IMG/VR virus record: IMGVR_UViG_3300032053_000013 | Location: 32,001 to 96,000 of that record | Direction: 5' to 3' (one strand) | From: a virus | Length of the DNA: 64,000 bases | Shown here: positions 1-64,000 of the stretch, in pieces | Position numbering within the stretch: position 1 is the first letter of the stretch | How the letters are laid out: every line of letters starts with the position of its first letter | Position numbers and translations under genes: made by a program | The notes under the pieces: model-generated | Seen by the model: only the letters and a program-made list of their open reading frames with translations | The model's database searches: none | What the model was told of the DNA's origin: nothing

Positions 1-1
1 C

Positions 2-733
2 GTCCGGTTCCGCTTCGCCAGGCTCACGCTGACCGACCCGCTCGACGAGGCGAGGATGAACCAGATCTACGCATCCCTCGGCGCCATCACGCCGAACGAG
101 ATGCGGGAGAGCATGGGCAAGGCACCGTACCCGAAGGACTACTTCTTCGCGGACAAGCCCCTCGCCATCGCCATGGCCGAGCTCACCGCGGGGCTCGCCC
201 TGGCGATCTCGCAGAAGGAGGAGGAGGCGCCGCCGCAGCAGGGGATGCCCGGCATGGCCCCCGGCATGGAGGAGCAGCCCGGGGGGGAGCCCGCGCCCGA
301 CTGGTACGACGAGGGAGGGGAGGAGGGCGGGGAGCCCGCCGAGGAGGGCGGGGAGCCGCTGCCGGACTGGTGGGAGGGGCAGAGGAGGGAGCGGCTCGGG
401 TCGGTCCCGCCCGCCGCGGGGCAGCCGCCGGTTCCTGGGACGCTGCCGCTGCCGCCGCCGACCGGGCTGCCCGGGGCGCAGAACGCCCCCGGCATGGAGA
501 CGCTCCCCCAGCCGGGCTCCTTCCAGAAGCCGCCGAGGAAGCCGAGGGTGCCGAAACCAACGAAGGGTATTGCGTCCCTCCACGGGGCGCGGGTATCATC
601 GAGGAAGTACAAGTCTCTTACGCCGGATCCCCGAGCGATGGGGATCCTGATGGAGCTCATGAGCGACGTGCGGAGGTTCGCCCTCTCCTGGGCGGGCCTC
701 TCGGGGGGAGAAGGAAATGGACAAGACCGCTGA
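2..733 (+). CDS. Phage portal protein, C-terminal part (5' end outside window)
   Basis: Frame is open from base 2 (VRFRFARLTLTDPLDEARM...). ITPNEMRE motif typical of portal C-termini, then an acidic/Pro-rich tail; lies directly upstream of protease and capsid. Confidence 0.75.
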   Translation, partial: VRFRFARLTLTDPLDEARMNQIYASLGAITPNEMRESMGKAPYPKDYFFADKPLAIAMAELTAGLALAISQKEEEAPPQQGMPGMAPGMEEQPGGEPAPDWYDEGGEEGGEPAEEGGEPLPDWWEGQRRERLGSVPPAAGQPPVPGTLPLPPPTGLPGAQNAPGMETLPQPGSFQKPPRKPRVPKPTKGIASLHGARVSSRKYKSLTPDPRAMGILMELMSDVRRFALSWAGLSGGEGNGQDR

Positions 734-2462
734 GGCGACGGACGTCCGCAACGACGTGCAGTTCTCCTTCGACGCGGTGTGCGAGAAGGCGTGGCAGGAC
801 GACAAGGGAAAGATGTTCGTCAGGGCCGTGGCCTCCGACGACCGTCTCGACCTCCAGCGCGACCGCATGAGCAACACCGCCCTGAGGAAGATGGCCGACG
901 CGGCCAAGGCCGGCGTCCCCTTCCTGGAGACGCACCGCTCCGTGTTCGAGTTCGGGCGCACGGTGGGCGGGGACGTGGTGGACTTCGAGGAGGGCGGGAA
1001 GAAGGTCCAGAAGTTCGTGGTGGACGTGGAGCTGGACGGGGACTTCCCCCAGGCCAGGAAGCTCTTCAAGGAGGTGGCCGGGAAGACCTGCAAGCGCCAG
1101 CTCTCCATCGGCGGGAAGCTGAACCTCAAGAACAAGGAGTCCGTCCACGTCGAGATGACGCCGACCGGGCTCGCCCGCACGATCAACGACCTCGACCTCG
1201 ACCACATCGCCTCGACGCGGGAGAGCCAGGCGGCCAACCCGAGGACCTCCTTCACCGAGGCGATCTCGAAGGCGATCGACGAACATGAAAAAGGTCTTGC
1301 AAAAGAAATTGGGGGCGATCACAATGTACCGCAGATCCAGTTTTCACCTGAGGTGCTGGCTGCTTTCAAGCAGGTGGTCGAGATGGCCAAAGTTGGAGGC
1401 ATGAACATGGATAAGGTTCCGGAGACCCCGGCCACTCCGGCGACGCCCATGACGCCCGCCGAAACTCCCACGACTCCCGCGACCCCCGCGACCCCGAGCG
1501 AGACGGCCCCGGCCACCGAGGTCGCCTCCGAGAAGTGCGCGAAGGCCGCGACTCCCCGTAACACCGAGACCCCGAAGTCCCCGAAGACCCAGCCGGAGCA
1601 GGAGGCAGCCATGCCCGAGTCCAAGAAGTACGGACAGATGAAGGGCAGGGACGCCGCGACCGCCTGCGACCTCGCCAACGACATCGCGATCCTTCTCGCG
1701 AAGAAGAAGCCCTTCCCCGGCGCGGCCACCCCGTTCGGGTCCGAGGGGGAGAGCTCCGAGGACTCCGAGGAGATGACCGAGGAGGAGAAGGCGGTCGTCG
1801 ACTCCCTGTGGGCGACGCGCTTCGTCCTCGCGAAGGCCGTCTCCGGGGCGAGGCTCGGCGACGGGGAGAAGGCGTCCGTCTCCGACATCGTCGGTGCGGG
1901 CCCGTACGCCCCGCGCTCCGGCGCGAAGGGAACCAAGGGCCCGTTCATCCCCGACAAGGCCCCGAAGTCCGACACCACGGACATGGGCACGAGCGGGGTG
2001 ACCGACCACCGCAGGAACATCCAGGTCGGGGGCGAGATCAAGCCGACCGCCCCCACGGCGAAGTCGGCGCTGGACTTCACCCTCGACCAGCTCGAGGCGG
2101 CGAAGAAGATCCCGGCCGACCTCTCCACCTTCGGGAAGGCCCTGGGCGAGGAGATCGTCTCCAGGAACACCGAGATCACGAAGTCCATCATCGAGATGGT
2201 CGTCGAGAAGATGGCCACCGAGAGCGCGAGGTCCTCCACCGAGATCCAGAAGTCGGTCGAGGGGCTCGGGGACGTGGTCAACGACACCGCCAGGAAGATG
2301 GCCGCGATGGAGTCCCGGATCTCCAGGGTGGAGAAGGCCGGGGGCGTGAGCCAGAGCGGGCCGAAGGGCAAGGAAGACGTCGCCCCCGAGCGCGGGCGCA
2401 GGGGCGGAGTGTGGGGCGGCCTCTTCAACAGGGCCGCCGGGGACGCGCTGGCGAGGTACTAA
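717..2462 (+). CDS. Prohead maturation protease (HK97-like) fused to scaffold domain
   Basis: N-terminal AVASDDRLDLQRDRM...FLETH...QLSIGG...LDHIAST..AANPRT protease-like motifs; C-terminal Pro/Thr/Ala-rich region and coiled coil; position between portal and MCP. Confidence 0.8.
   Translation: MDKTAEATDVRNDVQFSFDAVCEKAWQDDKGKMFVRAVASDDRLDLQRDRMSNTALRKMADAAKAGVPFLETHRSVFEFGRTVGGDVVDFEEGGKKVQKFVVDVELDGDFPQARKLFKEVAGKTCKRQLSIGGKLNLKNKESVHVEMTPTGLARTINDLDLDHIASTRESQAANPRTSFTEAISKAIDEHEKGLAKEIGGDHNVPQIQFSPEVLAAFKQVVEMAKVGGMNMDKVPETPATPATPMTPAETPTTPATPATPSETAPATEVASEKCAKAATPRNTETPKSPKTQPEQEAAMPESKKYGQMKGRDAATACDLANDIAILLAKKKPFPGAATPFGSEGESSEDSEEMTEEEKAVVDSLWATRFVLAKAVSGARLGDGEKASVSDIVGAGPYAPRSGAKGTKGPFIPDKAPKSDTTDMGTSGVTDHRRNIQVGGEIKPTAPTAKSALDFTLDQLEAAKKIPADLSTFGKALGEEIVSRNTEITKSIIEMVVEKMATESARSSTEIQKSVEGLGDVVNDTARKMAAMESRISRVEKAGGVSQSGPKGKEDVAPERGRRGGVWGGLFNRAAGDALARY
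1297..1325 (+). promoter_or_regulatory. Internal sigma70-like promoter TTGCAA-N17-CACAAT
   Basis: Conspicuous A/T-rich patch inside the GC-rich protease gene, with an A-tract upstream. Confidence 0.45.
1407..2462 (+). CDS. Probable nested in-frame scaffold protein
   Basis: GGAGG at 1395-1399, 7 nt before in-frame ATG 1407, preceded by an AT-rich promoter-like patch; a second SD+ATG at 1601/1611. Confidence 0.5.
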   Translation: MDKVPETPATPATPMTPAETPTTPATPATPSETAPATEVASEKCAKAATPRNTETPKSPKTQPEQEAAMPESKKYGQMKGRDAATACDLANDIAILLAKKKPFPGAATPFGSEGESSEDSEEMTEEEKAVVDSLWATRFVLAKAVSGARLGDGEKASVSDIVGAGPYAPRSGAKGTKGPFIPDKAPKSDTTDMGTSGVTDHRRNIQVGGEIKPTAPTAKSALDFTLDQLEAAKKIPADLSTFGKALGEEIVSRNTEITKSIIEMVVEKMATESARSSTEIQKSVEGLGDVVNDTARKMAAMESRISRVEKAGGVSQSGPKGKEDVAPERGRRGGVWGGLFNRAAGDALARY

Positions 2463-2524
2463 GAGTCCGGCACGAGGAAGGTCGCCCCCGTTCGGGGCAT
2501 CAGATTTAGAAAAGAGGAGGATTC

Positions 2525-3925
2525 ATGGAGACGGCCGCTCAGGGAAGAGGGGTCGGCGGGCTGAACGAGGAGATGATCGAGAAGACGATCACCACGGGCG
2601 ACCTGCTGACAGGCGGTTTGCTGAACCCGATCCAGCAGACCCAGTTCATCACCCTCGTCAAGAAGTTCTCGGTGCTCCTGCCCATCAGCCGCTTCATCCG
2701 GATGCCGCGGCCGCTGATGGACGTGGACAAGCTCTGGATCGGGGAACCGGTCACGGAGTCCGTGGACGAGGCGACGGACACTGGCAACCTGGCCCGCGCC
2801 AAGTTCCAGCGCATCGTCCTCCGCGCCCAGAAGGTGCGGAGCGCCTGGAACATCACCACCGAGGTGCTCCAGGGGAACATCGAGCAGAACGAGTTCGAGC
2901 AGACCGTGATGAACACCATGGTCGAGAGGATCTCGACCGACCTCGAAGACCTCGCCATCAACGGCGACACCACCACGGTCGGGACCACGCCCCGCGACCG
3001 CCTGCTCCGCCGCCTCAACGGCTGGAACGTGGCGTCCGAGGGGGCGCACATCCTGGACGCCAAGGGGTCGAGCATCCAGAAGGGGCTCTTCTCCGAGATG
3101 AAGCGCCGGATGCCGAAGCAGTACAAGAACGACCCCGGCCTGCGCTGGCTGGTGGGCGACGCCATCGCCACCGACTGGGCGGACGTGGTCTCCGACCGCG
3201 GCACGATCCTCGGCGACGCCGCCCTCCAGGGCGCCGAGATGGCCCCGCTGGGCACCCCGATGATCCGCGTCCCGCTGATCCCGGACGACGCCCCGATCAC
3301 CATCCTCCAGGCGACCCGCGGCGAGTTCCTGGGCGCGGAGTTCGGCCCGTTCGTCATCTCCTCGACGAACGACACGATCAAGATGCAGGTGGACGGCGCC
3401 CCGGGCCCCGGAGTCACGATCGTGCTGACCCACGGGACGCTGAACACGGTCGAGGTCGCCAGGCAGATCAACGCCGCCCTGAAGGCCGCGATCGCCACCC
3501 TCGTCCAGGACGTGGCCCGCGACGACCGCGAAGGCCGCCTCCTGATGGAGAGCCCGGTGGTGGGTGCCGCGAGCTCGATCACCCTCATGTCGGTGGCGAC
3601 GGGCGTGCAGGCCTACACCACGCTCGGCCTCCTCGGCGCTCCCCCGTTCCCCGGACCGCCGCCGTTCTGGCCGGTGGCGAACGTCACCCACAGCGGCGCG
3701 GCGGCCGGCACGGCCAACACGGTGTACGAGGGGTCGTACATCTGGCTGGTGAACCCGAAGAACTTCGTGTGGGGCATCCTCGACGGGACCCGCATCTTCA
3801 CGGAGTTCAACAAGAACACCGACCAGATCGAGACGATCGTGTACAACCAGGTGGACGCCCAGGTCGAGAACGTCGACGCCTGCGTCAAGGCGAAGAACAT
3901 CCGGCGCCGCACGCTGGTCATCTGA
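2525..3925 (+). CDS. Major capsid protein (HK97 fold) with ~140-aa insertion
   Basis: GGLLNPIQQTQFI...RISTDLEDLAINGDT...LVNPKNFVWGI motifs; strong SD GAGGAGG; followed by a terminator. Confidence 0.85.
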   Translation: METAAQGRGVGGLNEEMIEKTITTGDLLTGGLLNPIQQTQFITLVKKFSVLLPISRFIRMPRPLMDVDKLWIGEPVTESVDEATDTGNLARAKFQRIVLRAQKVRSAWNITTEVLQGNIEQNEFEQTVMNTMVERISTDLEDLAINGDTTTVGTTPRDRLLRRLNGWNVASEGAHILDAKGSSIQKGLFSEMKRRMPKQYKNDPGLRWLVGDAIATDWADVVSDRGTILGDAALQGAEMAPLGTPMIRVPLIPDDAPITILQATRGEFLGAEFGPFVISSTNDTIKMQVDGAPGPGVTIVLTHGTLNTVEVARQINAALKAAIATLVQDVARDDREGRLLMESPVVGAASSITLMSVATGVQAYTTLGLLGAPPFPGPPPFWPVANVTHSGAAAGTANTVYEGSYIWLVNPKNFVWGILDGTRIFTEFNKNTDQIETIVYNQVDAQVENVDACVKAKNIRRRTLVI

Positions 3926-3951
3926 TCGGCCACGGACACCATGAATCCGAG

Positions 3952-3995
3952 ACGGCAGGTCGGCCCCGGAAGGGGTTGGCCTGCCGTTTTTGTTT
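3952..3995 (+). terminator. Intrinsic terminator after MCP
   Basis: ACGGCAGGTCGGCCCC-GGAA-GGGGTTGGCCTGCCGT stem-loop followed by TTTTGTTT. Confidence 0.85.
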
Positions 3996-4048
3996 CGGTC
4001 TGGACGGTCCCCGGCGCGGCGTGTAGGATGGGGTGAGGAGGTCCTTAC

Positions 4049-4432
4049 ATGCCGAGGTACTTCGTGTACCGGTACGGAGGGGTCCGCCAGGTCATAGGGC
4101 CGGGCAGCGGACTCGCGTACACCTTCTCGATGGACACCGTCACCACGGTGGGCGACGAGAGGGACGCGGAGATATTCCTGCACATGGGGTCCCCGGACAG
4201 CGGGTTCTACCTGTTCCGGGAGACGGACCAGTACGGGAACCCGGTCGGGCCGTTCCCCCCGGTGGACCCGGCGAGGCGCCAGAGCATGATCGACCCGAAG
4301 AGGTTCCCGTCGGACAGGATGTCGGGGAGCGTGAGGGCGTGGAGGGTGGCGACCGAGGACATGGCGGACCCAACCCTCTATTTCCACTTCGTCCGCAGGA
4401 AGATGAACTTCGGGCGGGGGGAGCAGTCGTAG
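4049..4432 (+). CDS. Hypothetical protein (head region)
   Basis: 127 aa, SD GAGGAGG, tight packing with neighbours. Confidence 0.7.
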   Translation: MPRYFVYRYGGVRQVIGPGSGLAYTFSMDTVTTVGDERDAEIFLHMGSPDSGFYLFRETDQYGNPVGPFPPVDPARRQSMIDPKRFPSDRMSGSVRAWRVATEDMADPTLYFHFVRRKMNFGRGEQS

Positions 4433-4442
4433 GAGGGGCCTC

Positions 4443-5402
4443 ATGCCCGCAGGATTCGCCTCTGGGCTCCACACGGCCTTCGCCTACGTCACCATCGAGC
4501 AGGTGAGGGCGAACGGCATCCCGGACACCCTCATCGGGGACAACAAGCTCCGGTCCCTCATCCGGCTGGTGAGCCACTGGATCAACAAGATCACCGACCA
4601 ATGGTTCCTCCCCGTCAGGCTGCGCGAGAGGACGGACGGGTCCGACAGCGCCGTCGCCAGGATCCCCAACCTCATCCCCATCCTGGAGCTCTTCAACCTG
4701 ATCCTGGAGAAGCCGGGGCTCTTCTCGATGGTCATGCCCGACGTGGCGTACATGGTGAAGCAGCGGTACGTCATGATGCTCGACCGGCACATCAGGCTGC
4801 CCATGCAGCCGCACTTCGTCGTGCTGGACGGGGTGTTCGGGTGGCTGGTCGACGACTACGTGAAGGCGAAGACGAGGACGGTCCAGCCCCTGGTCGTGTC
4901 CAACGCTGACATCACGGGAATCCCCGACCCGAAGGAGATCTTCGTGGACAGCGTGGACGGGTTCGCCGTGGGGGACGCCATCCTTATCGGTAACGACCCG
5001 GAGCCGAAGTCCTACCCAGGCATCGTGACCGGCGTCATCGACACGCCCCCGCTCAAGGTGGTCTTCGAGCCCATCGTCCCCTTCAGCCTCCCCGCCGGGG
5101 TGGCGGTGTCGAGGTACGGGAGGGTGCCGGACCTGATCCAGTACGCGGCCATGCTCCTCATCAGGGACAAGATCCAGGGAGGGTGGGGGAACGTCGGGAG
5201 CTACGACACATCCGAGTCCCCCGGGGGGATCGGGACCAGGCTGAACAGCGAGTCGGTCGAGGGGTACTCCTACTCCCTGTCGCCCCTGAAGGCGATCAAC
5301 GGGCCGGGAGGGGGGGCCATGACGACGGGCAACGCAGAGGTGGACGACATCCTCTACCAGTTCACCTCCAGCTCCGGCGGACTCTACGTGGGGTACGCGT
5401 AA
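4443..5402 (+). CDS. Head-tail connector/adaptor-like protein with inserted beta domain
   Basis: AYVTIEQVRA N-terminus and LNSESVEGYSYS C-terminus typical of gp6/gp15-like adaptors. Confidence 0.6.
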   Translation: MPAGFASGLHTAFAYVTIEQVRANGIPDTLIGDNKLRSLIRLVSHWINKITDQWFLPVRLRERTDGSDSAVARIPNLIPILELFNLILEKPGLFSMVMPDVAYMVKQRYVMMLDRHIRLPMQPHFVVLDGVFGWLVDDYVKAKTRTVQPLVVSNADITGIPDPKEIFVDSVDGFAVGDAILIGNDPEPKSYPGIVTGVIDTPPLKVVFEPIVPFSLPAGVAVSRYGRVPDLIQYAAMLLIRDKIQGGWGNVGSYDTSESPGGIGTRLNSESVEGYSYSLSPLKAINGPGGGAMTTGNAEVDDILYQFTSSSGGLYVGYA

Positions 5403-5403
5403 G

Positions 5404-5847
5404 ATGCTTCCCTTCACCTCGGGGAACCCGGTGAGGATCAACCGGATCAAGGTGGGGATCCGGGTGCTCTCCGTGTCTAACACGGTGAAGGACGCGGACT
5501 ACCGCGAGGCCAAGGAGAACCGCGTCTACTCCGACCCCGTAGAGGTCATCGGGCAGTGGGTGGGGGGCGAGTCCTCGTTCAAGCTGGAGCGCACCATGAC
5601 GGGCGACTCCCTCCCGACCACGGGGCACATCGTCTTCCGGTTCAAGGAGCTCGACGCCGTCCAGCCCGGCTTCCTCCCGAAGAAGGGGGACCGGGTCGTG
5701 TCGGTCAACGGGATCCCGTCGGAGTGGACCATCATCAAGGCCTCGAAGGGCAGCCCCCTCTACGGGAACCGCACCAAGTCCTTCGCGAGGCCGATCCTGC
5801 TCCACGTCGACCTGGAGCAGACGAGGAAGAAGTTCGGGTCCATCTGA
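5404..5847 (+). CDS. Head closure/stopper-like protein
   Basis: 147 aa, PKKGDRVVSVNG beta-barrel pattern, synteny. Confidence 0.5.
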   Translation: MLPFTSGNPVRINRIKVGIRVLSVSNTVKDADYREAKENRVYSDPVEVIGQWVGGESSFKLERTMTGDSLPTTGHIVFRFKELDAVQPGFLPKKGDRVVSVNGIPSEWTIIKASKGSPLYGNRTKSFARPILLHVDLEQTRKKFGSI

Positions 5848-5854
5848 GGCGCGC

Positions 5855-6424
5855 ATGCCGTATGCGCGTAAGGCCGTGGCGTTCTCCATCAGGATCGCCC
5901 CGAGGGGCAAGTACGAGAAGCTCATCCGGGACCTCGGGAAGGTCGAGAAGATCCTGGAGGGGGAGAGGACGGACGCGGCCCTCCGGGAGCTGGCGACGGC
6001 CGGGAAGGACTTCATCGTCGACGGCATCAAGAACGGGCGGGAGGGCTGGCACCAACTGAACGAGATCACGAAGAGGCTGAAGGGCGGGGGGGACGTCCTG
6101 ATCGACTCCGGCTCGTTCATGGGCGCGATGTCGGTCTGGAAGGAGGGGAAGAGGTGGTTCGGGGGGCTCCCCAGCGGGGTCAAGGGGGACAAGGGGCAGG
6201 ACCTGAACCTCGTGGGCCTGGTGCACGAGTGGGGCGCGACGGTGCCGGTAACGGACGCGATGAGGGGCTTCTTCCTGGCCAACGGGGTCCCGCTCCGGCC
6301 GGAGACGACCCACCTCACCATCCCGCCGAGGCCGTGGTTCGCCCCCGCGGTCGTCGAGCTCCACGCGTTCGCGGGGGAGGTGCTGCGGCCCCTGATCGAC
6401 TCCCTTCTTGAGGAGATAGGGTAG
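5855..6424 (+). CDS. Neck/virion morphogenesis protein (Mu gpG/gp10-like)
   Basis: WHQLNEITKRLKG..VLIDSGSFM, VHEWGA, IPPRPWF motifs. Confidence 0.7.
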   Translation: MPYARKAVAFSIRIAPRGKYEKLIRDLGKVEKILEGERTDAALRELATAGKDFIVDGIKNGREGWHQLNEITKRLKGGGDVLIDSGSFMGAMSVWKEGKRWFGGLPSGVKGDKGQDLNLVGLVHEWGATVPVTDAMRGFFLANGVPLRPETTHLTIPPRPWFAPAVVELHAFAGEVLRPLIDSLLEEIG

Positions 6425-7767
6425 TGCCGGTCCACGTCTACTGCATGAGGGGCGGGGTGGGGACCCCGGCGCCGGTACTCCCGGCGACGGTGTCGAGGGC
6501 CTTCGTCGACCCCGAGGTGGGGACCATGCTGCGCAAGCTGAACCCGGACGAGACGGCCTACGACGCCGGTGGGGCGTACTACGAGGCCGAGGTCTCGTCG
6601 CCCAACCTGGTGGGGGAGAAGATCACGGAGCTGTTCGCCTTCCAGGCGTTCTGGGGCGTGGAGCCCGCCATACCGGGCCTGCCGCCGTCCCAGGCGGCCG
6701 CCGTCGCGTTCCAGGTGTCGAACGACGGCGGGGCCACGTGGCTGGTGTGGCAGGACTCCGTCTCGTCGTGGGTCCCGGCCGCCGGGCCCCTGCTCGGGTT
6801 CTTCAACGACGCCCTCACGGTGGACCGGAGGATCCCCCTGCTCCCGTGGGGGGACCCGCACCAGGTGCGGTTCCGCGTCAGGATGACCCCCGGGGCGGGT
6901 GGGCTCCAGAGGCCGGTGGTGTACGGGCTCGCCCTGTTCAACCGGCACGACATGGACATCTCCGAGGACTGCGCGAGGTCCGTCAAGAGGCACCTCGACG
7001 ACGTCGTCAAGGTGCCCATGTACTACATGGCCGAGCTGGCCGTCCCCTCCGCGACGATAACCATCGAGAGCGGGATCGGGCTCGACGTCAGCGTGCGGGA
7101 GCCCATCAAGGTCTACAACCTCACGGCGGACCCGGCCAGGAACGTCAACCTATTCTCCTCCCTCGGGGGGCCGGACGGGAGGACCATCTCGATGGTGGCC
7201 GTGCAGGCCGGGCCGGTCGAGGTCCAGTTCACCGGGGTGCCGGACGTCTTCATCGGGGCCGAGGAGTTCTTCCAGGTCAGCAAGATGCCGTCGGTGGTGG
7301 TCTTCACGCCGAGCATGTCCCAGTACAACCCCACGAGGCACTGGTGGCCCGAGCCGGAGGTGTCGCAGTCGAGGGGGGTTGGGAGGCTGATGCGCCCCCG
7401 GCAGTTCTACAAGATCGACATGTCCATCCGGGTCCAGTCCTCCCTGAACAGGGAGGCGAGGCAGATGACGGACGCGGTGGTCCGCGTCCTCGACGTGGGG
7501 ATGTACTTCGACTCGGTGGCGAACGGGGAGAGGTACTGCGTATTCGCCCAGGAGAGCAGCGTCAGGGAGGACCGGGTGGCGCAGGGGATCTGGATCGGGG
7601 CCGTGAACATCGTCGTCTTCGGGAAGATGTGGATCGCCGAGGAGGCGGGCGAGGTGGAGACCGTCAGGCAGATCGTGGCCTCGGTGGGGGCCCAGCACAC
7701 TTGCAACTTGCTTTTGCCGGAGCACCTCCGTAGAGTATACCGGGAGAGGATCGAGGTCTCCGAATAG
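6424..7767 (+). CDS. Tail terminator-like protein with N-terminal extra domain
   Basis: C-terminal half resembles sheath terminators (PSVVVF...YKIDMSIRV); lies just upstream of the sheath gene. Confidence 0.45.
   Translation: MPVHVYCMRGGVGTPAPVLPATVSRAFVDPEVGTMLRKLNPDETAYDAGGAYYEAEVSSPNLVGEKITELFAFQAFWGVEPAIPGLPPSQAAAVAFQVSNDGGATWLVWQDSVSSWVPAAGPLLGFFNDALTVDRRIPLLPWGDPHQVRFRVRMTPGAGGLQRPVVYGLALFNRHDMDISEDCARSVKRHLDDVVKVPMYYMAELAVPSATITIESGIGLDVSVREPIKVYNLTADPARNVNLFSSLGGPDGRTISMVAVQAGPVEVQFTGVPDVFIGAEEFFQVSKMPSVVVFTPSMSQYNPTRHWWPEPEVSQSRGVGRLMRPRQFYKIDMSIRVQSSLNREARQMTDAVVRVLDVGMYFDSVANGERYCVFAQESSVREDRVAQGIWIGAVNIVVFGKMWIAEEAGEVETVRQIVASVGAQHTCNLLLPEHLRRVYRERIEVSE
7708..7736 (+). promoter_or_regulatory. 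Promoter-like TTGCTT-N17-TAGAGT
   Basis: AT-rich patch at the end of the 6424 gene, upstream of the sheath operon. Confidence 0.4.
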
Positions 7768-7777
7768 GGGATTTCCA

Positions 7778-7993
7778 ATGCCGGAAGCCCAGAAGAAGCG
7801 GGTCCTCATGAGCATCAGCCGGAGCATGGTCTCGATGGACGCCCCCGGAGGGGGGATCCATTTCATGCCCTCCCAGCGCCTGGAGGTCTCCGAGGCGGAC
7901 TTCGCCAGCCCCCAGGTCCAGAAGCTGCTGCGGTCGAAGTTCCTGGTGGACGTGACCGCGGCCGGGGAGAGGCGGAGGGCCGGGGCGAGGTGA
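7778..7993 (+). CDS. Small hypothetical protein upstream of sheath
   Basis: 71 aa, fills the gap, phage-like codon use. Confidence 0.65.
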   Translation: MPEAQKKRVLMSISRSMVSMDAPGGGIHFMPSQRLEVSEADFASPQVQKLLRSKFLVDVTAAGERRRAGAR

Positions 7994-8060
7994 CCGCCCC
8001 CTGTCCACGGAGTCAGGTCGCCCGAGTGACGGGGCAGAGATCCGATGAAAGGACGGCCAC

Positions 8061-10049
8061 ATGCCTCTTGCCGGAATTGAGACACTGCATCCCGACGTGT
8101 TCGTCATCGAGCAGGCCGGGATCCCGCGCATCGTCGGCGTCAGCGTCAACACGGGCGGGTTCGTCGGGATCACCGAGAAGGGGCCCACGGACAGGGCCGA
8201 CCTCGTCACCAGCACGACCCAGTTCGTCGAGAAGTACGGGGACTACTACCTGGGGTCCCTCCTACGCCCCTCCGTCCAGGCCTTCTTCGACCAGGGCGGC
8301 GCGCGGTGCTTCGTAGCCAGGGTGGTCGGGCAGGGCGCGACCATCGCGGACACGATGCTCGTGAACCACGAGGGCAACGCCGCGATCGACGCGAACGCCA
8401 TCTCCGAGGGCGCGTGGGGGAACAACGTCTCCCTCTCCACGGAGCGGTGGAGGGCGACGATCGCCGCGGCCACGGTCGGATTCGGCTCGACCCAGATCCC
8501 GGTGTCCTCGCTCCGCAACGCGAAGCTCGGCGACCTCGTCCGGGTCTACGACCCTGTGAGCCTGAACGTCGCCTACGCGTTCGTGGTCTCCATCGACGTG
8601 GCGAACCGGTTCCTGAACGTCAGGCCCGTCCAGGGACTCCCCGCCGGGTTCACCTTCCCGGTAGGGAGCCTGGTCCACTGCGCGACCGACCACCGCCTGG
8701 TGACGGCGACCGCCGAGGCCCTGGCGAACGGGGCCACCTCGGTGGTCCTGGCCAACACCGGGAACCTGGCCGTCGGGGCGCGGGTGTACTTCGACGACGG
8801 ATTCAACTACGCGTCGGTCATCGTGGACAGGATCGACGGGAAGCAGATCCGGTTCCAGCCCATTTCCATCACGGCGGGCGCGACTCTCCCCTCGGGGACC
8901 CTCGCGGCCTCGATGGAGTTCAACCTCAAGGTCTACGAGAAGGGGAAGTTCCGCGAGTCCTTCGAGGGGCTCTCGATGGAGAGCACCTGCACGAGGGACT
9001 ACTTCGGCATCCGGCTCGCCGGGCAGTCGAACGAGTCCAAGATGATCTCGGTCGTCGACCTGTTCCCGGCCCTCGCGGACCTGAACATGGCGGTCCCGAT
9101 GCCGGTGGTGAACCAGGGGTTCAACGGGGGGACCGAGGGCGCGGTGGTCACGGACAACGACTACATCGGGTCCGACACGAGCCCGAAGAGCGGGATGTTC
9201 CTGCTCAGCGAGTCGCCGGACCTCAACTTCTTCTCGATCCCCGGCGTGGCGACGGTGGCGGTCTCGAAGGCCGCGGCGGACTGGGCCGACCTCATGCAGA
9301 GGTTCGTGGCGGTCCTCGACGCCCCGCTGGCCTACGACGAGCCGATGGAGGTCATCAACTTCCGCAACATCGAGGCCAACTTCGACACCTCCTACGCCGC
9401 CCTGTACTACCCGTGGGTGATCGTGCGGGACCCGAACAACGCGAACGCCAGGATGGCCCTCCCGCCGTCCGGGTTCGTCCAGGGCGTGTACGCGAACATC
9501 GGGGCGACCAGGGGCGTCCACTACGCCCCCGCCAACGTCGCCCTGCGCGGGGTCCTCGACCTGACCTACAACGTGAGCGACGGGGAGCAGGACCTCCTGA
9601 ACCCCATCGGGATCAACGTCATCCGGTCCTTCCAGGGGGAGGGGATCCGGGTGTGGGGGGCGAGGACGCTGACATCGTACAAGGACGGGCGGCACTACGT
9701 GAACGTCCGGCGCCTCCTGAACTACATCAAGGAGTCGCTCCGCACCGGGCTCCGGTTCGCCATCTTCGAGCTGAACGAGCAGAGGACCTGGCAGACCGTG
9801 GAGCAGGCGGTGTCCGAGTTCCTCGGCTCCATGTTCCAGAGGGGGATGCTCTTCTCCCCGGACGGGACGCCGGACCGGGCGTTCTTCTGCAAGTGCGACT
9901 CCGAGATCAACCCCGACTCCGAGAGGCGCGAGGGGCGCATGAACATCGAGATCGGGGTCAACCCTCCGCTGCCCGCCGAGTTCATCGTCTGCCGGATCGG
10001 CCTCTGGGACGGCGGGAGCACGGTCGAGGAGGAGCTGGCCCGGAGGTAG
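8061..10049 (+). CDS. Contractile tail sheath protein
   Basis: HPDVFVIEQ...GFVGITEKGP N-terminus; YYPW, PPSG.V.G, INVIRSF.G.GIRVWGARTL, YVNVRRL, IFELN C-terminal sheath motifs. Confidence 0.95.
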   Translation: MPLAGIETLHPDVFVIEQAGIPRIVGVSVNTGGFVGITEKGPTDRADLVTSTTQFVEKYGDYYLGSLLRPSVQAFFDQGGARCFVARVVGQGATIADTMLVNHEGNAAIDANAISEGAWGNNVSLSTERWRATIAAATVGFGSTQIPVSSLRNAKLGDLVRVYDPVSLNVAYAFVVSIDVANRFLNVRPVQGLPAGFTFPVGSLVHCATDHRLVTATAEALANGATSVVLANTGNLAVGARVYFDDGFNYASVIVDRIDGKQIRFQPISITAGATLPSGTLAASMEFNLKVYEKGKFRESFEGLSMESTCTRDYFGIRLAGQSNESKMISVVDLFPALADLNMAVPMPVVNQGFNGGTEGAVVTDNDYIGSDTSPKSGMFLLSESPDLNFFSIPGVATVAVSKAAADWADLMQRFVAVLDAPLAYDEPMEVINFRNIEANFDTSYAALYYPWVIVRDPNNANARMALPPSGFVQGVYANIGATRGVHYAPANVALRGVLDLTYNVSDGEQDLLNPIGINVIRSFQGEGIRVWGARTLTSYKDGRHYVNVRRLLNYIKESLRTGLRFAIFELNEQRTWQTVEQAVSEFLGSMFQRGMLFSPDGTPDRAFFCKCDSEINPDSERREGRMNIEIGVNPPLPAEFIVCRIGLWDGGSTVEEELARR

Positions 10050-10052
10050 CAG

Positions 10053-10550
10053 GTGGCCGACAACATCGCCCCCCCTACGAGGCAGCTGAAGCCCCTTGGA
10101 GGGGAGACGGGGCAGGAAGACCCGAGGTTCGGCTTCAGGTACAGCTTCAACGTGCTCACGAGGCCGATCCGGGGGCAGTTCTCGAAGGTGAGTGGGCTCA
10201 GCGAGGAGATCGAGGTCGTGGAGATGCGGGACGGGACCGACCCGTTCCAGGTCAGGAAGATCGCTGGGACGAACCAGGGGGGCCAGATCACGCTGGAGAG
10301 GGGGATCGTTTCCCAGAGGGACCACCTCATCCGGTGGTTCGGGGACGTGAAGAAGAAGAGCGGACAGTACTGGGCGGACGTGACCGTGGGGGTTTGGGGG
10401 CGGCCGGAGGACAAGGATACGGTCATGGACGTGAAGATCAGGTCCGGGTGGCCCAGCAGGTACGAGATCGGCGACCTTGACGCGAAGTCCTCGGAGATAG
10501 CCGTGGAGGTTCTCACGGTCGTCCACGAGGGTCTCGAATACGTGAGGTGA
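10053..10550 (+). CDS. Tail tube protein 1 (T4 gp19-like)
   Basis: FSKVSGLSEEIEVVEMRDG...ITLERGI...WP...LDAKSSEIAVE. Confidence 0.9.
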   Translation: MADNIAPPTRQLKPLGGETGQEDPRFGFRYSFNVLTRPIRGQFSKVSGLSEEIEVVEMRDGTDPFQVRKIAGTNQGGQITLERGIVSQRDHLIRWFGDVKKKSGQYWADVTVGVWGRPEDKDTVMDVKIRSGWPSRYEIGDLDAKSSEIAVEVLTVVHEGLEYVR

Positions 10551-10553
10551 GCA

Positions 10554-11018
10554 ATGGCAGAGACAAGGCTTTCCGACCCCGTCGCCAACTTCCGCTTCAT
10601 CGTGGTCTCGACGCGGTGCCGGGCGGGGTTCTCGAAGGTCACGGGGATGAAGGAGGAGAGCGAGGTCATCGAGTACCGCGAGGGGACGGACAGCGCGTTC
10701 CTCCAGAAGTACCCCGGGATGCGCAAGTACCCGGAGGCGACGTTCGAGCGCGGGCTGACGCAGGAGGCGATGGCCCTCGTCGAGTGGCGGAACGCCGTCA
10801 TCAGGGGGAAGAACTACAAGGACCGCATCCAGGTCGACATCCAGACGTGCCCGGGGACCATGGCCAGGTCCGTCGTCTTCCCGAAGTCGTGGCCGAGCGG
10901 TCTGGAGATCTCGGACATGGACGCGAAGGCGAGCGAGATCGCCATCGAGACCATGACGATCCAGCACGAGGGCAACGAGGACCTGGCGGTCATCCCGACG
11001 ATCTTCAAGAACGTGTAG
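10554..11018 (+). CDS. Tail tube protein 2 (T4 gp19-like)
   Basis: DPVANFRF...GFSKVTGM.EESEVIEYREG...TFERG...WP...MDAKASEIAIE. Confidence 0.9.
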   Translation: MAETRLSDPVANFRFIVVSTRCRAGFSKVTGMKEESEVIEYREGTDSAFLQKYPGMRKYPEATFERGLTQEAMALVEWRNAVIRGKNYKDRIQVDIQTCPGTMARSVVFPKSWPSGLEISDMDAKASEIAIETMTIQHEGNEDLAVIPTIFKNV

Positions 11019-11063
11019 CCTCCCGCCGAGTGGGTCGGCGGGTGAGAACGTGTTTACGGGGCG

Positions 11064-11876
11064 GTGCCCCAGGAGGAAACCATGCCGGAGGACAACCCCA
11101 CCACGCCCGCGCCGGACGCCCCTCCCGTCAACGGCATCGTGGTCAGCCTGCCATGCGGGTACCTCAGGGACGGCCGGGTCCACCGCGAGGCGGAGATCGT
11201 CCCGATGACCGGGCTGACGAGGAAGGCCATCGCGAGGGAGGACGTCAGGAACAACCCCATCAAGGTCACGGACGTCATCCTCTCCCACTGCCTCAAGCGC
11301 GTCGGGGACGCCACCTCGATCACCTCCCGGCTCCTCGGAGACCTCGTCATCGGAGACCGCGACTTCCTGATCCTGGAGATCAGGCGCGTCTCGATGGGCG
11401 AGGCGATCGTCGCGAACGTCGAGTGCGACTCCTGCAAGGCGAAGGTCGAGGTGACGTTCCACATCAAGGAGATCGAGACCATACGGCTGGGGGACCCGAA
11501 GGACTACCCGGAGCGGGACGGCAGCCTCACGTTCGCCGTGAGGGGCGACGGGTTCGAGGCCGTGAGCCGGTTCCCGAAGGGGGCCGACCAGGCCCTCATC
11601 ATGCCGGGGGCGACCAAGAACCCCGTGGCGGCGAGCTACGGGCTGTACGCGGCGTGCCTCCTGGAGTGGAACGGGAAGAGGGGGCCCTTCGACACCGCCT
11701 TCTTCGAGTCGCTCCCGCTCTCCGTCCTCGACGTGTTCGAGGAGGAGTTCATGGCGCTCCAGCCGGGCCCGGTCATGAAGCAGGACGCCTCCTGCCCCTC
11801 GTGCGGGGCGTCCATCGACTTCACGTTCAGAGGGTCGGATTTTTTGTTCCGGGTCCCGAAGCGTGGGAGGCTGTGA
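11064..11876 (+). CDS. Tail assembly chaperone (G-like)
   Basis: VSLPCGY, GDRDFLILEIRRVSMG and CxxC motifs; lies between tube and tape measure genes. Confidence 0.75.
   Translation: MPQEETMPEDNPTTPAPDAPPVNGIVVSLPCGYLRDGRVHREAEIVPMTGLTRKAIAREDVRNNPIKVTDVILSHCLKRVGDATSITSRLLGDLVIGDRDFLILEIRRVSMGEAIVANVECDSCKAKVEVTFHIKEIETIRLGDPKDYPERDGSLTFAVRGDGFEAVSRFPKGADQALIMPGATKNPVAASYGLYAACLLEWNGKRGPFDTAFFESLPLSVLDVFEEEFMALQPGPVMKQDASCPSCGASIDFTFRGSDFLFRVPKRGRL
11840..11846 (+). other. Programmed -1 frameshift slippery site T TTT TTG
   Basis: X XXY YYZ heptamer in frame at the end of the chaperone gene; the -1 frame stays open to 12037. Confidence 0.75.
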
Positions 11877-12037
11877 AAGACCAGGCGTGGCTCATTGTCA
11901 TGACCACGGAGGGCGGGATCACGCTCCGGGACGTGCTGGAGATGGAGGACTCCGAGAGGCTCTCCTGGTACGAGAGGTGCCTCTCCCACAACGAGAGGGT
12001 CCAGTCCGACGTCGAGTCCGCCAAGCGGCGGAGGTAG
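11846..12037 (+). CDS. Frameshift extension (GT-like C-terminal segment)
   Basis: -1 frame reads FVPGPEAWEAVKDQAWLIVMTTEGGITLRDVLEMEDSERLSWYERC..., ending 4 nt before the TMP start. Confidence 0.7.
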   Translation, partial: VPGPEAWEAVKDQAWLIVMTTEGGITLRDVLEMEDSERLSWYERCLSHNERVQSDVESAKRRR

Positions 12038-12040
12038 ACC

Positions 12041-14740
12041 GTGGCTACCGGAGAGACGAGGTCGTTCCTCATCCAGTTCCTGGCCGAGACGGGCGACGCC
12101 GTAACGGCGATGAACTTCCTCGGCCGCTCCATGCAGAAGTTCCCCTCCCAGGCGATCAACGCCGCCGCCCAGACCGAGGTCGCGATGGCTGAGGTCGACA
12201 CGGCGCTCAGGCAGGCCGGGGTCTCGGCCTCCCACCTCTCCGACGCGTTCACCTCCATGGGACGCGACGCCACAGCCATGCTCAAGGCCGCCGGGGCCGC
12301 CGCCAAGATAGGGTTCGAGGGCGAGGACAACCTCAAGGCCTTCGCCGAGACGGCGCGCAGGTTCGGGTTCGTCACGAAGACGAGCACGGAGCAGGCCGGG
12401 CAGGCCCTCTCTGACCTCGGCGTCGCCATGGGGTACAAGACGCCGGAGCAGATCGAGAGGCTGGCGTCGGGGATGACCGAGCTGTCCAGGCGGACCAACG
12501 TCACCTACGACGACCTCACCGCGCTGATGAAGCGGACCGGCCCCCTGTCCAACGCGATCGGGGTGTCGGAGTCGGCGGTCATGGCCCTGGCCGCCTCCTT
12601 CTCCCAGCAGAACATGTCGGCCAAGGCGGCGGCCGGGCCGATCAGCAACCTGATGGAGATGATGCAGTATTCGGCGCTCAGCGGGCACCAGCTCGGGAAG
12701 GCCGTGGGGCTGTCGGGGGACAAGTTCGACGAGTTTGCGAAGGCGATACCGGACAAGCAGATCGAGATGTTCATGGGCCAGATCGGGAAGATGGGGAAGA
12801 TCCAGGCCGAGCAGACCCTCCACGGGCTCGGGATCGCCTCGGGGCTCTCGGCGACCCAGATATGGCTGGCGGCGAAGCAGACGCAGAACTTCACGAAGTA
12901 CATCGGGTGGGCCTCCGAGGGGATGAAGAAGAACACGGCCCTGAAGAGGGAGGCCTACAAGGTCGAGAGGACCCTGACGTTCCAGATGAAGGAGCTGGGG
13001 AAGCAGTCCCTGGCGTTCCTCCAGATGACGGGGAAGATGCTGGTCCCCGTCGTGAGGGTGTTCGTGCAGGCGCTCCGGGGCCTCCTCTTCGTGCTCATGG
13101 TGATCCCGAGGCCGGTGCTGGCGCTCGCGGCGGCCTTCGCGGCCCTCGGGGCGGCCATCCTGGCGGGGACGTGGGCGGCGAAGACGAAGCTGGTCGCCGG
13201 GTCGGTCACGCTCATCGCGACCATCTACAGGGAGATAGCGGCGGTCGGGGGGCTCGCGGGGGCCTACAAGGTCCTCACCTCGGCGCAGGCTGCCCAGGCG
13301 CTGGTACAGGCAGCCGCGGACAGGAGGAGAACTATAGCGGGCCTGAAAGAGGCGAAGCTGCCGCTGCCCACTAAGTCGGTGGGGATGGGGTTCGGGGTGG
13401 CGGGGGCCCCGACCGGGGCGATGGGGGCCATGGTCACCGTGTCCGCCGCCCTCGGGATCTCCGTGGCGGCCCTCATCGGGATCGTCCTCGCTCTGGTCGC
13501 GGTGTTCATCCTCATGGGGGTGATGATCTACAAGGGCGTGAAGATGATGCAGGAGGGGACGGCCAAGGCCAAGGTGTTCGGGGCCGCGCTCCTCCTGATG
13601 ACGGGGCCCATCGGCCTGTTCGTGCTCGGGATGATGGCGCTCGCGAAGCCGATCCGGGACTTCAAGGACCAGGTCGTGGCGGCGTTCGAGCCCATCATCC
13701 CCATCCTGGAGCAGATCGCGCCCCTCCTGTACGCCATCGGGGCGGCACTCGCGGTGGTGATGCTCATAATGAGCCCGATCACCTATGCCATCCTGTTCAT
13801 CCTCGGGTTCATCTACGCGATCATGCCGATCATCGTCGGGTTCATCGAGGGGTTCGCCGAGGTCCTCGCGTTCGCGATCGAGCCGTTCCTGCCGGGGCTG
13901 AAGGCCCTCGGGGACCTGTTCGAGTGGGTCGGGGAGAAGATCGGTATGACGGGGGTCTCCGCGGGCTGGCTGACGACCCTGCTGAAGATCGTGGGGAAGA
14001 CCATCGTGTACTCGATCATCGGCCCGTTCGCCCTGGCGGTCAGGTTCATCGCGGTCATATTCGACGGGATCAGGGCGTACGTGGACGACTTCTGGGGGTC
14101 TATCAGCCTGCTCGGCGAGGCGATCGAGATGGTCTGGGAGGGGGTGGTCGCCGCCTTCCAATGGGCCGTCGGCAAGATGGTGGCGGCGTTCGCGTGGGTC
14201 CTGTCCCCCATCGTCAAGATCAAGGTCTTCTTCACCTCCATGATCGGGGCGATGGTGGCCGGGATAGCGAGGATCGTGGGGCCGCTCAAGGCGGTCGCCG
14301 GGTTCTTCTACTCCATCTACCAGGCCGCGAGCAGCGTCAAGACGGCCCTGGTCGGGTCCTCGCCGTGGCACGTCGAGGAGAGCATGGGCGGGGAGGTGAT
14401 CCCGGCCCTCGAGAGGACGCGCGGGGCGTTCGACGACGTAGCCGAGGCCTCGTTCGGGGCGACGCCCCAGGTGGCCCGCGTGAGGGAAGGGGCGGAGGGG
14501 GCGAGGGCGGCGGCCTCGGTGGCCGCGGCGTCGGCGATGCGGGTCCCGGCCCAGGCGCCCCAGGCGCCCCAGGCGGCGGGCGGGGGGGCGAGGGAGGTCC
14601 GGGTCTCGATCCCCGTGGTCGTCCAGCTCGACGGGGTGACCCTCGGTAGGACGGTGATAGAGCAGATCATCGAGCTCAACGAGCGAAACATGAACCCGCC
14701 GGGCTTCCCCATGAGGGGGGTGGAGCCCGCCTTCGGTTAG
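12041..14740 (+). CDS. Tape measure protein
   Basis: 899 aa, Ala-rich helical, TP901/PhageMin_Tail-like N-terminal region, hydrophobic TM-like segments, 11-residue W/F periodicity. Confidence 0.9.
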   Translation: MATGETRSFLIQFLAETGDAVTAMNFLGRSMQKFPSQAINAAAQTEVAMAEVDTALRQAGVSASHLSDAFTSMGRDATAMLKAAGAAAKIGFEGEDNLKAFAETARRFGFVTKTSTEQAGQALSDLGVAMGYKTPEQIERLASGMTELSRRTNVTYDDLTALMKRTGPLSNAIGVSESAVMALAASFSQQNMSAKAAAGPISNLMEMMQYSALSGHQLGKAVGLSGDKFDEFAKAIPDKQIEMFMGQIGKMGKIQAEQTLHGLGIASGLSATQIWLAAKQTQNFTKYIGWASEGMKKNTALKREAYKVERTLTFQMKELGKQSLAFLQMTGKMLVPVVRVFVQALRGLLFVLMVIPRPVLALAAAFAALGAAILAGTWAAKTKLVAGSVTLIATIYREIAAVGGLAGAYKVLTSAQAAQALVQAAADRRRTIAGLKEAKLPLPTKSVGMGFGVAGAPTGAMGAMVTVSAALGISVAALIGIVLALVAVFILMGVMIYKGVKMMQEGTAKAKVFGAALLLMTGPIGLFVLGMMALAKPIRDFKDQVVAAFEPIIPILEQIAPLLYAIGAALAVVMLIMSPITYAILFILGFIYAIMPIIVGFIEGFAEVLAFAIEPFLPGLKALGDLFEWVGEKIGMTGVSAGWLTTLLKIVGKTIVYSIIGPFALAVRFIAVIFDGIRAYVDDFWGSISLLGEAIEMVWEGVVAAFQWAVGKMVAAFAWVLSPIVKIKVFFTSMIGAMVAGIARIVGPLKAVAGFFYSIYQAASSVKTALVGSSPWHVEESMGGEVIPALERTRGAFDDVAEASFGATPQVARVREGAEGARAAASVAAASAMRVPAQAPQAPQAAGGGAREVRVSIPVVVQLDGVTLGRTVIEQIIELNERNMNPPGFPMRGVEPAFG

Positions 14741-14756
14741 CGCATACGGTATGCGC
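14740..14756. promoter_or_regulatory. 17-bp palindrome GCGCATA-CGG-TATGCGC
   Basis: Identical copy at 61933-61949; variants at 5851-5867 and 33631-33647. Confidence 0.6.
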
Positions 14757-14767
14757 GGGAGAGGGGC

Positions 14768-15355
14768 ATGGGCGTCTGGAGCATAGGGAAGATCCGGGGG
14801 AGGTTCCAGCCGGAGGACTTCACCGAGACCCAGGACATGAAGGTCAAGGACCTGGTCTGCTTCGGGTCGGTGACGCGGCTCATGTTCGCCGGGTGGTCCC
14901 CGAGGGAGGTCTCCATCTCCTTCGTCGTGGACTCCGTGCAGAAGGGGGCTGGGGAGCAGGACGCCGACAGCTTCATGAAGACGACCACGTTCATGAACAT
15001 GAACGGCGAGATGGGGGAGGTGGAGACGGTGGGGGACTGCCCCGTCTACGACCCAGAGAGGGTCTGGGCGTACATCCAGGCGCTCCAGCGGCCCAAGGCG
15101 ATGCGGGCCCTCATGGAGCCCATCGTGGTAATGATCCCCGGGTGGGGGGACCGTGGGGACGACGTGAAGTACGCGTACATCACGCACGCCCAGGTCAAGA
15201 GGACGCACATCTCCTCCAAGGGGGCGGAGGACTACTCGTCCGAGCCGGGGGCGATCCGGGCGGTGAGGGCGACGTTCACGCTGACGCTGAAGGAGGCCGC
15301 GATCTTCTCGTCCGAGAAGGAGGCCGAGAAGGCGGGCCAGTCCGTGGTGAAGTGA
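14768..15355 (+). CDS. Tube initiator-like (CIS tube/Afp7-like) baseplate protein
   Basis: FQPEDF...PREVSISFVVDS...RATFTLTLKE pattern; directly after TMP. Confidence 0.6.
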   Translation: MGVWSIGKIRGRFQPEDFTETQDMKVKDLVCFGSVTRLMFAGWSPREVSISFVVDSVQKGAGEQDADSFMKTTTFMNMNGEMGEVETVGDCPVYDPERVWAYIQALQRPKAMRALMEPIVVMIPGWGDRGDDVKYAYITHAQVKRTHISSKGAEDYSSEPGAIRAVRATFTLTLKEAAIFSSEKEAEKAGQSVVK

Positions 15356-15365
15356 GGGCGGAGGG

Positions 15366-15671
15366 ATGATCTTCAGGGGCTCCAGGTACGAGGGGTGCAT
15401 GTTCACCGGCGTCCTCGGCAGGGACGGCAAGGTGCGGAAGTTCCTCCACGCCAGGGAGCCGCTCCAGGCCAGGGACATGGCGGACCCCGTCGTCGTCCAC
15501 TCCCTCCAGAGGGGGGAGGTGATCGACGAGCTGGCGTGGCGGGCCGTAGGCAAGCCGCGCCTGTGGTGGGTCATCGCCGACGTGAGCGGCGTCATGTTCC
15601 CCCTGGAGATCGAGCCCGGGACGGAGCTCGTGGTGCCGATGGCGGAGCTCATGAAGAGGAGGGAGTCCTGA
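15366..15671 (+). CDS. LysM/gpX-like baseplate protein
   Basis: SRY...HSLQRGEVIDELAWRAVGKPRLWWVIADVS...IEPGTELVVP. Confidence 0.8.
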   Translation: MIFRGSRYEGCMFTGVLGRDGKVRKFLHAREPLQARDMADPVVVHSLQRGEVIDELAWRAVGKPRLWWVIADVSGVMFPLEIEPGTELVVPMAELMKRRES

Positions 15672-16936
15672 TGGGCCGTGGCGCCCCGTGCTTCCCCGTG
15701 GTCGGCCTGGGGGTGGGCCTTCCGGCCCCCGTGGTGGTCCCGGACGTCGGGATCGTCGGGGTCCCGTCGCTCCCCGGGGGCGTCGCCCTCGCGTCGAGGC
15801 CCGTCAGCCGCAACAGGAAGTTCAGGGCGGCGCCGAACTTCAGCGTACTCGGGTTCACGGCGGACAGCGGGGTGGTGAGGGGGCTGAGGCTCGACGAGGT
15901 GGCGGGGTTCGGGCTGTCCGTCGTCAGGGTCGTGCTCAACAACCTCAACAACCGGCTCGGGAAGACGATCCTCGCGAAGGAGCAGTCCAGCTTCGTAGTG
16001 TCCCTCGGGTACGACAACCCCGGCCAGTTCCCGCACGGGACTTTCGTCGTCCAGCGGCCGAAGTTCCGGTACGCCGCCGGGGGCGGGCCCATGACCGTCG
16101 AGATCGTCGCCTACGGGGAGGCGGTCAAGCTGGGGGCCACCGAGCGCCGCGAGGCCTACCGGAAGATGGCGGACTCCGACATCGTCTCGGCGATCGCCTC
16201 CAGGAACGGGATGGCGGCGGACGTCGAGGCGACGACCCCGATCTACGACCAGGTCATCCAGGCGAACGAGAGCGACTGGAAGTTCCTGGAGAGGCGGGCG
16301 AAGCTCTACGGGTACGTGCTCTACGTGGACGCCGGGACCCTCCACTTCCACAAGGTGAGGCCGAGGGAGAGCGGGATCTCCGTCATGGGCGGGTCGGAGC
16401 CGGGCGTGCTCCAGGACTTCATGGTGCAGTCCAGGACGTTCATGAGGGGCCTGTCCCTCACCATGACGCAGATCGACCCGGTCACGAAGGACGAGGTCCT
16501 CGCGGTGTCCACGGAGTCCCCCGACGCCGTCCAGTCGACGATGGACTTCCGGAACTGGTCCGAGCTGGTGAGCATCCCCGGCGTGGGGCAGCCGAAGCGG
16601 TTCGTCGTGGGGGAGGGCCACCGGCAGTCCAGCACGGAGCTCGCGAGCATGGTGGACCAGATGGCGAAGTCAACGCGGTACGTGATCGCCGGGAGCGGGC
16701 TCCTCCACGGGATCGAGCAGCTCCGGGCGAACGACGTCATCGAGATCAACGGGGTGGGCCGGTCGAGCGGGAGGTACTTCGTCACCAGGGCCCTGCACGA
16801 GATCGAGGCCGAGGAGGGGTCGACCGGGGGAGGGTACAGGGTCAGGTTCGACGTCGTGAGGTGCGGCGCCGGGCCGCTGTCGGCGGCCTCGGGGACGCCG
16901 GTGGAGCCGCAGAGCGCCGGGACCGTGGCGCTGTAG
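15671..16936 (+). CDS. Baseplate hub (P2 gpD/Mu gp44/gp27-like)
   Basis: LGYD, KMADSDIVSAIA, QANESDWKFLERRA..YG, LRANDVIEINGVGRSSGRYFVTRALH. Start taken at ATG 15671. Confidence 0.85.
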   Translation: MGRGAPCFPVVGLGVGLPAPVVVPDVGIVGVPSLPGGVALASRPVSRNRKFRAAPNFSVLGFTADSGVVRGLRLDEVAGFGLSVVRVVLNNLNNRLGKTILAKEQSSFVVSLGYDNPGQFPHGTFVVQRPKFRYAAGGGPMTVEIVAYGEAVKLGATERREAYRKMADSDIVSAIASRNGMAADVEATTPIYDQVIQANESDWKFLERRAKLYGYVLYVDAGTLHFHKVRPRESGISVMGGSEPGVLQDFMVQSRTFMRGLSLTMTQIDPVTKDEVLAVSTESPDAVQSTMDFRNWSELVSIPGVGQPKRFVVGEGHRQSSTELASMVDQMAKSTRYVIAGSGLLHGIEQLRANDVIEINGVGRSSGRYFVTRALHEIEAEEGSTGGGYRVRFDVVRCGAGPLSAASGTPVEPQSAGTVAL

Positions 16937-16946
16937 GAGGTGTGGG

Positions 16947-17228
16947 GTGGGGTGCTGCGGAAGGAAGTCGAGGGTGGAGGCGAGCCCGGTGCCGAGGGGG
17001 CACGCCGTCAGGGAGATCGCCGTGCGGCCGGTCGCCATGCCGATGACGCCGCCCGCCCCGCCCAGGCCGCCCGCCGGGTCGCCGGGGTTCTCCGCGACCA
17101 TCCAGCCGACCAAGACAGTCGTCTGCAAGAGGTGCGGGGCGCGGCTCGCGCTGAAGCACGTGTGGAGCGGGCGCCTCCGGCGGTACTACGACGTCTCGTG
17201 GTGCCCCGGATGCGGGAAGGGGGGGTAG
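16947..17228 (+). CDS. Small Cys-rich (Zn-ribbon) hypothetical protein
   Basis: MGCCGRK N-terminus, CKRC and CPGC; SD AGGAGG. Confidence 0.55.
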   Translation: MGCCGRKSRVEASPVPRGHAVREIAVRPVAMPMTPPAPPRPPAGSPGFSATIQPTKTVVCKRCGARLALKHVWSGRLRRYYDVSWCPGCGKGG

Positions 17229-17385
17229 GTGGTCCTGAGGTTCGTCGTCGCCGTCGCCCTCGTCGAGGCCGTGGTGGAGATCACGTCCACGGCGGAAGTG
17301 TTCGAGGGCGTCCGGGCATGGCTGGCGGGCAGGGGAGAAAAGCCCCGGAAACTGGGGATTTTCGCCCGGTGTGGCTACTGCCAAA
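17229..17385 (+). pseudogene. 5' fragment of a DUF1360-like membrane protein gene, interrupted by endonuclease cassette
   Basis: VALVEAVVEI...FEGVRAWLAGRGEKPRKLGIFARCGYC closely matches the N-terminus of 18186-18596. Confidence 0.7.
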
Positions 17386-17392
17386 AAAGTCC

Positions 17393-17421
17393 TTGCGGTT
17401 ATTGCCAAACAGTAGTATTAT
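17393..17421 (+). promoter_or_regulatory. Promoter TTGCGG-N17-TATTAT, leaderless for the endonuclease
   Basis: -10 box ends 6 nt before ATG 17428; no SD. Confidence 0.55.
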
Positions 17422-17427
17422 GGGGAC

Positions 17428-18216
17428 ATGAAGAAGATCAGCGAAAGCACTGCGGCCAGGATCGCGGACCTCTACAGGGAGGGGCACTCCTCCTACAAGA
17501 TAGCCGAGATGCTGGGGGTGGGGCACAGTGCCGCGAGCAAGTACGCGAGGTGGCTCAGGATCTCCAGGACGAGAAGCGCGGCAAGCGTCCTCGCCCGGTT
17601 GAGGGACACGGAGATCAACGTCGAGTTCTTCAAGGAGTGGAGTCCCAACCTCGCATATCTTCTCGGAATCATCTGGACAGACGGATGCCTCGGGAAGACT
17701 ACTCGGGGGGAACAGGTGATCCTCTCGATGAAGGAGTCGGAACTCCTTGGGAAGATCGGGGAAGCCACGGGGGCCAAGGTCTCGCAGCACAGGAATCGAA
17801 AGGAGTGGATCTGGACGATTCGATTCAGCCTTTTGACGGTCGTTTCCTGGTTCAAGGATAGGGGACTCACGGGCAGGAAATCCTTCACGGTCGAATGGCC
17901 GAAGGGGTTGCCGGAGGGCCTGGAGATTTCTTTCGTTCGGGGGCTCATAGATGGGGACGGGTCGTTCGGGATCGACAAGAGGAACGGGTCTCTGATGTTC
18001 GGGTTCGTCTCGGCCTCGGAGGTCTTCGCAAGGCAGATGAGGGAGTGGCTCGGGGCGCGGGTTGCCGGAGGGAGCTTCTTCTGCGAAAAGGGTAGGTACT
18101 GGAGAATACGGTACGGCGGTCGGGGGGCAGAGAAGATCCAAGAGATGCTGTCTCCGAAGGATGGGGAGTGGGGGCTCGATAGGAAATGGAAGATGTCCTC
18201 TGGAAGTTGCCGATAG
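17428..18216 (+). mobile_element. Free-standing LAGLIDADG homing endonuclease with N-terminal HTH
   Basis: AYLLGIIWTDG and FVRGLIDGDG motifs; HTH IADLYREGHSSYKIAEMLGVG; lower GC than flanks. Confidence 0.9.
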
Positions 18217-18596
18217 CGATTGTGCTCGTAGAGGCGGTCGTTGAGATCTGCGCCGAGGGGGAGATTTTCGAGCCCCTCAGAGCATGGCTCGCCGGGAGGG
18301 GAGATAAGCCCCGCAAGATCGGTGTGTTCGTGCGTTGCCCCTACTGCATGTCGGTTTGGATGGCAGTCGGAGCGGCCTACCTGCTCCAGGTCATGGGGGT
18401 CTTCGGGTGGATGGGGTGGTTCGAGCCGGTCCTGTGGGGATTTTTGATCCACCGGGCGTCGAATCTGTGGCACGAGGTCGTGTCGAGGCATCTGGGGCGG
18501 GTGCCTTTCACCCTCTTCATGCGGACCTGGAGGCACGAGGAGGTCGAGGCGAAGCCGGAGGAGAGGAAGGGGGATGGTGGAGCCGCTACAGGGTAA
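18186..18596 (+). CDS. DUF1360-like membrane protein (holin-like candidate)
   Basis: IFEPLRAWL...CPYCMSVW followed by TM segments. Confidence 0.7.
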   Translation: MEDVLWKLPIAIVLVEAVVEICAEGEIFEPLRAWLAGRGDKPRKIGVFVRCPYCMSVWMAVGAAYLLQVMGVFGWMGWFEPVLWGFLIHRASNLWHEVVSRHLGRVPFTLFMRTWRHEEVEAKPEERKGDGGAATG

Positions 18597-19725
18597 CTCG
18601 ATGCCGTTCTCCGAGCGGCGATATTACGGATGCTACCGTGGCACGGTCGCGGACAACCTCGACCCCCTGCGCCTCGGGCGGGTGAAGTGCAGGTGCCACG
18701 AGGTCCTGGGGCTGGAGATGACGACGGACTGGGCGGCCTACAAGGGGGGGCCGTTCGGGGGCGACCTGGACTGCGGGGTCTTCGCCCCGCCGGACGTCGG
18801 CGCGGCGGTGTTCGTCGAGTTCGAGAGCGGGGACGTGAACCGGCCCCTCTTCACGGGTACCTGGTGGGGGCAGAGGAAGGGGATGCCGCCGGAGACCCCG
18901 GCCCTGGCGAGGGCCGACGGGCAGACGTGCTGGAAGACAGACCCGAGCACCTCGGCCCCGAAGGGAATCGACCAGTTCAGGAGCGCGACCAACGAGGACC
19001 AATGCCAGCCCATCTCGCCCCTGCGGGCGAAGGGGCCGCCGCAGTACCCGTGCAACAAGGTCCTCAAGACGAAGAACAACGGGATCACGGTCGAGATCGA
19101 CGACACGCCGGGGAGGGGCAGGATCCACATCTGGCACGGCCCGTCGAAGTCGTGGGTCGAGATCGACTCCGGGGGCGAGCTCTCGGTCAGGGTGGCCGGG
19201 AAGTCCTACGTCCTCGTGGAGGCGGACGACCGGCACCACGTGAAGGGGGGTCGCCACGCCCTGGTCGAGGGGGACGAGACGGTCCGCGTCGGGAAGGACC
19301 GGTGGCTGAGGGTCAAGGCGAACGAGACGCGGGAGGTCGGGGGCCTGCGTGACACGTTCGTCACGGGCAAGGAGCAGAGGGTGAACCAGGCGGGGCTCGA
19401 CGGGTTCGTCGTGGGGGAGGAGCAGAGGGTGGACCAGGGGGGGCTGAAGCACTGGACCATCGGGGACCGGGTGGACGTCGTGGTCGGGAACTGGACGCAG
19501 TGGGTCGTCGGGAACCTCCAGACCAACGTGTTCGGGAACTACGACCGCATCGCGGCGGGCAACATCAGCGACGTCGCCAGCGCGATCGCCCACTCGAAGG
19601 GGACCCCGACGGGGGCGCCTCCGGTCCCGCCGGTCCAGCCCCAGCCCCCGCAGCCGGTCCAGCCCCCGGGGTGCCCGGTCACCCCGCCCGACTTCACGTG
19701 CCCCCCGACGCCCCCGGCCCCGTAG
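18574..19725 (+). CDS. Baseplate spike (gp5/gpV/VgrG C-terminal-like)
   Basis: YRGTVADNLDPLRLGRVK, PDVGAAVFVEFESGDVNRP (OB fold), EIDDTPG..RIHIWH, V.G.E repeats, Pro-rich tail. Confidence 0.92.
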   Translation: MVEPLQGNSMPFSERRYYGCYRGTVADNLDPLRLGRVKCRCHEVLGLEMTTDWAAYKGGPFGGDLDCGVFAPPDVGAAVFVEFESGDVNRPLFTGTWWGQRKGMPPETPALARADGQTCWKTDPSTSAPKGIDQFRSATNEDQCQPISPLRAKGPPQYPCNKVLKTKNNGITVEIDDTPGRGRIHIWHGPSKSWVEIDSGGELSVRVAGKSYVLVEADDRHHVKGGRHALVEGDETVRVGKDRWLRVKANETREVGGLRDTFVTGKEQRVNQAGLDGFVVGEEQRVDQGGLKHWTIGDRVDVVVGNWTQWVVGNLQTNVFGNYDRIAAGNISDVASAIAHSKGTPTGAPPVPPVQPQPPQPVQPPGCPVTPPDFTCPPTPPAP

Positions 19726-19735
19726 GAGGATTACC

Positions 19736-20260
19736 ATGCCGGTGTCGCCGATCTCTAACGCCCAGGAGTGGAGGGCGGTCGTGGCCGACAGGGAGGCCCG
19801 CGCCTGCCTGCGGAGGATCGCGCTCACTGTCCTCTCCGACCTCGACCCGTCCAGGGTGAGGGCGTACAGGCTGACGGTCGAGGCGTCGAGGTCCCTCCAG
19901 AGGAGGCAGGGGGCCCGCATCGCGGCCATCGACTCGGAGGTCGGGTGCATCGTGTCCCTCATGGAGCGGCTCCCCGACTCTGGCGAGCCAAAGGAGTTCC
20001 GCCGTATGATGGAGGAGCGGCGCAACGCCCTCCTGGCGGAGCGCGGGGAGGTAGTCCAGGCCCTGGAGAAGCTCCCGACGATGATCTCGGGGTCGGAGCG
20101 CATCCTGAGGGAGGTCGAGGGGCAGGTCGCCAACGCGGCCTTCCTCAAGGGGGTCATAGAGGAGGCGGACAGTGCCGAAGGTGGCGTTCCTGGGGTCGCC
20201 GACCAGCCACGGGGCCCCGGTGATAACGGGCCCCCTCCCGACGCCGCACGTGGCGTGTGA
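19736..20260 (+). CDS. Coiled-coil hypothetical protein
   Basis: 174 aa, SD AGGAGG, helical heptads. Confidence 0.65.
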   Translation: MPVSPISNAQEWRAVVADREARACLRRIALTVLSDLDPSRVRAYRLTVEASRSLQRRQGARIAAIDSEVGCIVSLMERLPDSGEPKEFRRMMEERRNALLAERGEVVQALEKLPTMISGSERILREVEGQVANAAFLKGVIEEADSAEGGVPGVADQPRGPGDNGPPPDAARGV

Positions 20261-20408
20261 CTGCGGGGTCATGGCGAAGGCGACGGACATGGTGGCCGGG
20301 CACTACCACGGCCTGGTCTGGGTGCCGCCGAACCCCTTCCCGGCGGGGTCGCTGGTGGCGGCGATAGAGGGGCTGGGAGTGCTGAGGGTGGGCGACACGG
20401 CGGGCTGA
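20172..20408 (+). CDS. PAAR-like spike tip protein
   Basis: VAFLGSPTSHG...CDCG...H.HG...V.IEG..V.RVGDT; GTG start with SD GAGGAGG. Confidence 0.75.
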   Translation: MPKVAFLGSPTSHGAPVITGPLPTPHVACDCGVMAKATDMVAGHYHGLVWVPPNPFPAGSLVAAIEGLGVLRVGDTAG

Positions 20409-20471
20409 GGGGCGCAGATAATCCCGGGGCCGTGCGTCCCGAACACCGAGAGCGACTGATCGGAGGTTCCG

Positions 20472-20945
20472 ATGTCCGGCATCTACGACTTCTTCCAGGG
20501 CCTGACGTCCTCGCAGTGGGACTCGATGGTCAGGGTGGTCCAGGACCTCCAGGACAGCGCGTCCGCGGAGAGGATGGACAGCCTCCGCAACTTCCTGGCG
20601 TCCCTCACCAGGGAGATCGACGCCGTGAACCGGAGGAGGGACGCCCTCGGGCAGAAGGTCGAGAACATCGAGGTCATCCTGACGCACCTCGACGCCCACA
20701 TCAGGGCGAACCCCGGCAACATGGAGGCCACCCTCCTCCGGTCCATCCTGATCCTGTGGAAGAGCCAGCTCAAGATCGAGGTGGCGGACCTCCGCCCGTC
20801 GGAGAAGCTGGACAAGAAGTACGACACGGAGCGGAAGCGGGAGCTCCTGGCCCAGCTCCAGGTCCTCGTCTCCTCGCTTAGCGTCGAGATGGGCGAGGCC
20901 AAGGCCGAGCGGGCGTCGGCGCCGCAGGAGGCGAGGGGGGCGTGA
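20472..20945 (+). CDS. Coiled-coil hypothetical protein
   Basis: 157 aa, helical, SD GGAGG. Confidence 0.65.
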   Translation: MSGIYDFFQGLTSSQWDSMVRVVQDLQDSASAERMDSLRNFLASLTREIDAVNRRRDALGQKVENIEVILTHLDAHIRANPGNMEATLLRSILILWKSQLKIEVADLRPSEKLDKKYDTERKRELLAQLQVLVSSLSVEMGEAKAERASAPQEARGA

Positions 20946-21385
20946 GGAGGACGACGGACATCATCGGGCGCGGGTGGGGCTTCCCCTTCCGGTTCACCAC
21001 CGTCGGCAGGGTGAGCAGGCTCGTGGGGGTCTCGGACGCGTCCTCTACCGAGAAGATCGGGATGGCGATCCGGCAGATCCTCGGGACGAGGGTCGGAAGC
21101 CGGGTGGTCGACCGGGACTTCGGGTCCGACCTCCGGGGGATCCTCTTCATGCCCATCGACGAGGTTTCCATCGCCAGGGTGCGGTTCGCGGTCACCTCGG
21201 CGATCCAGACCTGGGAGAAGAGGGTGGACGTCCTGGGAGTGGACGTGAACGCCGACCGGGTGAAGGATGGGGTCATCGACGTGACGGTGTACTACAAGAT
21301 CATCTCCACCCAGAAGGAGGGGAACCTCGTCTATCCTCTGTATATTTCGGAAGAAATGCGCGTGACCGGGCAGATAAACGTGTAG
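20942..21385 (+). CDS. gp25/gpW-like baseplate wedge protein
   Basis: IGRGWGFPF...IRQILGTRVGSRVVDRDFGSDL...AIQTWEKRV. Confidence 0.92.
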   Translation: MRRTTDIIGRGWGFPFRFTTVGRVSRLVGVSDASSTEKIGMAIRQILGTRVGSRVVDRDFGSDLRGILFMPIDEVSIARVRFAVTSAIQTWEKRVDVLGVDVNADRVKDGVIDVTVYYKIISTQKEGNLVYPLYISEEMRVTGQINV

Positions 21386-21395
21386 GAGGCGTCCC

Positions 21396-23162
21396 TTGAC
21401 CACGATCAGCAAGGTCACGAACAGGATCCCCCCGATCGACTACACCTCCCGCGACTTCGAGGCGATCGCGCAGGACATGGTGCGGGCGATCCCGTTCATG
21501 GCCCCGGAGTGGACGGACAACAACCTCTCCGACTTCGGGATCGTCCTCCAGAGGCTCGTGGCCATGGTGTCCGACTGCCTCCACTTCTACCTGGACCGCA
21601 CGGCGAACGAGGCGTTCCTGCCCACGGCGATCACGAGGAGGAGCGTCATCAACCTCCTCCAGCTCATCAACTTCACCCTGAACAGCGCGGCCCCGGCCTC
21701 GGTGGACGTCCGGTTCCACATGGCGAACGCGCTCCCCGGCGACCTCCTGATCCCGAAGGGGACGGAGAGCCAGACCACGGCGGACGCGACGGACGGCCCG
21801 ATCTACTTCGAGACGTCGGCGGACGCGGTGATCCCCGCCGGGGACCTGGAGGTGACGGCGCCCGCGGTGGAGGGCCGGACCAGGACGGAGACCCTCGGGG
21901 TGAGCCTCGGGATCGCCCGCCAGAGGTTCGATGTCTCCGGGTCGCCCGTCATCGACGGGAGCCTCGCCATCGCGATCGACGAGGGGGTCGGGCCGGAGGC
22001 GTGGTCCGAGGTGGAGTCGTTCGCCTACGCCGGGCCGGACGACAAGGTGTTCACGACCATCCGGGACGAGAACGACAAGATCACGGTCCTGTTCGGGGAC
22101 AACGCCCAGGGGAAGATCCCGGACAACGGGGCGATCATCGAGTCCGAGTACCGGGTGGGAGGGGGGCTGCGGGGGAACGTGCCGGAGGGGACGATCGTCA
22201 CGGTGAACGACGTGCCCACCTACAACGCGGTGCCGGTCAGCCTGGCGGTCACGAACGACCTGGCCGCGAGCGGCGGCGAGGACGCCATGACCATCGAGGA
22301 GGCGAAGGTCCTCGGGCCCCAGAGCCTCCTGGCCCTCAACAGGGCGGTGACGGCCCTCGACTTCAAGACGCTGGCGGAGGCCTTTCCCGGCGTCGCCAGG
22401 GCGTCCGTCGTGGTCGGGGCCTACCCCGTGGACGTGTCGACGGGGTGCTGCTGCCTCGTCAGGCTCATCATCGCCCCCACCGGAGGGGGGACGCCGTCGT
22501 CCCAGCTCAAGTCCGACCTCGCGGACTACCTCGAGGCCCGGAAGATGATAGGGACGTGCCTGGAGATCGTGGACCCGACCTACCAGCCGGTGGACGGGGC
22601 CGGTACGATCTACATGGCCGGGAACTTCTCCACGGAGCAGGGGGCGCAGGACGTGGAGGACTCCCTCTCCGCCTTCTTCGACCTGGGGAGCGAGTACGTC
22701 GGGTTCGGGCAGTCCCTCTACCTGTCCGACTTCTACCACCTCCTGGAGTCCATCTCCGGGGTGGACCACGTCGACCTGACGGAGCTGACCCGGAGGCCGG
22801 TGCCCGTATGCTCGCCATGGACGTCGGACTGCGGGCTGACGAACTTCGTGGTCGGGCCCTCCGCCAAGAACGAGGGGTGGACGGTGACCGCGACCTCCCC
22901 GACGACCTTCTCCGTGGTGGGGTCGGTCAGCGGGCCCCAGAACCCCGGGACGGTAGGGGTGGGCTACACGACCAACGGCGGGGAGGTGTCGTTCAAGATG
23001 GAGTGCACGAGCGGGACCCTGGTGGTGGGCGAGAAGTGCCAGTTCACTACCAGCCCGAAGGTCGCCAACGTGCCGATGAAGCCGCTGGAGGTCATGACCA
23101 AGGGCGTCTTCACGTTCAGCTTCGTCGGAGGGGCCAGGCCCCAGAGGGTGTGCCCGGTATGA
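21396..23162 (+). CDS. Baseplate J-like (gp6) protein
   Basis: IDYTSRDFEAI, PEWTDNNLSDFG, FGDNAQGKIP, GGEDAMTIEEAK, RAVTALDF. Confidence 0.92.
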   Translation: MTTISKVTNRIPPIDYTSRDFEAIAQDMVRAIPFMAPEWTDNNLSDFGIVLQRLVAMVSDCLHFYLDRTANEAFLPTAITRRSVINLLQLINFTLNSAAPASVDVRFHMANALPGDLLIPKGTESQTTADATDGPIYFETSADAVIPAGDLEVTAPAVEGRTRTETLGVSLGIARQRFDVSGSPVIDGSLAIAIDEGVGPEAWSEVESFAYAGPDDKVFTTIRDENDKITVLFGDNAQGKIPDNGAIIESEYRVGGGLRGNVPEGTIVTVNDVPTYNAVPVSLAVTNDLAASGGEDAMTIEEAKVLGPQSLLALNRAVTALDFKTLAEAFPGVARASVVVGAYPVDVSTGCCCLVRLIIAPTGGGTPSSQLKSDLADYLEARKMIGTCLEIVDPTYQPVDGAGTIYMAGNFSTEQGAQDVEDSLSAFFDLGSEYVGFGQSLYLSDFYHLLESISGVDHVDLTELTRRPVPVCSPWTSDCGLTNFVVGPSAKNEGWTVTATSPTTFSVVGSVSGPQNPGTVGVGYTTNGGEVSFKMECTSGTLVVGEKCQFTTSPKVANVPMKPLEVMTKGVFTFSFVGGARPQRVCPV

Positions 23163-23377
23163 GCGACACGCGGAGGATCTCCGAGATCGAGGCCAGGATG
23201 ATGGCGTCGGAGCGGCTCGGGTGGAGGGTCCACACCGTCGAGGAGAGCGCCAGGAGGATCTCGGCGGAGATCCCGAACTTCGTCGACGAGGCGGACCTGC
23301 AGAAGTTCACGAGGTACCTCGACGAGATCGTCAAGGCCGTCCAGGACGCCTTCATGAAGGAGACGGGGGCGAAGTGA
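23159..23377 (+). CDS. Small helical hypothetical protein
   Basis: MSDTRRISEIEARMM..., 72 aa, ATGA overlaps at both ends. Confidence 0.6.
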   Translation: MSDTRRISEIEARMMASERLGWRVHTVEESARRISAEIPNFVDEADLQKFTRYLDEIVKAVQDAFMKETGAK

Positions 23378-24573
23378 CCAGCCCTTCGGTGATAATCAGC
23401 GACCCCAGGCTCGTCCAGGGAGTCACGATCCGCAGGGGCCTGGAGGGCCCGCAGATCGTCGTGGAGTGGGAGGCCCCGGAGGCGCCCCCGCTCGGGGGGA
23501 TCGTCCGCGTCCTGAGGAAGACGTACGAGTTCGCCAGCGACGCCTACGACACGGCGGCGGTGAACGTCTACGAGGGGGACGTGGGGGCCGGGCACGTGTC
23601 CGACCTCGACCTGGACCCCTGCTCCTGCTACTACTACACGGTCTTCACCTTCGACCCCCTCACCTACGAGTGGGTCTACTCCGTCGGGACCCAGGCGAGC
23701 CTGCTCGCCATCGAGAGCGGGTACTTCACGGACCGCCTCTTCGGGCTCCTGCCGGAGGTGTACGTCCTCGGGGACAAGCTCATGGGCGAGGTGGACGCGT
23801 CGAGCGCGGTGGTCCCCCTGCACCCGGAGTTCGACGCGGGGTCGAACGAGTGGTTCAACATCCACGAGAACCCGACGGACCCGGCGACGGGGGATCTCCT
23901 GGCGGAGGAGAGGAAGAGGGGGCCGCTCAGCCGGTTCCTGAAGAACATCGCGATCGAGCTCGACATCGTCAAGGGCCTGATCGACTGCATGCCCACCCTG
24001 TGGGACGTGGACGAGGCGTGCTGCTCGGCCCTCCCGGCGCTGGGGGAGCTGGTCGGGCTCGACGTGAACCGGGAGTTCCCCTGCAACAAGCAGCGGGAGG
24101 AGATCCGCCAGCAGGCCGCGATCCTCAAGATCAAGGGCACGATCCAGGCGGTGGCGGCCCGGGCGCGGCTGGTCTCCGGCCTGCGGGTGGGCGTCCACGA
24201 GTGGTGCAAGAACATCCTGATCTCCAACCGGCTGGACCGGACGAGCGTCTACATCCCCAACCCGGGCCTGGCCCTGAAGTACAAGCGGTGCGGGGACGAC
24301 ACGGACTTCACCCCCGGCCAGGGGATCACGTTCCAGTCGTTCCTGGTGTGCTTCTACCTGGAGTGCGACGACTGCCTCTCGGAGCAGGTGGTCGAGAAGC
24401 TGGCCCGGGTGATGCCGCCGGAGTGGCCGGTCTGCCGGAGCGGCTATTTCCTCTTCGAGGACTGCCGCCACCAGGAGGTCTACCCGGGCCCGATCGACAA
24501 CTGGTGGGACGTGGTCGAGACGGGCGGGAGCAGGATCAACCAGGCGCGGATCAACCTCGGACGCGTAACGTAG
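23374..24573 (+). CDS. Baseplate wedge/tail protein I (P2 gpI-like) with N-terminal Fn3-like domain
   Basis: RLFGLLPEVY...LWDVD...LPALGELVG...KIKGTIQAV; GTG start at 23374. Confidence 0.75.
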   Translation: MTSPSVIISDPRLVQGVTIRRGLEGPQIVVEWEAPEAPPLGGIVRVLRKTYEFASDAYDTAAVNVYEGDVGAGHVSDLDLDPCSCYYYTVFTFDPLTYEWVYSVGTQASLLAIESGYFTDRLFGLLPEVYVLGDKLMGEVDASSAVVPLHPEFDAGSNEWFNIHENPTDPATGDLLAEERKRGPLSRFLKNIAIELDIVKGLIDCMPTLWDVDEACCSALPALGELVGLDVNREFPCNKQREEIRQQAAILKIKGTIQAVAARARLVSGLRVGVHEWCKNILISNRLDRTSVYIPNPGLALKYKRCGDDTDFTPGQGITFQSFLVCFYLECDDCLSEQVVEKLARVMPPEWPVCRSGYFLFEDCRHQEVYPGPIDNWWDVVETGGSRINQARINLGRVT

Positions 24574-24585
24574 CCGGAGGAGAGC

Positions 24586-25638
24586 ATGTCGTACAACGCC
24601 TCGTGGGACGAATGGACCAACCTCGCCCTGCTCCTCGACGAGAGGGTCTCCGGGTTCCTCCGCCGGGAGAAGAACTTCGTCATGGACGGGTTCCAGCTGT
24701 CCACGGGGTTCGGGCTCTTCGCCCAGGTGGGGCAGGTGGGCCTCAACGTCGCCTACTGCAACGGGTACGAGCTGAAGCAGACCTACCCCATCGCGCCGCC
24801 GCTGGTCCCCGTCGCGCCAGCCACGCTGGGCCAGCCGGTCTACCTGGAGTTCACGAAGACCGTGGACCCGGGCGGCGGGTACCTGTCCATCGCGATCTTC
24901 CTCACGGTCGGGCCCCCGGCCACCCCGTCCGACTGGATCAAGCTCGGGGAGGTGGACACGGACGCGGTGGGGGTCATCGCGGTCAGGAACGAGGACAACC
25001 GGTACCACCTCCACTCGGCCCAGATGGACGACGTCCTGGAGGGCAACCTCCAGCACATCAGCCGCCTGACCCTCCAGCGCGGGGCGGCCTTCCCGGTGGC
25101 CCCGGCCCCCGTCCAGTCGGAGCTGTTCTGGAGGACGGACCTCCTCCAGCTCTACGTGTACGACGGGGGGATCTGGCAGCCTCTGACGCCGGGGGCTCCC
25201 CCGGGTGCGGTGATCTTCACGGCGAACCCCCTCGGCCCCCCGATCCTGCCGGGGGAGGTGGCGTACGTGGGTCCGAACCCCCCGGCGGCGCCGGGGACGG
25301 TGACCCAGGCCATCGCGCTCGCCATGGCGACGGCGGAGGTGGTCGGGGCGGCCATGGGGCCGGTCCTCCCCGGCCTCCCCGGCCCGTTCATGACGTGGCA
25401 CGGGACGACGGGGACGGCGTACTACGAGATCGCGGCCCCGCCGGTCGTCCCCCCGGTCCCCGGGAGGAAGGTGTGGCTCTCCAAGATCACGCCGGGGGCG
25501 GTGACCACGCTGGCCCCCGCGAACCCGTGCGCCAGGAAGGTCTTGGGGGTGATCACGGACAACTCCGTGTTCGCCTGGCCGGGCAACCCCTACCTCACGG
25601 TCGTGTGGGCGCCCGAGCCGACGATCTGGGTGCCGTAG
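24586..25638 (+). CDS. Tail-fibre-associated structural protein
   Basis: 350 aa; LFWRTDLLQLYVYDGGIW motif typical of fibre proteins; Pro-rich. Confidence 0.55.
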   Translation: MSYNASWDEWTNLALLLDERVSGFLRREKNFVMDGFQLSTGFGLFAQVGQVGLNVAYCNGYELKQTYPIAPPLVPVAPATLGQPVYLEFTKTVDPGGGYLSIAIFLTVGPPATPSDWIKLGEVDTDAVGVIAVRNEDNRYHLHSAQMDDVLEGNLQHISRLTLQRGAAFPVAPAPVQSELFWRTDLLQLYVYDGGIWQPLTPGAPPGAVIFTANPLGPPILPGEVAYVGPNPPAAPGTVTQAIALAMATAEVVGAAMGPVLPGLPGPFMTWHGTTGTAYYEIAAPPVVPPVPGRKVWLSKITPGAVTTLAPANPCARKVLGVITDNSVFAWPGNPYLTVVWAPEPTIWVP

Positions 25639-25641
25639 GCA

Positions 25642-25670
25642 TTCCATGGCGTCCGGCCCCGTGGTATACT
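25642..25670 (+). promoter_or_regulatory. Promoter-like TTCCAT-N17-TATACT with extended -10 (TGG)
   Basis: Intergenic between 25638 and 25690. Confidence 0.45.
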
Positions 25671-25689
25671 CGGGGAGACGTGGGGAGGC

Positions 25690-26127
25690 GTGATGGGCTA
25701 CCCGGCAAGAGTCATCGCGGTCATGGAGGACGGGAGTCTTGAGGCCCTCTCCCCCGACCAGTTCGAGATGCAGTCGGACGTGGAGATGCTCCAGGGTCCG
25801 ACCCTTCCCGGGCTCCTCGACGCTGTGTACCTCTCCTCCTCTGGAACAGCGGATAAGGCCACGGGGTACGTTTCGACGAGCCCCTGCATTGGGTTCGTCT
25901 CTGCTCTCCTCCCACTGGGGAAGTGCCTGGTACGGAGGGAGGAGGAGATCGACGGTTTCGTGGGGCTTACCCCTGGTAAAATCTACTACGTGGATCCCAC
26001 GACACCGGGAGGGATCACGAAGACCCCGCCCACGGGGAACAGCGGGAAGGTTCTTCAGGACGTGGGGGCGGCCCTGACGACGAGCAAGCTCGGAATCTTC
26101 ATTGATATGGACTACATCGAGCTCTAA
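25690..26127 (+). CDS. Small virion cement/decoration-like protein
   Basis: GLTPGKIYYVD...GGIT.TPP...VG.ALTT motif. Confidence 0.5.
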   Translation: MMGYPARVIAVMEDGSLEALSPDQFEMQSDVEMLQGPTLPGLLDAVYLSSSGTADKATGYVSTSPCIGFVSALLPLGKCLVRREEEIDGFVGLTPGKIYYVDPTTPGGITKTPPTGNSGKVLQDVGAALTTSKLGIFIDMDYIEL

Positions 26128-26139
26128 GGAGGACGGCAG

Positions 26140-29100
26140 ATGGCAAATGGACTTCTTTACCTTGACACGACGACCTACAACGCGAGGCAGTCCCCGTTCG
26201 AGGTCTCGACAGGCCCGGACACCCTCACCATCCTCGCCGGAGACAAGCTCACCATCGCCGGAAGCCTCGACTTCAGCGCGGCGACCATGGTGGGAGTGCT
26301 CGACGAGACGAACGGCGGCACGGGGCAGTCCGCCCTCGCCACGGGCGACACCCTCTACGCCTCGGCGGCGAACACCTTCTCCAAGCTCGGCATCGGGAAC
26401 GCGGGGGACGTCCTGACCGTCGCTGGAGGGGTCCCTACGTGGCAGGCCACGGGTGCGGTCACCCTCCAGGGGGCCTACCAGGGGGGGAACACCATCACCG
26501 TCACGGCTGCGGAGGGAGTTCCCACCATCTCGAACGCGGCGGACGCCACGAACACCCTCTCGGTAGCCCGCACCTTCGCCGGGGGTGGGACCGGGGTTGA
26601 TCTCAGCATGGGCGCGGCCACGACCGGGGTCGGGTTCAACGTCCTTGCCGCCGGTTCCGGCGACGCAGCTTTCATCAACAATACGGGCACGGGTTCGGCC
26701 TTCACCGTTCAGGACGGCGGTGTGGACGTCGCGGACATCACCGCAGCCGGGGCTGTGACAATCACCCCGACGAGCGGCCAGACCGCCACGATCACTACGG
26801 CAGGAGCCGGAACGCTGGACTTCAACTCCGCCGCAGGGATCACGATCGACGGCGTGGGAGTTTCCATCGACAACGCCAACTCTTCCGCGAACTTCTCCAA
26901 CGCTACGAACGGGGCAGCGCAGGATCTCACGATCGGCCTGACCGGGGCGACGAACTCCAGCATCCTCCTGAACTCGACCGGAACCGGGGTGGACGCCATC
27001 GGGCTGACCACTTCGGCGGGAGGACTGGTCGCGAGCGTGAACGGAACCCTCACGGCGGACGCGGCCTCGCTCGACCTCGACGCTACGACCACGTCCCACT
27101 TCACCGTCACGGGGGCGGCTGCGGACGCGACGGTCTCCAGCGTGGGAGGCTCGGTGAACATGACGGCCTCTGAGGCCGCCGCCGATGCCATCAACATCAC
27201 CGCTTCGGCAGGGGCGGGCGGAATCACCGCGTCCTCCGGGACAGGAGGCATCACCGAAACCACCACCGGAACGATGGACCTCAATTCGGGGCCGTTCACC
27301 CTGGACGGTACGACGGGCAGCATCGACTTCACGGACACAGCAAACGTGACCGTCACGGGAGCCAGCAAGGATCTGACCGTCGCCAGCACCGGTGGGTCGG
27401 TGAATGTGACGGCTACCGAAGCCGCTGCCGACGCGATCAACATCACGGCCTCGGCGGGGGCCGGGGGGATCACGGCGTCCTCCGGGACGGGGGGCATCAC
27501 CGAAACCACCACCGGAACGATGGACCTCAATTCGGGGCCGTTCACCTTGGACGGATCTACGGTCAGCATCGACGGAACGGATGCTGTCAACGTCACCGCC
27601 ACGGGAGCGAGCAAGGACGTGACGGTCAATAGCGCGGGCGGATCGGTCAACATCACCGCGACCGAGAACGCCGTCGATGCCATCAAGATCCAATCGACGG
27701 TCGGGGGAACGGAGATCAACTCCGCTGGTCTGTTGAGCATGGATGCCGGGGCCAGCGCGGACATCGACGTCACCGGAAGCACCACGATGACCTCCACCGT
27801 GGCGACCACGATCGAGGCGGTGGGGGGGAACCTTACCCTCGACAACCAGTTCGCTACCGGCAAGGTCATCCTCATGACGGGCACGAACACGGCGGCGACC
27901 GCCGTGGAGATCAAGAGCGACAACGGAACGGTTCAGGCCTCAGTCGATGGCACCGGGCAGGCCGACTTCAACGGCAACCTCGACGCCAACGCGGGTCTTG
28001 ACGTCTCGGGGGGCAACCTTACCCTCGACAGCAATGACATCATCGTCAATACGAACAAGTTCAAGGTTGATGGGGCCACGGGGGACACCTTGGTCGCCGG
28101 GAACCTGACGGTGCAGGGAACCATCACCGGCATCCAGACCGTGGACATGATCATCAAGGATAACTTCATCCAGGAGAACGTCGGATACACTACGGCAGTA
28201 GCCTTGACCGGCGGTCTTGTAACCAACTACCTCCCCACGGCGACGGCCACTACCACGAACGGGGCGTTCATCGCCGGGTACGGGGGTGGATCCCCCGCCG
28301 ATGCACAGGTCACGACGACCGGCTCGGGCACGTTCGCCTTGGGCGATATCATCCAGATCTCCGGTTCGACCGACGGCCTCAACGACGGCTTCTTCGAGGT
28401 GTACTCCCACGGTGGAACCAACCTCTTGATCCGCACTGTTCCGGGAGCCCATGCGACCGTCGAGCCCTTCACGCGCACTCAGTTCATCGCGATGCCGGCG
28501 CCTTCGCCCGCCGCCTCGATCACCAAGGTCACGGTCTCGGTCATCCGTGCCGGGACGGATGGGATCTGGGAGACCGGAAAGGGTGCGGTTACAGGGATCA
28601 CCTACTCCGATCTTGCTACCGGCACCACGGTGACCTTGCAACAGGCGTACGACAACGGGAACACCATTACTCTCACGAACGCCGATGGTAACCTGGCGAT
28701 CACGACGACCTCCGCCGGGGGCGGGGCCGACCTTACGGTGGCCTCTGCGGCGGGAAGCTTCCTCGCAACGAACACGGGAGCCGCCAAGATGGACCTGGGC
28801 GCGGCGGCGAACACGGTGAACCTCAACGGTCCTCTCACGGCCACGGGGAATCAGACCATCAACCTCGGCAGCGGCCAGTTGACTACCGCCGGGAACATGG
28901 ACGTGAGCAACGGGATCGACATGACCGGCGGGGTGGGCCTGACCCTCAGCGGGGCCGGGACGGACCTGTTCGCCGCCGACAGCACCGCGATCAAGCTCGG
29001 AAACACGGCTGTCGCACCGGATGCGACCATCGGATCCGACGGGACGGACATGGTCACCACGATGGCGGCTACGGCGAACTGCGTGGTGAAGACGGGCGAC

Positions 29101-29640
29101 GCCGCCGGGGCCAAGTCGTTCATCGTCGCGGACAGCGGGGCGGTTCCGCAGATGACCGTCACCTCGGACGGCGACCTGACGATCACGGGGACCGCGACGA
29201 TTCCCACGGGGGAATCGCTCAAGGTCGGGGACGTCTTCCTGAACGAGTACGGGTCGGGCATGCAGGGGAAGAACACCAGCCTCGTGCCCATCGTCGCCGG
29301 GGACACGGTGAAGTTCAACGGCTCGGGGAATTTCGAGATCTCGGGAACCCCCGGCCTTACGGGCATGAGCGACATCCCGGTCGGCGTGGCCGCCGTGAAC
29401 ATCGGGGTCGGGTTGTGGGGCAACGTCTACTTCAGCGGGCCTGCGGTGCCCGTCAAGGACAACAGCGCCGGAGGCTTGCTCGCCGGTGGGTTCGCAATCT
29501 TCGACACGGCGGGAGGCGTCAAGAACATCGCGGCTGGGGCCGCCGCAGGGAAGGAACTCGTCTACGGTGGGGCGTGCTCGAAGATCGCCGGGGGAATGGC
29601 GTACATCTCCCTCGTCATCCAGAAGATCGCCAAGGTGTAA
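26140..29640 (+). CDS. Long tail fibre/adhesin (1166 aa) with internal repeats
   Basis: T/G/A/S-rich beta repeats; GGTGQSALATGDTLYAS fibre motif; two TLQ.AY..GN motifs. Confidence 0.75.
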   Translation: MANGLLYLDTTTYNARQSPFEVSTGPDTLTILAGDKLTIAGSLDFSAATMVGVLDETNGGTGQSALATGDTLYASAANTFSKLGIGNAGDVLTVAGGVPTWQATGAVTLQGAYQGGNTITVTAAEGVPTISNAADATNTLSVARTFAGGGTGVDLSMGAATTGVGFNVLAAGSGDAAFINNTGTGSAFTVQDGGVDVADITAAGAVTITPTSGQTATITTAGAGTLDFNSAAGITIDGVGVSIDNANSSANFSNATNGAAQDLTIGLTGATNSSILLNSTGTGVDAIGLTTSAGGLVASVNGTLTADAASLDLDATTTSHFTVTGAAADATVSSVGGSVNMTASEAAADAINITASAGAGGITASSGTGGITETTTGTMDLNSGPFTLDGTTGSIDFTDTANVTVTGASKDLTVASTGGSVNVTATEAAADAINITASAGAGGITASSGTGGITETTTGTMDLNSGPFTLDGSTVSIDGTDAVNVTATGASKDVTVNSAGGSVNITATENAVDAIKIQSTVGGTEINSAGLLSMDAGASADIDVTGSTTMTSTVATTIEAVGGNLTLDNQFATGKVILMTGTNTAATAVEIKSDNGTVQASVDGTGQADFNGNLDANAGLDVSGGNLTLDSNDIIVNTNKFKVDGATGDTLVAGNLTVQGTITGIQTVDMIIKDNFIQENVGYTTAVALTGGLVTNYLPTATATTTNGAFIAGYGGGSPADAQVTTTGSGTFALGDIIQISGSTDGLNDGFFEVYSHGGTNLLIRTVPGAHATVEPFTRTQFIAMPAPSPAASITKVTVSVIRAGTDGIWETGKGAVTGITYSDLATGTTVTLQQAYDNGNTITLTNADGNLAITTTSAGGGADLTVASAAGSFLATNTGAAKMDLGAAANTVNLNGPLTATGNQTINLGSGQLTTAGNMDVSNGIDMTGGVGLTLSGAGTDLFAADSTAIKLGNTAVAPDATIGSDGTDMVTTMAATANCVVKTGDAAGAKSFIVADSGAVPQMTVTSDGDLTITGTATIPTGESLKVGDVFLNEYGSGMQGKNTSLVPIVAGDTVKFNGSGNFEISGTPGLTGMSDIPVGVAAVNIGVGLWGNVYFSGPAVPVKDNSAGGLLAGGFAIFDTAGGVKNIAAGAAAGKELVYGGACSKIAGGMAYISLVIQKIAKV
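27145..27750 (+). repeat. Tandem 246-bp (82-aa) repeats in the fibre gene
   Basis: Units start at 27145, 27391 and 27637 (third partial); units 1 and 2 share an identical ~50-bp core. Confidence 0.9.
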
Positions 29641-29660
29641 CAAGATACGGACCAGAGGCC

Positions 29661-29683
29661 GGGGGCTCGGTGAGCCCCCCTTT
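29661..29683 (+). terminator. Possible terminator after fibre gene
   Basis: GGGGGCTC-GGT-GAGCCCCC stem, short T run. Confidence 0.4.
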
Positions 29684-29697
29684 CGGAGGACGGGTGA

Positions 29698-30231
29698 ATG
29701 TCCAAGCACACGAAGATGGCAAGGGCGGCGGTGCCGCCGCCGCAGTCCAGGGGAGTGGGTCCGAGGCTGGTTCCGCCGGGGACGGCTCCGGTGGCGGTGC
29801 GCCAGGAGATCGGGGAGATGGACGCGCTCAAGTACCGGCTCGCGATCCAGAAGGACAACAATCTCAAGGAGAAGCTGAAGAACATCGAGGGGCAGAAGGC
29901 CCTTCTCGCCAAGGAAGAGGAGAACATCAAGCTGCGGATCGACCTTACCCGGATGGAGAACCGCAGGGACATCGGGCACCTGGACATCGGGCAGGGCGAT
30001 CAGCTGGCGGACGAGAACGGGAGGTTCTACATCCTCCGCGCCCCGAGGCAGGGGTCGCTCCCCACGATCAAGATCCCGCCCAAGGCGGGGCCGACAGCGC
30101 CGGAGCCTCCTGCCGCGCCCCCGGCGGAGGTGCCCCCGGCGAATCCCGAGGGGGAGGAGGAAGAGGAGGGGGAAGAGGAGGACGGGGCCACGGAGGGGAG
30201 AGGCACGGAAGCCCCCCCGGAGAAAGAGTGA
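29698..30231 (+). CDS. Coiled-coil hypothetical protein with acidic tail
   Basis: 177 aa, heptads followed by an E-rich tail. Confidence 0.65.
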   Translation: MSKHTKMARAAVPPPQSRGVGPRLVPPGTAPVAVRQEIGEMDALKYRLAIQKDNNLKEKLKNIEGQKALLAKEEENIKLRIDLTRMENRRDIGHLDIGQGDQLADENGRFYILRAPRQGSLPTIKIPPKAGPTAPEPPAAPPAEVPPANPEGEEEEEGEEEDGATEGRGTEAPPEKE

Positions 30232-30242
30232 ACGCGGCAACC

Positions 30243-30292
30243 AGACCGGAGGGCGTTCTCCATTCAGGGGGACGCCCCCGGTCTTTTTCATT
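30243..30292 (+). terminator. Intrinsic terminator
   Basis: AGACCGG-A-GGGCGTTCTCC...GGGGGACGCCC-CCGGTCT followed by TTTTCATT. Confidence 0.75.
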
Positions 30293-30305
30293 CCAGGGGT
30301 GACGT

Positions 30306-32522
30306 ATGGGTGTCGCCCTCAGCGCAGGCTACAGCCTTGAACAAAAAGGGAACCTCGCCGGTAACAGGTTCTCAGGCACGGAGTATTTCACCAGCCTTGA
30401 CGCCTCCACCAGCGTGACGGTCGGGACACTCGTTCTTACTAACACCAGGGTCAACCCTGGGGTGCAGGGCACCCTCGACATCGGCACGACGAGCGTCATG
30501 CCCACGGGGATCGGCGGAAACAGCATCACCATCACTGGGCAATCCGGAGGCCCTTCCGCCAATCCAATCGGGGCGGGCAGGGGCGGAGGAACCACGCTGA
30601 AGGGGGGGACGGGGGGTCTGGGAGATGCGGTACAACTGGGGGGCGATGGAGGTGACGCCTACATAGAGGGTGGAATCGCCGGGGGGAGCGGAGGAGCGGG
30701 GGTGGGGACCAAGGGCAAGGTCTACCTCGGGCAGAACGACACCTTGTCGATCGTCGTGGGGACGGACGTCCTGCCTTCGGGATCCTCCCTGGACATCGGC
30801 AGCTCCGCCAGCCCGTTCGACTATGGCTACTTCAACGACGTGAGGATGACGGGGGCAAGCGGGTCGGATCTCCTTTGGGTCACGAACGGGGGAGGTGACA
30901 TCGGGGCGGCAGGCCCAGCCAACGCTCCGGCCAACATCTACGCCACGACCTTGATGAAGGTCGGAGCGTCCACCGCCCTGAAGTCCGACCGCCTCTCTAT
31001 CACCGGGGCGGCGGGAGACCCCGGGTCTCAAGTGGCAGGGGACTTCTGGTACAACACCACATCCAAGAAGCTCAAATACTACGACGGGACCACGGCGTAT
31101 GAGTTGGCGACGTCGTCGGCGGCGTCGAACTCGACCCTCGTGGACCTCGCGACCGCGACCGCCGCCAGCCTCACAACGGCCCTCTCGAACTACTCCATCG
31201 TCTATGTGAAGGGGACCAGCGGTTCGGACATGACGGCGGACGTGACGATCCCCGCCGGGAGATGGATCATAGGGGTCGAGACAGCCCTCCCCGAGATGAA
31301 GTTCGACGCGAGCCATAAGCTGATCGTGAACGGGTACCTCTACAACGTCCAGGTGACGGGTGCCTATAGCTCCAGGAGCCAGCATGTCATTACCACGGAC
31401 GGCGGAGGGATCCTGGAGGACGTCAGGGCCTACACCGCAGGGAACCTGGCGTCGGCGTCCTACTACGGGATCTACGGGGCCTTCCTGCGGATCAACAACT
31501 GCCAGGTTTACAACCTGAACGGCGTGTACCTGTCGAACTATGGGACCTACACCAGGGGAAACCAGAGCATCACGAACGTCTACTGCAACGGGACGGCTGG
31601 GGGATTCTCTACGCAGGGGATCTACCTCGGGGGGTCATACTGCTACGCGGCCAACCTTTACGCGACGAACTACACGACCGGAATCACTGCTGCGGGCTCT
31701 ACCAGCACGTACACCAATCTCAACTCGTACGCATGCAAGTCCGGCGGGGTCGGGGTGAACCTTGGCTGCTCCTACTCCCACGTCTTCGGGGTCTACAGTA
31801 ATTCGGACGTCGGGACGTATGGAGTGTACATGGGCGCGTACTCCATGACCGTCAAGGATGTCGTGGTGGTCGGCTGCACGGGGATCGGCGTCTACTCGGC
31901 GACCTTGTACGAGTGCGTCATCGACGGCATCTCGGTGAAGAACAACACCGGGGTCTCGATCTACTTCACCGGCTCGGGCGGGACCATCTACAGGAGCGTG
32001 TTCTCCAACTTCACGGTCTACAACGGGACGAACATCGGACTTCTTTACAACGCGATCTACGAATGCAATCTCACGAACGTGAGGGTCTACTACTGCCGTG
32101 GGACGAACATCGACGGGATCGAGTTCGTGGTCTACGGTGGGGCCGTCTCGAACATTGCGGTGTACGACTGCTCCCGTTATGGCATGAGAATCAACGGGTG
32201 CTCTCAGGTCTCATTCTCCTCGCTGGAGGCCCAGGCGAACGACAACATCGGGGTCTACTTCGTTAGGGGAAACTGCTATTCCGCTTCCAGCATCATGTCG
32301 TACGGGAACGGGGGAGCGGGGGTCTATATCGACGGGACGAGCTGCTACGCGGTGGAGATCGGGGACATCTCTGCGGCTTACAATACAGGATATGGGGTCC
32401 AGGAGGCGGGCAACGCGACCGACGGATGCCAGATCTGCGGTCTGTCGGGACGCAGCAACACGTCGGGAAGGGATAACGTCCCAGGGGCTAACTGGGCCAT
32501 CTCCAATAACACCGGGAGCTGA
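30306..32522 (+). CDS. Tailspike-like right-handed beta-helix protein
   Basis: Gly-rich N-terminus, GDFWYNTTSKKLKYYDG, then N/Y/G/C-rich parallel beta-helix repeats; lower GC. Confidence 0.8.
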   Translation: MGVALSAGYSLEQKGNLAGNRFSGTEYFTSLDASTSVTVGTLVLTNTRVNPGVQGTLDIGTTSVMPTGIGGNSITITGQSGGPSANPIGAGRGGGTTLKGGTGGLGDAVQLGGDGGDAYIEGGIAGGSGGAGVGTKGKVYLGQNDTLSIVVGTDVLPSGSSLDIGSSASPFDYGYFNDVRMTGASGSDLLWVTNGGGDIGAAGPANAPANIYATTLMKVGASTALKSDRLSITGAAGDPGSQVAGDFWYNTTSKKLKYYDGTTAYELATSSAASNSTLVDLATATAASLTTALSNYSIVYVKGTSGSDMTADVTIPAGRWIIGVETALPEMKFDASHKLIVNGYLYNVQVTGAYSSRSQHVITTDGGGILEDVRAYTAGNLASASYYGIYGAFLRINNCQVYNLNGVYLSNYGTYTRGNQSITNVYCNGTAGGFSTQGIYLGGSYCYAANLYATNYTTGITAAGSTSTYTNLNSYACKSGGVGVNLGCSYSHVFGVYSNSDVGTYGVYMGAYSMTVKDVVVVGCTGIGVYSATLYECVIDGISVKNNTGVSIYFTGSGGTIYRSVFSNFTVYNGTNIGLLYNAIYECNLTNVRVYYCRGTNIDGIEFVVYGGAVSNIAVYDCSRYGMRINGCSQVSFSSLEAQANDNIGVYFVRGNCYSASSIMSYGNGGAGVYIDGTSCYAVEIGDISAAYNTGYGVQEAGNATDGCQICGLSGRSNTSGRDNVPGANWAISNNTGS

Positions 32523-33004
32523 TGATGAATAGATACCTTGTTGTCTACGACACCACGACGGGGGAGATCCTGCGGGCCAGCCCCAGGCCGAACACGTTCA
32601 CGACCGTCGTCTCGGGGAACGGAACCCTGGACGGCGACTCCCTCGTCGGGACGGACTTCTCCGGGGTCGCCACGGGGGATATGGTGGTCATGCAGACAGC
32701 GATCAGAGAAGTCCGCTGCGGCGTGGCCGAGGTCGTCTCGGGAACCGAGCTGCGGCTCGGACGGGTCTTCCAGGACCAGGACGCAGGCAGCGTATCTTTC
32801 ACGGTCAAGCGAGTGGGAGATCCGGTGTCAGCTACGAACGAGGAGAAGGCCACGGCCATCAATGATGTAAAGGCCGAGGTCGGTCACCAGAACGTGGACG
32901 CCATGAAGGTGAAGACGAGGCAGAGCATCTCGGCTAATAGCCATCATGTTGATCTTGGCGATGGGAATAAGGTGAAGAAGGTCGAAGAAGTGGCATACGA
33001 GTAG
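32522..33004 (+). CDS. Small fibre chaperone-like protein
   Basis: YLVVYDTTTGEIL N-terminus; translationally coupled to the spike gene. Confidence 0.5.
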   Translation: MMNRYLVVYDTTTGEILRASPRPNTFTTVVSGNGTLDGDSLVGTDFSGVATGDMVVMQTAIREVRCGVAEVVSGTELRLGRVFQDQDAGSVSFTVKRVGDPVSATNEEKATAINDVKAEVGHQNVDAMKVKTRQSISANSHHVDLGDGNKVKKVEEVAYE

Positions 33005-33009
33005 GGAAG

Positions 33010-33627
33010 ATGGAAGATCCGAATTCCAAGCCGAAGTCCGTCGAGGAGCGGACTGCCGAGATCCTCATGGGGCCTCCGAAGGAGGTCTACGACGCCGCCA
33101 AGAACGTGAAGGGGCGGTGGAGGGACATCGTCACCCGCAAGCGGCCCGACGGCACGGAGGAGGTGGTCGAGGAGACGCCCTGGAGCAGCAACATGATCGT
33201 CCAGGGGATGTCGGTCGCCCTCGCCGCCCTGATGAAGGGCGACCCGAACTTCGCCGGGGGGATCAGGTACCACGCGGTCGGGCGCGGGCTCGCGGCGTGG
33301 GACCCCCTCCCGACGCCCCCGACGCCGCTGGCCTCCGACGTCTCCCTGGTGGACGAGTACTTCAGGAAGGCGCCGACCGCCATCTCCTATCTGGACCCTC
33401 TGGGCGTCCCGGTGCCGGGGCCCACGAAGTCCATCCTGGTGCAGACGGTCCTCGACTACACCGAGGCGAACGGGATGGCCGGGGAGTACATCCGGGAGCA
33501 GGGGATCTTCTGCGGGCAGGCGACGGCGGTCCTGAACTCAGGGACCATGGTGAACCTGATATACCACGTCGCGAAGTGGAAGAACAACAAGGTCAAGATC
33601 ACCAGGTACATCAACTTCATCTTCTGA
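33010..33627 (+). CDS. Tail-collar/fibre attachment-like protein
   Basis: NMIV.G, YHAVGRG, LVDEYFRK, DYTEANG..IREQGIF pattern. Confidence 0.55.
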   Translation: MEDPNSKPKSVEERTAEILMGPPKEVYDAAKNVKGRWRDIVTRKRPDGTEEVVEETPWSSNMIVQGMSVALAALMKGDPNFAGGIRYHAVGRGLAAWDPLPTPPTPLASDVSLVDEYFRKAPTAISYLDPLGVPVPGPTKSILVQTVLDYTEANGMAGEYIREQGIFCGQATAVLNSGTMVNLIYHVAKWKNNKVKITRYINFIF

Positions 33628-33630
33628 TTG

Positions 33631-33647
33631 GCGCACACGGTGTGCGC
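33631..33647. promoter_or_regulatory. Palindrome variant GCGCACA-CGG-TGTGCGC
   Basis: Intergenic; symmetric substitutions relative to the 14740 site. Confidence 0.55.
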
Positions 33648-33666
33648 GTGAGGGGCGGAGGTTCCG

Positions 33667-36231
33667 ATGGGAGCGAGCACGGCGATCATCACGAGACGCA
33701 TGTTCTCGGAGGTGAAACGCTACGTCCAGACCGTCCTGCAAGCCGGGGTCCCCCTGGTCGACGCGGACTACAACGACCAGATGGACTCCAACTTCACCCA
33801 GCTCCGCAGGATCATCCAGTCCTGCCTGGGGGACGGGGCGCTCGGCGACGCCTTCCTGGTCAGCCAGAACCTCCCGAACCTGGTGAACGAGTTCCTGATC
33901 AACGGCGGGGACACGCTCGCCTCGGTCGCCCTCACGGTGAAGGCCGACAAGACGGTGGTCCTCCCGCAGCCCGGCCCGGAGGGGATGTTCAACAAGGGCC
34001 ACCACGCGCAGCTCTGGGCGGACGAGACGTTCATGTCCGGCGGCCAGACGGCCCCGGTCTCCACCTCCCTCATCCAGACGGTCCTCCCGAGCGACACGCT
34101 CGTGGACACGGCGGCGAACTTCACCCCCGGAGCGCTGGTGGGCAGGGTCCTGACGCCGGACCTGGCGGTGCCAGCGAACGCATACGCGGTCGTCGCCAAC
34201 GGGGCGAACACGATCCAGGTGGGCGTCTCGATGGTTGCGGCGGCCGGGGCGCAGTACCGGGTCGGCCTGACCACGCCCGGCGCGGCCAGGAAGGACCTGG
34301 TCTACCTCGACTGCTACCTCGACGAGACCAACTCGACGGAGGACGCGGACCTCAAGCACACGATCGACTCGATGACGATCGAGGCGATGCTGCGCTGGAA
34401 GCTGGTCCAGACGGTGAAGGTGGAGGAGGGGGTTGCCCTCCCCTACGCCATGCCCTCCGGGTGGACGGACACGGACGGGAACCCTCACGTGGTCGTGCCC
34501 CTGGCCCTGATCGAGCGCCCGGCGGGGAACCCGACCGTCACGGACGCGATGATAACGGACCTCCGCAGGAAGCTCTTCCGGCTGGACGAGATCGACGACC
34601 GCTTCGTGAACGTGACCGGGGACACCATGACGGGCGTCCTGGCCATGCAGGCGAACATCACGGTGGCCCTCGGGAGGAAGGTGCTGGGGACCTGCATCAT
34701 CGACGCCAACGCCCTCTGCGAGGACACGGTCGCCCAGAGGCACATGAAGCGGAGCTCCCACCTCCTCGACGCGGTGGACAACGTCCCGACGTGGAGCGAG
34801 GTGAACGACCCGGCGGACCCGAACCACTTCAAGGTCCACGACAACCGGTACTACACCAAGTCCATCCTCGACGCCATGCTCGGGGCGAACCTGATCTCCA
34901 ACGGGATGTTCATGGACGGGCTGGACGGGTGGGAGAACCTCGCGCCCCTGCCCCTCTACGGGTACCCGCAGCTGGAGGCGTCGAGGGCGATCGTGGCCAT
35001 GAGCCTGTGCGGGGCGACCTGCGAGGGCGGGTTCTGCTCCTGCCGGTCCCTCCAGCTCTACGTGCCGCCGTCGAACCGGGCGTGCGTGATCTGCGTCACG
35101 AGGCAGGAGGTGTGCGGGGGGATCACCTGCGGCGGGGAGTTCCTCCTCATCATGACCCTCTGCGTGACCAAGGGCGAGGAGGCGGTGATCCCCTTCCTGG
35201 TGTTCGACCTCTACTCCTCCTGCCAGTACGTGGGGACGAAGAGGTACGCGATGTGGGAGCCCGGGCTGGACGACCCGGAGAAGCCGGGGATCACGGTGCA
35301 GGACGGCTTCATCAGGATGGAGAAGAAGGTCGAGTGGCCGAAGTGCATCGACAACGCGGTGGTGACGGTGTGCTTTGAGATCGTCCCGCTCCACGAGCTC
35401 CCGCCCGTCCCGCCCGAGCCGCCAGCCTGCGACGTGTGCCGCCAGGGGCCCCAGATCACGGAGGGGACGGGGGCGCTGTGGGCCTGCATCGAGAGCCCGG
35501 TGCAGATCACCCCGTTCGCGATGTGCCGGTACTTCCCGGCCCCCGTCCCGGTGGTGGACGCCGTCTCCTTCGACGTGCAGTCCAACCGCCCGGGGGCCCT
35601 GCTCCGCACGATGCTGATGGACTCGGAAGGGAAGAGGGCGTACCACGACGACGTCCCGACCGGGGGCGTCGACTCCTTCCTCGTCACGGCGGCCAGCTTC
35701 CAGATCCCGGACGGGTCCTTCAACTGGCAGAGCGTCGTCTCGTGGTGCCTGTACTGGGGGGACCCCCAGCCGTACGACGAGTACGTCACGGACAACTGGA
35801 AGATCGACAACCAGTTGCTCAGAGACCGGATTGACATCCCGAACGTGGGGAGCTGGGACGACCTCGAGTACCTGTTCCTGAACCAGCTCGCCGGGTGCGG
35901 CTACCAGGCCGAGCCCGACGCCCCCCGTGGTATCATGGCCCCGGAGGGGTCGAGGCAGGCGAGGCAGCCGGAGCCCGACCCGAACCCCCTGTCCCCGGCG
36001 TGCGAGGTTGGGCCGGAGGCCTTCGAGGTCTCGGTCTGCGCGGTGCAGATGCGCCGGATCAGCGGGCCGGAGGGCGAGATCGACCCCGGCATCGGGTGCA
36101 AGACGAACAAGATCCCTGTCATCACCACGGTCGAGTTGGATGGGACGGTGAACTTCACGACCGCCCATAACCAGGTGGCGACCGTGGTGGAGGTCCTCGA
36201 AGAGGAGTGCTCAGAGCCTCCCCCGCAGTGA
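33667..36231 (+). CDS. DUF6519-like tail protein with Cys-rich CBM-like C-terminal domains
   Basis: FSEVKRY..TVLQAGVPLVDADYNDQ N-terminus resembles DUF6519; FVNVTGDTMTG fibre motif. Confidence 0.7.
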   Translation: MGASTAIITRRMFSEVKRYVQTVLQAGVPLVDADYNDQMDSNFTQLRRIIQSCLGDGALGDAFLVSQNLPNLVNEFLINGGDTLASVALTVKADKTVVLPQPGPEGMFNKGHHAQLWADETFMSGGQTAPVSTSLIQTVLPSDTLVDTAANFTPGALVGRVLTPDLAVPANAYAVVANGANTIQVGVSMVAAAGAQYRVGLTTPGAARKDLVYLDCYLDETNSTEDADLKHTIDSMTIEAMLRWKLVQTVKVEEGVALPYAMPSGWTDTDGNPHVVVPLALIERPAGNPTVTDAMITDLRRKLFRLDEIDDRFVNVTGDTMTGVLAMQANITVALGRKVLGTCIIDANALCEDTVAQRHMKRSSHLLDAVDNVPTWSEVNDPADPNHFKVHDNRYYTKSILDAMLGANLISNGMFMDGLDGWENLAPLPLYGYPQLEASRAIVAMSLCGATCEGGFCSCRSLQLYVPPSNRACVICVTRQEVCGGITCGGEFLLIMTLCVTKGEEAVIPFLVFDLYSSCQYVGTKRYAMWEPGLDDPEKPGITVQDGFIRMEKKVEWPKCIDNAVVTVCFEIVPLHELPPVPPEPPACDVCRQGPQITEGTGALWACIESPVQITPFAMCRYFPAPVPVVDAVSFDVQSNRPGALLRTMLMDSEGKRAYHDDVPTGGVDSFLVTAASFQIPDGSFNWQSVVSWCLYWGDPQPYDEYVTDNWKIDNQLLRDRIDIPNVGSWDDLEYLFLNQLAGCGYQAEPDAPRGIMAPEGSRQARQPEPDPNPLSPACEVGPEAFEVSVCAVQMRRISGPEGEIDPGIGCKTNKIPVITTVELDGTVNFTTAHNQVATVVEVLEEECSEPPPQ

Positions 36232-36241
36232 GAGGTGGAAG

Positions 36242-39200
36242 GTGACTACCAGGCCGACGGACTTCCCTGGGGTGGTGATCGACCCCTACAGGCAGTGCGT
36301 GGTGAACCAGGTGGAGTGGGGCCGGTTCCCCGTGCGCGTCTGCGAGTGCTTCTCCGAGTGCACGAACCCGGGCTCCCCCCTGCCCATGATCGTGGAGTGC
36401 TTCATCTACGGGCCGGGGCTCGGCCACGAGGACAGGGGGTGCCCCGAGATCACGGGAGGGGCGCTCGGCGTGACCCTCGGGACGCTGGAGCCCTCCTTCT
36501 TCGTCAAGCTCGACCTGCTCTCCGACAGGGACCTACTGGCCGGGGGGTGGACCACGGCGAACACCGCGCTCCGGTTCAACCTCCACATCGGGCAGCCCGT
36601 GGCGAACTGCGAGGTCTACCTCGAGGACGGGACGGGCAAGAGGGCCTGGGTCTCCTTCGCCCCGTCGGTGGGCGCGGTCCTCTGGGTCAGCCTCCCCCTG
36701 GACGAGTTCACCATCCTGACGCCCGGGTTCTCCTTCGGCGCCGTGCGGTACATCTACTTCGGGTTCCGCCAGAACTACCAGACGTCCAACTGCATGATGG
36801 CCCTGGACAACGTGCGGGTCTGCCACAACCAGGCGGGGGTCGGGGACATGTCCTTCGAGGCGGACTCCCTCCCCTACGGGTCGAACAACCTCGGCGACGA
36901 CTGCACGATGCTGGAGGAGTTCAGCGACGAGCAGGCCATCGGGAGGGTCGAGTGCGACGCGGACGACCCGCAGGTGGCGCCGACCCCCGAGTGCGACGTG
37001 TGCGTCCTCGGGCCCCCGCTGGTGAGCGAGCGCTTCGCGGTCCACTTCTGCGTCGACGAGCCGGGGCCCTACCCGCCGAGCATCAGGTACGTCCCCGCCG
37101 CCGCGTTCGCCCTGACGGCGAACGTCACCTTCACGGCCTACTCGTGGAGGCCCGGCGTGAACTGCCGTGTGTGGCTGGTGGACGACCAGGGGAGGAGGGC
37201 GAGGTACGACTTCGTGGCCGTGGGCGGGTCGCAGACCATGACCGTCGCCTGGGCCGACTTCACGCTCCTGGACGCGCTGGTCGACTGGGGGAACGTCGCG
37301 GCCTGGTGGACGGTATTCGGGACCGCGGGGGTCAACGACACGGACAAGTTCGCCCTCGACAGGCTCCTAACGAACAGCGGGGCCGTGGTCGTCAACCCGA
37401 TGGAGACCCTGACGGACATCGAGTGCGGGTACGACGAGGAGCCCCAGGAGCCCATCTTCGCCATCGAGTGCAGCTACATCCAGAGGCTCTCCATCCTCAA
37501 CGGGGGGCCGAACCCGGTCAGATTCGACTCCCTTCAGTGGAACAGGGCCCTGTCGGTGGCGACGGTGAGCCAGGTCTGCCTCGACCCGCAGGGGTACTGG
37601 AACCTCGGGGTGGCGCTGAACAACGGGACGGCCGAGTTCCAGGTCGCGCTCGACTTCCAAGTTGGGCCGAACGCCGGGTCCCTCCGGGAGATCCGGTTCT
37701 CCATGTGGGACGAGGTGGGCCGCCAGTTCGTCGTGGGGATCCGGCCCGAGAACGTCGTCAACCCCGGGGACAACCTCTTCACCATCCAGACGGGAGGGGG
37801 GAACGTCTCGGAGCCCACGCAGGAGTCGAAGGGCAGTTTCAACTCCGGGAGGGTGGTGTTCTGGCAGATGGAGTTCCTGGGGTCGACGCCCCTGGAGACG
37901 TACCCCTTCGTGGTGAACGTCGAGGGGTTCCGGTTCAGGGGCGCCCCGGCGAGCCCGTGGGCGTGGACGTTCCTCTTCAACGACTACGCCGACGTCCCGG
38001 CTTTCCAGGCGGCGGGCGGGCTCGCCTGCTACGACGACTACCGGCTCGTCAACATCTACCCCGACGACACCCCGTTCTCCTTCCTGGTGGGGGCGGGGGT
38101 GACGGCGAACGACGCCGCACCGGGGTACCCCGTGCGGAACGTGGGGGTGGACAGGGGCAGGATGCCGATAGCCGTGGCGGGGCAGGAGGTCAGGGCGGAG
38201 CGGGTCTTCGGGACGCCGTGGAACGTCGGGCCCGACCCCTGGACGTCGGTCGTCCTGTGGTACCGGGCGCGGCCAGACCCAGGGCCCCCGGCGAGGATGC
38301 ACCTGGTGCTTCAGGACGACGCGGGGAGGACCGCGACCTACTCTTTCGACAACGGGAGCGGGGCCCTCGACGCCGACGGGGTGAGGCAGTTCACCACCGC
38401 GAGGGGCAGCTTCGACGAGCCCATCGGGAACGTCGGGATCCTCATCCGTCTCGTCCGGCTCGTGAAGGAGGGGGTCGACAACTGGTCGAGGCCGATCCCC
38501 GACGTGGGGTCGAGGGCGAATCAGTACTCCGGGGACGAGGTTGACCTCGTGCGGGTCTTGGCCCTTGGAAGCGGGGGCGTCGCCCAGAACGGGGCGGCGG
38601 GCGGGGCCTCCACCATGGCGAACGTCGTCAACGGGTCCATCGGGGCGATGGGTGGGGACGACCAGCCGTCCCTGTTCGACGGGCACGTCCACCACCAGAC
38701 GGAGCCGGGGGACGACCCGCCGGGGTGGCCCTTCACGCGGGGGCCGGACCTTCCCTACACGCCGGAGTTCGACGGGTACCTGGAGATCAACAAGTTGGCC
38801 CAGGGGCCGACGGCGAAGTTGTCGGCCCTCCTGGTGGACGCGGGGGTCATCGACATTTCCATCTTCAACGGGGACCCCCTCGCGTGCGTGTTCGTCCTCC
38901 TCGCGGGGACGAACTACGGAAGCGGGGTGCAGCTGCACACCATCCGGGACGTCCGCCTCGACCTCCACGACGACCTCGGAGGGACCCTGAGCATCCCGTT
39001 GGGGTCCCCGAACTCGGGCCTGATGTTCCAGCCCACCTGGTGGATGGGGTACCCCTTCGCCTGCCTGAACACGTCGGACTTCCAGGTGCGGGAGCAGCTC
39101 ACCGCGATGTGCTTCAACCTGGGCGACGGGTCCACGACGGGGTTCGACTGGACGAGGCTCCAGTCCTACGACATCGTCTCGGAGAGCGGGTGGAGCACGA

Positions 39201-42073
39201 GCAAGACGTGGTTCTTCCAGGTCTTCATCGGGGAGTGGGACGGCATCAACCAGTTCAGCTGCAACTGGAACCGCACCTCCTGGAAGAGGCTCCTCGGGTT
39301 CGTGAACCCGTCGAACCAGGTTGACGTGGGCAGGAAGCTCGACCCGAAGATGACGCCCCTGATCGCCCTCAACTGCGACAAGAGCAGGCCCATCGCCTAC
39401 TGGGGGATGGCGGAGGGGGCGGTCCGGGCGGCGGAGATCGTCCTGGTCCCCGCCAAGTACAGGGACGACGACATCGTCGGGGTCGACGGGAACAGGGGGT
39501 ACGACGAGTTCGGGGACCCGCTGCCGGGGGTGCTGGAGGCCCTCGCCAGGGACACGCGGGCCTGGTACGGGAACGTCGCCTTCCAGGCGGCGCCCTTCGC
39601 CGGGTGCCGCAACATCTGGATGGACATCTGCTACATCGACGAGGTGGAGTGCCTCGGGACGGACCTGACGAAGGCCCTGTACCAGTTCTGGGACACGGAG
39701 TGTCCGTGCTACGGGACGCCCGAGGAGATTTCCAACCTCGCGACCGACCGCTGGATGGACCGGATCCTGCCCGACGACCAGTTCATACTGGAGCCCGGGG
39801 GGATGGCGCTGCCCTACGGCTACCCCGAGGCCATCCGGTTCGAGTACTGCGGGGTCCCGGACCTGGACGTGGCGGCGCAGGACGACACGGACCCGGCCTT
39901 CACCTTCAAGAGGGAGACTCCCTCCTGCGCCAGGCCGGACGACCCGATCAACCTGACGTACGGCCACTACGTCGCGAGGGTCACCCTCACGGCGAAGCAG
40001 GCTCCGATCACGGTCAACTGGGCGGACGTCCTGCCCGCGGGGGAGGCCCTGGTCCAGGGGGCCATGGCCGAGATCATCACGCTCGTTAACGTCGGGGACG
40101 TGGCGGTCAGGGAGTACATGCTGAGGACCGCGCAGCTCCAGGGGGGGAGCGCGGCGATCGCCGGGGCGGCCGTCGTCGCGCCGAGCCCCGCCGTCACCCT
40201 CGCCTCCCCGCCGACCACGATGGACATCAACTGCGACACGCTCTCCTGGCACTCCTTCGGGAGCCAGGACCCGAACGTCTACGGGGTGGCGTACTGGGCG
40301 GGCGGCGGCAGGCCGGACCCGGTGGTCCCGCCGGGGGTCGGCCTGTGGGCGAAGGTGTGGGCGGGGCCGGGGTCCGCGGGGCTGAGCGTCAGGGAGCAGT
40401 ACCTCTTCGCGGACGCCACGATCCCCGCGCAGGCCGGGCCGTTCACGGTAGTGTTCAATCTCGGGGGGACCGGGATCGAGGGGTTCTCCCCGGGCCTCCC
40501 GGTGTGGGTCTTCAACACGGACTTCGTGGACAACCCCGTGCGGAGGATCTCGGGACTCGACATCGAGGCGCAGGAGTCGTCCGCCAACCCGGACGAGGAG
40601 GTCACGGGCCTGTACGGGGTCGTCGACTCGATCGACCCCGTGCTCATGACGGTCTCGGTGCGGTTCCCCGACACCCTGGACCAGCAGGTCCGGTTCACCA
40701 CGCTGGCGAAGGCCTGCGTCATGGTGGCCCCGGCCCAGTCGAGGGGCTACTACTGGGAGGCGAGCCCAGGGATGGTGGACCTCTGCAAGATGGAGGTGCC
40801 GCCCGTGCACACGGCCATCCGGTGGGGGTACCGCTACTGGAACGCGACGAAGTACCCGGCGCCGGGGACGAGCGGGGCGGCCTACGTCTGCGACGGGGAC
40901 GGGGAGAGCTACCTGTACGAGCTCCACGGGGAGGCGCCGAAGGACATCATCAACCCGGTGGACTGGATGGACCTCCTGTGCAGCCCCGTGCTGGAGACCA
41001 AGCTGCTGAACGACGCCCTGCCAGGGCAGAACGACGTGCGGGTCTGCGACATCTGCCTGTTCGCCCCGTGCGACATCATCCAGATCGTGGACCTCGCCTG
41101 CACCGGCAGGGAGGGCGGGGGGGCGGGGTACGTCGGGGCGGTGGTGGCCACCGTCTCGGACGACCCGGGGAAGTCGTGCGCCAGCCTGTACGCGGTCGAG
41201 GGGCACGTGCTGATCGTCCCCAAGATCCTGACGTCCGTGGCCGGGTGCGGGACGATCGACGGGTACAAGACCACGCGCAAGGCCAGGGCGTTCGTGAGGC
41301 CCGACGTGGCGCGGTACGCATACAGCCCGACCACGAAGTGCCTGCCGGACGGGAGCCCCGTGGAGGGGCCGAACTTCGTCTGCGTGGACTTCGAGGGGGG
41401 GAAGTTCACCTTCTACCCCCTGGTGGTGGCGAACAACCCGTGCGCCTGCTTCAGGTCCCTCCAGTCCAGCGTCAGGCTGAACGTGCAGGAGCCGGGGATC
41501 TACTTCCTGAAGGGGATCGACAAGAGCGGGTGCCTGAGCCCGCCGAGCAAGCCCATCAAGATCGTCGGGGCGGGGGCGGAGCCGAACACCTGCGGCGTGG
41601 GCCTCTCCCCCACCCTGCTGACCCACAAGACCTTCGGGGACCCGGGGACGGAGGAGGACTTCGTGGGGCCGCCGCCCGCGTACATCGAGATCGCCGGGTC
41701 GACCATCACCTTCGCCCTCGCGACCTGGTCGCGGGTGGAGATCAGGGCGTCCCTCTTCGGGTTCGACGTCCTCTTCGGGAGCAAGGGCGGTCTGGACGCC
41801 GCGGGGTGGACCGAGCTCTGGGCCAGGGACATGACCTCCGGCATCTACTACAGGCTCGCGGACCGCATGACGTACGGGTACACCGCCGACGTACCCGCCG
41901 CCCAGACGGACTCCGGGGCCGGGTCCGTGTGCTCCAGGGTCATGGACCTCGCGGCGGGGGCCTACACGTTCAACCTCTACATCAAGAACGGGAACCCGCC
42001 GTCGGCAGCGAGGATCCGGTACCCGGTGGACGTCCAGGCCTGGAGATTCGGGCTCTGCGCCCCTCCGACGTAG
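36242..42073 (+). CDS. Giant (1943 aa) Cys-rich virion protein with tandem CBM-like domains
   Basis: Repeated L.D..G+.A...F jelly-roll-like modules; modules homologous to the C-terminal part of 33667-36231. Confidence 0.65.
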   Translation: MTTRPTDFPGVVIDPYRQCVVNQVEWGRFPVRVCECFSECTNPGSPLPMIVECFIYGPGLGHEDRGCPEITGGALGVTLGTLEPSFFVKLDLLSDRDLLAGGWTTANTALRFNLHIGQPVANCEVYLEDGTGKRAWVSFAPSVGAVLWVSLPLDEFTILTPGFSFGAVRYIYFGFRQNYQTSNCMMALDNVRVCHNQAGVGDMSFEADSLPYGSNNLGDDCTMLEEFSDEQAIGRVECDADDPQVAPTPECDVCVLGPPLVSERFAVHFCVDEPGPYPPSIRYVPAAAFALTANVTFTAYSWRPGVNCRVWLVDDQGRRARYDFVAVGGSQTMTVAWADFTLLDALVDWGNVAAWWTVFGTAGVNDTDKFALDRLLTNSGAVVVNPMETLTDIECGYDEEPQEPIFAIECSYIQRLSILNGGPNPVRFDSLQWNRALSVATVSQVCLDPQGYWNLGVALNNGTAEFQVALDFQVGPNAGSLREIRFSMWDEVGRQFVVGIRPENVVNPGDNLFTIQTGGGNVSEPTQESKGSFNSGRVVFWQMEFLGSTPLETYPFVVNVEGFRFRGAPASPWAWTFLFNDYADVPAFQAAGGLACYDDYRLVNIYPDDTPFSFLVGAGVTANDAAPGYPVRNVGVDRGRMPIAVAGQEVRAERVFGTPWNVGPDPWTSVVLWYRARPDPGPPARMHLVLQDDAGRTATYSFDNGSGALDADGVRQFTTARGSFDEPIGNVGILIRLVRLVKEGVDNWSRPIPDVGSRANQYSGDEVDLVRVLALGSGGVAQNGAAGGASTMANVVNGSIGAMGGDDQPSLFDGHVHHQTEPGDDPPGWPFTRGPDLPYTPEFDGYLEINKLAQGPTAKLSALLVDAGVIDISIFNGDPLACVFVLLAGTNYGSGVQLHTIRDVRLDLHDDLGGTLSIPLGSPNSGLMFQPTWWMGYPFACLNTSDFQVREQLTAMCFNLGDGSTTGFDWTRLQSYDIVSESGWSTSKTWFFQVFIGEWDGINQFSCNWNRTSWKRLLGFVNPSNQVDVGRKLDPKMTPLIALNCDKSRPIAYWGMAEGAVRAAEIVLVPAKYRDDDIVGVDGNRGYDEFGDPLPGVLEALARDTRAWYGNVAFQAAPFAGCRNIWMDICYIDEVECLGTDLTKALYQFWDTECPCYGTPEEISNLATDRWMDRILPDDQFILEPGGMALPYGYPEAIRFEYCGVPDLDVAAQDDTDPAFTFKRETPSCARPDDPINLTYGHYVARVTLTAKQAPITVNWADVLPAGEALVQGAMAEIITLVNVGDVAVREYMLRTAQLQGGSAAIAGAAVVAPSPAVTLASPPTTMDINCDTLSWHSFGSQDPNVYGVAYWAGGGRPDPVVPPGVGLWAKVWAGPGSAGLSVREQYLFADATIPAQAGPFTVVFNLGGTGIEGFSPGLPVWVFNTDFVDNPVRRISGLDIEAQESSANPDEEVTGLYGVVDSIDPVLMTVSVRFPDTLDQQVRFTTLAKACVMVAPAQSRGYYWEASPGMVDLCKMEVPPVHTAIRWGYRYWNATKYPAPGTSGAAYVCDGDGESYLYELHGEAPKDIINPVDWMDLLCSPVLETKLLNDALPGQNDVRVCDICLFAPCDIIQIVDLACTGREGGGAGYVGAVVATVSDDPGKSCASLYAVEGHVLIVPKILTSVAGCGTIDGYKTTRKARAFVRPDVARYAYSPTTKCLPDGSPVEGPNFVCVDFEGGKFTFYPLVVANNPCACFRSLQSSVRLNVQEPGIYFLKGIDKSGCLSPPSKPIKIVGAGAEPNTCGVGLSPTLLTHKTFGDPGTEEDFVGPPPAYIEIAGSTITFALATWSRVEIRASLFGFDVLFGSKGGLDAAGWTELWARDMTSGIYYRLADRMTYGYTADVPAAQTDSGAGSVCSRVMDLAAGAYTFNLYIKNGNPPSAARIRYPVDVQAWRFGLCAPPT

Positions 42074-42084
42074 TGAGGTGAAGG

Positions 42085-42312
42085 ATGGACATGGGGACGA
42101 GGGGGGACCGGAGGGAGGTGTGGGTGGTCTACAACCGCCTCTCCGGGTCGGTGCTGGCGGTCCTCCGCGGGGAGCCCGTAAGGGACGCGTTCCCCCCGTC
42201 GAAGTACGGAGCCGTCAAGGCGTCGCTGAGCGCCGCGGAGATCGGGAAGGCGCACCAGCTCCGGGTCGAGGGGGGGAGGGTGGTCCACGCACCGTCCCTG
42301 GCGGGGATCTGA
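42085..42312 (+). CDS. Small fibre chaperone-like protein
   Basis: VWVVYNRLSGSVL resembles the N-terminus of the 32522 protein. Confidence 0.5.
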   Translation: MDMGTRGDRREVWVVYNRLSGSVLAVLRGEPVRDAFPPSKYGAVKASLSAAEIGKAHQLRVEGGRVVHAPSLAGI

Positions 42313-42316
42313 CGTC

Positions 42317-42345
42317 TTGCACCCCCCGGGGGCCGGTGGTAGGAT
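42317..42345 (+). promoter_or_regulatory. Promoter TTGCAC-N17-TAGGAT with extended -10
   Basis: Intergenic, upstream of 42393. Confidence 0.55.
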
Positions 42346-42392
42346 TGAGTCCTACGGGAGAGCAGTGACAGGACGTAGTCAGGAGGACGCCG

Positions 42393-42632
42393 ATGCCCAT
42401 TCCCATCATCACCGAGGACATCTCGTTCCAGCACATCTCCAGCCCGCTGGGCAACCCCGGCTCGCCGTTCGACAAGGCGCTGTGCAACCGGGACTACATC
42501 GTCTCGGCGTACATCAAGAAGATCAACCCGAGCTACCCGAAGATCAGCCTCGCGGACGAGGTCATGGCCCAGTGCAAGGCCGTGTTCCCCGGCTTCGGCG
42601 ACTTCGGGCCTGGCGGCGGCCCCCTGGCGTAG
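42393..42632 (+). CDS. Small hypothetical protein in its own transcription unit
   Basis: 79 aa, SD AGGAGG, promoter upstream and terminator downstream. Confidence 0.7.
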   Translation: MPIPIITEDISFQHISSPLGNPGSPFDKALCNRDYIVSAYIKKINPSYPKISLADEVMAQCKAVFPGFGDFGPGGGPLA

Positions 42633-42663
42633 GGAACGCGCTGAGCGTGCATCCGATAAGGGA

Positions 42664-42692
42664 GTGGGCGGAGGATGGTCTCCGCCCATTTT
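42664..42692 (+). terminator. Probable terminator
   Basis: TGGGCGGAGG-ATGG-TCTCCGCCCA followed by TTTT. Confidence 0.55.
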
Positions 42693-42708
42693 CCTATGGG
42701 GATGGGCC

Positions 42709-43641
42709 ATGAAACGCGCACTTTTGGTCGGCATCAATAGGTATCCAGGTGCCCCCTTACGCGGGGCGCTGAACGACGTCGAGGACTGGCACGGGGTCCT
42801 CGCGGCGCGAGGGGGGTACTCCCCGGACAACATCAGGGCGGTGTGCGACGAGCGGGCCACGACGCAGGGCATACGGGACCGCATGGCGTGGCTCAGGGAG
42901 GGGCTGAAGGGGCCCGGCGACGAGGTCTTCTTCGCCTTCTCGGGACACGGCTCCCAGGTCCGCGACAGGGGCGTCCTCGACGAGCTCGCGGACAACCTGG
43001 ACGAGATCCTCGTGCCCGTGGACATCGACTGGAACACCAGGGTCATCACGGACGACGACGTCGGGGACTGGCTCAAGACCTTCCCGGCGGGGGCCAAGAT
43101 CACGGTGGTCTTGGATTGCTGCAACAGCGGATCCGGGACCAGGGGGCTCAGGCCCCCCCAGGAGAACCCGCACTACAAGGCAGACCGATACCTCCCGCCG
43201 CCCCTGGACATCGCCCTCAGGGCCGGTGGGCTCGCCACGCGGAGGGGCGTGGAGGTCGGCGTCAGGATAGGGTGCGGGCACGGGAAGAGGAACGGCTGGA
43301 GGGAGGCCAAGGCGAACGGCAAGAAGAAGAGCCTGTTCTGGTGGAGGAATCCGAGCCCGAGGCCCAAGCCCGCCCCGATTTCCACCCCTGCCCCGGCGCT
43401 GAGCCACGTCCTCATCTCCGGCTGCCGGAGCGACCAGACCAGCGCGGACGCGCTCATCAACGGGAGGTACAACGGAGCCCTGTCGCGCTTCCTCATCGAC
43501 GCGGTCAGGATGTCCCCGAAGGGGACGCCGATGGCGGCCGTCCAGGCCGAGGCGAGGAAGGCGATCATCCTGGCCGGGTACACCCAGGAGTCGCAGATCG
43601 AGGGGCCGGAGTTCCTGCTCAAGGCCCCGTTCTTCATGTAG
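42709..43641 (+). CDS. Caspase-family (C14, metacaspase-like) cysteine protease
   Basis: KRALLVGINRY, LRGALNDV, FAFSGHGSQ (His), VLDCCNSG (Cys), ISGCRSDQTSADA, YNGALS. Confidence 0.92.
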   Translation: MKRALLVGINRYPGAPLRGALNDVEDWHGVLAARGGYSPDNIRAVCDERATTQGIRDRMAWLREGLKGPGDEVFFAFSGHGSQVRDRGVLDELADNLDEILVPVDIDWNTRVITDDDVGDWLKTFPAGAKITVVLDCCNSGSGTRGLRPPQENPHYKADRYLPPPLDIALRAGGLATRRGVEVGVRIGCGHGKRNGWREAKANGKKKSLFWWRNPSPRPKPAPISTPAPALSHVLISGCRSDQTSADALINGRYNGALSRFLIDAVRMSPKGTPMAAVQAEARKAIILAGYTQESQIEGPEFLLKAPFFM

Positions 43642-43650
43642 GAGGCGCAC

Positions 43651-44517
43651 ATGACGGTTCCGTACTTCACCCCCGAGGACAAGAGCATCTACGGCACGTT
43701 CGCCGATGAGTACCAGAGGCTCCTCGACAACATCGCGAGCGGCTTCGCCAACGTGGGGTCCGAGGAGAAGATGATGGACGCTGGCGGGGCCGGGGTGGGC
43801 TACGTCCACTTCCTTTCGCAGCCCGACGCCGAGGACGCCATCATGATCGACGGGCAGATCTACCGCTACTTCCAGGGGTCGCCCCCGAGGCCCCCGCGCC
43901 CGCCGTGGCGTCCGCCGTGGAGGCCGATACCCCGCCCCCGCGAGCCCTTCCTCCCGAGGGAGATCCTCCCGAGGGAGATCCCGTCCGGCGAGTTCGACGT
44001 GGGGATCATCATCGGGAACGACGTCGAGCAGACCATCGACCGCACCGCCGCCGCGATCGAGGGCAACATCTACACGGGCGTCCGGGGCATCCGGGCGGTC
44101 AACGGGGCCGGGCCGGTCCTCCTCCTGGCGGCCAGGTGGGCGGGGGCCGACTCCAACTTCCCGATCGAGGAGAGCACGGGCGGTGTCCGCATGGTGGTGG
44201 GCGAGGGCGAGGCGCGGAGCGCCGCGACCCCCCGCCAGAGGAAGGTCGTGACCTGCAACTACGCCATGAACGGGCGCGACATCGCGGCCCTGGCGGCGCC
44301 GTGCGAGATACCGATCATGTGCTGCATCGCCAGCACCTCCCCGCAGTTCGGGGGGGCGATCCTTTTGCGGGGGATGGGCCTCAACGTGGTCCCCTTCACG
44401 ACGGACGTCGGCTTCGGCGTCCGGCAGATCGGGGACGAGCTCTGGATCATCACGATTCACGACCTGGGCGGGGTCATCCAGGAAGGCGACGCCATGCTCG
44501 TGACCGCGTGGACGTAA
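43651..44517 (+). CDS. Hypothetical virion-associated protein with Pro/Arg-rich insert
   Basis: 288 aa; N-terminal YFTPEDKSIYG motif shared with 44551 and 45089. Confidence 0.6.
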   Translation: MTVPYFTPEDKSIYGTFADEYQRLLDNIASGFANVGSEEKMMDAGGAGVGYVHFLSQPDAEDAIMIDGQIYRYFQGSPPRPPRPPWRPPWRPIPRPREPFLPREILPREIPSGEFDVGIIIGNDVEQTIDRTAAAIEGNIYTGVRGIRAVNGAGPVLLLAARWAGADSNFPIEESTGGVRMVVGEGEARSAATPRQRKVVTCNYAMNGRDIAALAAPCEIPIMCCIASTSPQFGGAILLRGMGLNVVPFTTDVGFGVRQIGDELWIITIHDLGGVIQEGDAMLVTAWT

Positions 44518-44550
44518 CCCGCCGAAGGCGGAGAGAAGAAGGAGGACAAG

Positions 44551-44991
44551 ATGGGAGCCTACGTAAGACCTGACAAGGCGATCCGGGAGAACATCATCGT
44601 CAAGATGGAGGAGGACCGCGACGCGATCCAGGCCGCCTTCTCCTCCAGCCTCGTCGAGACCTCGGTGGACTTCATCAACGACGCCCCCCCGGTGGGCGGC
44701 GACGTGCGGATCAGGATGGCGCTGGGCACGATGACACCCGTGTCGGGGTTCTGCTGCTGCATGCCGGGGACCGGACCCGGGGCGACCATGGACATCAAGA
44801 TCGGCACCCCCGGAGGCCCCTCGATCCTGACGGCCCCGGCCCCGATCGCCTCGACCCCCGGCGTCCCGGTGCCGCTGTCGTTCGTCCCCGGAGTGTCGAT
44901 CCCGGCGGGCACCCCGATCTGCTACGTCCTGACGGACATCGGCGCGCCGGTGATCTTCCCGACGGCGAACGTGCAGTGGCTCGTGAGCTGA
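44551..44991 (+). CDS. Hypothetical beta-rich protein
   Basis: 146 aa; N-terminal PDKAIRENII motif; jelly-roll-like C-terminus. Confidence 0.6.
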   Translation: MGAYVRPDKAIRENIIVKMEEDRDAIQAAFSSSLVETSVDFINDAPPVGGDVRIRMALGTMTPVSGFCCCMPGTGPGATMDIKIGTPGGPSILTAPAPIASTPGVPVPLSFVPGVSIPAGTPICYVLTDIGAPVIFPTANVQWLVS

Positions 44992-45088
44992 CGCATTCGA
45001 TGCCGTAGCAGGATTCCCAAAGGAACCAGCCAGCGGGTCGCGGGAGCCGGAATATAAGCCCGGCCCCTGAATTAGGGGGAGAAGACCA

Positions 45089-46600
45089 ATGAGAAGGCAG
45101 ACTTATTACACCCCAGGGGATAAATCTATATATGGGAACATCATTGACGAACTGGAAAGTGAGCGCGGCAGACTTGAGGCCGGATTTCAGACTGTCTTCT
45201 CCTCCGTAGAGCAGCTGATTCCTTCAGAGAACCTGAATTTTTACATCGACCCAACCAACGGGAATGACGCAACCGCCGATGGAGCGATAATCACCCCGTT
45301 TAAGACCTGGAAGGCTTTTTGGGAATCGAACGTCCTCCCGAAGGCCACAAGGAAATCCATCAACGTCAAGATCTTTCCAGGTGTTCTCGACTGGGTGTAC
45401 CTGTCGGGGATAAACGTCTACCAACCCGGATCCCTCAACATCTATGCGGACATGAAGCCTGCCGTCATCACGGGAATGAACCAAGGGACGGCTTCCGGTG
45501 GAACGACATACTCCCTCCAGAAAGCGGGAGCCGGGTGGGCACCAAACCAACTTGCCGGGAAGTCGTGGCGGATCACGGCTGGAACTCACATGTGGTACAG
45601 CGGGAAGATCGTTACCAACACGGCAACGGAGTTCTTCATCGCCCCTTTGATGGGGACGCCTATCGACGCCACGGACGTGTTCATCATCGAGGAATCAACG
45701 GTTCTGGTGAACCCCCCCCTGATGTATAACCATCCCAATCCCTTGACGGTGTACGATAGCAGAGGAAACATCAACATCCAAAACCTGGACTTCCAGGCCA
45801 ACGAGCACCGCTACCAGTATTACGCGGGAAGAATAACCAGGAGTGGCGACGGAATCATCTTCTTTAACTGCATGTTCAGGGGATCGAGTCCGGCGTCTCT
45901 CGCAGCATTGAAAGATCCTCTGTGGACATCTCGGGCACACGACTCGACGTTTTTTCTTTGCTCGTTCATCTCTCAGGAAGGAGTTACGACGGAGTCCATC
46001 ATTCAACACGACGGACCCACCAGTAAGATGGATTACTACGGATGCGCCTTTAACGATTGCATCCATGTCTACTACGGCATGGACCACCTCTCCATACAGA
46101 ACTGCCACCGCATACAGCGGGCAGGGAGCACAGGGAGCGACGTCCTCCGGACGGTCAACTACTTCCAGCCCATCAACAGTAGGATCGACTTCAATCTAAC
46201 CGGGGCGGGCATACGATTCGATGGCCCGTCCTGCATGGACGCCCGCTACACGCAATTCCTTCGGTCCAGCGGAAAGGGTCTGTGGACATACGGCTACTAC
46301 GGCGATGGTGTCCGCCTGTCTTTCATTGGGGGAGAAGTAGGGGGTTGCGTCGGGGATGGGATTGATGTGGGACCATGCTCTTCCGTGGCCATGGTTTCTC
46401 TTCTCACGAACCCAGCCGCCATCAACGGCGGGTGGGGGCTCAAACTCCGAAATGGAGCGAAGGCCGCATACGCCGGAGTCAGCTCTCTCAAGGGGGCATT
46501 GGGGGATGTGAACCTTGGAGACGGGGTAACCAATGTCCCGATAAATACGACAGCGACCGACACGACGCACCTAACTCGGATAGCGCCTTTCGGAGGGTAG
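45089..46600 (+). CDS. Tailspike/depolymerase-like beta-helix protein
   Basis: FYIDPTNGNDATADG...PFKTW, INVKIFPG, beta-helix repeats; markedly lower GC. Confidence 0.7.
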   Translation: MRRQTYYTPGDKSIYGNIIDELESERGRLEAGFQTVFSSVEQLIPSENLNFYIDPTNGNDATADGAIITPFKTWKAFWESNVLPKATRKSINVKIFPGVLDWVYLSGINVYQPGSLNIYADMKPAVITGMNQGTASGGTTYSLQKAGAGWAPNQLAGKSWRITAGTHMWYSGKIVTNTATEFFIAPLMGTPIDATDVFIIEESTVLVNPPLMYNHPNPLTVYDSRGNINIQNLDFQANEHRYQYYAGRITRSGDGIIFFNCMFRGSSPASLAALKDPLWTSRAHDSTFFLCSFISQEGVTTESIIQHDGPTSKMDYYGCAFNDCIHVYYGMDHLSIQNCHRIQRAGSTGSDVLRTVNYFQPINSRIDFNLTGAGIRFDGPSCMDARYTQFLRSSGKGLWTYGYYGDGVRLSFIGGEVGGCVGDGIDVGPCSSVAMVSLLTNPAAINGGWGLKLRNGAKAAYAGVSSLKGALGDVNLGDGVTNVPINTTATDTTHLTRIAPFGG

Positions 46601-46604
46601 GACT

Positions 46605-46832
46605 GTGATCATTGAAGATCAAGTGAAGACGTTGCTGCTGGCGGCGGAGAAAGCCGATCTGGCGGACAGGGATTCCTTGCTTTTTGGGGGTTTCTACCGG
46701 GAGCCGAATTCTTTCATGGAACGTCAAGTTAGAGTAAGGCTCTACGGAATTATCAGGGAGAACCATCTCGCGGAGGATGCACTTGATTCTTTGTGGGATC
46801 TACTCGGGCTGGAAAGACATCCTCCTGAATAA
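46605..46832 (+). CDS. Small hypothetical protein (low GC)
   Basis: 75 aa, coupled to the 45089 gene, same composition. Confidence 0.5.
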   Translation: MIIEDQVKTLLLAAEKADLADRDSLLFGGFYREPNSFMERQVRVRLYGIIRENHLAEDALDSLWDLLGLERHPPE

Positions 46833-46874
46833 GGGGATTTCAATAGGAACCTCGGTCCCTCTTTCTTTCCTGAT

Positions 46875-46908
46875 CCGCCGGGGGTTCGCGCCTCCGGCGG
46901 GTTTTTTT
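46875..46908 (+). terminator. Strong intrinsic terminator ending the late region
   Basis: CCGCCGGGGG-TTCGCG-CCTCCGGCGG followed by GTTTTTTT. Confidence 0.9.
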
Positions 46909-46919
46909 CGCCCAGGCTG

Positions 46920-46947
46920 TTGACGACTTGGGGAAAAGGGGTATAAT
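46920..46947 (+). promoter_or_regulatory. Early-type promoter TTGACG-N16-TATAAT (1)
   Basis: Read directly from sequence. Confidence 0.85.
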
Positions 46948-46975
46948 AAAGGAGTCAAGTGCAGGAGGGGACGAG

Positions 46976-47326
46976 ATGATGGCGACGGCGAGCAGGTCGG
47001 AGAGGGACGCCAGGCGGGCGAAGGTCCGCGAGGCCCTCAAGGCCATGATGGTGTTCTCGGACGACGACCCCGAGGTCGCGAAGTTCTCCGAGAAGGTCGC
47101 GGAGCTCCGGCACGAGTACCGGGAGGGGAGGCTCTTCGTGGGGAAGGACAGCCCCCCGAAGCACGAGATCCGCCGGTCGAAGACGGGCAACGTCTACTGC
47201 CGGTGCCCCGACTTCGCCTTCCGCCAGCGGGAGGGCCGGGCCGGGGGGACGGGGGTCTGCAAGCACGTAGCTTTTGCCTTGTGCATGGACCTGGAGATCC
47301 CGGCGACGGGGGAGGGCGGGCTGTAG
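46976..47326 (+). CDS. SWIM zinc-finger protein
   Basis: YCRCPDF...CKHV (CxCx n CxH). Confidence 0.85.
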   Translation: MMATASRSERDARRAKVREALKAMMVFSDDDPEVAKFSEKVAELRHEYREGRLFVGKDSPPKHEIRRSKTGNVYCRCPDFAFRQREGRAGGTGVCKHVAFALCMDLEIPATGEGGL

Positions 47327-47340
47327 GAGCCCCTTTTTTT
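47318..47340 (+). terminator. Possible terminator after SWIM gene
   Basis: GGGCT-GTAGG-AGCCC then C and T7; short stem. Confidence 0.45.
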
Positions 47341-47352
47341 CGCGGAATCTTG

Positions 47353-47380
47353 TTGACGAAAGCAGGAAAGCCCGTATAAT
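47353..47380 (+). promoter_or_regulatory. Early-type promoter TTGACG-N16-TATAAT (2)
   Basis: TTGACGAAAGCAGGAAAGCCCGTATAAT. Confidence 0.85.
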
Positions 47381-47423
47381 AGAGGCGTGAGGTAGAGGTA
47401 GTCGAGAAGGAAGGAGACGGGCC

Positions 47424-48515
47424 ATGCGGATCGGAGAGGTCGCGAACGTGATACGGGCTCACGAGGCCGCGGGGAACGCGGTCATGCTGTGGGCCCCCCC
47501 GGGCGTGGGGAAGTCGGCCCTGGTCCGACAGATGTGCGAGGAGGACGGGATCGAGTGCATCGACATCCGCCTCTCCCTCCTGAACCCGGTCGACCTCCGC
47601 GGGATCCCGGTGGTGCGCGGGGACAAGGTCGAGTGGGTGCCCCCCGTGTTCCTGGTCAAGCGCGGCCCCTGCCGGTTCTTCCTCGACGAGATCAACTGCG
47701 CGCCCCCGGCCACCCAGGCGGCGGCGTATCAGTGGATCCTCGACGGGCGGATCGGCGAGTGGTCCATGGACAAGACGGTCGAGAACGGCCGCCCCCGGCA
47801 GACGATCATCGCGGCCGGGAACAGGGCCTCGGACCAGGCGGTCGTCCACCAGATGCCCGCCCCCCTGCGCAACCGCATGGCCCACGTGGAGGTGGAGCCC
47901 CACCTCGACGACTGGCGCGAGTGGGCGTGGGCGCACGGGGTCGACTCCGGCGTCATCAACTTCCTCGCCTTCACCTCGCGGATCGGGGTGGGGATCAACG
48001 AGAAGTCGGCCTGGGGCCTGCTCTTCTTCTTCGACCCGAAGGTCCATGCCTCCGGGTCCTTCCCGACCCCCCGGTCGTGGGAGCAGGTGAGCAGGTTCAT
48101 CACGGCGAACCCGAAGCTCCGGACGAACACCGAGGCGGTCGCCGGGATGGTCGGGGCGGCGGTGGCGCAGAAGTTCACGGCCTTCATGAAGGTGGCGGAC
48201 AAGCTCCCGAGCGCGGACCGGGTCCTCGACGGGGACATGGGGCTGGCGCCCCCGGCCGAGCCCTCCGCCCTGTACGCCTTCTGCGGCGCCCTGTCGGCGG
48301 CCCTGATCCGCCGGGACAAGGCGACGCGGGGGAAGGCCATGGAGAACGTCGCCTCCTACTGCGCGAAGCACTGGTCGGGCGACGCTGAGTTCGCGATCCT
48401 CACGATGCGCGACTTCGGGCGGACGGCGGAGTTCCGGGAGGTCTACCGCGGCGTCCTGACCTCGAAGGGCTGGAAGGACTTCTCGAAGGTCTTCGGGAAC
48501 CTGCTCCAGGAGTGA
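47424..48515 (+). CDS. MoxR/dynein-related AAA+ ATPase
   Basis: WAPPGVGKS Walker A, DIRLSLLNPVDLRGIP, FFLDEIN Walker B, AAGN sensor, PLRNR arginine finger, PTPRSWE. Confidence 0.92.
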   Translation: MRIGEVANVIRAHEAAGNAVMLWAPPGVGKSALVRQMCEEDGIECIDIRLSLLNPVDLRGIPVVRGDKVEWVPPVFLVKRGPCRFFLDEINCAPPATQAAAYQWILDGRIGEWSMDKTVENGRPRQTIIAAGNRASDQAVVHQMPAPLRNRMAHVEVEPHLDDWREWAWAHGVDSGVINFLAFTSRIGVGINEKSAWGLLFFFDPKVHASGSFPTPRSWEQVSRFITANPKLRTNTEAVAGMVGAAVAQKFTAFMKVADKLPSADRVLDGDMGLAPPAEPSALYAFCGALSAALIRRDKATRGKAMENVASYCAKHWSGDAEFAILTMRDFGRTAEFREVYRGVLTSKGWKDFSKVFGNLLQE

Positions 48516-48522
48516 GCGGGAG

Positions 48523-48870
48523 ATGGGGGGGAAGATGGACGCGGCGAAGGAAGCAAAGGGGATCCTCGGCGGGACGTCGAAGAGCGGGGCCCCGAAGGGG
48601 AGGGCCGAGGCGGAGGCGCTCCGGTGCTCCCTGGTGGCGGCCCTGGTGGGGATGCCGAAGGCGGAGCGGGCCGAGGCCACGAAGGCCCTCGCCCTCCACC
48701 TCGCCCGGCACTGGTCGGGGAAGGGCGACCGGAGGGCGGCTCTCGAGGTCGTGGCGGCCTTCGGCAGGACCCCGGAGTACCGGGAGGTCTACAAGAGCCT
48801 CCTCACCTCCGTGGCCTGGGTGGAGTTCTCCAGGCAGTTCTCGGGGGACATCGCCGAGATCCTCGCTTGA
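48523..48870 (+). CDS. Stand-alone paralogue of the AAA ATPase C-terminal helical domain
   Basis: HWSG...FGRT.EYREVY..LLTS..W..FS..F aligns with the end of the 47424 protein. Confidence 0.75.
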   Translation: MGGKMDAAKEAKGILGGTSKSGAPKGRAEAEALRCSLVAALVGMPKAERAEATKALALHLARHWSGKGDRRAALEVVAAFGRTPEYREVYKSLLTSVAWVEFSRQFSGDIAEILA

Positions 48871-48894
48871 CGAAAGCAGGAAAGCCTGTATAAT
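48867..48894 (+). promoter_or_regulatory. Early-type promoter TTGACG-N16-TATAAT (3)
   Basis: Differs from promoter 2 by 1 nt; its TGA is the stop codon of the upstream gene. Confidence 0.85.
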
Positions 48895-48921
48895 AGTGGT
48901 GTCTTGTGAGGAGGCAGGGAC

Positions 48922-50511
48922 ATGGCAGAGGAGAGAGGTCCGCTGGTCAAGGCGGGGGTCCAGCTCGTCCTGAACCACCCCTTCTTCGGGGTGCTCTTCT
49001 GCCACCTGCGGAAGGTGCCGCTGTCCGCCAGCCGCATGGTCGCCATCTGCGGGATGCCGACGGCGGCGGTCGACGGCAAGACGATCTTCTACAACGAGGA
49101 GTGGGTCGGGAAGCTGCCGGAGAAGGCCCGCATGGGCCTCCTGGCGCACGAGGTCCTCCACCCCGCCCTCGGCCACCTCTGGCGCCGGGGCAACAGGCAC
49201 CTCGAGCTGTGGAACTGCGCGGTGGACTTCGCGGCGAACGACATCATCAAGCGCATGATCCCGAACGTGGAGCTGCCGGACGGCGGGCTCTACGACTCCC
49301 GCTTCCAGGGGATGGCGGCCGAGCAGATCTACTCGATCCTGGAGAAGGAGGCGAGGAAGATCACGCGGCCCGGAGGGGGCGACGGCCACCTGGAGAAGAC
49401 CGTGCGGGACGGGCAGGACCCGAAGGGCGGGAAGGGGAGGCAGAAGGCCGGCGGCAAGCCGGAGGAGAAGAAGGGGAAGGGCGCGGGGAAGGGGGAGGAG
49501 AAGGGGAAGAAGGGGAAGGGCGCCGGGGGGAAGAAGGCGAAGGAGGAGAAGGGGGACGAGGATGGCGAGGGGGACGCCGACCCCGAGGACGGGAAGTCCG
49601 ACAGCCTAACGGAGGCGGAGAGCAAGGCCGAGGGGCAGAAGGGCAAGGGGAAGGACGGGCAGGAGGGGGAAGACGGGGAGGGGTCGGAGGAGGACGGGGA
49701 GGGGGAGGGCAAGGGCGGGAAGGGCAAGGGCGAGGGCAAGGGCGAGGGCGAGGGCCAGGCACCGGCCGAGCAGCAGGAGGGGGAGGGCGGGGGCGAGGAG
49801 AGCGACACGGGGGAGATGGAGGACGGGCCCGAGGAGAGCATGGAGCAGCACTGGAGGGACGTGCTGGTCCAGGCCGCGATGGTCGCGAAGCAGAAGGGCA
49901 ACCTCCCGGCCCAGCTCGCCCGCCTGGTCGAGGACGTCACGGCCCCGAAGGTCCCGTGGCAGGCGATCATCGAGCAGTTCCTCACGGAGGTCCTGCGCGA
50001 CGACTACGACATGATGAAGCAGGACCGCCGGTTCATCGAGCAGGGGATCTACTTCCCCGACCTCCAGTCGAACGCGACGAGCGTGGCGGTGGCGGTGGAC
50101 ACGAGCGGCTCGATCGGCAAGAGGGAGCTGGTCGCCTTCGTGAGCGAGATGACGGGCCTCCTCCGGTGCAGGGGGATCGCGAGCATGAGGGTCATGGCGT
50201 GCGACGCGGAGGTCACCCTGGACGAGACGCTCGGCCCGACGGACCCCCTGCCGGAGAACTACCCCGGAGGCGGCGGGACCGACTTCCGCCCGGTCTTCAA
50301 GCGGCTGCGGGACGGGATGCAGTCGGGGGAGCGCCCCGCCCTCCTGGTCTACCTCACGGACGGGTGCGGGACCTACCCGGAGAGGGACGAGCTGGGGATC
50401 CCGGTCATCTGGATGATGACGACCGACGCCTACCGCAAGGAGGAGAGCCTTCCGGAGCCGCCGTTCGGGGTGCGGATCCCCTACGAGATCGGGGGGAGGG
50501 ACGACGAGTGA
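48922..50511 (+). CDS. Metallopeptidase-like (HExxH) + low-complexity linker + VWA-like protein (DUF2201 type)
   Basis: PTAAVDG..IFYN, LLAHEVLH, WN.A.D.A.N; VAVAVDTSGS MIDAS, GGGGTDFRP, VYLTDG. Confidence 0.9.
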   Translation: MAEERGPLVKAGVQLVLNHPFFGVLFCHLRKVPLSASRMVAICGMPTAAVDGKTIFYNEEWVGKLPEKARMGLLAHEVLHPALGHLWRRGNRHLELWNCAVDFAANDIIKRMIPNVELPDGGLYDSRFQGMAAEQIYSILEKEARKITRPGGGDGHLEKTVRDGQDPKGGKGRQKAGGKPEEKKGKGAGKGEEKGKKGKGAGGKKAKEEKGDEDGEGDADPEDGKSDSLTEAESKAEGQKGKGKDGQEGEDGEGSEEDGEGEGKGGKGKGEGKGEGEGQAPAEQQEGEGGGEESDTGEMEDGPEESMEQHWRDVLVQAAMVAKQKGNLPAQLARLVEDVTAPKVPWQAIIEQFLTEVLRDDYDMMKQDRRFIEQGIYFPDLQSNATSVAVAVDTSGSIGKRELVAFVSEMTGLLRCRGIASMRVMACDAEVTLDETLGPTDPLPENYPGGGGTDFRPVFKRLRDGMQSGERPALLVYLTDGCGTYPERDELGIPVIWMMTTDAYRKEESLPEPPFGVRIPYEIGGRDDE

Positions 50512-51245
50512 GTGGCGAGGAGGAGGCGGTCGGCGAGGGCGGGGACGAGGGCGTCTTCGTCCCGTACACGGAGGTGAGGAGGGAGGCCCTCGGCTTCCTG
50601 GCCTCGTCCGGGTACCGGCTGGAGGCCGACGCGATGGACGCGTCGTGGGGGAGCACGGCGGACGGGAACTGGGAGAGGAAGGTAGCCGAGCGGGACGTCG
50701 AGCCGGGCGTCCTGATCCACGTGACGGAGAGGCCGCCGAACCCGGAGATCCGGGTCTACCTGGTCCGGGTGCTCGGGGGGATTTCCAAGCCCATCAGCAG
50801 GCCCAGGAAGATGTCGTACCGGAACCCCGAGCGGGTGCGGGCGTACCTGCCGAGGGTGGAGGCGGATCTGCTGGAGGGGCTGCGGACGCGGTGCCCCCAC
50901 TGCGGGGGCCCGATGGCGGAGAGGAAGGTCAAGAACCCGGAGTCGAAGAACGCGGGGAAGACCTTCCTGGGGTGCCTCCGGTACCCCGAGTGCCGGGGCG
51001 CGGTCGCGGAGTGGATCCCGAGGGCGGCCTCCGACGACGGGAAGATGGTCGGGGCGGCCTGCCCGGACTGCGGGTCCCCCCTGGTCGTCCGGTACGTGAA
51101 GAGGGAGGACCTGCCGCACCGGGGCCAGTCGTTCATCGGGTGCTCCGGCTACCCCAAGTGCAGGAGGATCGTCACGCGGGAGGAGCTCATGGCGCTGAGG
51201 TTCATGGCGCCGAGGGAGGAGGGGGAGGGCGAGCCGGCCTTTTGA
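50508..51245 (+). CDS. Protein with two topoisomerase I-type C4 Zn ribbons
   Basis: CPHCGGPM...FLGCLRYPECR and CPDCGSPLVVR...FIGCSGYPKCR; GTG start at 50508. Confidence 0.85.
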   Translation: MSGEEEAVGEGGDEGVFVPYTEVRREALGFLASSGYRLEADAMDASWGSTADGNWERKVAERDVEPGVLIHVTERPPNPEIRVYLVRVLGGISKPISRPRKMSYRNPERVRAYLPRVEADLLEGLRTRCPHCGGPMAERKVKNPESKNAGKTFLGCLRYPECRGAVAEWIPRAASDDGKMVGAACPDCGSPLVVRYVKREDLPHRGQSFIGCSGYPKCRRIVTREELMALRFMAPREEGEGEPAF

Positions 51246-51269
51246 CGAAACGAGGAAAGCCCGTATAAT
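51242..51269 (+). promoter_or_regulatory. Early-type promoter TTGACG-N16-TATAAT (4)
   Basis: TTGACGAAACGAGGAAAGCCCGTATAAT; its TGA is the upstream stop codon. Confidence 0.85.
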
Positions 51270-51320
51270 AAAGGTGCGAGCGGGTTGCGGAGGACGTGGG
51301 GCCAAGAGAAGGAGGGGACC

Positions 51321-51914
51321 ATGAGCGGGCTGAGCGAGATTGGGATCCTGCACTACGACATCCCCGGAGGGCTGAACTGCTTCTGGTACCGGCTCCAGCG
51401 CGTCCTGCGGTCGGGCCGGGCTCTCCAGGCGTCCAAGTCGGTGTACCTGGTCAACTGGGCGGACGTGCCGAAGGTCCAGGAGCTGATCGACGGGGCCAAG
51501 AAGGCCTTCGCGGAGAAGTACCCCGAGCGCGTGGGCGGGCTCTGGGGCCTCAGGATGTCCTTCCTCAAGTTCGACGACGCGACTGCCGAGGAGGCGCGGG
51601 CGATGGCCGTGGACGGCCTGTCACGCCTCATCTCCGAGATCGGGGCCGCACTCAAGGCCCGGATCGAGAAGATGAGGGAGTACGGCGAGGAGGACCTGCC
51701 CCAGCGCGTGAAGCGGTCCTTCGCCCAGCGCGTCCAGGAGTGCGAGGGCCTGGCGGTCGCCTTCCGCCTCATGGAGGAGGTCGAGGTCGCCCTCGACGCG
51801 GTCAAGAAGGTCGTGGTCGCCGAGGTCGGCGCCGATGTCTACGCCACGGTGGCGGACGGGAAGCGGATGAAGCCCCGCCGGGCGAAGAAGGAGCCGTGCG
51901 GGTCGGCGGCGTGA
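51321..51914 (+). CDS. Protein with N-terminal Cas2/PaaX/ChrB-N-like ferredoxin fold and helical C-terminus
   Basis: ILHYDIP...RLQRVL..GRALQASKSVYLV pattern; SD AAGGAGG. Confidence 0.5.
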   Translation: MSGLSEIGILHYDIPGGLNCFWYRLQRVLRSGRALQASKSVYLVNWADVPKVQELIDGAKKAFAEKYPERVGGLWGLRMSFLKFDDATAEEARAMAVDGLSRLISEIGAALKARIEKMREYGEEDLPQRVKRSFAQRVQECEGLAVAFRLMEEVEVALDAVKKVVVAEVGADVYATVADGKRMKPRRAKKEPCGSAA

Positions 51915-51957
51915 ACGAGGACGCGGCGGGAGCCGCGGGGCCCCGCCGCCGTTTCGG

Positions 51958-52731
51958 GTGAGGGAGATGATCGACAGGAGCCTTCTCGGACGCGGGTGGA
52001 AGCCGTACAGGGGGTGCTGCCTGCTCGGCTTGATTGAGCCCCGCCTCGTCGACCGGGTCGGGTACGAGGTCGACTTCGAGGGGGCGTGCCGGATCGTGGC
52101 GAGGGAGGCCGTTTCTTCCCTTCCGGGGGAGGCATCGACCGACTGGGACGATGTACGGCAGGACAAGGAGTTTGACGCCAAGATCGTCTCGACTCACCCC
52201 AAGCTGTGGCGGTACTGGGACGACCGGGGAAACATCCGTAAGCACCTGGAGGACGTCCTGGGCGAGGCCCTCGGGGGCGGGGAGGTCGGGGGACTTCTCC
52301 GGCACGCCAACGTCTCCTCCATTCTGGAGGTGCTGGACCACGCCGTAGTGAGGACCATGGCCCTGGACCGCCTGCGGGCGAGGATCCGCGACGGGGAGGA
52401 GCGCAAGATCTGGTTCACCAAGCCGCCGGAGACGATGATGCTTCCAGACGCCCATGAAATCTGGCGGGGGCCGTGGAAGGTCCTGGGCTGGAGGAGGGCG
52501 TACACGGGGGTCTACTACCCGTCATCGGGGGACGGGGAGGGCTTCGATCCCGCTGGTCTCGCCAGGACCAAGGCCCACACGATCCTGAAGATCACCTACG
52601 TCGGGGAATGGGCCGGGTGGGGCGAGCATGTCGCCCTGAAGGAGGACACCTACCCGTGGAACAGCGAGGAGGTGGCCATGCGTATGATGGAGGAGCCCGC
52701 CGAGTCGGGCGCCGGGACGGATGGAAATTAG
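51958..52731 (+). CDS. Hypothetical protein
   Basis: 257 aa, phage-like codon use. Confidence 0.65.
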   Translation: MREMIDRSLLGRGWKPYRGCCLLGLIEPRLVDRVGYEVDFEGACRIVAREAVSSLPGEASTDWDDVRQDKEFDAKIVSTHPKLWRYWDDRGNIRKHLEDVLGEALGGGEVGGLLRHANVSSILEVLDHAVVRTMALDRLRARIRDGEERKIWFTKPPETMMLPDAHEIWRGPWKVLGWRRAYTGVYYPSSGDGEGFDPAGLARTKAHTILKITYVGEWAGWGEHVALKEDTYPWNSEEVAMRMMEEPAESGAGTDGN

Positions 52732-52917
52732 GTGGGGAGGTGCTGCATGCCGGAGGTGAAGTGCCCCCGGTGCGGGGAGGAGATGAGGGACGGGAAGTGC
52801 CGGGCCTGCGGGGCCTGGATGGACTCCTACGGGATCGTCCACGCCGAGGGCTGCCAGGGCGGGTTCCACGAGGAGTGCCCGGGGGAGCCGAGGGGCAAGC
52901 CCAGGAAAAGGTCTTGA
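52732..52917 (+). CDS. Small Zn-finger protein
   Basis: CPRC, CRAC, His/Cys-rich. Confidence 0.55.
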   Translation: MGRCCMPEVKCPRCGEEMRDGKCRACGAWMDSYGIVHAEGCQGGFHEECPGEPRGKPRKRS

Positions 52918-52941
52918 CGAAAGTCGGATCGGGGATATAAT
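52914..52941 (+). promoter_or_regulatory. Early-type promoter TTGACG-N16-TATAAT (5)
   Basis: Its TGA is the upstream stop codon; ATG 52948 lies 6 nt after the -10 box (leaderless). Confidence 0.85.
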
Positions 52942-52947
52942 AATCGC

Positions 52948-53742
52948 ATGGTGGACGGCGCTCATCTCGTGGACGTAAGCCTCTCCGCCCCCATGTTCGG
53001 GGCGACGAGGGCGGAGGACTTCGCCAGGATGAAGGTGGCGGGGTTCCTCCTGAGGGACTACCTGTACATCAAGATCCTCTTCAAGGAGCGGAAGGCCCCG
53101 TTCGTGCGGTACAGGTTGGAGAAGGGGATGGGGTGGGCCGAGTGCCGCGTGTCGATGCGGGTGGTCGGGTTCCCCCACGAGGACAAGTTCAACGTCAGGT
53201 CCGTGCAGGTGAGGGACCCGCTCGACCGGGCGCTTGTCGGGATGGACTGGTTCTACGAGACCGAGGCGGTGCGCTTCAGGGACGCGGAGGAGGAGGCGGT
53301 GTTCGGGTTCGCGGTGGGGGCCTTCGTGGTCCTAAGGAAGGCCGGGGCCATCCCAGGCAGGCTCACGAAGACGGGGTTCGCGAGGAAGGCGATCGAGTGG
53401 CTCGGCCAGTTCAGGGCGTGGAGGGACGCCGGGTTCCCCGAGGGGGCCGTGGCACCTGAGCCGAAGAAGGAGGGGCCGGATGCCGGAGATCACGGTGATC
53501 CTGGACGGGAAGGACTTCCGGAGGCTGGTGGCGGGGAGGGCGGTGGAGACGGAGGTCAGGGTCAGGGACGTACAGTGCTGGATCAGGATCGGGATGGGGG
53601 AGCTCGACTTCAAGGCGATGGTCGAGGCGATCAGGGACGCGATGGACGGGCTGGGACATGCACCTCCAGACGGCGAAAAACAGGAGCAAGAACCGCCTCA
53701 AGGAGCAGCTCCTCGAAGCGAGGAACCGCGTCGCGGAGATGA
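52948..53742 (+). CDS. Hypothetical protein (C-terminal third overlaps downstream genes)
   Basis: First ~170 aa look globular. Confidence 0.6.
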   Translation: MVDGAHLVDVSLSAPMFGATRAEDFARMKVAGFLLRDYLYIKILFKERKAPFVRYRLEKGMGWAECRVSMRVVGFPHEDKFNVRSVQVRDPLDRALVGMDWFYETEAVRFRDAEEEAVFGFAVGAFVVLRKAGAIPGRLTKTGFARKAIEWLGQFRAWRDAGFPEGAVAPEPKKEGPDAGDHGDPGREGLPEAGGGEGGGDGGQGQGRTVLDQDRDGGARLQGDGRGDQGRDGRAGTCTSRRRKTGARTASRSSSSKRGTASRR

Positions 53743-53851
53743 CGGAGGAGATGTCGCTCCTCACGACGCTGCTGGGGATAGGGGGCCAGTTCGAGAGGAC
53801 GGGAAGCAGGATCGTGGTCCGGTTCCCCGTCCCCGCGGGGTGGTCCGCTGA
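53480..53851 (+). CDS. Hypothetical protein
   Basis: SD AAGGAGG; N-terminus similar to the 53921 protein. Confidence 0.6.
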   Translation: MPEITVILDGKDFRRLVAGRAVETEVRVRDVQCWIRIGMGELDFKAMVEAIRDAMDGLGHAPPDGEKQEQEPPQGAAPRSEEPRRGDDGGDVAPHDAAGDRGPVREDGKQDRGPVPRPRGVVR

Positions 53852-53924
53852 GGACTGGGGAAGGGACACGAGGGAGATACTGATCAGGTTCAGGAAGGTC
53901 GTCCGTTCAGGAGAGACGGCATGA
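53658..53924 (+). CDS. Hypothetical coiled-coil protein
   Basis: 88 aa; ATGA overlap with 53921. Confidence 0.55.
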   Translation: MHLQTAKNRSKNRLKEQLLEARNRVAEMTEEMSLLTTLLGIGGQFERTGSRIVVRFPVPAGWSAEDWGRDTREILIRFRKVVRSGETA

Positions 53925-54418
53925 GGCGGATCGCGTTCAGGATCGAGGGGGAGGACCTGGTGAGGTTCATGGCGGGGGAGGCCGTCGAGGCCAGGGGCGT
54001 CGACAGCGTGGGGGCCCGGTGGTCCCTGTCCCTGCGGAGCGCCCCGGCCGAGCCGGGGGAGGCGCCGAGGGTCGTGGACGTCGCGGTCGAGGAGGCCCCG
54101 ACCTGGGCCGTCCTCATCGGGGGCCACGTGATCGGGCACGAGACGCACGAGGAGCCCGGGGAGGCCGTCCGGGAGGCGTTCTCCGCGGCCGGGCTGTCCT
54201 CGCTGCCGGAGGCCGTAGAGGTCGTGGCCAGGCGGGACGACACCGGCGAGTCGTGGGTGGTCTTCACCCTGGACGGCGAGGCCTACTGCGTCCCGTTCGC
54301 CGAGTTCGCCGCCGACGTCCTCAAGTCCGACCGGTGGACGGGGGCGCAGAGGACGAAGCGGACCGAGATCGACGCGCTCATGGCCGAGATCAGGTCCCTG
54401 GCGGGCAAGGCCCGGTAG
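53921..54418 (+). CDS. Hypothetical protein
   Basis: 165 aa. Confidence 0.65.
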   Translation: MRRIAFRIEGEDLVRFMAGEAVEARGVDSVGARWSLSLRSAPAEPGEAPRVVDVAVEEAPTWAVLIGGHVIGHETHEEPGEAVREAFSAAGLSSLPEAVEVVARRDDTGESWVVFTLDGEAYCVPFAEFAADVLKSDRWTGAQRTKRTEIDALMAEIRSLAGKAR

Positions 54419-54426
54419 GGGGGGAG

Positions 54427-54696
54427 ATGCCCCTCGGGTGGGTCCCGGTCCGCGGGGAGAGGGTGCGCTACCGGTCCAGGCCGGTGGTGGTCCTGTCGGT
54501 GCGCGTCTACTCGCCGACGAGCGGGAGGGACGCGGCCTGGGCCGAGGTGAGGGAGTCCCCGGACAAGCCGCCGAGGCGGCGGGCCCGCAGGCGCACCCGC
54601 GAGGAGCGGGTGGCCGACGTCATCATGGGGAGGGAGAAGGATGCCCCCGCTGCCCATTCCCGACTCGTCCCTATTCTTCATCTGTCGCCACTGTGA
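54427..54696 (+). CDS. Hypothetical protein (KOW/SH3-like beta start)
   Basis: MPLGWVPVRGERVRY...; SD GGGGAG. Confidence 0.5.
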   Translation: MPLGWVPVRGERVRYRSRPVVVLSVRVYSPTSGRDAAWAEVRESPDKPPRRRARRRTREERVADVIMGREKDAPAAHSRLVPILHLSPL

Positions 54697-55027
54697 GGCC
54701 ATGGCGGCGGCGTGGGACGGGGGGCGGAAGACGTGCGGCGCCGACTGCGGCGGCCCGCTGAAGGGCAGGATGTACCCGCGCTACCGCGGCCCGCTCACGC
54801 CGGGCGTCGTCGCCACCAGGTGCTTCGTCTGCGGAGAGGGGGCGGCGGACCACGTCTCCGACGAGAGGATGTCGAGGATCCTCGGGGTCTGCGGGAAGCA
54901 TTCCCACTGCGTCAGGCGGACCGACATGTCCAAGGTCAGGCCGGAGGACCGGGGGATAGTGACCACGAGGAAGGTCGAGGTCCCGCCGGAGGAGCTGTTC
55001 GGGCTGCCAGAGAAGGAGCGCGGATGA
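54641..55027 (+). CDS. Cys-rich Zn-binding hypothetical protein
   Basis: CRHC, CGADC, CFVC, VCGKH motifs. Confidence 0.65.
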   Translation: MPPLPIPDSSLFFICRHCEAMAAAWDGGRKTCGADCGGPLKGRMYPRYRGPLTPGVVATRCFVCGEGAADHVSDERMSRILGVCGKHSHCVRRTDMSKVRPEDRGIVTTRKVEVPPEELFGLPEKERG

Positions 55028-55359
55028 CACTCTCGAAGAGGATGGAGGAGGGGTTCTGGGCCACCATCGGGCTCGCCCTCCCCCCTGAAGTCAAAGTGAT
55101 GGTCTCCAAGGAGGAGAGATTGCCTGGCCTGTTCCTGGACGTGATGGGCCACACCGCCCAAGTGGTTCCCCCCGACGAGCCCTGTCACCTCATCTTCGTG
55201 GACCTGCAACCGGAGGCGAACTGGGCGCATGAATGCCTCTACGTCTACGTCGTTTCGGACGGGAGCCTGTTCGCGGTGAAGCACGATTGGCCGCCGAACG
55301 AGAAACATGAGATGACCCCGATGGAGCGTCCCCGGGAAGGAGCCCCGTCGATTTCGTAA
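55024..55359 (+). CDS. Hypothetical protein
   Basis: MTLSKRMEE...IFVDLQPEANWAHECLYVYV; lower GC. Confidence 0.6.
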   Translation: MTLSKRMEEGFWATIGLALPPEVKVMVSKEERLPGLFLDVMGHTAQVVPPDEPCHLIFVDLQPEANWAHECLYVYVVSDGSLFAVKHDWPPNEKHEMTPMERPREGAPSIS

Positions 55360-55371
55360 TACAGGAGACCC

Positions 55372-55704
55372 ATGGACGCGAAGCAACTTAAATCGCTGGA
55401 GAAGAGGCTCCTGGAGAAACGGGAGCAACTCTTCAACGACATCGGGCGCATGAAGGCCGATGAGGCGATAAGGATTCCCAGCAAGAATTCAGAAGAGTTC
55501 GACTACGAGGTCGAGATCACGCGGGGCCTGATCGAGACGGAAGAGAGGGAGATCCGCGAGATCGACATGGCCCTGGGGAGGATCGAGGGCAAAACCTTCG
55601 GGATCTGCGAGTCCTGCGGGAAGGAGATCAAACCCTCCCGGCTCAAGGCACTTCCGAACGCCCGGCAGTGCCTTCCTTGCAAGATAAAAGAGGAGGAGGC
55701 GTGA
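55372..55704 (+). CDS. TraR/DksA family C4 Zn-finger protein
   Basis: EIDMALGRIEGKTFGICESCGKEIKPSRLKALPNARQCLPCK. Confidence 0.92.
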   Translation: MDAKQLKSLEKRLLEKREQLFNDIGRMKADEAIRIPSKNSEEFDYEVEITRGLIETEEREIREIDMALGRIEGKTFGICESCGKEIKPSRLKALPNARQCLPCKIKEEEA

Positions 55705-56282
55705 AGATCGGGGATGTAGTCATCCTGAAGGGGAAGGTGGTAGAGAAGGAATGTGGCTCCATCTCATCGAAGGGGGATCACCTCACCCTCATCGAGGGGA
55801 AGGCCGACATCGGAGGATGCGTACTGGCGAAGGACTGGCGGGGGGAGGTTCACTGCATCAATCCGGACCTTTTCGAGGTGGTATGGACCCGCGAGGAGGA
55901 AGTCGCCAGGAAGATGATGGATCCGGAGCCCGTGCAGTTCAAGCCGGTGAGCCTCCCGGAGATCGAGCAACGGCTCCTACAGTCCATGGCCCAGATGGTG
56001 TCTGTCAATCTCGACAAGGAGATCACCGCCGACTGGAAGTGGGTGGAGGGAAAGATGAACGCGAGCAGGCATGAGCCGCCGCCGAGGCCGGGGGAGAAGA
56101 GGGTCCTCGACCTCGTCCTCGCCGACCTCAGGGCGCGGGCGGAGGCGGGGAAGATCAAGTACGGGACGTACCTCATGACGCGGAACGGGAGGGACGCCCT
56201 GATGGACGCGTACCAGGAGGCGCTGGACCTTGTCATGTACCTCCGCCAGGAGCTCGAGGAGAAGGAGGAGAGGCGTGGGTGA
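55701..56282 (+). CDS. Hypothetical N-terminal domain fused to MazG-like nucleotide pyrophosphohydrolase-type domain
   Basis: C-terminal G..KYGTYLM..NGRDALMDAYQEALDLVMYL; internal SD plus in-frame ATG at 56055. Confidence 0.55.
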   Translation: MKIGDVVILKGKVVEKECGSISSKGDHLTLIEGKADIGGCVLAKDWRGEVHCINPDLFEVVWTREEEVARKMMDPEPVQFKPVSLPEIEQRLLQSMAQMVSVNLDKEITADWKWVEGKMNASRHEPPPRPGEKRVLDLVLADLRARAEAGKIKYGTYLMTRNGRDALMDAYQEALDLVMYLRQELEEKEERRG

Positions 56283-56514
56283 GAAGAAGGTCTGCCCGAG
56301 GTGCGGGAAGGAGTTTGTCGAGGGGCGCGAGGAGTACATGGACCCGACGAAGCACGGGTGGCCGGTGCCGACGGGCCAGAAGAGCGCGGACGGCTTCGAC
56401 GTCTGGAGGGTCCTCCTCTGCGCCGACGCGACGCCGGAGCAGGTCGCGGAGTACAGGGCCGTCAAGACGGACCAGTCCCTGGGGATCAGGTCCGTGGGAT
56501 TCGGGAAGAACTGA
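56275..56514 (+). CDS. Small hypothetical protein (CPRC)
   Basis: GTG start after AGGAGAGG. Confidence 0.55.
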   Translation: MGEKKVCPRCGKEFVEGREEYMDPTKHGWPVPTGQKSADGFDVWRVLLCADATPEQVAEYRAVKTDQSLGIRSVGFGKN

Positions 56515-56726
56515 TGGTGGAAATGATCAGAAGGCGGACAACCATCGACCTCGCCATCTACACGTTCCAGGAGACGGAGGGGTCGTTCTGCCCCTGCGGG
56601 GGGAAGGCGCACCTCCTGGCGCCGAGGGAGCCGGACCGCGACGCGCCCATCTTCTACCTCTGCGCGAAGTGCGGACGGATCGCCCAGGCGGGCGTCGGAG
56701 AGGTGTCGCCTCAGGAGGATCGATGA
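56514..56726 (+). CDS. Small Zn-ribbon protein
   Basis: CPCG and CAKC; coupled at both ends. Confidence 0.55.
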   Translation: MVEMIRRRTTIDLAIYTFQETEGSFCPCGGKAHLLAPREPDRDAPIFYLCAKCGRIAQAGVGEVSPQEDR

Positions 56727-58894
56727 TGGAGACGGAGTACGTCAGGTCGCTGCGGGTGGACTGGAAGGCGGAGCCGCCGGTCGGATCCCCGACGGTCGTG
56801 AGCACCTTCGCCGGGTGCGGGGGGAGCTCGCTCGGGTACCGGATGGCCGGGTTCCGGGAGCTGCTCGCCGTCGACTTCGAGGAGAACGCCGTGGCGACGT
56901 TCGCCAGGAACTTCCCGGGGGTCCCGGTCTGGCAGCGGGACATCACGAAGGTCACGGCGGAGGAGGTCCTGTCCTTCTGCAAGATCGGGAAGGGGGACCT
57001 GGACGTGTTCGACGGCAGCCCGCCGTGCTTCCCGGCCGGGACGGATGTGTGGACGGCGCGTGGGAAGGTGCCGATAGAAGGGGTTGAGATAGGGGATCTT
57101 GTGCTTACGCATAGGGGTCGGTACAGGAGGGTGGTCGGGAGGACGAAGAGGATAGCGGGAGGGCTGAGAAGGCTGGTAATCAAGTATGGTCGGGAGGATA
57201 TTGTTTGCACCGAGGGGCACCCTTTGTATGTGAGGAGGAGGGCGGGTCCGAGAGTGAGGAGTTACTCCGCGCCCGAGTGGGCCGCGGCGAAGGAGATTAG
57301 GCCGGGCGATGTTGTTCTGGAGCCGCATGTCGCGGAGGTCCCCGATCTGGTCGTGCCGGATGTGGTAACAAGGCAGAGGATCAACGTGGAGGGGCAGAGC
57401 GGGTCCGACCGGAGCGAGATGCGGCTGCTGTCGAGGCCGTGTTCCTTGGATTGGAAATCCTCTGAGTTTGCATGGGTTCTGGGGTTCTACGTGGCCGAGG
57501 GGCATCGCCGGGGCCGAGAGCCGACGTTTGTTGATGGGGGGCCATATCGGCGCGAGGTGGTGTTCTCGGTTGCGGATAAGGAAGCGGCTCCGCTTTCCGT
57601 GAGGCTGTCGGGGATGGGCCTCCATGCCTGCGTCCAGAGGCACAGCCAGGGATCGTCGAGGGTGTCGGTGAGCGACCTGGACCTGTGGTCTCTTGTGGGG
57701 GTTGTGGGGGAGGGCGCGGGGGGCAAGAGGATACCGGCGGCGTTCCATGCCCAGCCGGAGGAGTGGCAGAAGGCTTTCCTGGACGGGTACTTCGAGGGGG
57801 ATGGGTGCCTGAAAAGGAACGGGAAGGCAGGGGTCGTCAGGAAGGCGACCACGGTGTCGAGGGACCTCGCGGAGGGCGTGGCCAGGATGGTCGCCAGGGC
57901 GTTCGGAGTGGTGGCGTCGATTGATGTTCTTTATCCCGCGGGTGTAGGTAGCATCCAAGGCAGAAGTGTGATGGTAAGGGAGGCGTATTCGGTCGGCTAT
58001 AGCCTTCCGGGATCGAGGAAGCCGAGGCCAGGGTTTGTCGATGAGGCTGGGGCGTGGCTGCCCGTCGTGAGTAATGAGGAAGAGGATCGGGCTGCGGAGG
58101 ACGTCTACAACCTGGAGGTGGAGGAGGACGAGTCGTACGTGGCTGGAGGACTGGCGGTCCATAACTGCCAGGGCTTCTCGATGAGCGGGTCGAGGAAGGT
58201 GAGCGACCCGAGGAACAGCCTGTTCATGGAGTTCGCGCGGCTCATCGAGGGGCTGGGGCCGAGGGTCTTCCTCATGGAGAACGTGGCCGGGCAGGTGCGC
58301 GGCAAGATGCGGGGGGCCTTCATCGAGATCATGAGGGTGCTGAAGGGGACGGGGTACGCGGTGAAGTGCGCGCTGCTCAACGCGGCGCACTACGGGGTTC
58401 CGCAGCACAGGGAGAGGATGATCTACATCGGGGTGAGGCCCGACGTCGGGGCGGAGCCGTCGTTCCCCAGGCCGTCGGCGAGGGTGGTGACGTGCGGCGA
58501 GGCCATCGGGGACCTGGAGGGGTTCGACGACGGGGTGAAGATGCCGGGGTTCTCGAAGAGCCCGAGGGCGAGCAGGATGCTTAGCCAGATCCGGGAGGGG
58601 CAGCATGGGCTGGACGCCGACGCCAAGGGCGGGTACTTCAACACCGCGAGGATCGACAGGCTGAGGGTCGCTCCCACCATCCTCAAGACGAGCAGCCCCG
58701 CGTCGGGCCTGGTCCACTACGACGGGAGCAGGTGGCTCACCATCGCGGAGGCGAAGAGGATCGCGTCCTTCCCCGACGACTTCGAGCTCATCGGGAGCTA
58801 CCAGCACAGGTGGGCGAGGATCGGGAACGCGGTCATGCCCATGTTCATGCGGGCGCTGGCGTCCCACGTCAGGAAGGAGATCCTGGGGAGATGA
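56723..58894 (+). CDS. C5 cytosine DNA methyltransferase precursor containing an intein
   Basis: STFAGCGG (motif I), GSPP|CQGFS (motif IV split by intein), MENV (VI), GVPQHRER (VIII), IGNAV (X). Confidence 0.95.
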   Translation: MMETEYVRSLRVDWKAEPPVGSPTVVSTFAGCGGSSLGYRMAGFRELLAVDFEENAVATFARNFPGVPVWQRDITKVTAEEVLSFCKIGKGDLDVFDGSPPCFPAGTDVWTARGKVPIEGVEIGDLVLTHRGRYRRVVGRTKRIAGGLRRLVIKYGREDIVCTEGHPLYVRRRAGPRVRSYSAPEWAAAKEIRPGDVVLEPHVAEVPDLVVPDVVTRQRINVEGQSGSDRSEMRLLSRPCSLDWKSSEFAWVLGFYVAEGHRRGREPTFVDGGPYRREVVFSVADKEAAPLSVRLSGMGLHACVQRHSQGSSRVSVSDLDLWSLVGVVGEGAGGKRIPAAFHAQPEEWQKAFLDGYFEGDGCLKRNGKAGVVRKATTVSRDLAEGVARMVARAFGVVASIDVLYPAGVGSIQGRSVMVREAYSVGYSLPGSRKPRPGFVDEAGAWLPVVSNEEEDRAAEDVYNLEVEEDESYVAGGLAVHNCQGFSMSGSRKVSDPRNSLFMEFARLIEGLGPRVFLMENVAGQVRGKMRGAFIEIMRVLKGTGYAVKCALLNAAHYGVPQHRERMIYIGVRPDVGAEPSFPRPSARVVTCGEAIGDLEGFDDGVKMPGFSKSPRASRMLSQIREGQHGLDADAKGGYFNTARIDRLRVAPTILKTSSPASGLVHYDGSRWLTIAEAKRIASFPDDFELIGSYQHRWARIGNAVMPMFMRALASHVRKEILGR
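57026..58165 (+). mobile_element. Intein with LAGLIDADG endonuclease (380 aa)
   Basis: Starts CFPAGTDV, ends VYNLEV...YVAGGLAVHN followed by Cys +1; LGFYVAEG and FLDGYFEGDG motifs; distinct codon use. Confidence 0.95.
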
Positions 58895-59376
58895 GCAAGG
58901 CGAAGCTGGAGGTCGTCTACGTCGACGCGTCGGCCCTGAGGCCGAACGGGTGGAACCCGAACGAGATGGACGCCGGGATGCTCGACAGGCTCATGCGCGA
59001 GGTCGAGCGGGTCGGGTTCGTCCAGCCCGTGGCGGCGATGAGGGACGGCACGATCATCGACGGGGAGCATCGCTGGGTGCTCGCCAGGGACAAGGGGTGG
59101 AAGGTGCCCGTCGTGTACCTGGACGTCGACGAGAGGACGGCGAAGACCCTCTGCGTGAACATGAACGCGATCCGCGGGGAGAACGACCCGGCCAGGCTCG
59201 TCGCCCTGGTGGAGTCGCTCGGGATGCCGGGGAGGGAGATGGAGAGGGTCCTCGGGATCACGTCGGGGGACATGGACGCGCTGCGGGCCGCCCTGGAGGC
59301 GCCCGACATCAGGGAGTTCGACGAGAACATCGAGACGAGGCACGCGTGCCCGAGGTGCGGATATAAATGGTCATGA
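58891..59376 (+). CDS. ParB N-terminal-like protein 1
   Basis: LRPNGWNPNEM...VGFVQP...IIDGEHRW; C-terminal CPRC. Confidence 0.88.
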   Translation: MSKAKLEVVYVDASALRPNGWNPNEMDAGMLDRLMREVERVGFVQPVAAMRDGTIIDGEHRWVLARDKGWKVPVVYLDVDERTAKTLCVNMNAIRGENDPARLVALVESLGMPGREMERVLGITSGDMDALRAALEAPDIREFDENIETRHACPRCGYKWS

Positions 59377-59978
59377 CGCCTGGCGGAAAGATCGAGATCG
59401 AGGTGGTCCCGATAGGGAGCGTGAGGCCGAACGAGTGGAACCCCAACGTCCTCCCGTCGAGGAGGTACGCCCACCTCCGAAAGGAGCTGGTCCGCGTCGG
59501 GTTCGCGGCGCCGCTCGTGGTGTCGCGGGACGGGACCATCATCAACGGCGAGCACAGGTGGAGGGCGGCCGGGGAGGAGGGGTTCTCCGAGGTCCCGGTC
59601 GTCAGGCTCGACGTCGACGAGGCCACGGCGAAGACGATCTCCCTCAACCTCAACTCGATCCACGGGGAGTTCGACAAGGCCAGGCTGGCGATGCTCGTGG
59701 CCGGGCTGGAGATCGACATCCCGAAGGACGATCTGCTGGAGATCCTCGACTACACGGACAGGGAGATGGCGGCCCTCATGGACCCTCCCCCGCCGAAGGA
59801 CAAGGCCGGGGGCGGGGGGGCGGGCGAGGAGTGCGAGTGCCCGAGGTGCGGGCACCGGTTCGTCGAGGGGCAGGACTCGGGCGTGGACATCGACGGGGGA
59901 GGCGGGGATGGACACGGTGGCGCCGGAGGTGCGGTCGAGGATCATGGCCCGAATCAGGGGGAGGGGCACGGGGCCTGA
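59367..59978 (+). CDS. ParB N-terminal-like protein 2
   Basis: VRPNEWNPNVL...IINGEHRWRAA; C-terminal CPRCGH. Confidence 0.88.
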   Translation: MVMTPGGKIEIEVVPIGSVRPNEWNPNVLPSRRYAHLRKELVRVGFAAPLVVSRDGTIINGEHRWRAAGEEGFSEVPVVRLDVDEATAKTISLNLNSIHGEFDKARLAMLVAGLEIDIPKDDLLEILDYTDREMAALMDPPPPKDKAGGGGAGEECECPRCGHRFVEGQDSGVDIDGGGGDGHGGAGGAVEDHGPNQGEGHGA

Positions 59979-60318
59979 GAGGGCCCTGGCCGCCGCGCTG
60001 GGCGGGTCGGGCCTGGAGTTCACGGCGAACGACGGGTCGCTCCCCGGCAGCCCCGACCTGGCCTTCGCCGGGGCGAGGCTCGCCGTGTTCGTCAACGGGT
60101 GCTTCTGGCACGGGTGCCCGAGGCACTACCGTCTGCCTAAGTCCAACGTCGAGTTCTGGGAGAGGAAGGTCCGGGGGAACCGGAGGAGGGACGCGAGGGC
60201 GAGGCGGGCCCTCAACCGGGCGGGGTGGTCGGTCATGGTCGTGTGGGAGCACGACGTGAGGTCGGACCCGGAGCGGGCGGCCGCGAGGGTCGCCGGGAGG
60301 GCGGCGCGGTGCGCGTGA
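59908..60318 (+). CDS. vsr: Very-short-patch repair endonuclease
   Basis: RSRIMARIRGRGTGPE, LPGSPDL, FVNGCFWHGC, FWERK..N..RD, VWEHD. Confidence 0.93.
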   Translation: MDTVAPEVRSRIMARIRGRGTGPERALAAALGGSGLEFTANDGSLPGSPDLAFAGARLAVFVNGCFWHGCPRHYRLPKSNVEFWERKVRGNRRRDARARRALNRAGWSVMVVWEHDVRSDPERAAARVAGRAARCA

Positions 60319-60662
60319 GGATCGGCAAGGCGCTGGACGCGGAGATCAGGGGGGAGATCGCGAGGGCCGTGGAGGCCGCCGCGCAGTCCTTCCTGTTCGA
60401 GCCGGGGACGGAGGCTCTCTCCGAGGTCGTCAAGGATTCCGCCGTCGAGGAGGCGGCCGGGGTCGTCGAGGAGTACGGCGTCAGGATCCCGTGGCAGCCG
60501 GAGTGTAGGAGGTCGGACGCGAGGAGGCTGGTGGCGGACCGGATCTCCGTGAGCTGCGAGGATGGCGCGGTGCAAATCGACATCCGGGTCTCGCTGGAGG
60601 GGCTGACCTGCGACATCTCGGAGGAGAGGTTCGTGGCGCTCAGGATGCTGCCCGAGGGGTAG
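60315..60662 (+). CDS. Hypothetical protein, weakly sheath C-terminal-domain-like
   Basis: IARAVEAAAQSFLFEPGTEAL pattern. Confidence 0.5.
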   Translation: MRIGKALDAEIRGEIARAVEAAAQSFLFEPGTEALSEVVKDSAVEEAAGVVEEYGVRIPWQPECRRSDARRLVADRISVSCEDGAVQIDIRVSLEGLTCDISEERFVALRMLPEG

Positions 60663-60724
60663 GACGGAGGGAAACACACAATGAATTGTGGTCTGAGGGT
60701 GGAAATGGCCGACAGACGGTAGTC

Positions 60725-60754
60725 CTTGTAAATACTTGTAAATAATGGATTTAC
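60725..60754. promoter_or_regulatory. Operator-like repeats (CTTGTAAATA x2; GTAAAT-N5-ATTTAC)
   Basis: AT-rich island directly upstream of the -35 at 60768. Confidence 0.55.
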
Positions 60755-60767
60755 GACATTTTAGCCG

Positions 60768-60795
60768 TTGACCCGAATGGCGGGCGGCGTATAAT
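60768..60795 (+). promoter_or_regulatory. Promoter TTGACC-N16-TATAAT (6)
   Basis: Read directly from sequence. Confidence 0.8.
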
Positions 60796-60801
60796 TATCG
60801 T

Positions 60802-61099
60802 GTTCACCTATTGCCCCGATGGGGCCGACGCCCCATAATATAGATGTCATGGCCGCTGGCAACGGCCCAGAGCAGGGGGAAAGGAACAGGGAAGTGGGGA
60901 CGAGGAAGACCAGCACCGAAAAACCGGTGTCGGATTGCCACCCGATTCCGGGGGGGCGAAGCGGGGAACTTCCCCACTACCCGCCCTGCGTAGCCCCCGA
61001 AACAAACAACCAGGCCGCGACTCGAAAGAGGGCGCGGCCTGTTCTATCTGCTGGAAGTGCCAAGAAGAGCCGTCGGCGCATGGGCGTCGGCGGCTTTTT
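60802..61099 (+). ncRNA. Candidate structured RNA or attenuated leader (~300 nt)
   Basis: Bounded by a promoter and a terminator; several GC-rich hairpins including a GAAA tetraloop; no convincing ORF. Confidence 0.5.
61068..61099 (+). terminator. Intrinsic terminator upstream of the replication gene
   Basis: AGCCGTCGGCGC-ATGG-GCGTCGGCGGCT followed by TTTT. Confidence 0.75.
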
Positions 61100-61209
61100 C
61101 GTTTCTCCGCCCCAACCGAGTGACGGGGAGGGGATGGAGCGTGACGGCGTGGGGGAATTGCCGGTCCGTTTCCCTGGAGCGAGTCAGGGGGACGGGGAGG
61201 GACTTTTCT

Positions 61210-62511
61210 ATGGCGCCGAGGTGTGACGTTGGCGAGAACAACCTCGCCATGAAGCGACGGCTCCTGGAGATGGGGTGGGACCAGATCCCGCGGTTCCTGA
61301 TGCGGATGAGGGAGATCGGGCCGTCGGACAAGCTGGTCTTCGCCTTCATCCTGAACCGGATCCGAGACTTCGGCAACGGGAGGGCGTTCCCGTCCATCAT
61401 GACGATAGCCATGAACAACGCGCTGTCGATCCCGACGGTGAAGAGGAGCACGGCGGCGCTCGTCAAGATCGGGCTCCTGGTCAGGCACAGGAGGGGGCTC
61501 GGCAAGACGAACGAGTACGGGCTGCCGGACGAGATCCCCCCGTGGATCCTGGAGGCGTACGGCGGAGACCTCCGGTCCCAGAGAGATCAAAAAGACACCT
61601 CTGATAGATCAAAAAGATCTCCCGTGGGGGTCAAATTGAACCGTAGAAAGAGAGTGGTGGAAGTAGAGGGGGATGAAGGAGACCCTACGGGGGCGGGCTG
61701 CCGCCCGCCAGACGGTTCCGGGGCTCAACCGGGAAGGAAGACGGGTGAGTGGAAGGGTGCCAAGGCTGATGCACATGGCGGCGAGCCCAGGAGCCCCCAG
61801 GACGATTCCGGGGGAGGGGGCGCCCTTCCGCCTGCTGAGGAGGGTAAACGCGCCCAGGAGGGCTGGGCAGGGGCCTCCCCGTTCGTCCTGGACGGACCTC
61901 TCCCGGATGGGGGGGGAGGCGGGGTCCCGCCCGCGCATACGGTATGCGCCGGGGGGAGCCGGAAGGTGATGCCGTGGGAGAGGGAGGAGGATGCGGCGGG
62001 AGGGGGGAAGAGGAAGAAGCCGAGGAAGAAGGGGATGTACGACCCGGAAAAGCCGGTCTCGGAGTGGACCGGGAACGACCTGGTCGGGTACTTCCGGGAG
62101 ATGTTCAAGCGGGCCTGGCCGGGGGAGGGGGCCCCGGACGTCAGAATCGAGGACCTGGGGGCGGCGAAGCGCCGGATCGTCTGGATGAGGGACGAGGGCA
62201 TGGACATCGGGCTGGCGAAGAGGGCGGTGGACCACCTCTTCGCGAACTGGGGGGACGGGCTCCCCGGCAGGCTCCGGTGGAAGGGGTCGAGGCCCGGCAT
62301 CGCCATCGTCGAGAACGCGAGGCTCTTCGAGATGCTGGTCAGGGAGGCCCAGAACGGGGTGGCCACCGGGAAGACGGCGGACGAGTGGAAGGGGGACAGC
62401 GCCGAGGTCGAGAGGTACCAGAGGCGCGAGGAGATAAGGGCGAGGATGATCGATGAGGGTAGCACGCTGGAGCAGGCGGACCGTGAGTCCCGCCGACTGG
62501 CAGGCCTCTAA
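61210..62511 (+). CDS. Replication initiator with N-terminal winged HTH
   Basis: DKLVFAFI...AFPSIMTIA...LSIPTVKRS..AL..IGLL..HRR...TNEY; lies upstream of a DnaC-like gene. Confidence 0.8.
   Translation: MAPRCDVGENNLAMKRRLLEMGWDQIPRFLMRMREIGPSDKLVFAFILNRIRDFGNGRAFPSIMTIAMNNALSIPTVKRSTAALVKIGLLVRHRRGLGKTNEYGLPDEIPPWILEAYGGDLRSQRDQKDTSDRSKRSPVGVKLNRRKRVVEVEGDEGDPTGAGCRPPDGSGAQPGRKTGEWKGAKADAHGGEPRSPQDDSGGGGALPPAEEGKRAQEGWAGASPFVLDGPLPDGGGGGVPPAHTVCAGGSRKVMPWEREEDAAGGGKRKKPRKKGMYDPEKPVSEWTGNDLVGYFREMFKRAWPGEGAPDVRIEDLGAAKRRIVWMRDEGMDIGLAKRAVDHLFANWGDGLPGRLRWKGSRPGIAIVENARLFEMLVREAQNGVATGKTADEWKGDSAEVERYQRREEIRARMIDEGSTLEQADRESRRLAGL
61584..61639. repeat. Iteron-like repeats, 22-bp period (candidate origin)
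   Basis: AGATCAAAAAGA at 61584 and 61606, GGGTCAAATTGA at 61628, inside the initiator gene. Confidence 0.6.
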
Positions 62512-63040
62512 CGTCCCCGAGGGGAAGTGGGGCGTGGGCCTGGACGCCATCCCGCAGGGCCTGCCGTTCGTCGGCAGGGTCCGGGCGTACGTCGAGGGGC
62601 TGCGGGCCAACATCGAGGCAGGGATGGGCCTCATCCTCTGGGGGCCGTACCGGGGCGGGAAGTCCTGCGTCGCCGCGGCGGCGGTGGGGGAGGCCATGGC
62701 GCACGGGCTCGAGCCCTACTGGATCGACGCGTTCGACGTGGCCGACGCCTCGATCAGCCGGTCGTGCTGGCGCAGGGACAACATGCGCGGAGCCCCGCTC
62801 CTCGTCCTCGACGACCTGGGGATGGAGTCGCAGGACGAGAGGAGGGGGGAGTTCCCGAGGGAGAAGATCAGGGCCCTGCTGAAGTACCGGCTGGAGCGGC
62901 TGAGGCCCGTGGTCATCACGACGAACATGAGCCTGGCCGAGGTCAGGAAGGTCTACGGCGACAAGACGTGGGCGCTCCTCCAGGAGTACACGGACGACGT
63001 CCTCGTGAAGGGGGCCGAGGACCACTGGAGGCGGAAGTGA
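62453..63040 (+). CDS. DnaC/IstB-like AAA+ helicase loader
   Basis: LWGPYRGGKS Walker A, LLVLDDLGME Walker B, VVITTN. Confidence 0.85.
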   Translation: MRVARWSRRTVSPADWQASNVPEGKWGVGLDAIPQGLPFVGRVRAYVEGLRANIEAGMGLILWGPYRGGKSCVAAAAVGEAMAHGLEPYWIDAFDVADASISRSCWRRDNMRGAPLLVLDDLGMESQDERRGEFPREKIRALLKYRLERLRPVVITTNMSLAEVRKVYGDKTWALLQEYTDDVLVKGAEDHWRRK

Positions 63041-63297
63041 TGGGCAAGTCAACGCTGGACGCGAGGCAGGCGACGACGGACGAGGTCAGCGTGAGCGGAC
63101 TCGTGGCGGGGGACGGGGGGAAGATCCTGAGCGAGTGGATGGTGGAGGTCGAGGCGAAGGTCGACGCCATCCTTGAGGCGATCGGGCTGAACCACCAGAG
63201 GGGGCCGGACGGGAAGTGCGTGGAGGGATGCTGGTCCTGCCGGGTCATCGAGACGATGGACGGGATCAGGGTCTCCAGGAGGATACAGGGCAGGTGA
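63040..63297 (+). CDS. Small protein with H-x5-GKC-x3-C-x2-C motif
   Basis: HQRGPDGKCVEGCWSC. Confidence 0.6.
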   Translation: MGKSTLDARQATTDEVSVSGLVAGDGGKILSEWMVEVEAKVDAILEAIGLNHQRGPDGKCVEGCWSCRVIETMDGIRVSRRIQGR

Positions 63298-63325
63298 CGG
63301 CCGGAGCGGCCGGTTCGGAGAGGAG

Positions 63326-63706
63326 ATGGCGAGGGGGCCGACGGATGGGGCGCCGTTCGGCCAGAGGTTGCTGCGCCTCCGCAACGAGGTGGAGGCGAGG
63401 GTCAGGGTCATGTGCCCGCACCCCATCGGTAGCCGGGCGGAGAAGGCCTGGGTGGCCTGGGCCAAGGGGGTGGTGTTCGGGTGCGTGGTCGCGCAGGGGG
63501 GCGACGCTGGCCCGGGGGGCGACCTCGGGACCGAGGTGTGCCTGGAGAAGTTCCGGTCGTCGGGGCCGAAGAGGGGCGGCACGCCGATATGCAGGGATCC
63601 CACGGATTGCCACGGCTCCCGGGGACAGATGGCGGACATGAGGCAGAGGTTCTCGGAGGGAGGGAAATGGCAGGGGAAGGGGCGGGGACGAGATGGGAAA
63701 GGCTGA
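63326..63706 (+). CDS. Hypothetical protein
   Basis: 126 aa, several Cys; SD GGAGAGGAG. Confidence 0.5.
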   Translation: MARGPTDGAPFGQRLLRLRNEVEARVRVMCPHPIGSRAEKAWVAWAKGVVFGCVVAQGGDAGPGGDLGTEVCLEKFRSSGPKRGGTPICRDPTDCHGSRGQMADMRQRFSEGGKWQGKGRGRDGKG

Positions 63707-64000
63707 AGTCGCTGACCGGGCAGCCCGGGAGCCCGGTCGACGGGGACATGTTCTACAACCAGGTCATGGACGAGATATTCATCTACGACCAGGCGGAGTG
63801 GGTCGCGATGTACAACGTCGCGTCCTCCGTGGCGGAGGAGTCCGTCAAGAGGAAGGTGAGGGCGCTGGCCGACGCCGTCGACGTGGCCATGGAGGCGATC
63901 GAGATGAGCCACGACAGGGGCGGGGACGGGAAGTGCAGGGCGAGGTGCCCGGGCTGCGCGGTGAGGGAGAGGATCGTGTCCCTGGCGACCGCGCGAAGGC
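63667..64000 (+). CDS. Hypothetical protein, paralogue of 63040 (runs off the window)
   Basis: Translated by hand: MAGEG...GDMFYNQVMDEIFIYDQAEW...HDRGGDGKCRARCPGC. Confidence 0.6.
   Translation, partial: MAGEGAGTRWERLKSLTGQPGSPVDGDMFYNQVMDEIFIYDQAEWVAMYNVASSVAEESVKRKVRALADAVDVAMEAIEMSHDRGGDGKCRARCPGCAVRERIVSLATARR

Follow-up and report, generated by a model that had tools for sequence, protein, structure and literature searches.

A coliphage N4 gp24/gp25-type MoxR ATPase and zincin-vWA gene pair with small zinc-finger partners and a row of host-type promoters in an uncultured phage

The window, a 64,000-nt stretch of an uncultured high-GC phage (positions 32,001 to 96,000 of IMG/VR record IMGVR_UViG_3300032053_000013; record 122 kb, 82% complete), carries a module of five genes on the + strand at 46976-51245. 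These genes had been named in a sequence-only reading as SWIM, MoxR, a MoxR lid paralogue, HExxH/VWA and topoisomerase-type Zn-ribbon, and all five were found in this orientation. The range given in that reading, 46976-51914, also covers a sixth gene with a promoter of its own, which its title did not mention. The features of the locus are as follows.

46872..46903, + strand: intrinsic terminator at the end of the tail/fibre gene block, with a 14-pair stem (9 GC pairs) and a T-run
46920..46947, + strand: promoter P1, TTGACG-N16-TATAAT, 11 of 12 consensus positions, SWIM gene
46976..47326, + strand: small SWIM-type Zn-finger protein, 116 aa, a helical N-terminal part and then CxCPxF...CKH
47353..47380, + strand: promoter P2, TTGACG-N16-TATAAT, ATPase and CTD paralogue genes
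47424..48515, + strand: MoxR-class AAA+ ATPase of the N4 gp24 type, 363 aa (AAA_5, phrog_1297)
48523..48870, + strand: free-standing paralogue of the ATPase C-terminal domain (CTD), 115 aa, alternative start at 48535
48867..48894, + strand: promoter P3, TTGACG-N16-TATAAT, zincin-vWA and Zn-ribbon genes
48922..50511, + strand: zincin (HExxH)-vWA protein of the N4 gp25 type, 529 aa (DUF2201_N, DUF2201, phrog_1314)
50508..51245, + strand: protein with two C4 Topo-I-type Zn-ribbons and an N-terminal domain, 245 aa (Zn_ribbon_Top1)
51242..51269, + strand: promoter P4, TTGACG-N16-TATAAT
51321..51914, + strand: 197-aa protein, conserved syntenic neighbour

The ATPase consists of an AAA+ core with lid (aa 1-260) and an extra five-helix CTD (aa ~262-363). 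It scored 26.8 bits against Pfam AAA_5 (cut-off 22) and matched phrog_1297 with aa 1-361 on profile positions 9-353 of 356 (E 3.7e-76), and its profile also found midasin (E 1e-20) and NorQ/CbbQ. Walker A residues G27, K30 and S31, Walker B residues D88 and E89 and the sensor-1 residue N133 were invariant in 20 ATPase homologues. In the AF2 model (pLDDT 88), aa 1-260 alone, aligned to full-length chains, superposed on NorQ (Z 14.7, rmsd 3.4, 218 aligned) and CbbQ (Z 14.4). Motifs, family model, fold and the adjoining vWA gene agree in placing the protein in the MoxR-class AAA+ ATPases (AAA_5 group), for which a hexameric ring with ATPase activity is predicted.

The 529-aa protein matched DUF2201_N (E 1.5e-39), DUF2201 (E 7.3e-17) and, with aa 8-519 on profile positions 15-388 of 394, phrog_1314 (E 2.1e-88). 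The DUF2201_N match and the conserved HExxH(x4)H motif, with H85 invariant and H76, E77 and H80 present in at least 90% of 43 homologues, point to a peptidase domain on the vWA protein, as had been proposed. Its C-terminal domain adopts a vWA fold (Z 11-13.4, rmsd ~2.8, ~140-157 residues aligned); the best Foldseek match was the MDN1 MIDAS domain, and the NorD vWA domain was also listed. The MIDAS residues D393, S395, S397 and D480 were invariant in the same 43 homologues, and T453 was retained in at least 90%. The catalytic motifs are thus conserved in both proteins of the pair. A 150-aa K/E/G-rich insert is predicted to be disordered (AF2 pLDDT <50 at aa 152-300).

Gp24 and gp25 are a core pair of N4-like phages and lie among the N4 middle transcripts (PMC4193335). 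By tblastn the window ATPase is 28% identical to N4 gp24 (E 3e-20), and HMMs built here from the MoxR and vWA families recovered N4 gp24 (1.4e-62) and gp25 (1e-20 and 4e-24), respectively. N4 and the window phage have both families in common, with the zincin-vWA gene following the ATPase gene on the same strand, as well as the HExxH and MIDAS motifs, and in both the genes are non-structural and appear to be pre-late. They differ in that the lineage of the window adds to the pair known from N4 (Schitoviridae) the SWIM protein, the free CTD copy and the coupled Zn-ribbon protein, a consensus promoter for each transcription unit and the charged 150-aa insert of the vWA protein. The CTD profile gave no detectable match to N4 gp24. 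We consider it very probable that the locus encodes this phage's version of the gp24/gp25-type pair of N4, composed of a MoxR-class AAA+ ring ATPase and an adaptor with HExxH zincin and vWA-MIDAS domains. This core pair, phrog_1297/phrog_1314, is already known and widespread.

Among cellular systems, the AAA+ core and lid superpose on NorQ/CbbQ with Z ~14-15, and the vWA domain resembles those of MDN1 and NorD, with intact MIDAS residues in the phage protein. The NorQ-NorD, CbbQ-CbbO and midasin (Rea1/MDN1) systems differ from the phage pair in lacking a zincin domain, in serving NOR, Rubisco and pre-60S factors as clients, in their ~15% sequence identity and in the extra CTD, which only the phage ATPase carries. 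This relationship bears on one alternative, in which the pair would mature or activate an enzyme or replication complex of the phage or its host, for instance by inserting a metal centre or releasing an inhibited state, on the model of NorQD, CbbQO, CoxDE and the BchID and CobST chelatases, with the Zn-finger proteins as clients or scaffolds. NorQ/NorD and CbbQ are indeed the closest solved relatives, the pair lies within a replication/nucleotide arm in both N4 and the window phage, plasmid copies sit beside RecQ- and UvrD-type helicases, and the ATPase matches the cyanophage 'porphyrin biosynthesis' (CobS-like) family phrog_249. This last match is weak, however, and scores far below phrog_1297; no metalloenzyme or client gene is conserved beside the pair across the loci compared; and the conserved HExxH motif points to cleavage, whereas the known maturation systems have no such site. 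Such a maturation role is therefore rather unlikely.

The earlier comparison with E. coli yehLMPQ stands at the level of domain types: yehL, yehP and yehQ are annotated as MoxR, VWA and SWIM genes within the yehL-yehM-yehP-yehQ cluster. It does not extend to sequence homology, since in BLASTP the phage proteins showed no similarity to their counterparts YehL, YehP and YehQ (E 0.21, 0.44 and 1.3). Moreover, YehQ has 614 aa and several SWIM units, YehP is without a zincin domain, and the phage has no YehM-type partner.

Three small genes accompany the pair. The product of the gene following the ATPase shows 36% identity with aa 259-363 of the ATPase (E 4e-17), and the two genes are 75% identical over 72 nt at the DNA level. 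It is thus a copy of part of the ATPase, as the name 'lid paralogue' implied, yet the source is not the lid but the helical post-lid CTD (aa ~262-363). The copy retains the C-terminal block FGRT.EYREVY...W..F and has lost the parental motifs YAF.GAL and AEFA..T. Free CTD homologues of ~84-112 aa were found elsewhere in four clusters, and the related metagenomic phage L091 has its copy in the same position; compared with L091, dN/dS is 0.58 for the paralogue and 0.23 for the parental domain.

The 116-aa protein upstream of the ATPase carries a CxCxnCxH signature, with C75, C77, P78, C95, K96 and H97 invariant in 6 homologues. Its family profile reached 25 clusters, including three distant ones (E 1e-15 to 1e-17) with PF04434, in one of them only faint. 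The Pfam SWIM model (PF04434) itself did not match the window protein at E up to 10 and matched the homologue at locus L008 weakly (E 0.09). The SWIM label is backed by the motif and by profile links to PF04434-bearing proteins. The gene immediately precedes MoxR in L003, L005, L008, L091 and the contigs P0133 and P0143, even where SWIM identity is as low as 29%; in L015 one further gene separates the two.

The 245-aa protein matched Zn_ribbon_Top1 (PF01396) in two stretches (57.7 bits, cut-off 32), and both of its CxxC...CxxxxC sets are conserved in L003. Its start codon, GTG, shares the sequence GTGA with the stop codon of the vWA gene and has GGAGG upstream, which is consistent with the coupling to the VWA gene that had been suggested. 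Homologues lie directly 3' of the vWA gene, with starts overlapping the vWA stop, in L003, L007 and the P0133 contig, and 33 nt downstream of it in L091; the gene is absent from the L005 locus, and no homologue was found among cultured phages. The sixth gene also has homologues downstream of the module (tblastn identities of 94% over the part present in L091, 54% in L003, 49% in L007 and 47% in L005). The sole functional lead for its 197-aa product is a Cas2/PaaX_M-like atlas match with a score of 0.85.

Neighbourhood conservation across phages, proposed earlier as a check, was found. The five-gene order with all members also occurs in L091, subsets occur in four other phages, and MoxR was followed by zincin-vWA at all 47 distant IMG/VR loci that had at least 2.5 kb of DNA downstream of MoxR. 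The vWA gene adjoins MoxR in the window, L003, L005, L007, L008 and L091, and the order SWIM-MoxR-vWA-Zn-ribbon is shared with L003 and the P0133 contig. The genes thus form a recurring module that co-occurs well outside the window, and the lack of co-occurrence that was named earlier as grounds for refutation does not apply. N4, phage G and most distant loci have neither SWIM nor Zn-ribbon nor the CTD copy, and so these three cannot be essential to the core mechanism.

Directly upstream of the module lie tail-fibre-like genes (43651-46600), and a metacaspase gene (42709-43641) is nearby. The flanking arm encodes a DNA methylase, ParB-like proteins, a replication initiator, an IstB-like protein, Pol A and RecA. 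In relatives, the module has a DSPc phosphatase, UDG and dCTP deaminase as neighbours and not virion genes, and the N4 homologues are located in the early-strand region adjoining a dCTP deaminase. On plasmids, the pair is frequent on large replicons, where it sits beside the RecQ- and UvrD-type helicases; none of the plasmid matches was an IncC plasmid.

Near-consensus promoters of the sequence TTGACG-N16-TATAAT start at 46920, 47353, 48867, 51242 and 52914, and a TTGACC variant at 60768; these 6 matches in the window compare with 0.04 expected. The whole 122-kb record contains only 9 such sites, five of them within the 6 kb at 46920-52941, and four of these five perfect promoters are assigned to module genes, directly after the terminator of the tail block. 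The -35 hexamer of P3 provides the stop codon of the preceding gene, and a weak hairpin with T-run (47318-47332) is located 3' of the SWIM gene. The per-gene promoter layout is also kept in L091. The claim that these genes are expressed first from the strongest promoters is borne out as far as host-type consensus promoters are concerned; 'first' is a deduction from promoter sequence and not an observation. Judged by these promoters, expression would be pre-late.

Position and timing are also what a role in virion assembly has to be measured against. For jumbo phages of group 2.2, Iyer et al. 2021 described MoxR with a metallopeptidase-vWA protein as a 'chaperone-cochaperone' pair. Their suggestion that it serves virion assembly and peptide processing is the single published proposal on what the pair does in phages; MoxR/vWA proteins of Acidianus two-tailed virus are reported to act in tail development (PMC7824862). 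Here, the pair would fold or assemble tail or fibre parts and the zincin domain would trim structural proteins, in keeping with the location of the module after the tail-fibre-like genes and near the metacaspase gene, a placement also seen in relatives. However, a strong terminator separates the late block from the module, each unit has a host-type consensus promoter, the N4 homologues are middle transcripts of the early-strand region beside dCTP deaminase, the accessory proteins are Zn fingers of the nucleic-acid type, and phosphatase and UDG are the neighbours in relatives. We therefore regard a function in virion assembly as somewhat improbable.

We favour, tentatively, a pre-replicative role in protein remodelling and proteolysis, to which the promoters, the timing of the N4 middle genes and the nucleic-acid-type Zn partners point. 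Against it speak the position of the module next to tail-fibre genes, the published virion-assembly proposal, the lack of the three small partners in N4, phage G and most distant loci, the non-homology of the IncC pair described below, the empty PADLOC and NCBIfam searches, and the contig P0002, a close relative that has no vWA gene within ~4 kb after the ATPase. In this pre-replicative role, host RNA polymerase would read the genes from the near-consensus sigma-70-type promoters before virion genes matter. By analogy to NorQ-NorD, CbbQ-CbbO and midasin, the ATPase hexamer would dock the vWA adaptor, whose MIDAS metal may bind a particular target protein at an acidic residue; ATP hydrolysis would then pull or remodel this target, and the zincin domain would cleave it. 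The SWIM and Zn-ribbon proteins, built of modules typical of nucleic-acid-associated proteins, might guide the machine to a DNA-bound target. This target might be a nucleoid, transcription or defence protein of the host or else an intermediate of phage replication. The free CTD copy could compete for, or bridge to, the partner of the ATPase's own CTD. Gene content, motifs, folds, promoters and co-occurrence are observed, whereas the timing, the formation of a complex and the class of target are inferred.

A more specific version, in which SWIM and Zn-ribbon proteins are DNA-targeting subunits, the machine removes and cleaves DNA-bound host proteins, such as restriction or other defence nucleases or nucleoid proteins, early in infection and the CTD copy acts as regulator, is unlikely on present evidence. 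The host-takeover or anti-defence system suggested earlier is not supported; neither PADLOC nor NCBIfam gave a match to the ATPase or to the vWA protein. A thematic parallel exists in the IncC/SXT 'hde' genes vcrx089-vcrx090, which encode an AAA_5 + CbbQ_C ATPase and a partner and act in anti-restriction on entry (Roy et al. 2020, PMC7498323): in both cases a mobile element carries a MoxR-class ATPase with an adjoining partner, and the shared theme is activity on arrival against a DNA-targeting host system. As homologues, Vcrx089/Vcrx090 were rejected, with an hhalign probability of 61% over the AAA core only and of 0.3% for the partner.

Lastly, vWA-MoxR ternary systems with peptidase effectors have been described as conflict systems (Kaur et al. 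2020, PMC7159879), and by the same logic the module could be a phage-borne device that excludes superinfecting phages or fends off other mobile elements. The frequency of the pair on large plasmids and one cellular homologue near NERD, NOV_C and HATPase genes would fit this. Yet the pair is a core component of strictly lytic N4-like phages, PADLOC gave no match, and Pfam and PADLOC searches of the neighbouring genes revealed neither an effector domain nor a third component resembling VMAP. A conflict system is thus very unlikely.

What sets this lineage apart is its trio of small partners, of which two are zinc-finger proteins, together with the row of strong host-type promoters. The value of the locus is that of an informative variant of a known module rather than of a separate kind of system. 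If the DNA-targeting reading were true, the conserved gp24/gp25 pair would be an ATP-driven protease that phages and plasmids use generally in anti-defence or host takeover.

The module opens the non-structural part of the window, following a structural block with myovirus-type genes (positions 1-46600). The source record, of which the window represents bases 32001-96000, has 122,285 bp and is 82% complete according to CheckV; no cultured phages with DNA-level similarity to the window were found. G+C content of the window is 62-70%, and genes with high GC3 are almost all located on the + strand. The non-structural genes from 46.9 kb on encode a C5 DNA methylase with an intein, ParB-like and replication initiator-like proteins and an ATPase resembling IstB. 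Beyond the window, the record encodes Pol A and RecA as well as an SNF2-like helicase.

Features of the window (CTD, C-terminal domain of the ATPase; P4, promoter at 51242)
8061-10049, sheath
12041-14740, tape measure
21396-23162, baseplate wedge
46872-46903, terminator with a 14-pair stem, closing the late block
46976-47326, small Zn-finger (SWIM) protein
47424-48515, AAA_5 ATPase
48523-48870, free CTD copy, 115 aa
48922-50511, DUF2201_N + DUF2201 protein (the zincin-vWA protein)
50508-51245, protein with two Zn_ribbon_Top1 units, GTG start overlapping the preceding TGA
51321-51914, 197-aa protein behind P4

The structural block ends with a metacaspase (42709-43641; Peptidase_C14, E 1e-21) followed by fibre-like genes, and in the related loci L003 and L005 and the contigs P0002 and P0133 a few genes separate a Peptidase_C14 gene from the module downstream of it. 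The fibre-like gene at 45089-46600 (503 aa) has a G+C of 0.61, clearly below its surroundings, and an N-terminus with a weak tail-protein PHROG match; it has the appearance of a receptor-binding module acquired recently. The C5 cytosine DNA methylase gene (56279-58894) is split by an intein with Hint, LAGLIDADG_3 and Intein_splicing matches. A 93-nt tRNA-Ala(cgc) called by ARAGORN on the - strand (1640-1732) is located inside a + strand ORF (717-2462) and is probably a false positive.

Promoters of the type TTGACG-N16-TATAAT were identified at 46920, 47353, 48867, 51242 (P1 to P4) and 52914, with a TTGACC variant at 60768. These six matches compare to 0.04 expected in the window, and the whole record contains only 9 such sites. 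P2, P3 and P4 are almost identical across all 28 bases. This layout argues for transcription of the module by the unmodified host polymerase; a phage sigma factor was not found in the 82%-complete record. Conservation of the 197-aa gene behind P4 as a downstream neighbour extends to four related loci (L003, L005, L007 and L091), and a Cas2/PaaX_M/ChrB_N-like atlas match with a score of 0.85 is the only functional lead for its product.

The module is securely assigned to the N4 gp24/gp25 type of machine. Walker A, Walker B and sensor-1 residues of the ATPase are invariant among 20 homologues, and its family profile matched midasin AAA domains (E 1e-20), followed by CbbQ and NorQ. In the AF2 model (pLDDT 88), the superposition of full-length NorQ and CbbQ chains is confined to residues 1-260 (Z 14.7 and 14.4), and residues ~262-363 form an extra five-helix CTD. 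A role in the maturation of an enzyme or complex is a less likely alternative. The cobaltochelatase (CobS/CobT) reading of the ATPase is not favoured, since phrog_249 matched with E 4e-07 compared to 4e-76 for phrog_1297, the gp24 family.

The partner protein carries a predicted zincin motif, HExxH followed by a fourth His; in a set of 43 homologues H85 never varies, and at least 90% of the sequences keep H76, E77 and H80. The same set shows no variation in the MIDAS residues D393, S395, S397 and D480, and T453 is kept in at least 90%. The C-terminal domain adopts a vWA fold (Z 11-13.4), which filled the list of fold matches; the best Foldseek match was the MDN1 MIDAS domain, and the NorD vWA domain was also in the list. 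Residues 152-300 are predicted by the AF2 model to be a disordered K/E/G-rich insert. Because no HNH domain was detectable in this protein, we regard the label 'HNH endonuclease' of phrog_1314, the gp25 family, as an annotation error. The same label is widespread in many GenBank phage records of the zincin-vWA family and looks like a propagated misannotation.

The 115-aa ORF between the ATPase and vWA genes had been described in the sequence-only reading as a lid paralogue. Paralogy to a part of the ATPase holds (36% identity, E 4e-17), with 75% identity of the DNA copies across 72 nt. However, the ORF aligns to ATPase residues 259-363 and is therefore a duplicate of the post-lid CTD, not of the AAA+ lid. 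Free CTD copies constitute a genuine gene family. In an exhaustive HMMER search, four clusters of free homologues (84-112 aa) outscored every ATPase C-terminus, and L091 has one such copy, likewise between the ATPase and vWA genes. Compared with L091, dN/dS is 0.58 for the free copy and 0.23 for the parental domain. Free copies retain the block of the last helices (FGRT.EYREVY...W..F) and lack the parental motifs YAF.GAL and AEFA..T, suggesting that one binding surface may have been kept and the contacts to the ATPase body lost.

The Pfam SWIM model did not match the SWIM protein of the window, whose CxCPxF...CKH motif is invariant among six homologues. Its family profile matched only 25 clusters; PF04434 is present in three distant ones, and one has the name 'Zn finger protein'. 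No SWIM homologue was found by tblastn in cultured phages. The Zn-ribbon protein contains two complete C4 units of Topo I type and an N-terminal domain with no usable atlas match; the only matches of tblastn against cultured phages were ribbons of the Topo type from E. coli/Salmonella entries in the phage collection.

Co-occurrence of the module genes elsewhere was the refutation test set beforehand, and the genes do co-occur: all five in L091, four of them in L003 and P0133, and the ATPase and vWA genes in the distant loci described below. Close relatives were identified by protein search and genomic context.

Gene order in relatives (identity of the ATPase in brackets)
L091 (87%): SWIM, ATPase, LAGLIDADG endonuclease, CTD copy, second LAGLIDADG endonuclease, vWA, Zn-ribbon, 191-aa gene, DSPc phosphatase, 197-aa homologue
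L003 (75%) and P0133 contig: SWIM, ATPase, vWA, Zn-ribbon, DSPc
L005 (68%): SWIM, ATPase, vWA, DSPc; no Zn-ribbon gene
L007 (54%): ATPase, vWA, Zn-ribbon, UDG
L008 (41%): two SWIM genes, ATPase, intein-containing vWA gene
L015 (34%): SWIM gene, one intervening gene, ATPase
P0143 contig: SWIM gene (marked PF04434) that overlaps an AAA_5 gene

The L091 module genes are preceded by the same promoter type as in the window. A SWIM gene is absent from the available 1.9 kb upstream in L007. The P0002 contig is a counter-example, since despite 87% identity of the ATPase no vWA gene is present in ~4 kb downstream; small genes and a sigma-70-family gene follow the ATPase in its place. In L015, a 73-aa Cys-rich protein (8574-8795; CPC...CPC...CHC), whose start overlaps the vWA stop, occupies the position of the Zn-ribbon protein. 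Selfish elements target the module in two relatives: an intein with a LAGLIDADG domain lies inside the vWA gene of L008 (6158-8557), and the two LAGLIDADG endonuclease genes of L091 (3262-4425 and 5147-6004) are free-standing between module genes.

A single-protein pattern scan of IMG/VR gave no relatives, whereas an alignment-based scan did: 591 of 599 candidate stretches were confirmed to encode an ATPase relative, so that the total is at least 591. Among 80 distant loci (33-41% identity), a vWA gene follows the ATPase in 47/47 with at least 2.5 kb downstream, at a median gap of about 200 bp. In this set the SWIM HMM matched only L015, four other loci have SWIM-like motifs within 5 kb, and neither a Zn-ribbon homologue nor a free CTD copy was found.

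In deposited phage records, tblastn matched the ATPase in 819 and the vWA protein in 452, among them N4 together with many N4-like phages, as well as the jumbo phages G, RaK2, PA5oct and CBB. N4-like phages share 14 core genes, gp24 and gp25 among them, and the pair lies within the middle transcripts (PMC4193335); in N4 both genes are adjacent and followed by dCTP deaminase. A literature search yielded nothing usable on essentiality or expression of gp24/gp25. Unlike the window, N4 and phage G have no SWIM, Zn-ribbon or free CTD genes nearby. The pair is found frequently on large plasmids as well; the Thermus oshimai copy is flanked by RecQ- and UvrD-type helicase genes, and a copy in a Desulfomicrobium genome lies next to a DUF2325 gene. 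No SWIM motifs were found near the plasmid, Desulfomicrobium, N4 or phage G homologues. For the MoxR and metallopeptidase-vWA pair of jumbo phages, Iyer et al. 2021 proposed virion assembly and peptide processing, with ATV as precedent (PMC7824862). Such a role in assembly is a less likely alternative for the module.

We tentatively favour a pre-replicative function in which ATP-driven remodelling would be coupled to cleavage of a protein target, probably a nucleic-acid-associated one, because of the arrangement of promoters and terminator, which is conserved in L091, the timing of the N4 pair as middle genes, the recruitment of Zn modules of two kinds, and the non-structural neighbours. Anti-defence, as suggested from the sequence alone, is one version of this class and lacks specific support. 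A conflict or exclusion system is a less likely reading; none of the ATPase, vWA, SWIM and CTD proteins had a match in PADLOC or NCBIfam. On IncC plasmids, vcrx089 (AAA_5 + CbbQ_C) and vcrx090 of the hde locus confer anti-restriction in the recipient cell (PMC7498323). Comparison with proteins from an IncC plasmid led us to reject orthology (hhalign 61% for the generic AAA core only, 0.3% for the partner), and hde is a thematic precedent rather than a relative. The proposed parallel to E. coli yehLMPQ stands at the level of annotation, yehL, yehP and yehQ being MoxR, VWA and SWIM genes, but orthology was rejected, as the phage proteins lack similarity to YehL, YehP and YehQ. The same phage encodes a WGR-domain protein (PF05406) outside the window (G000:C1:6447-7613; L095), and YehF, a WGR protein of E. 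coli, is encoded upstream of yehI-yehLMPQ, a parallel that may be coincidence.

The reach of the pair extends over the core genes of N4-like phages, hundreds of phage records and large plasmids. This lineage provides clues absent from the bare pair, namely two different nucleic-acid-type zinc modules recurrently linked to it, an ATPase domain duplicated as a separate gene, and the promoter layout, which together narrow the hypotheses on its function.
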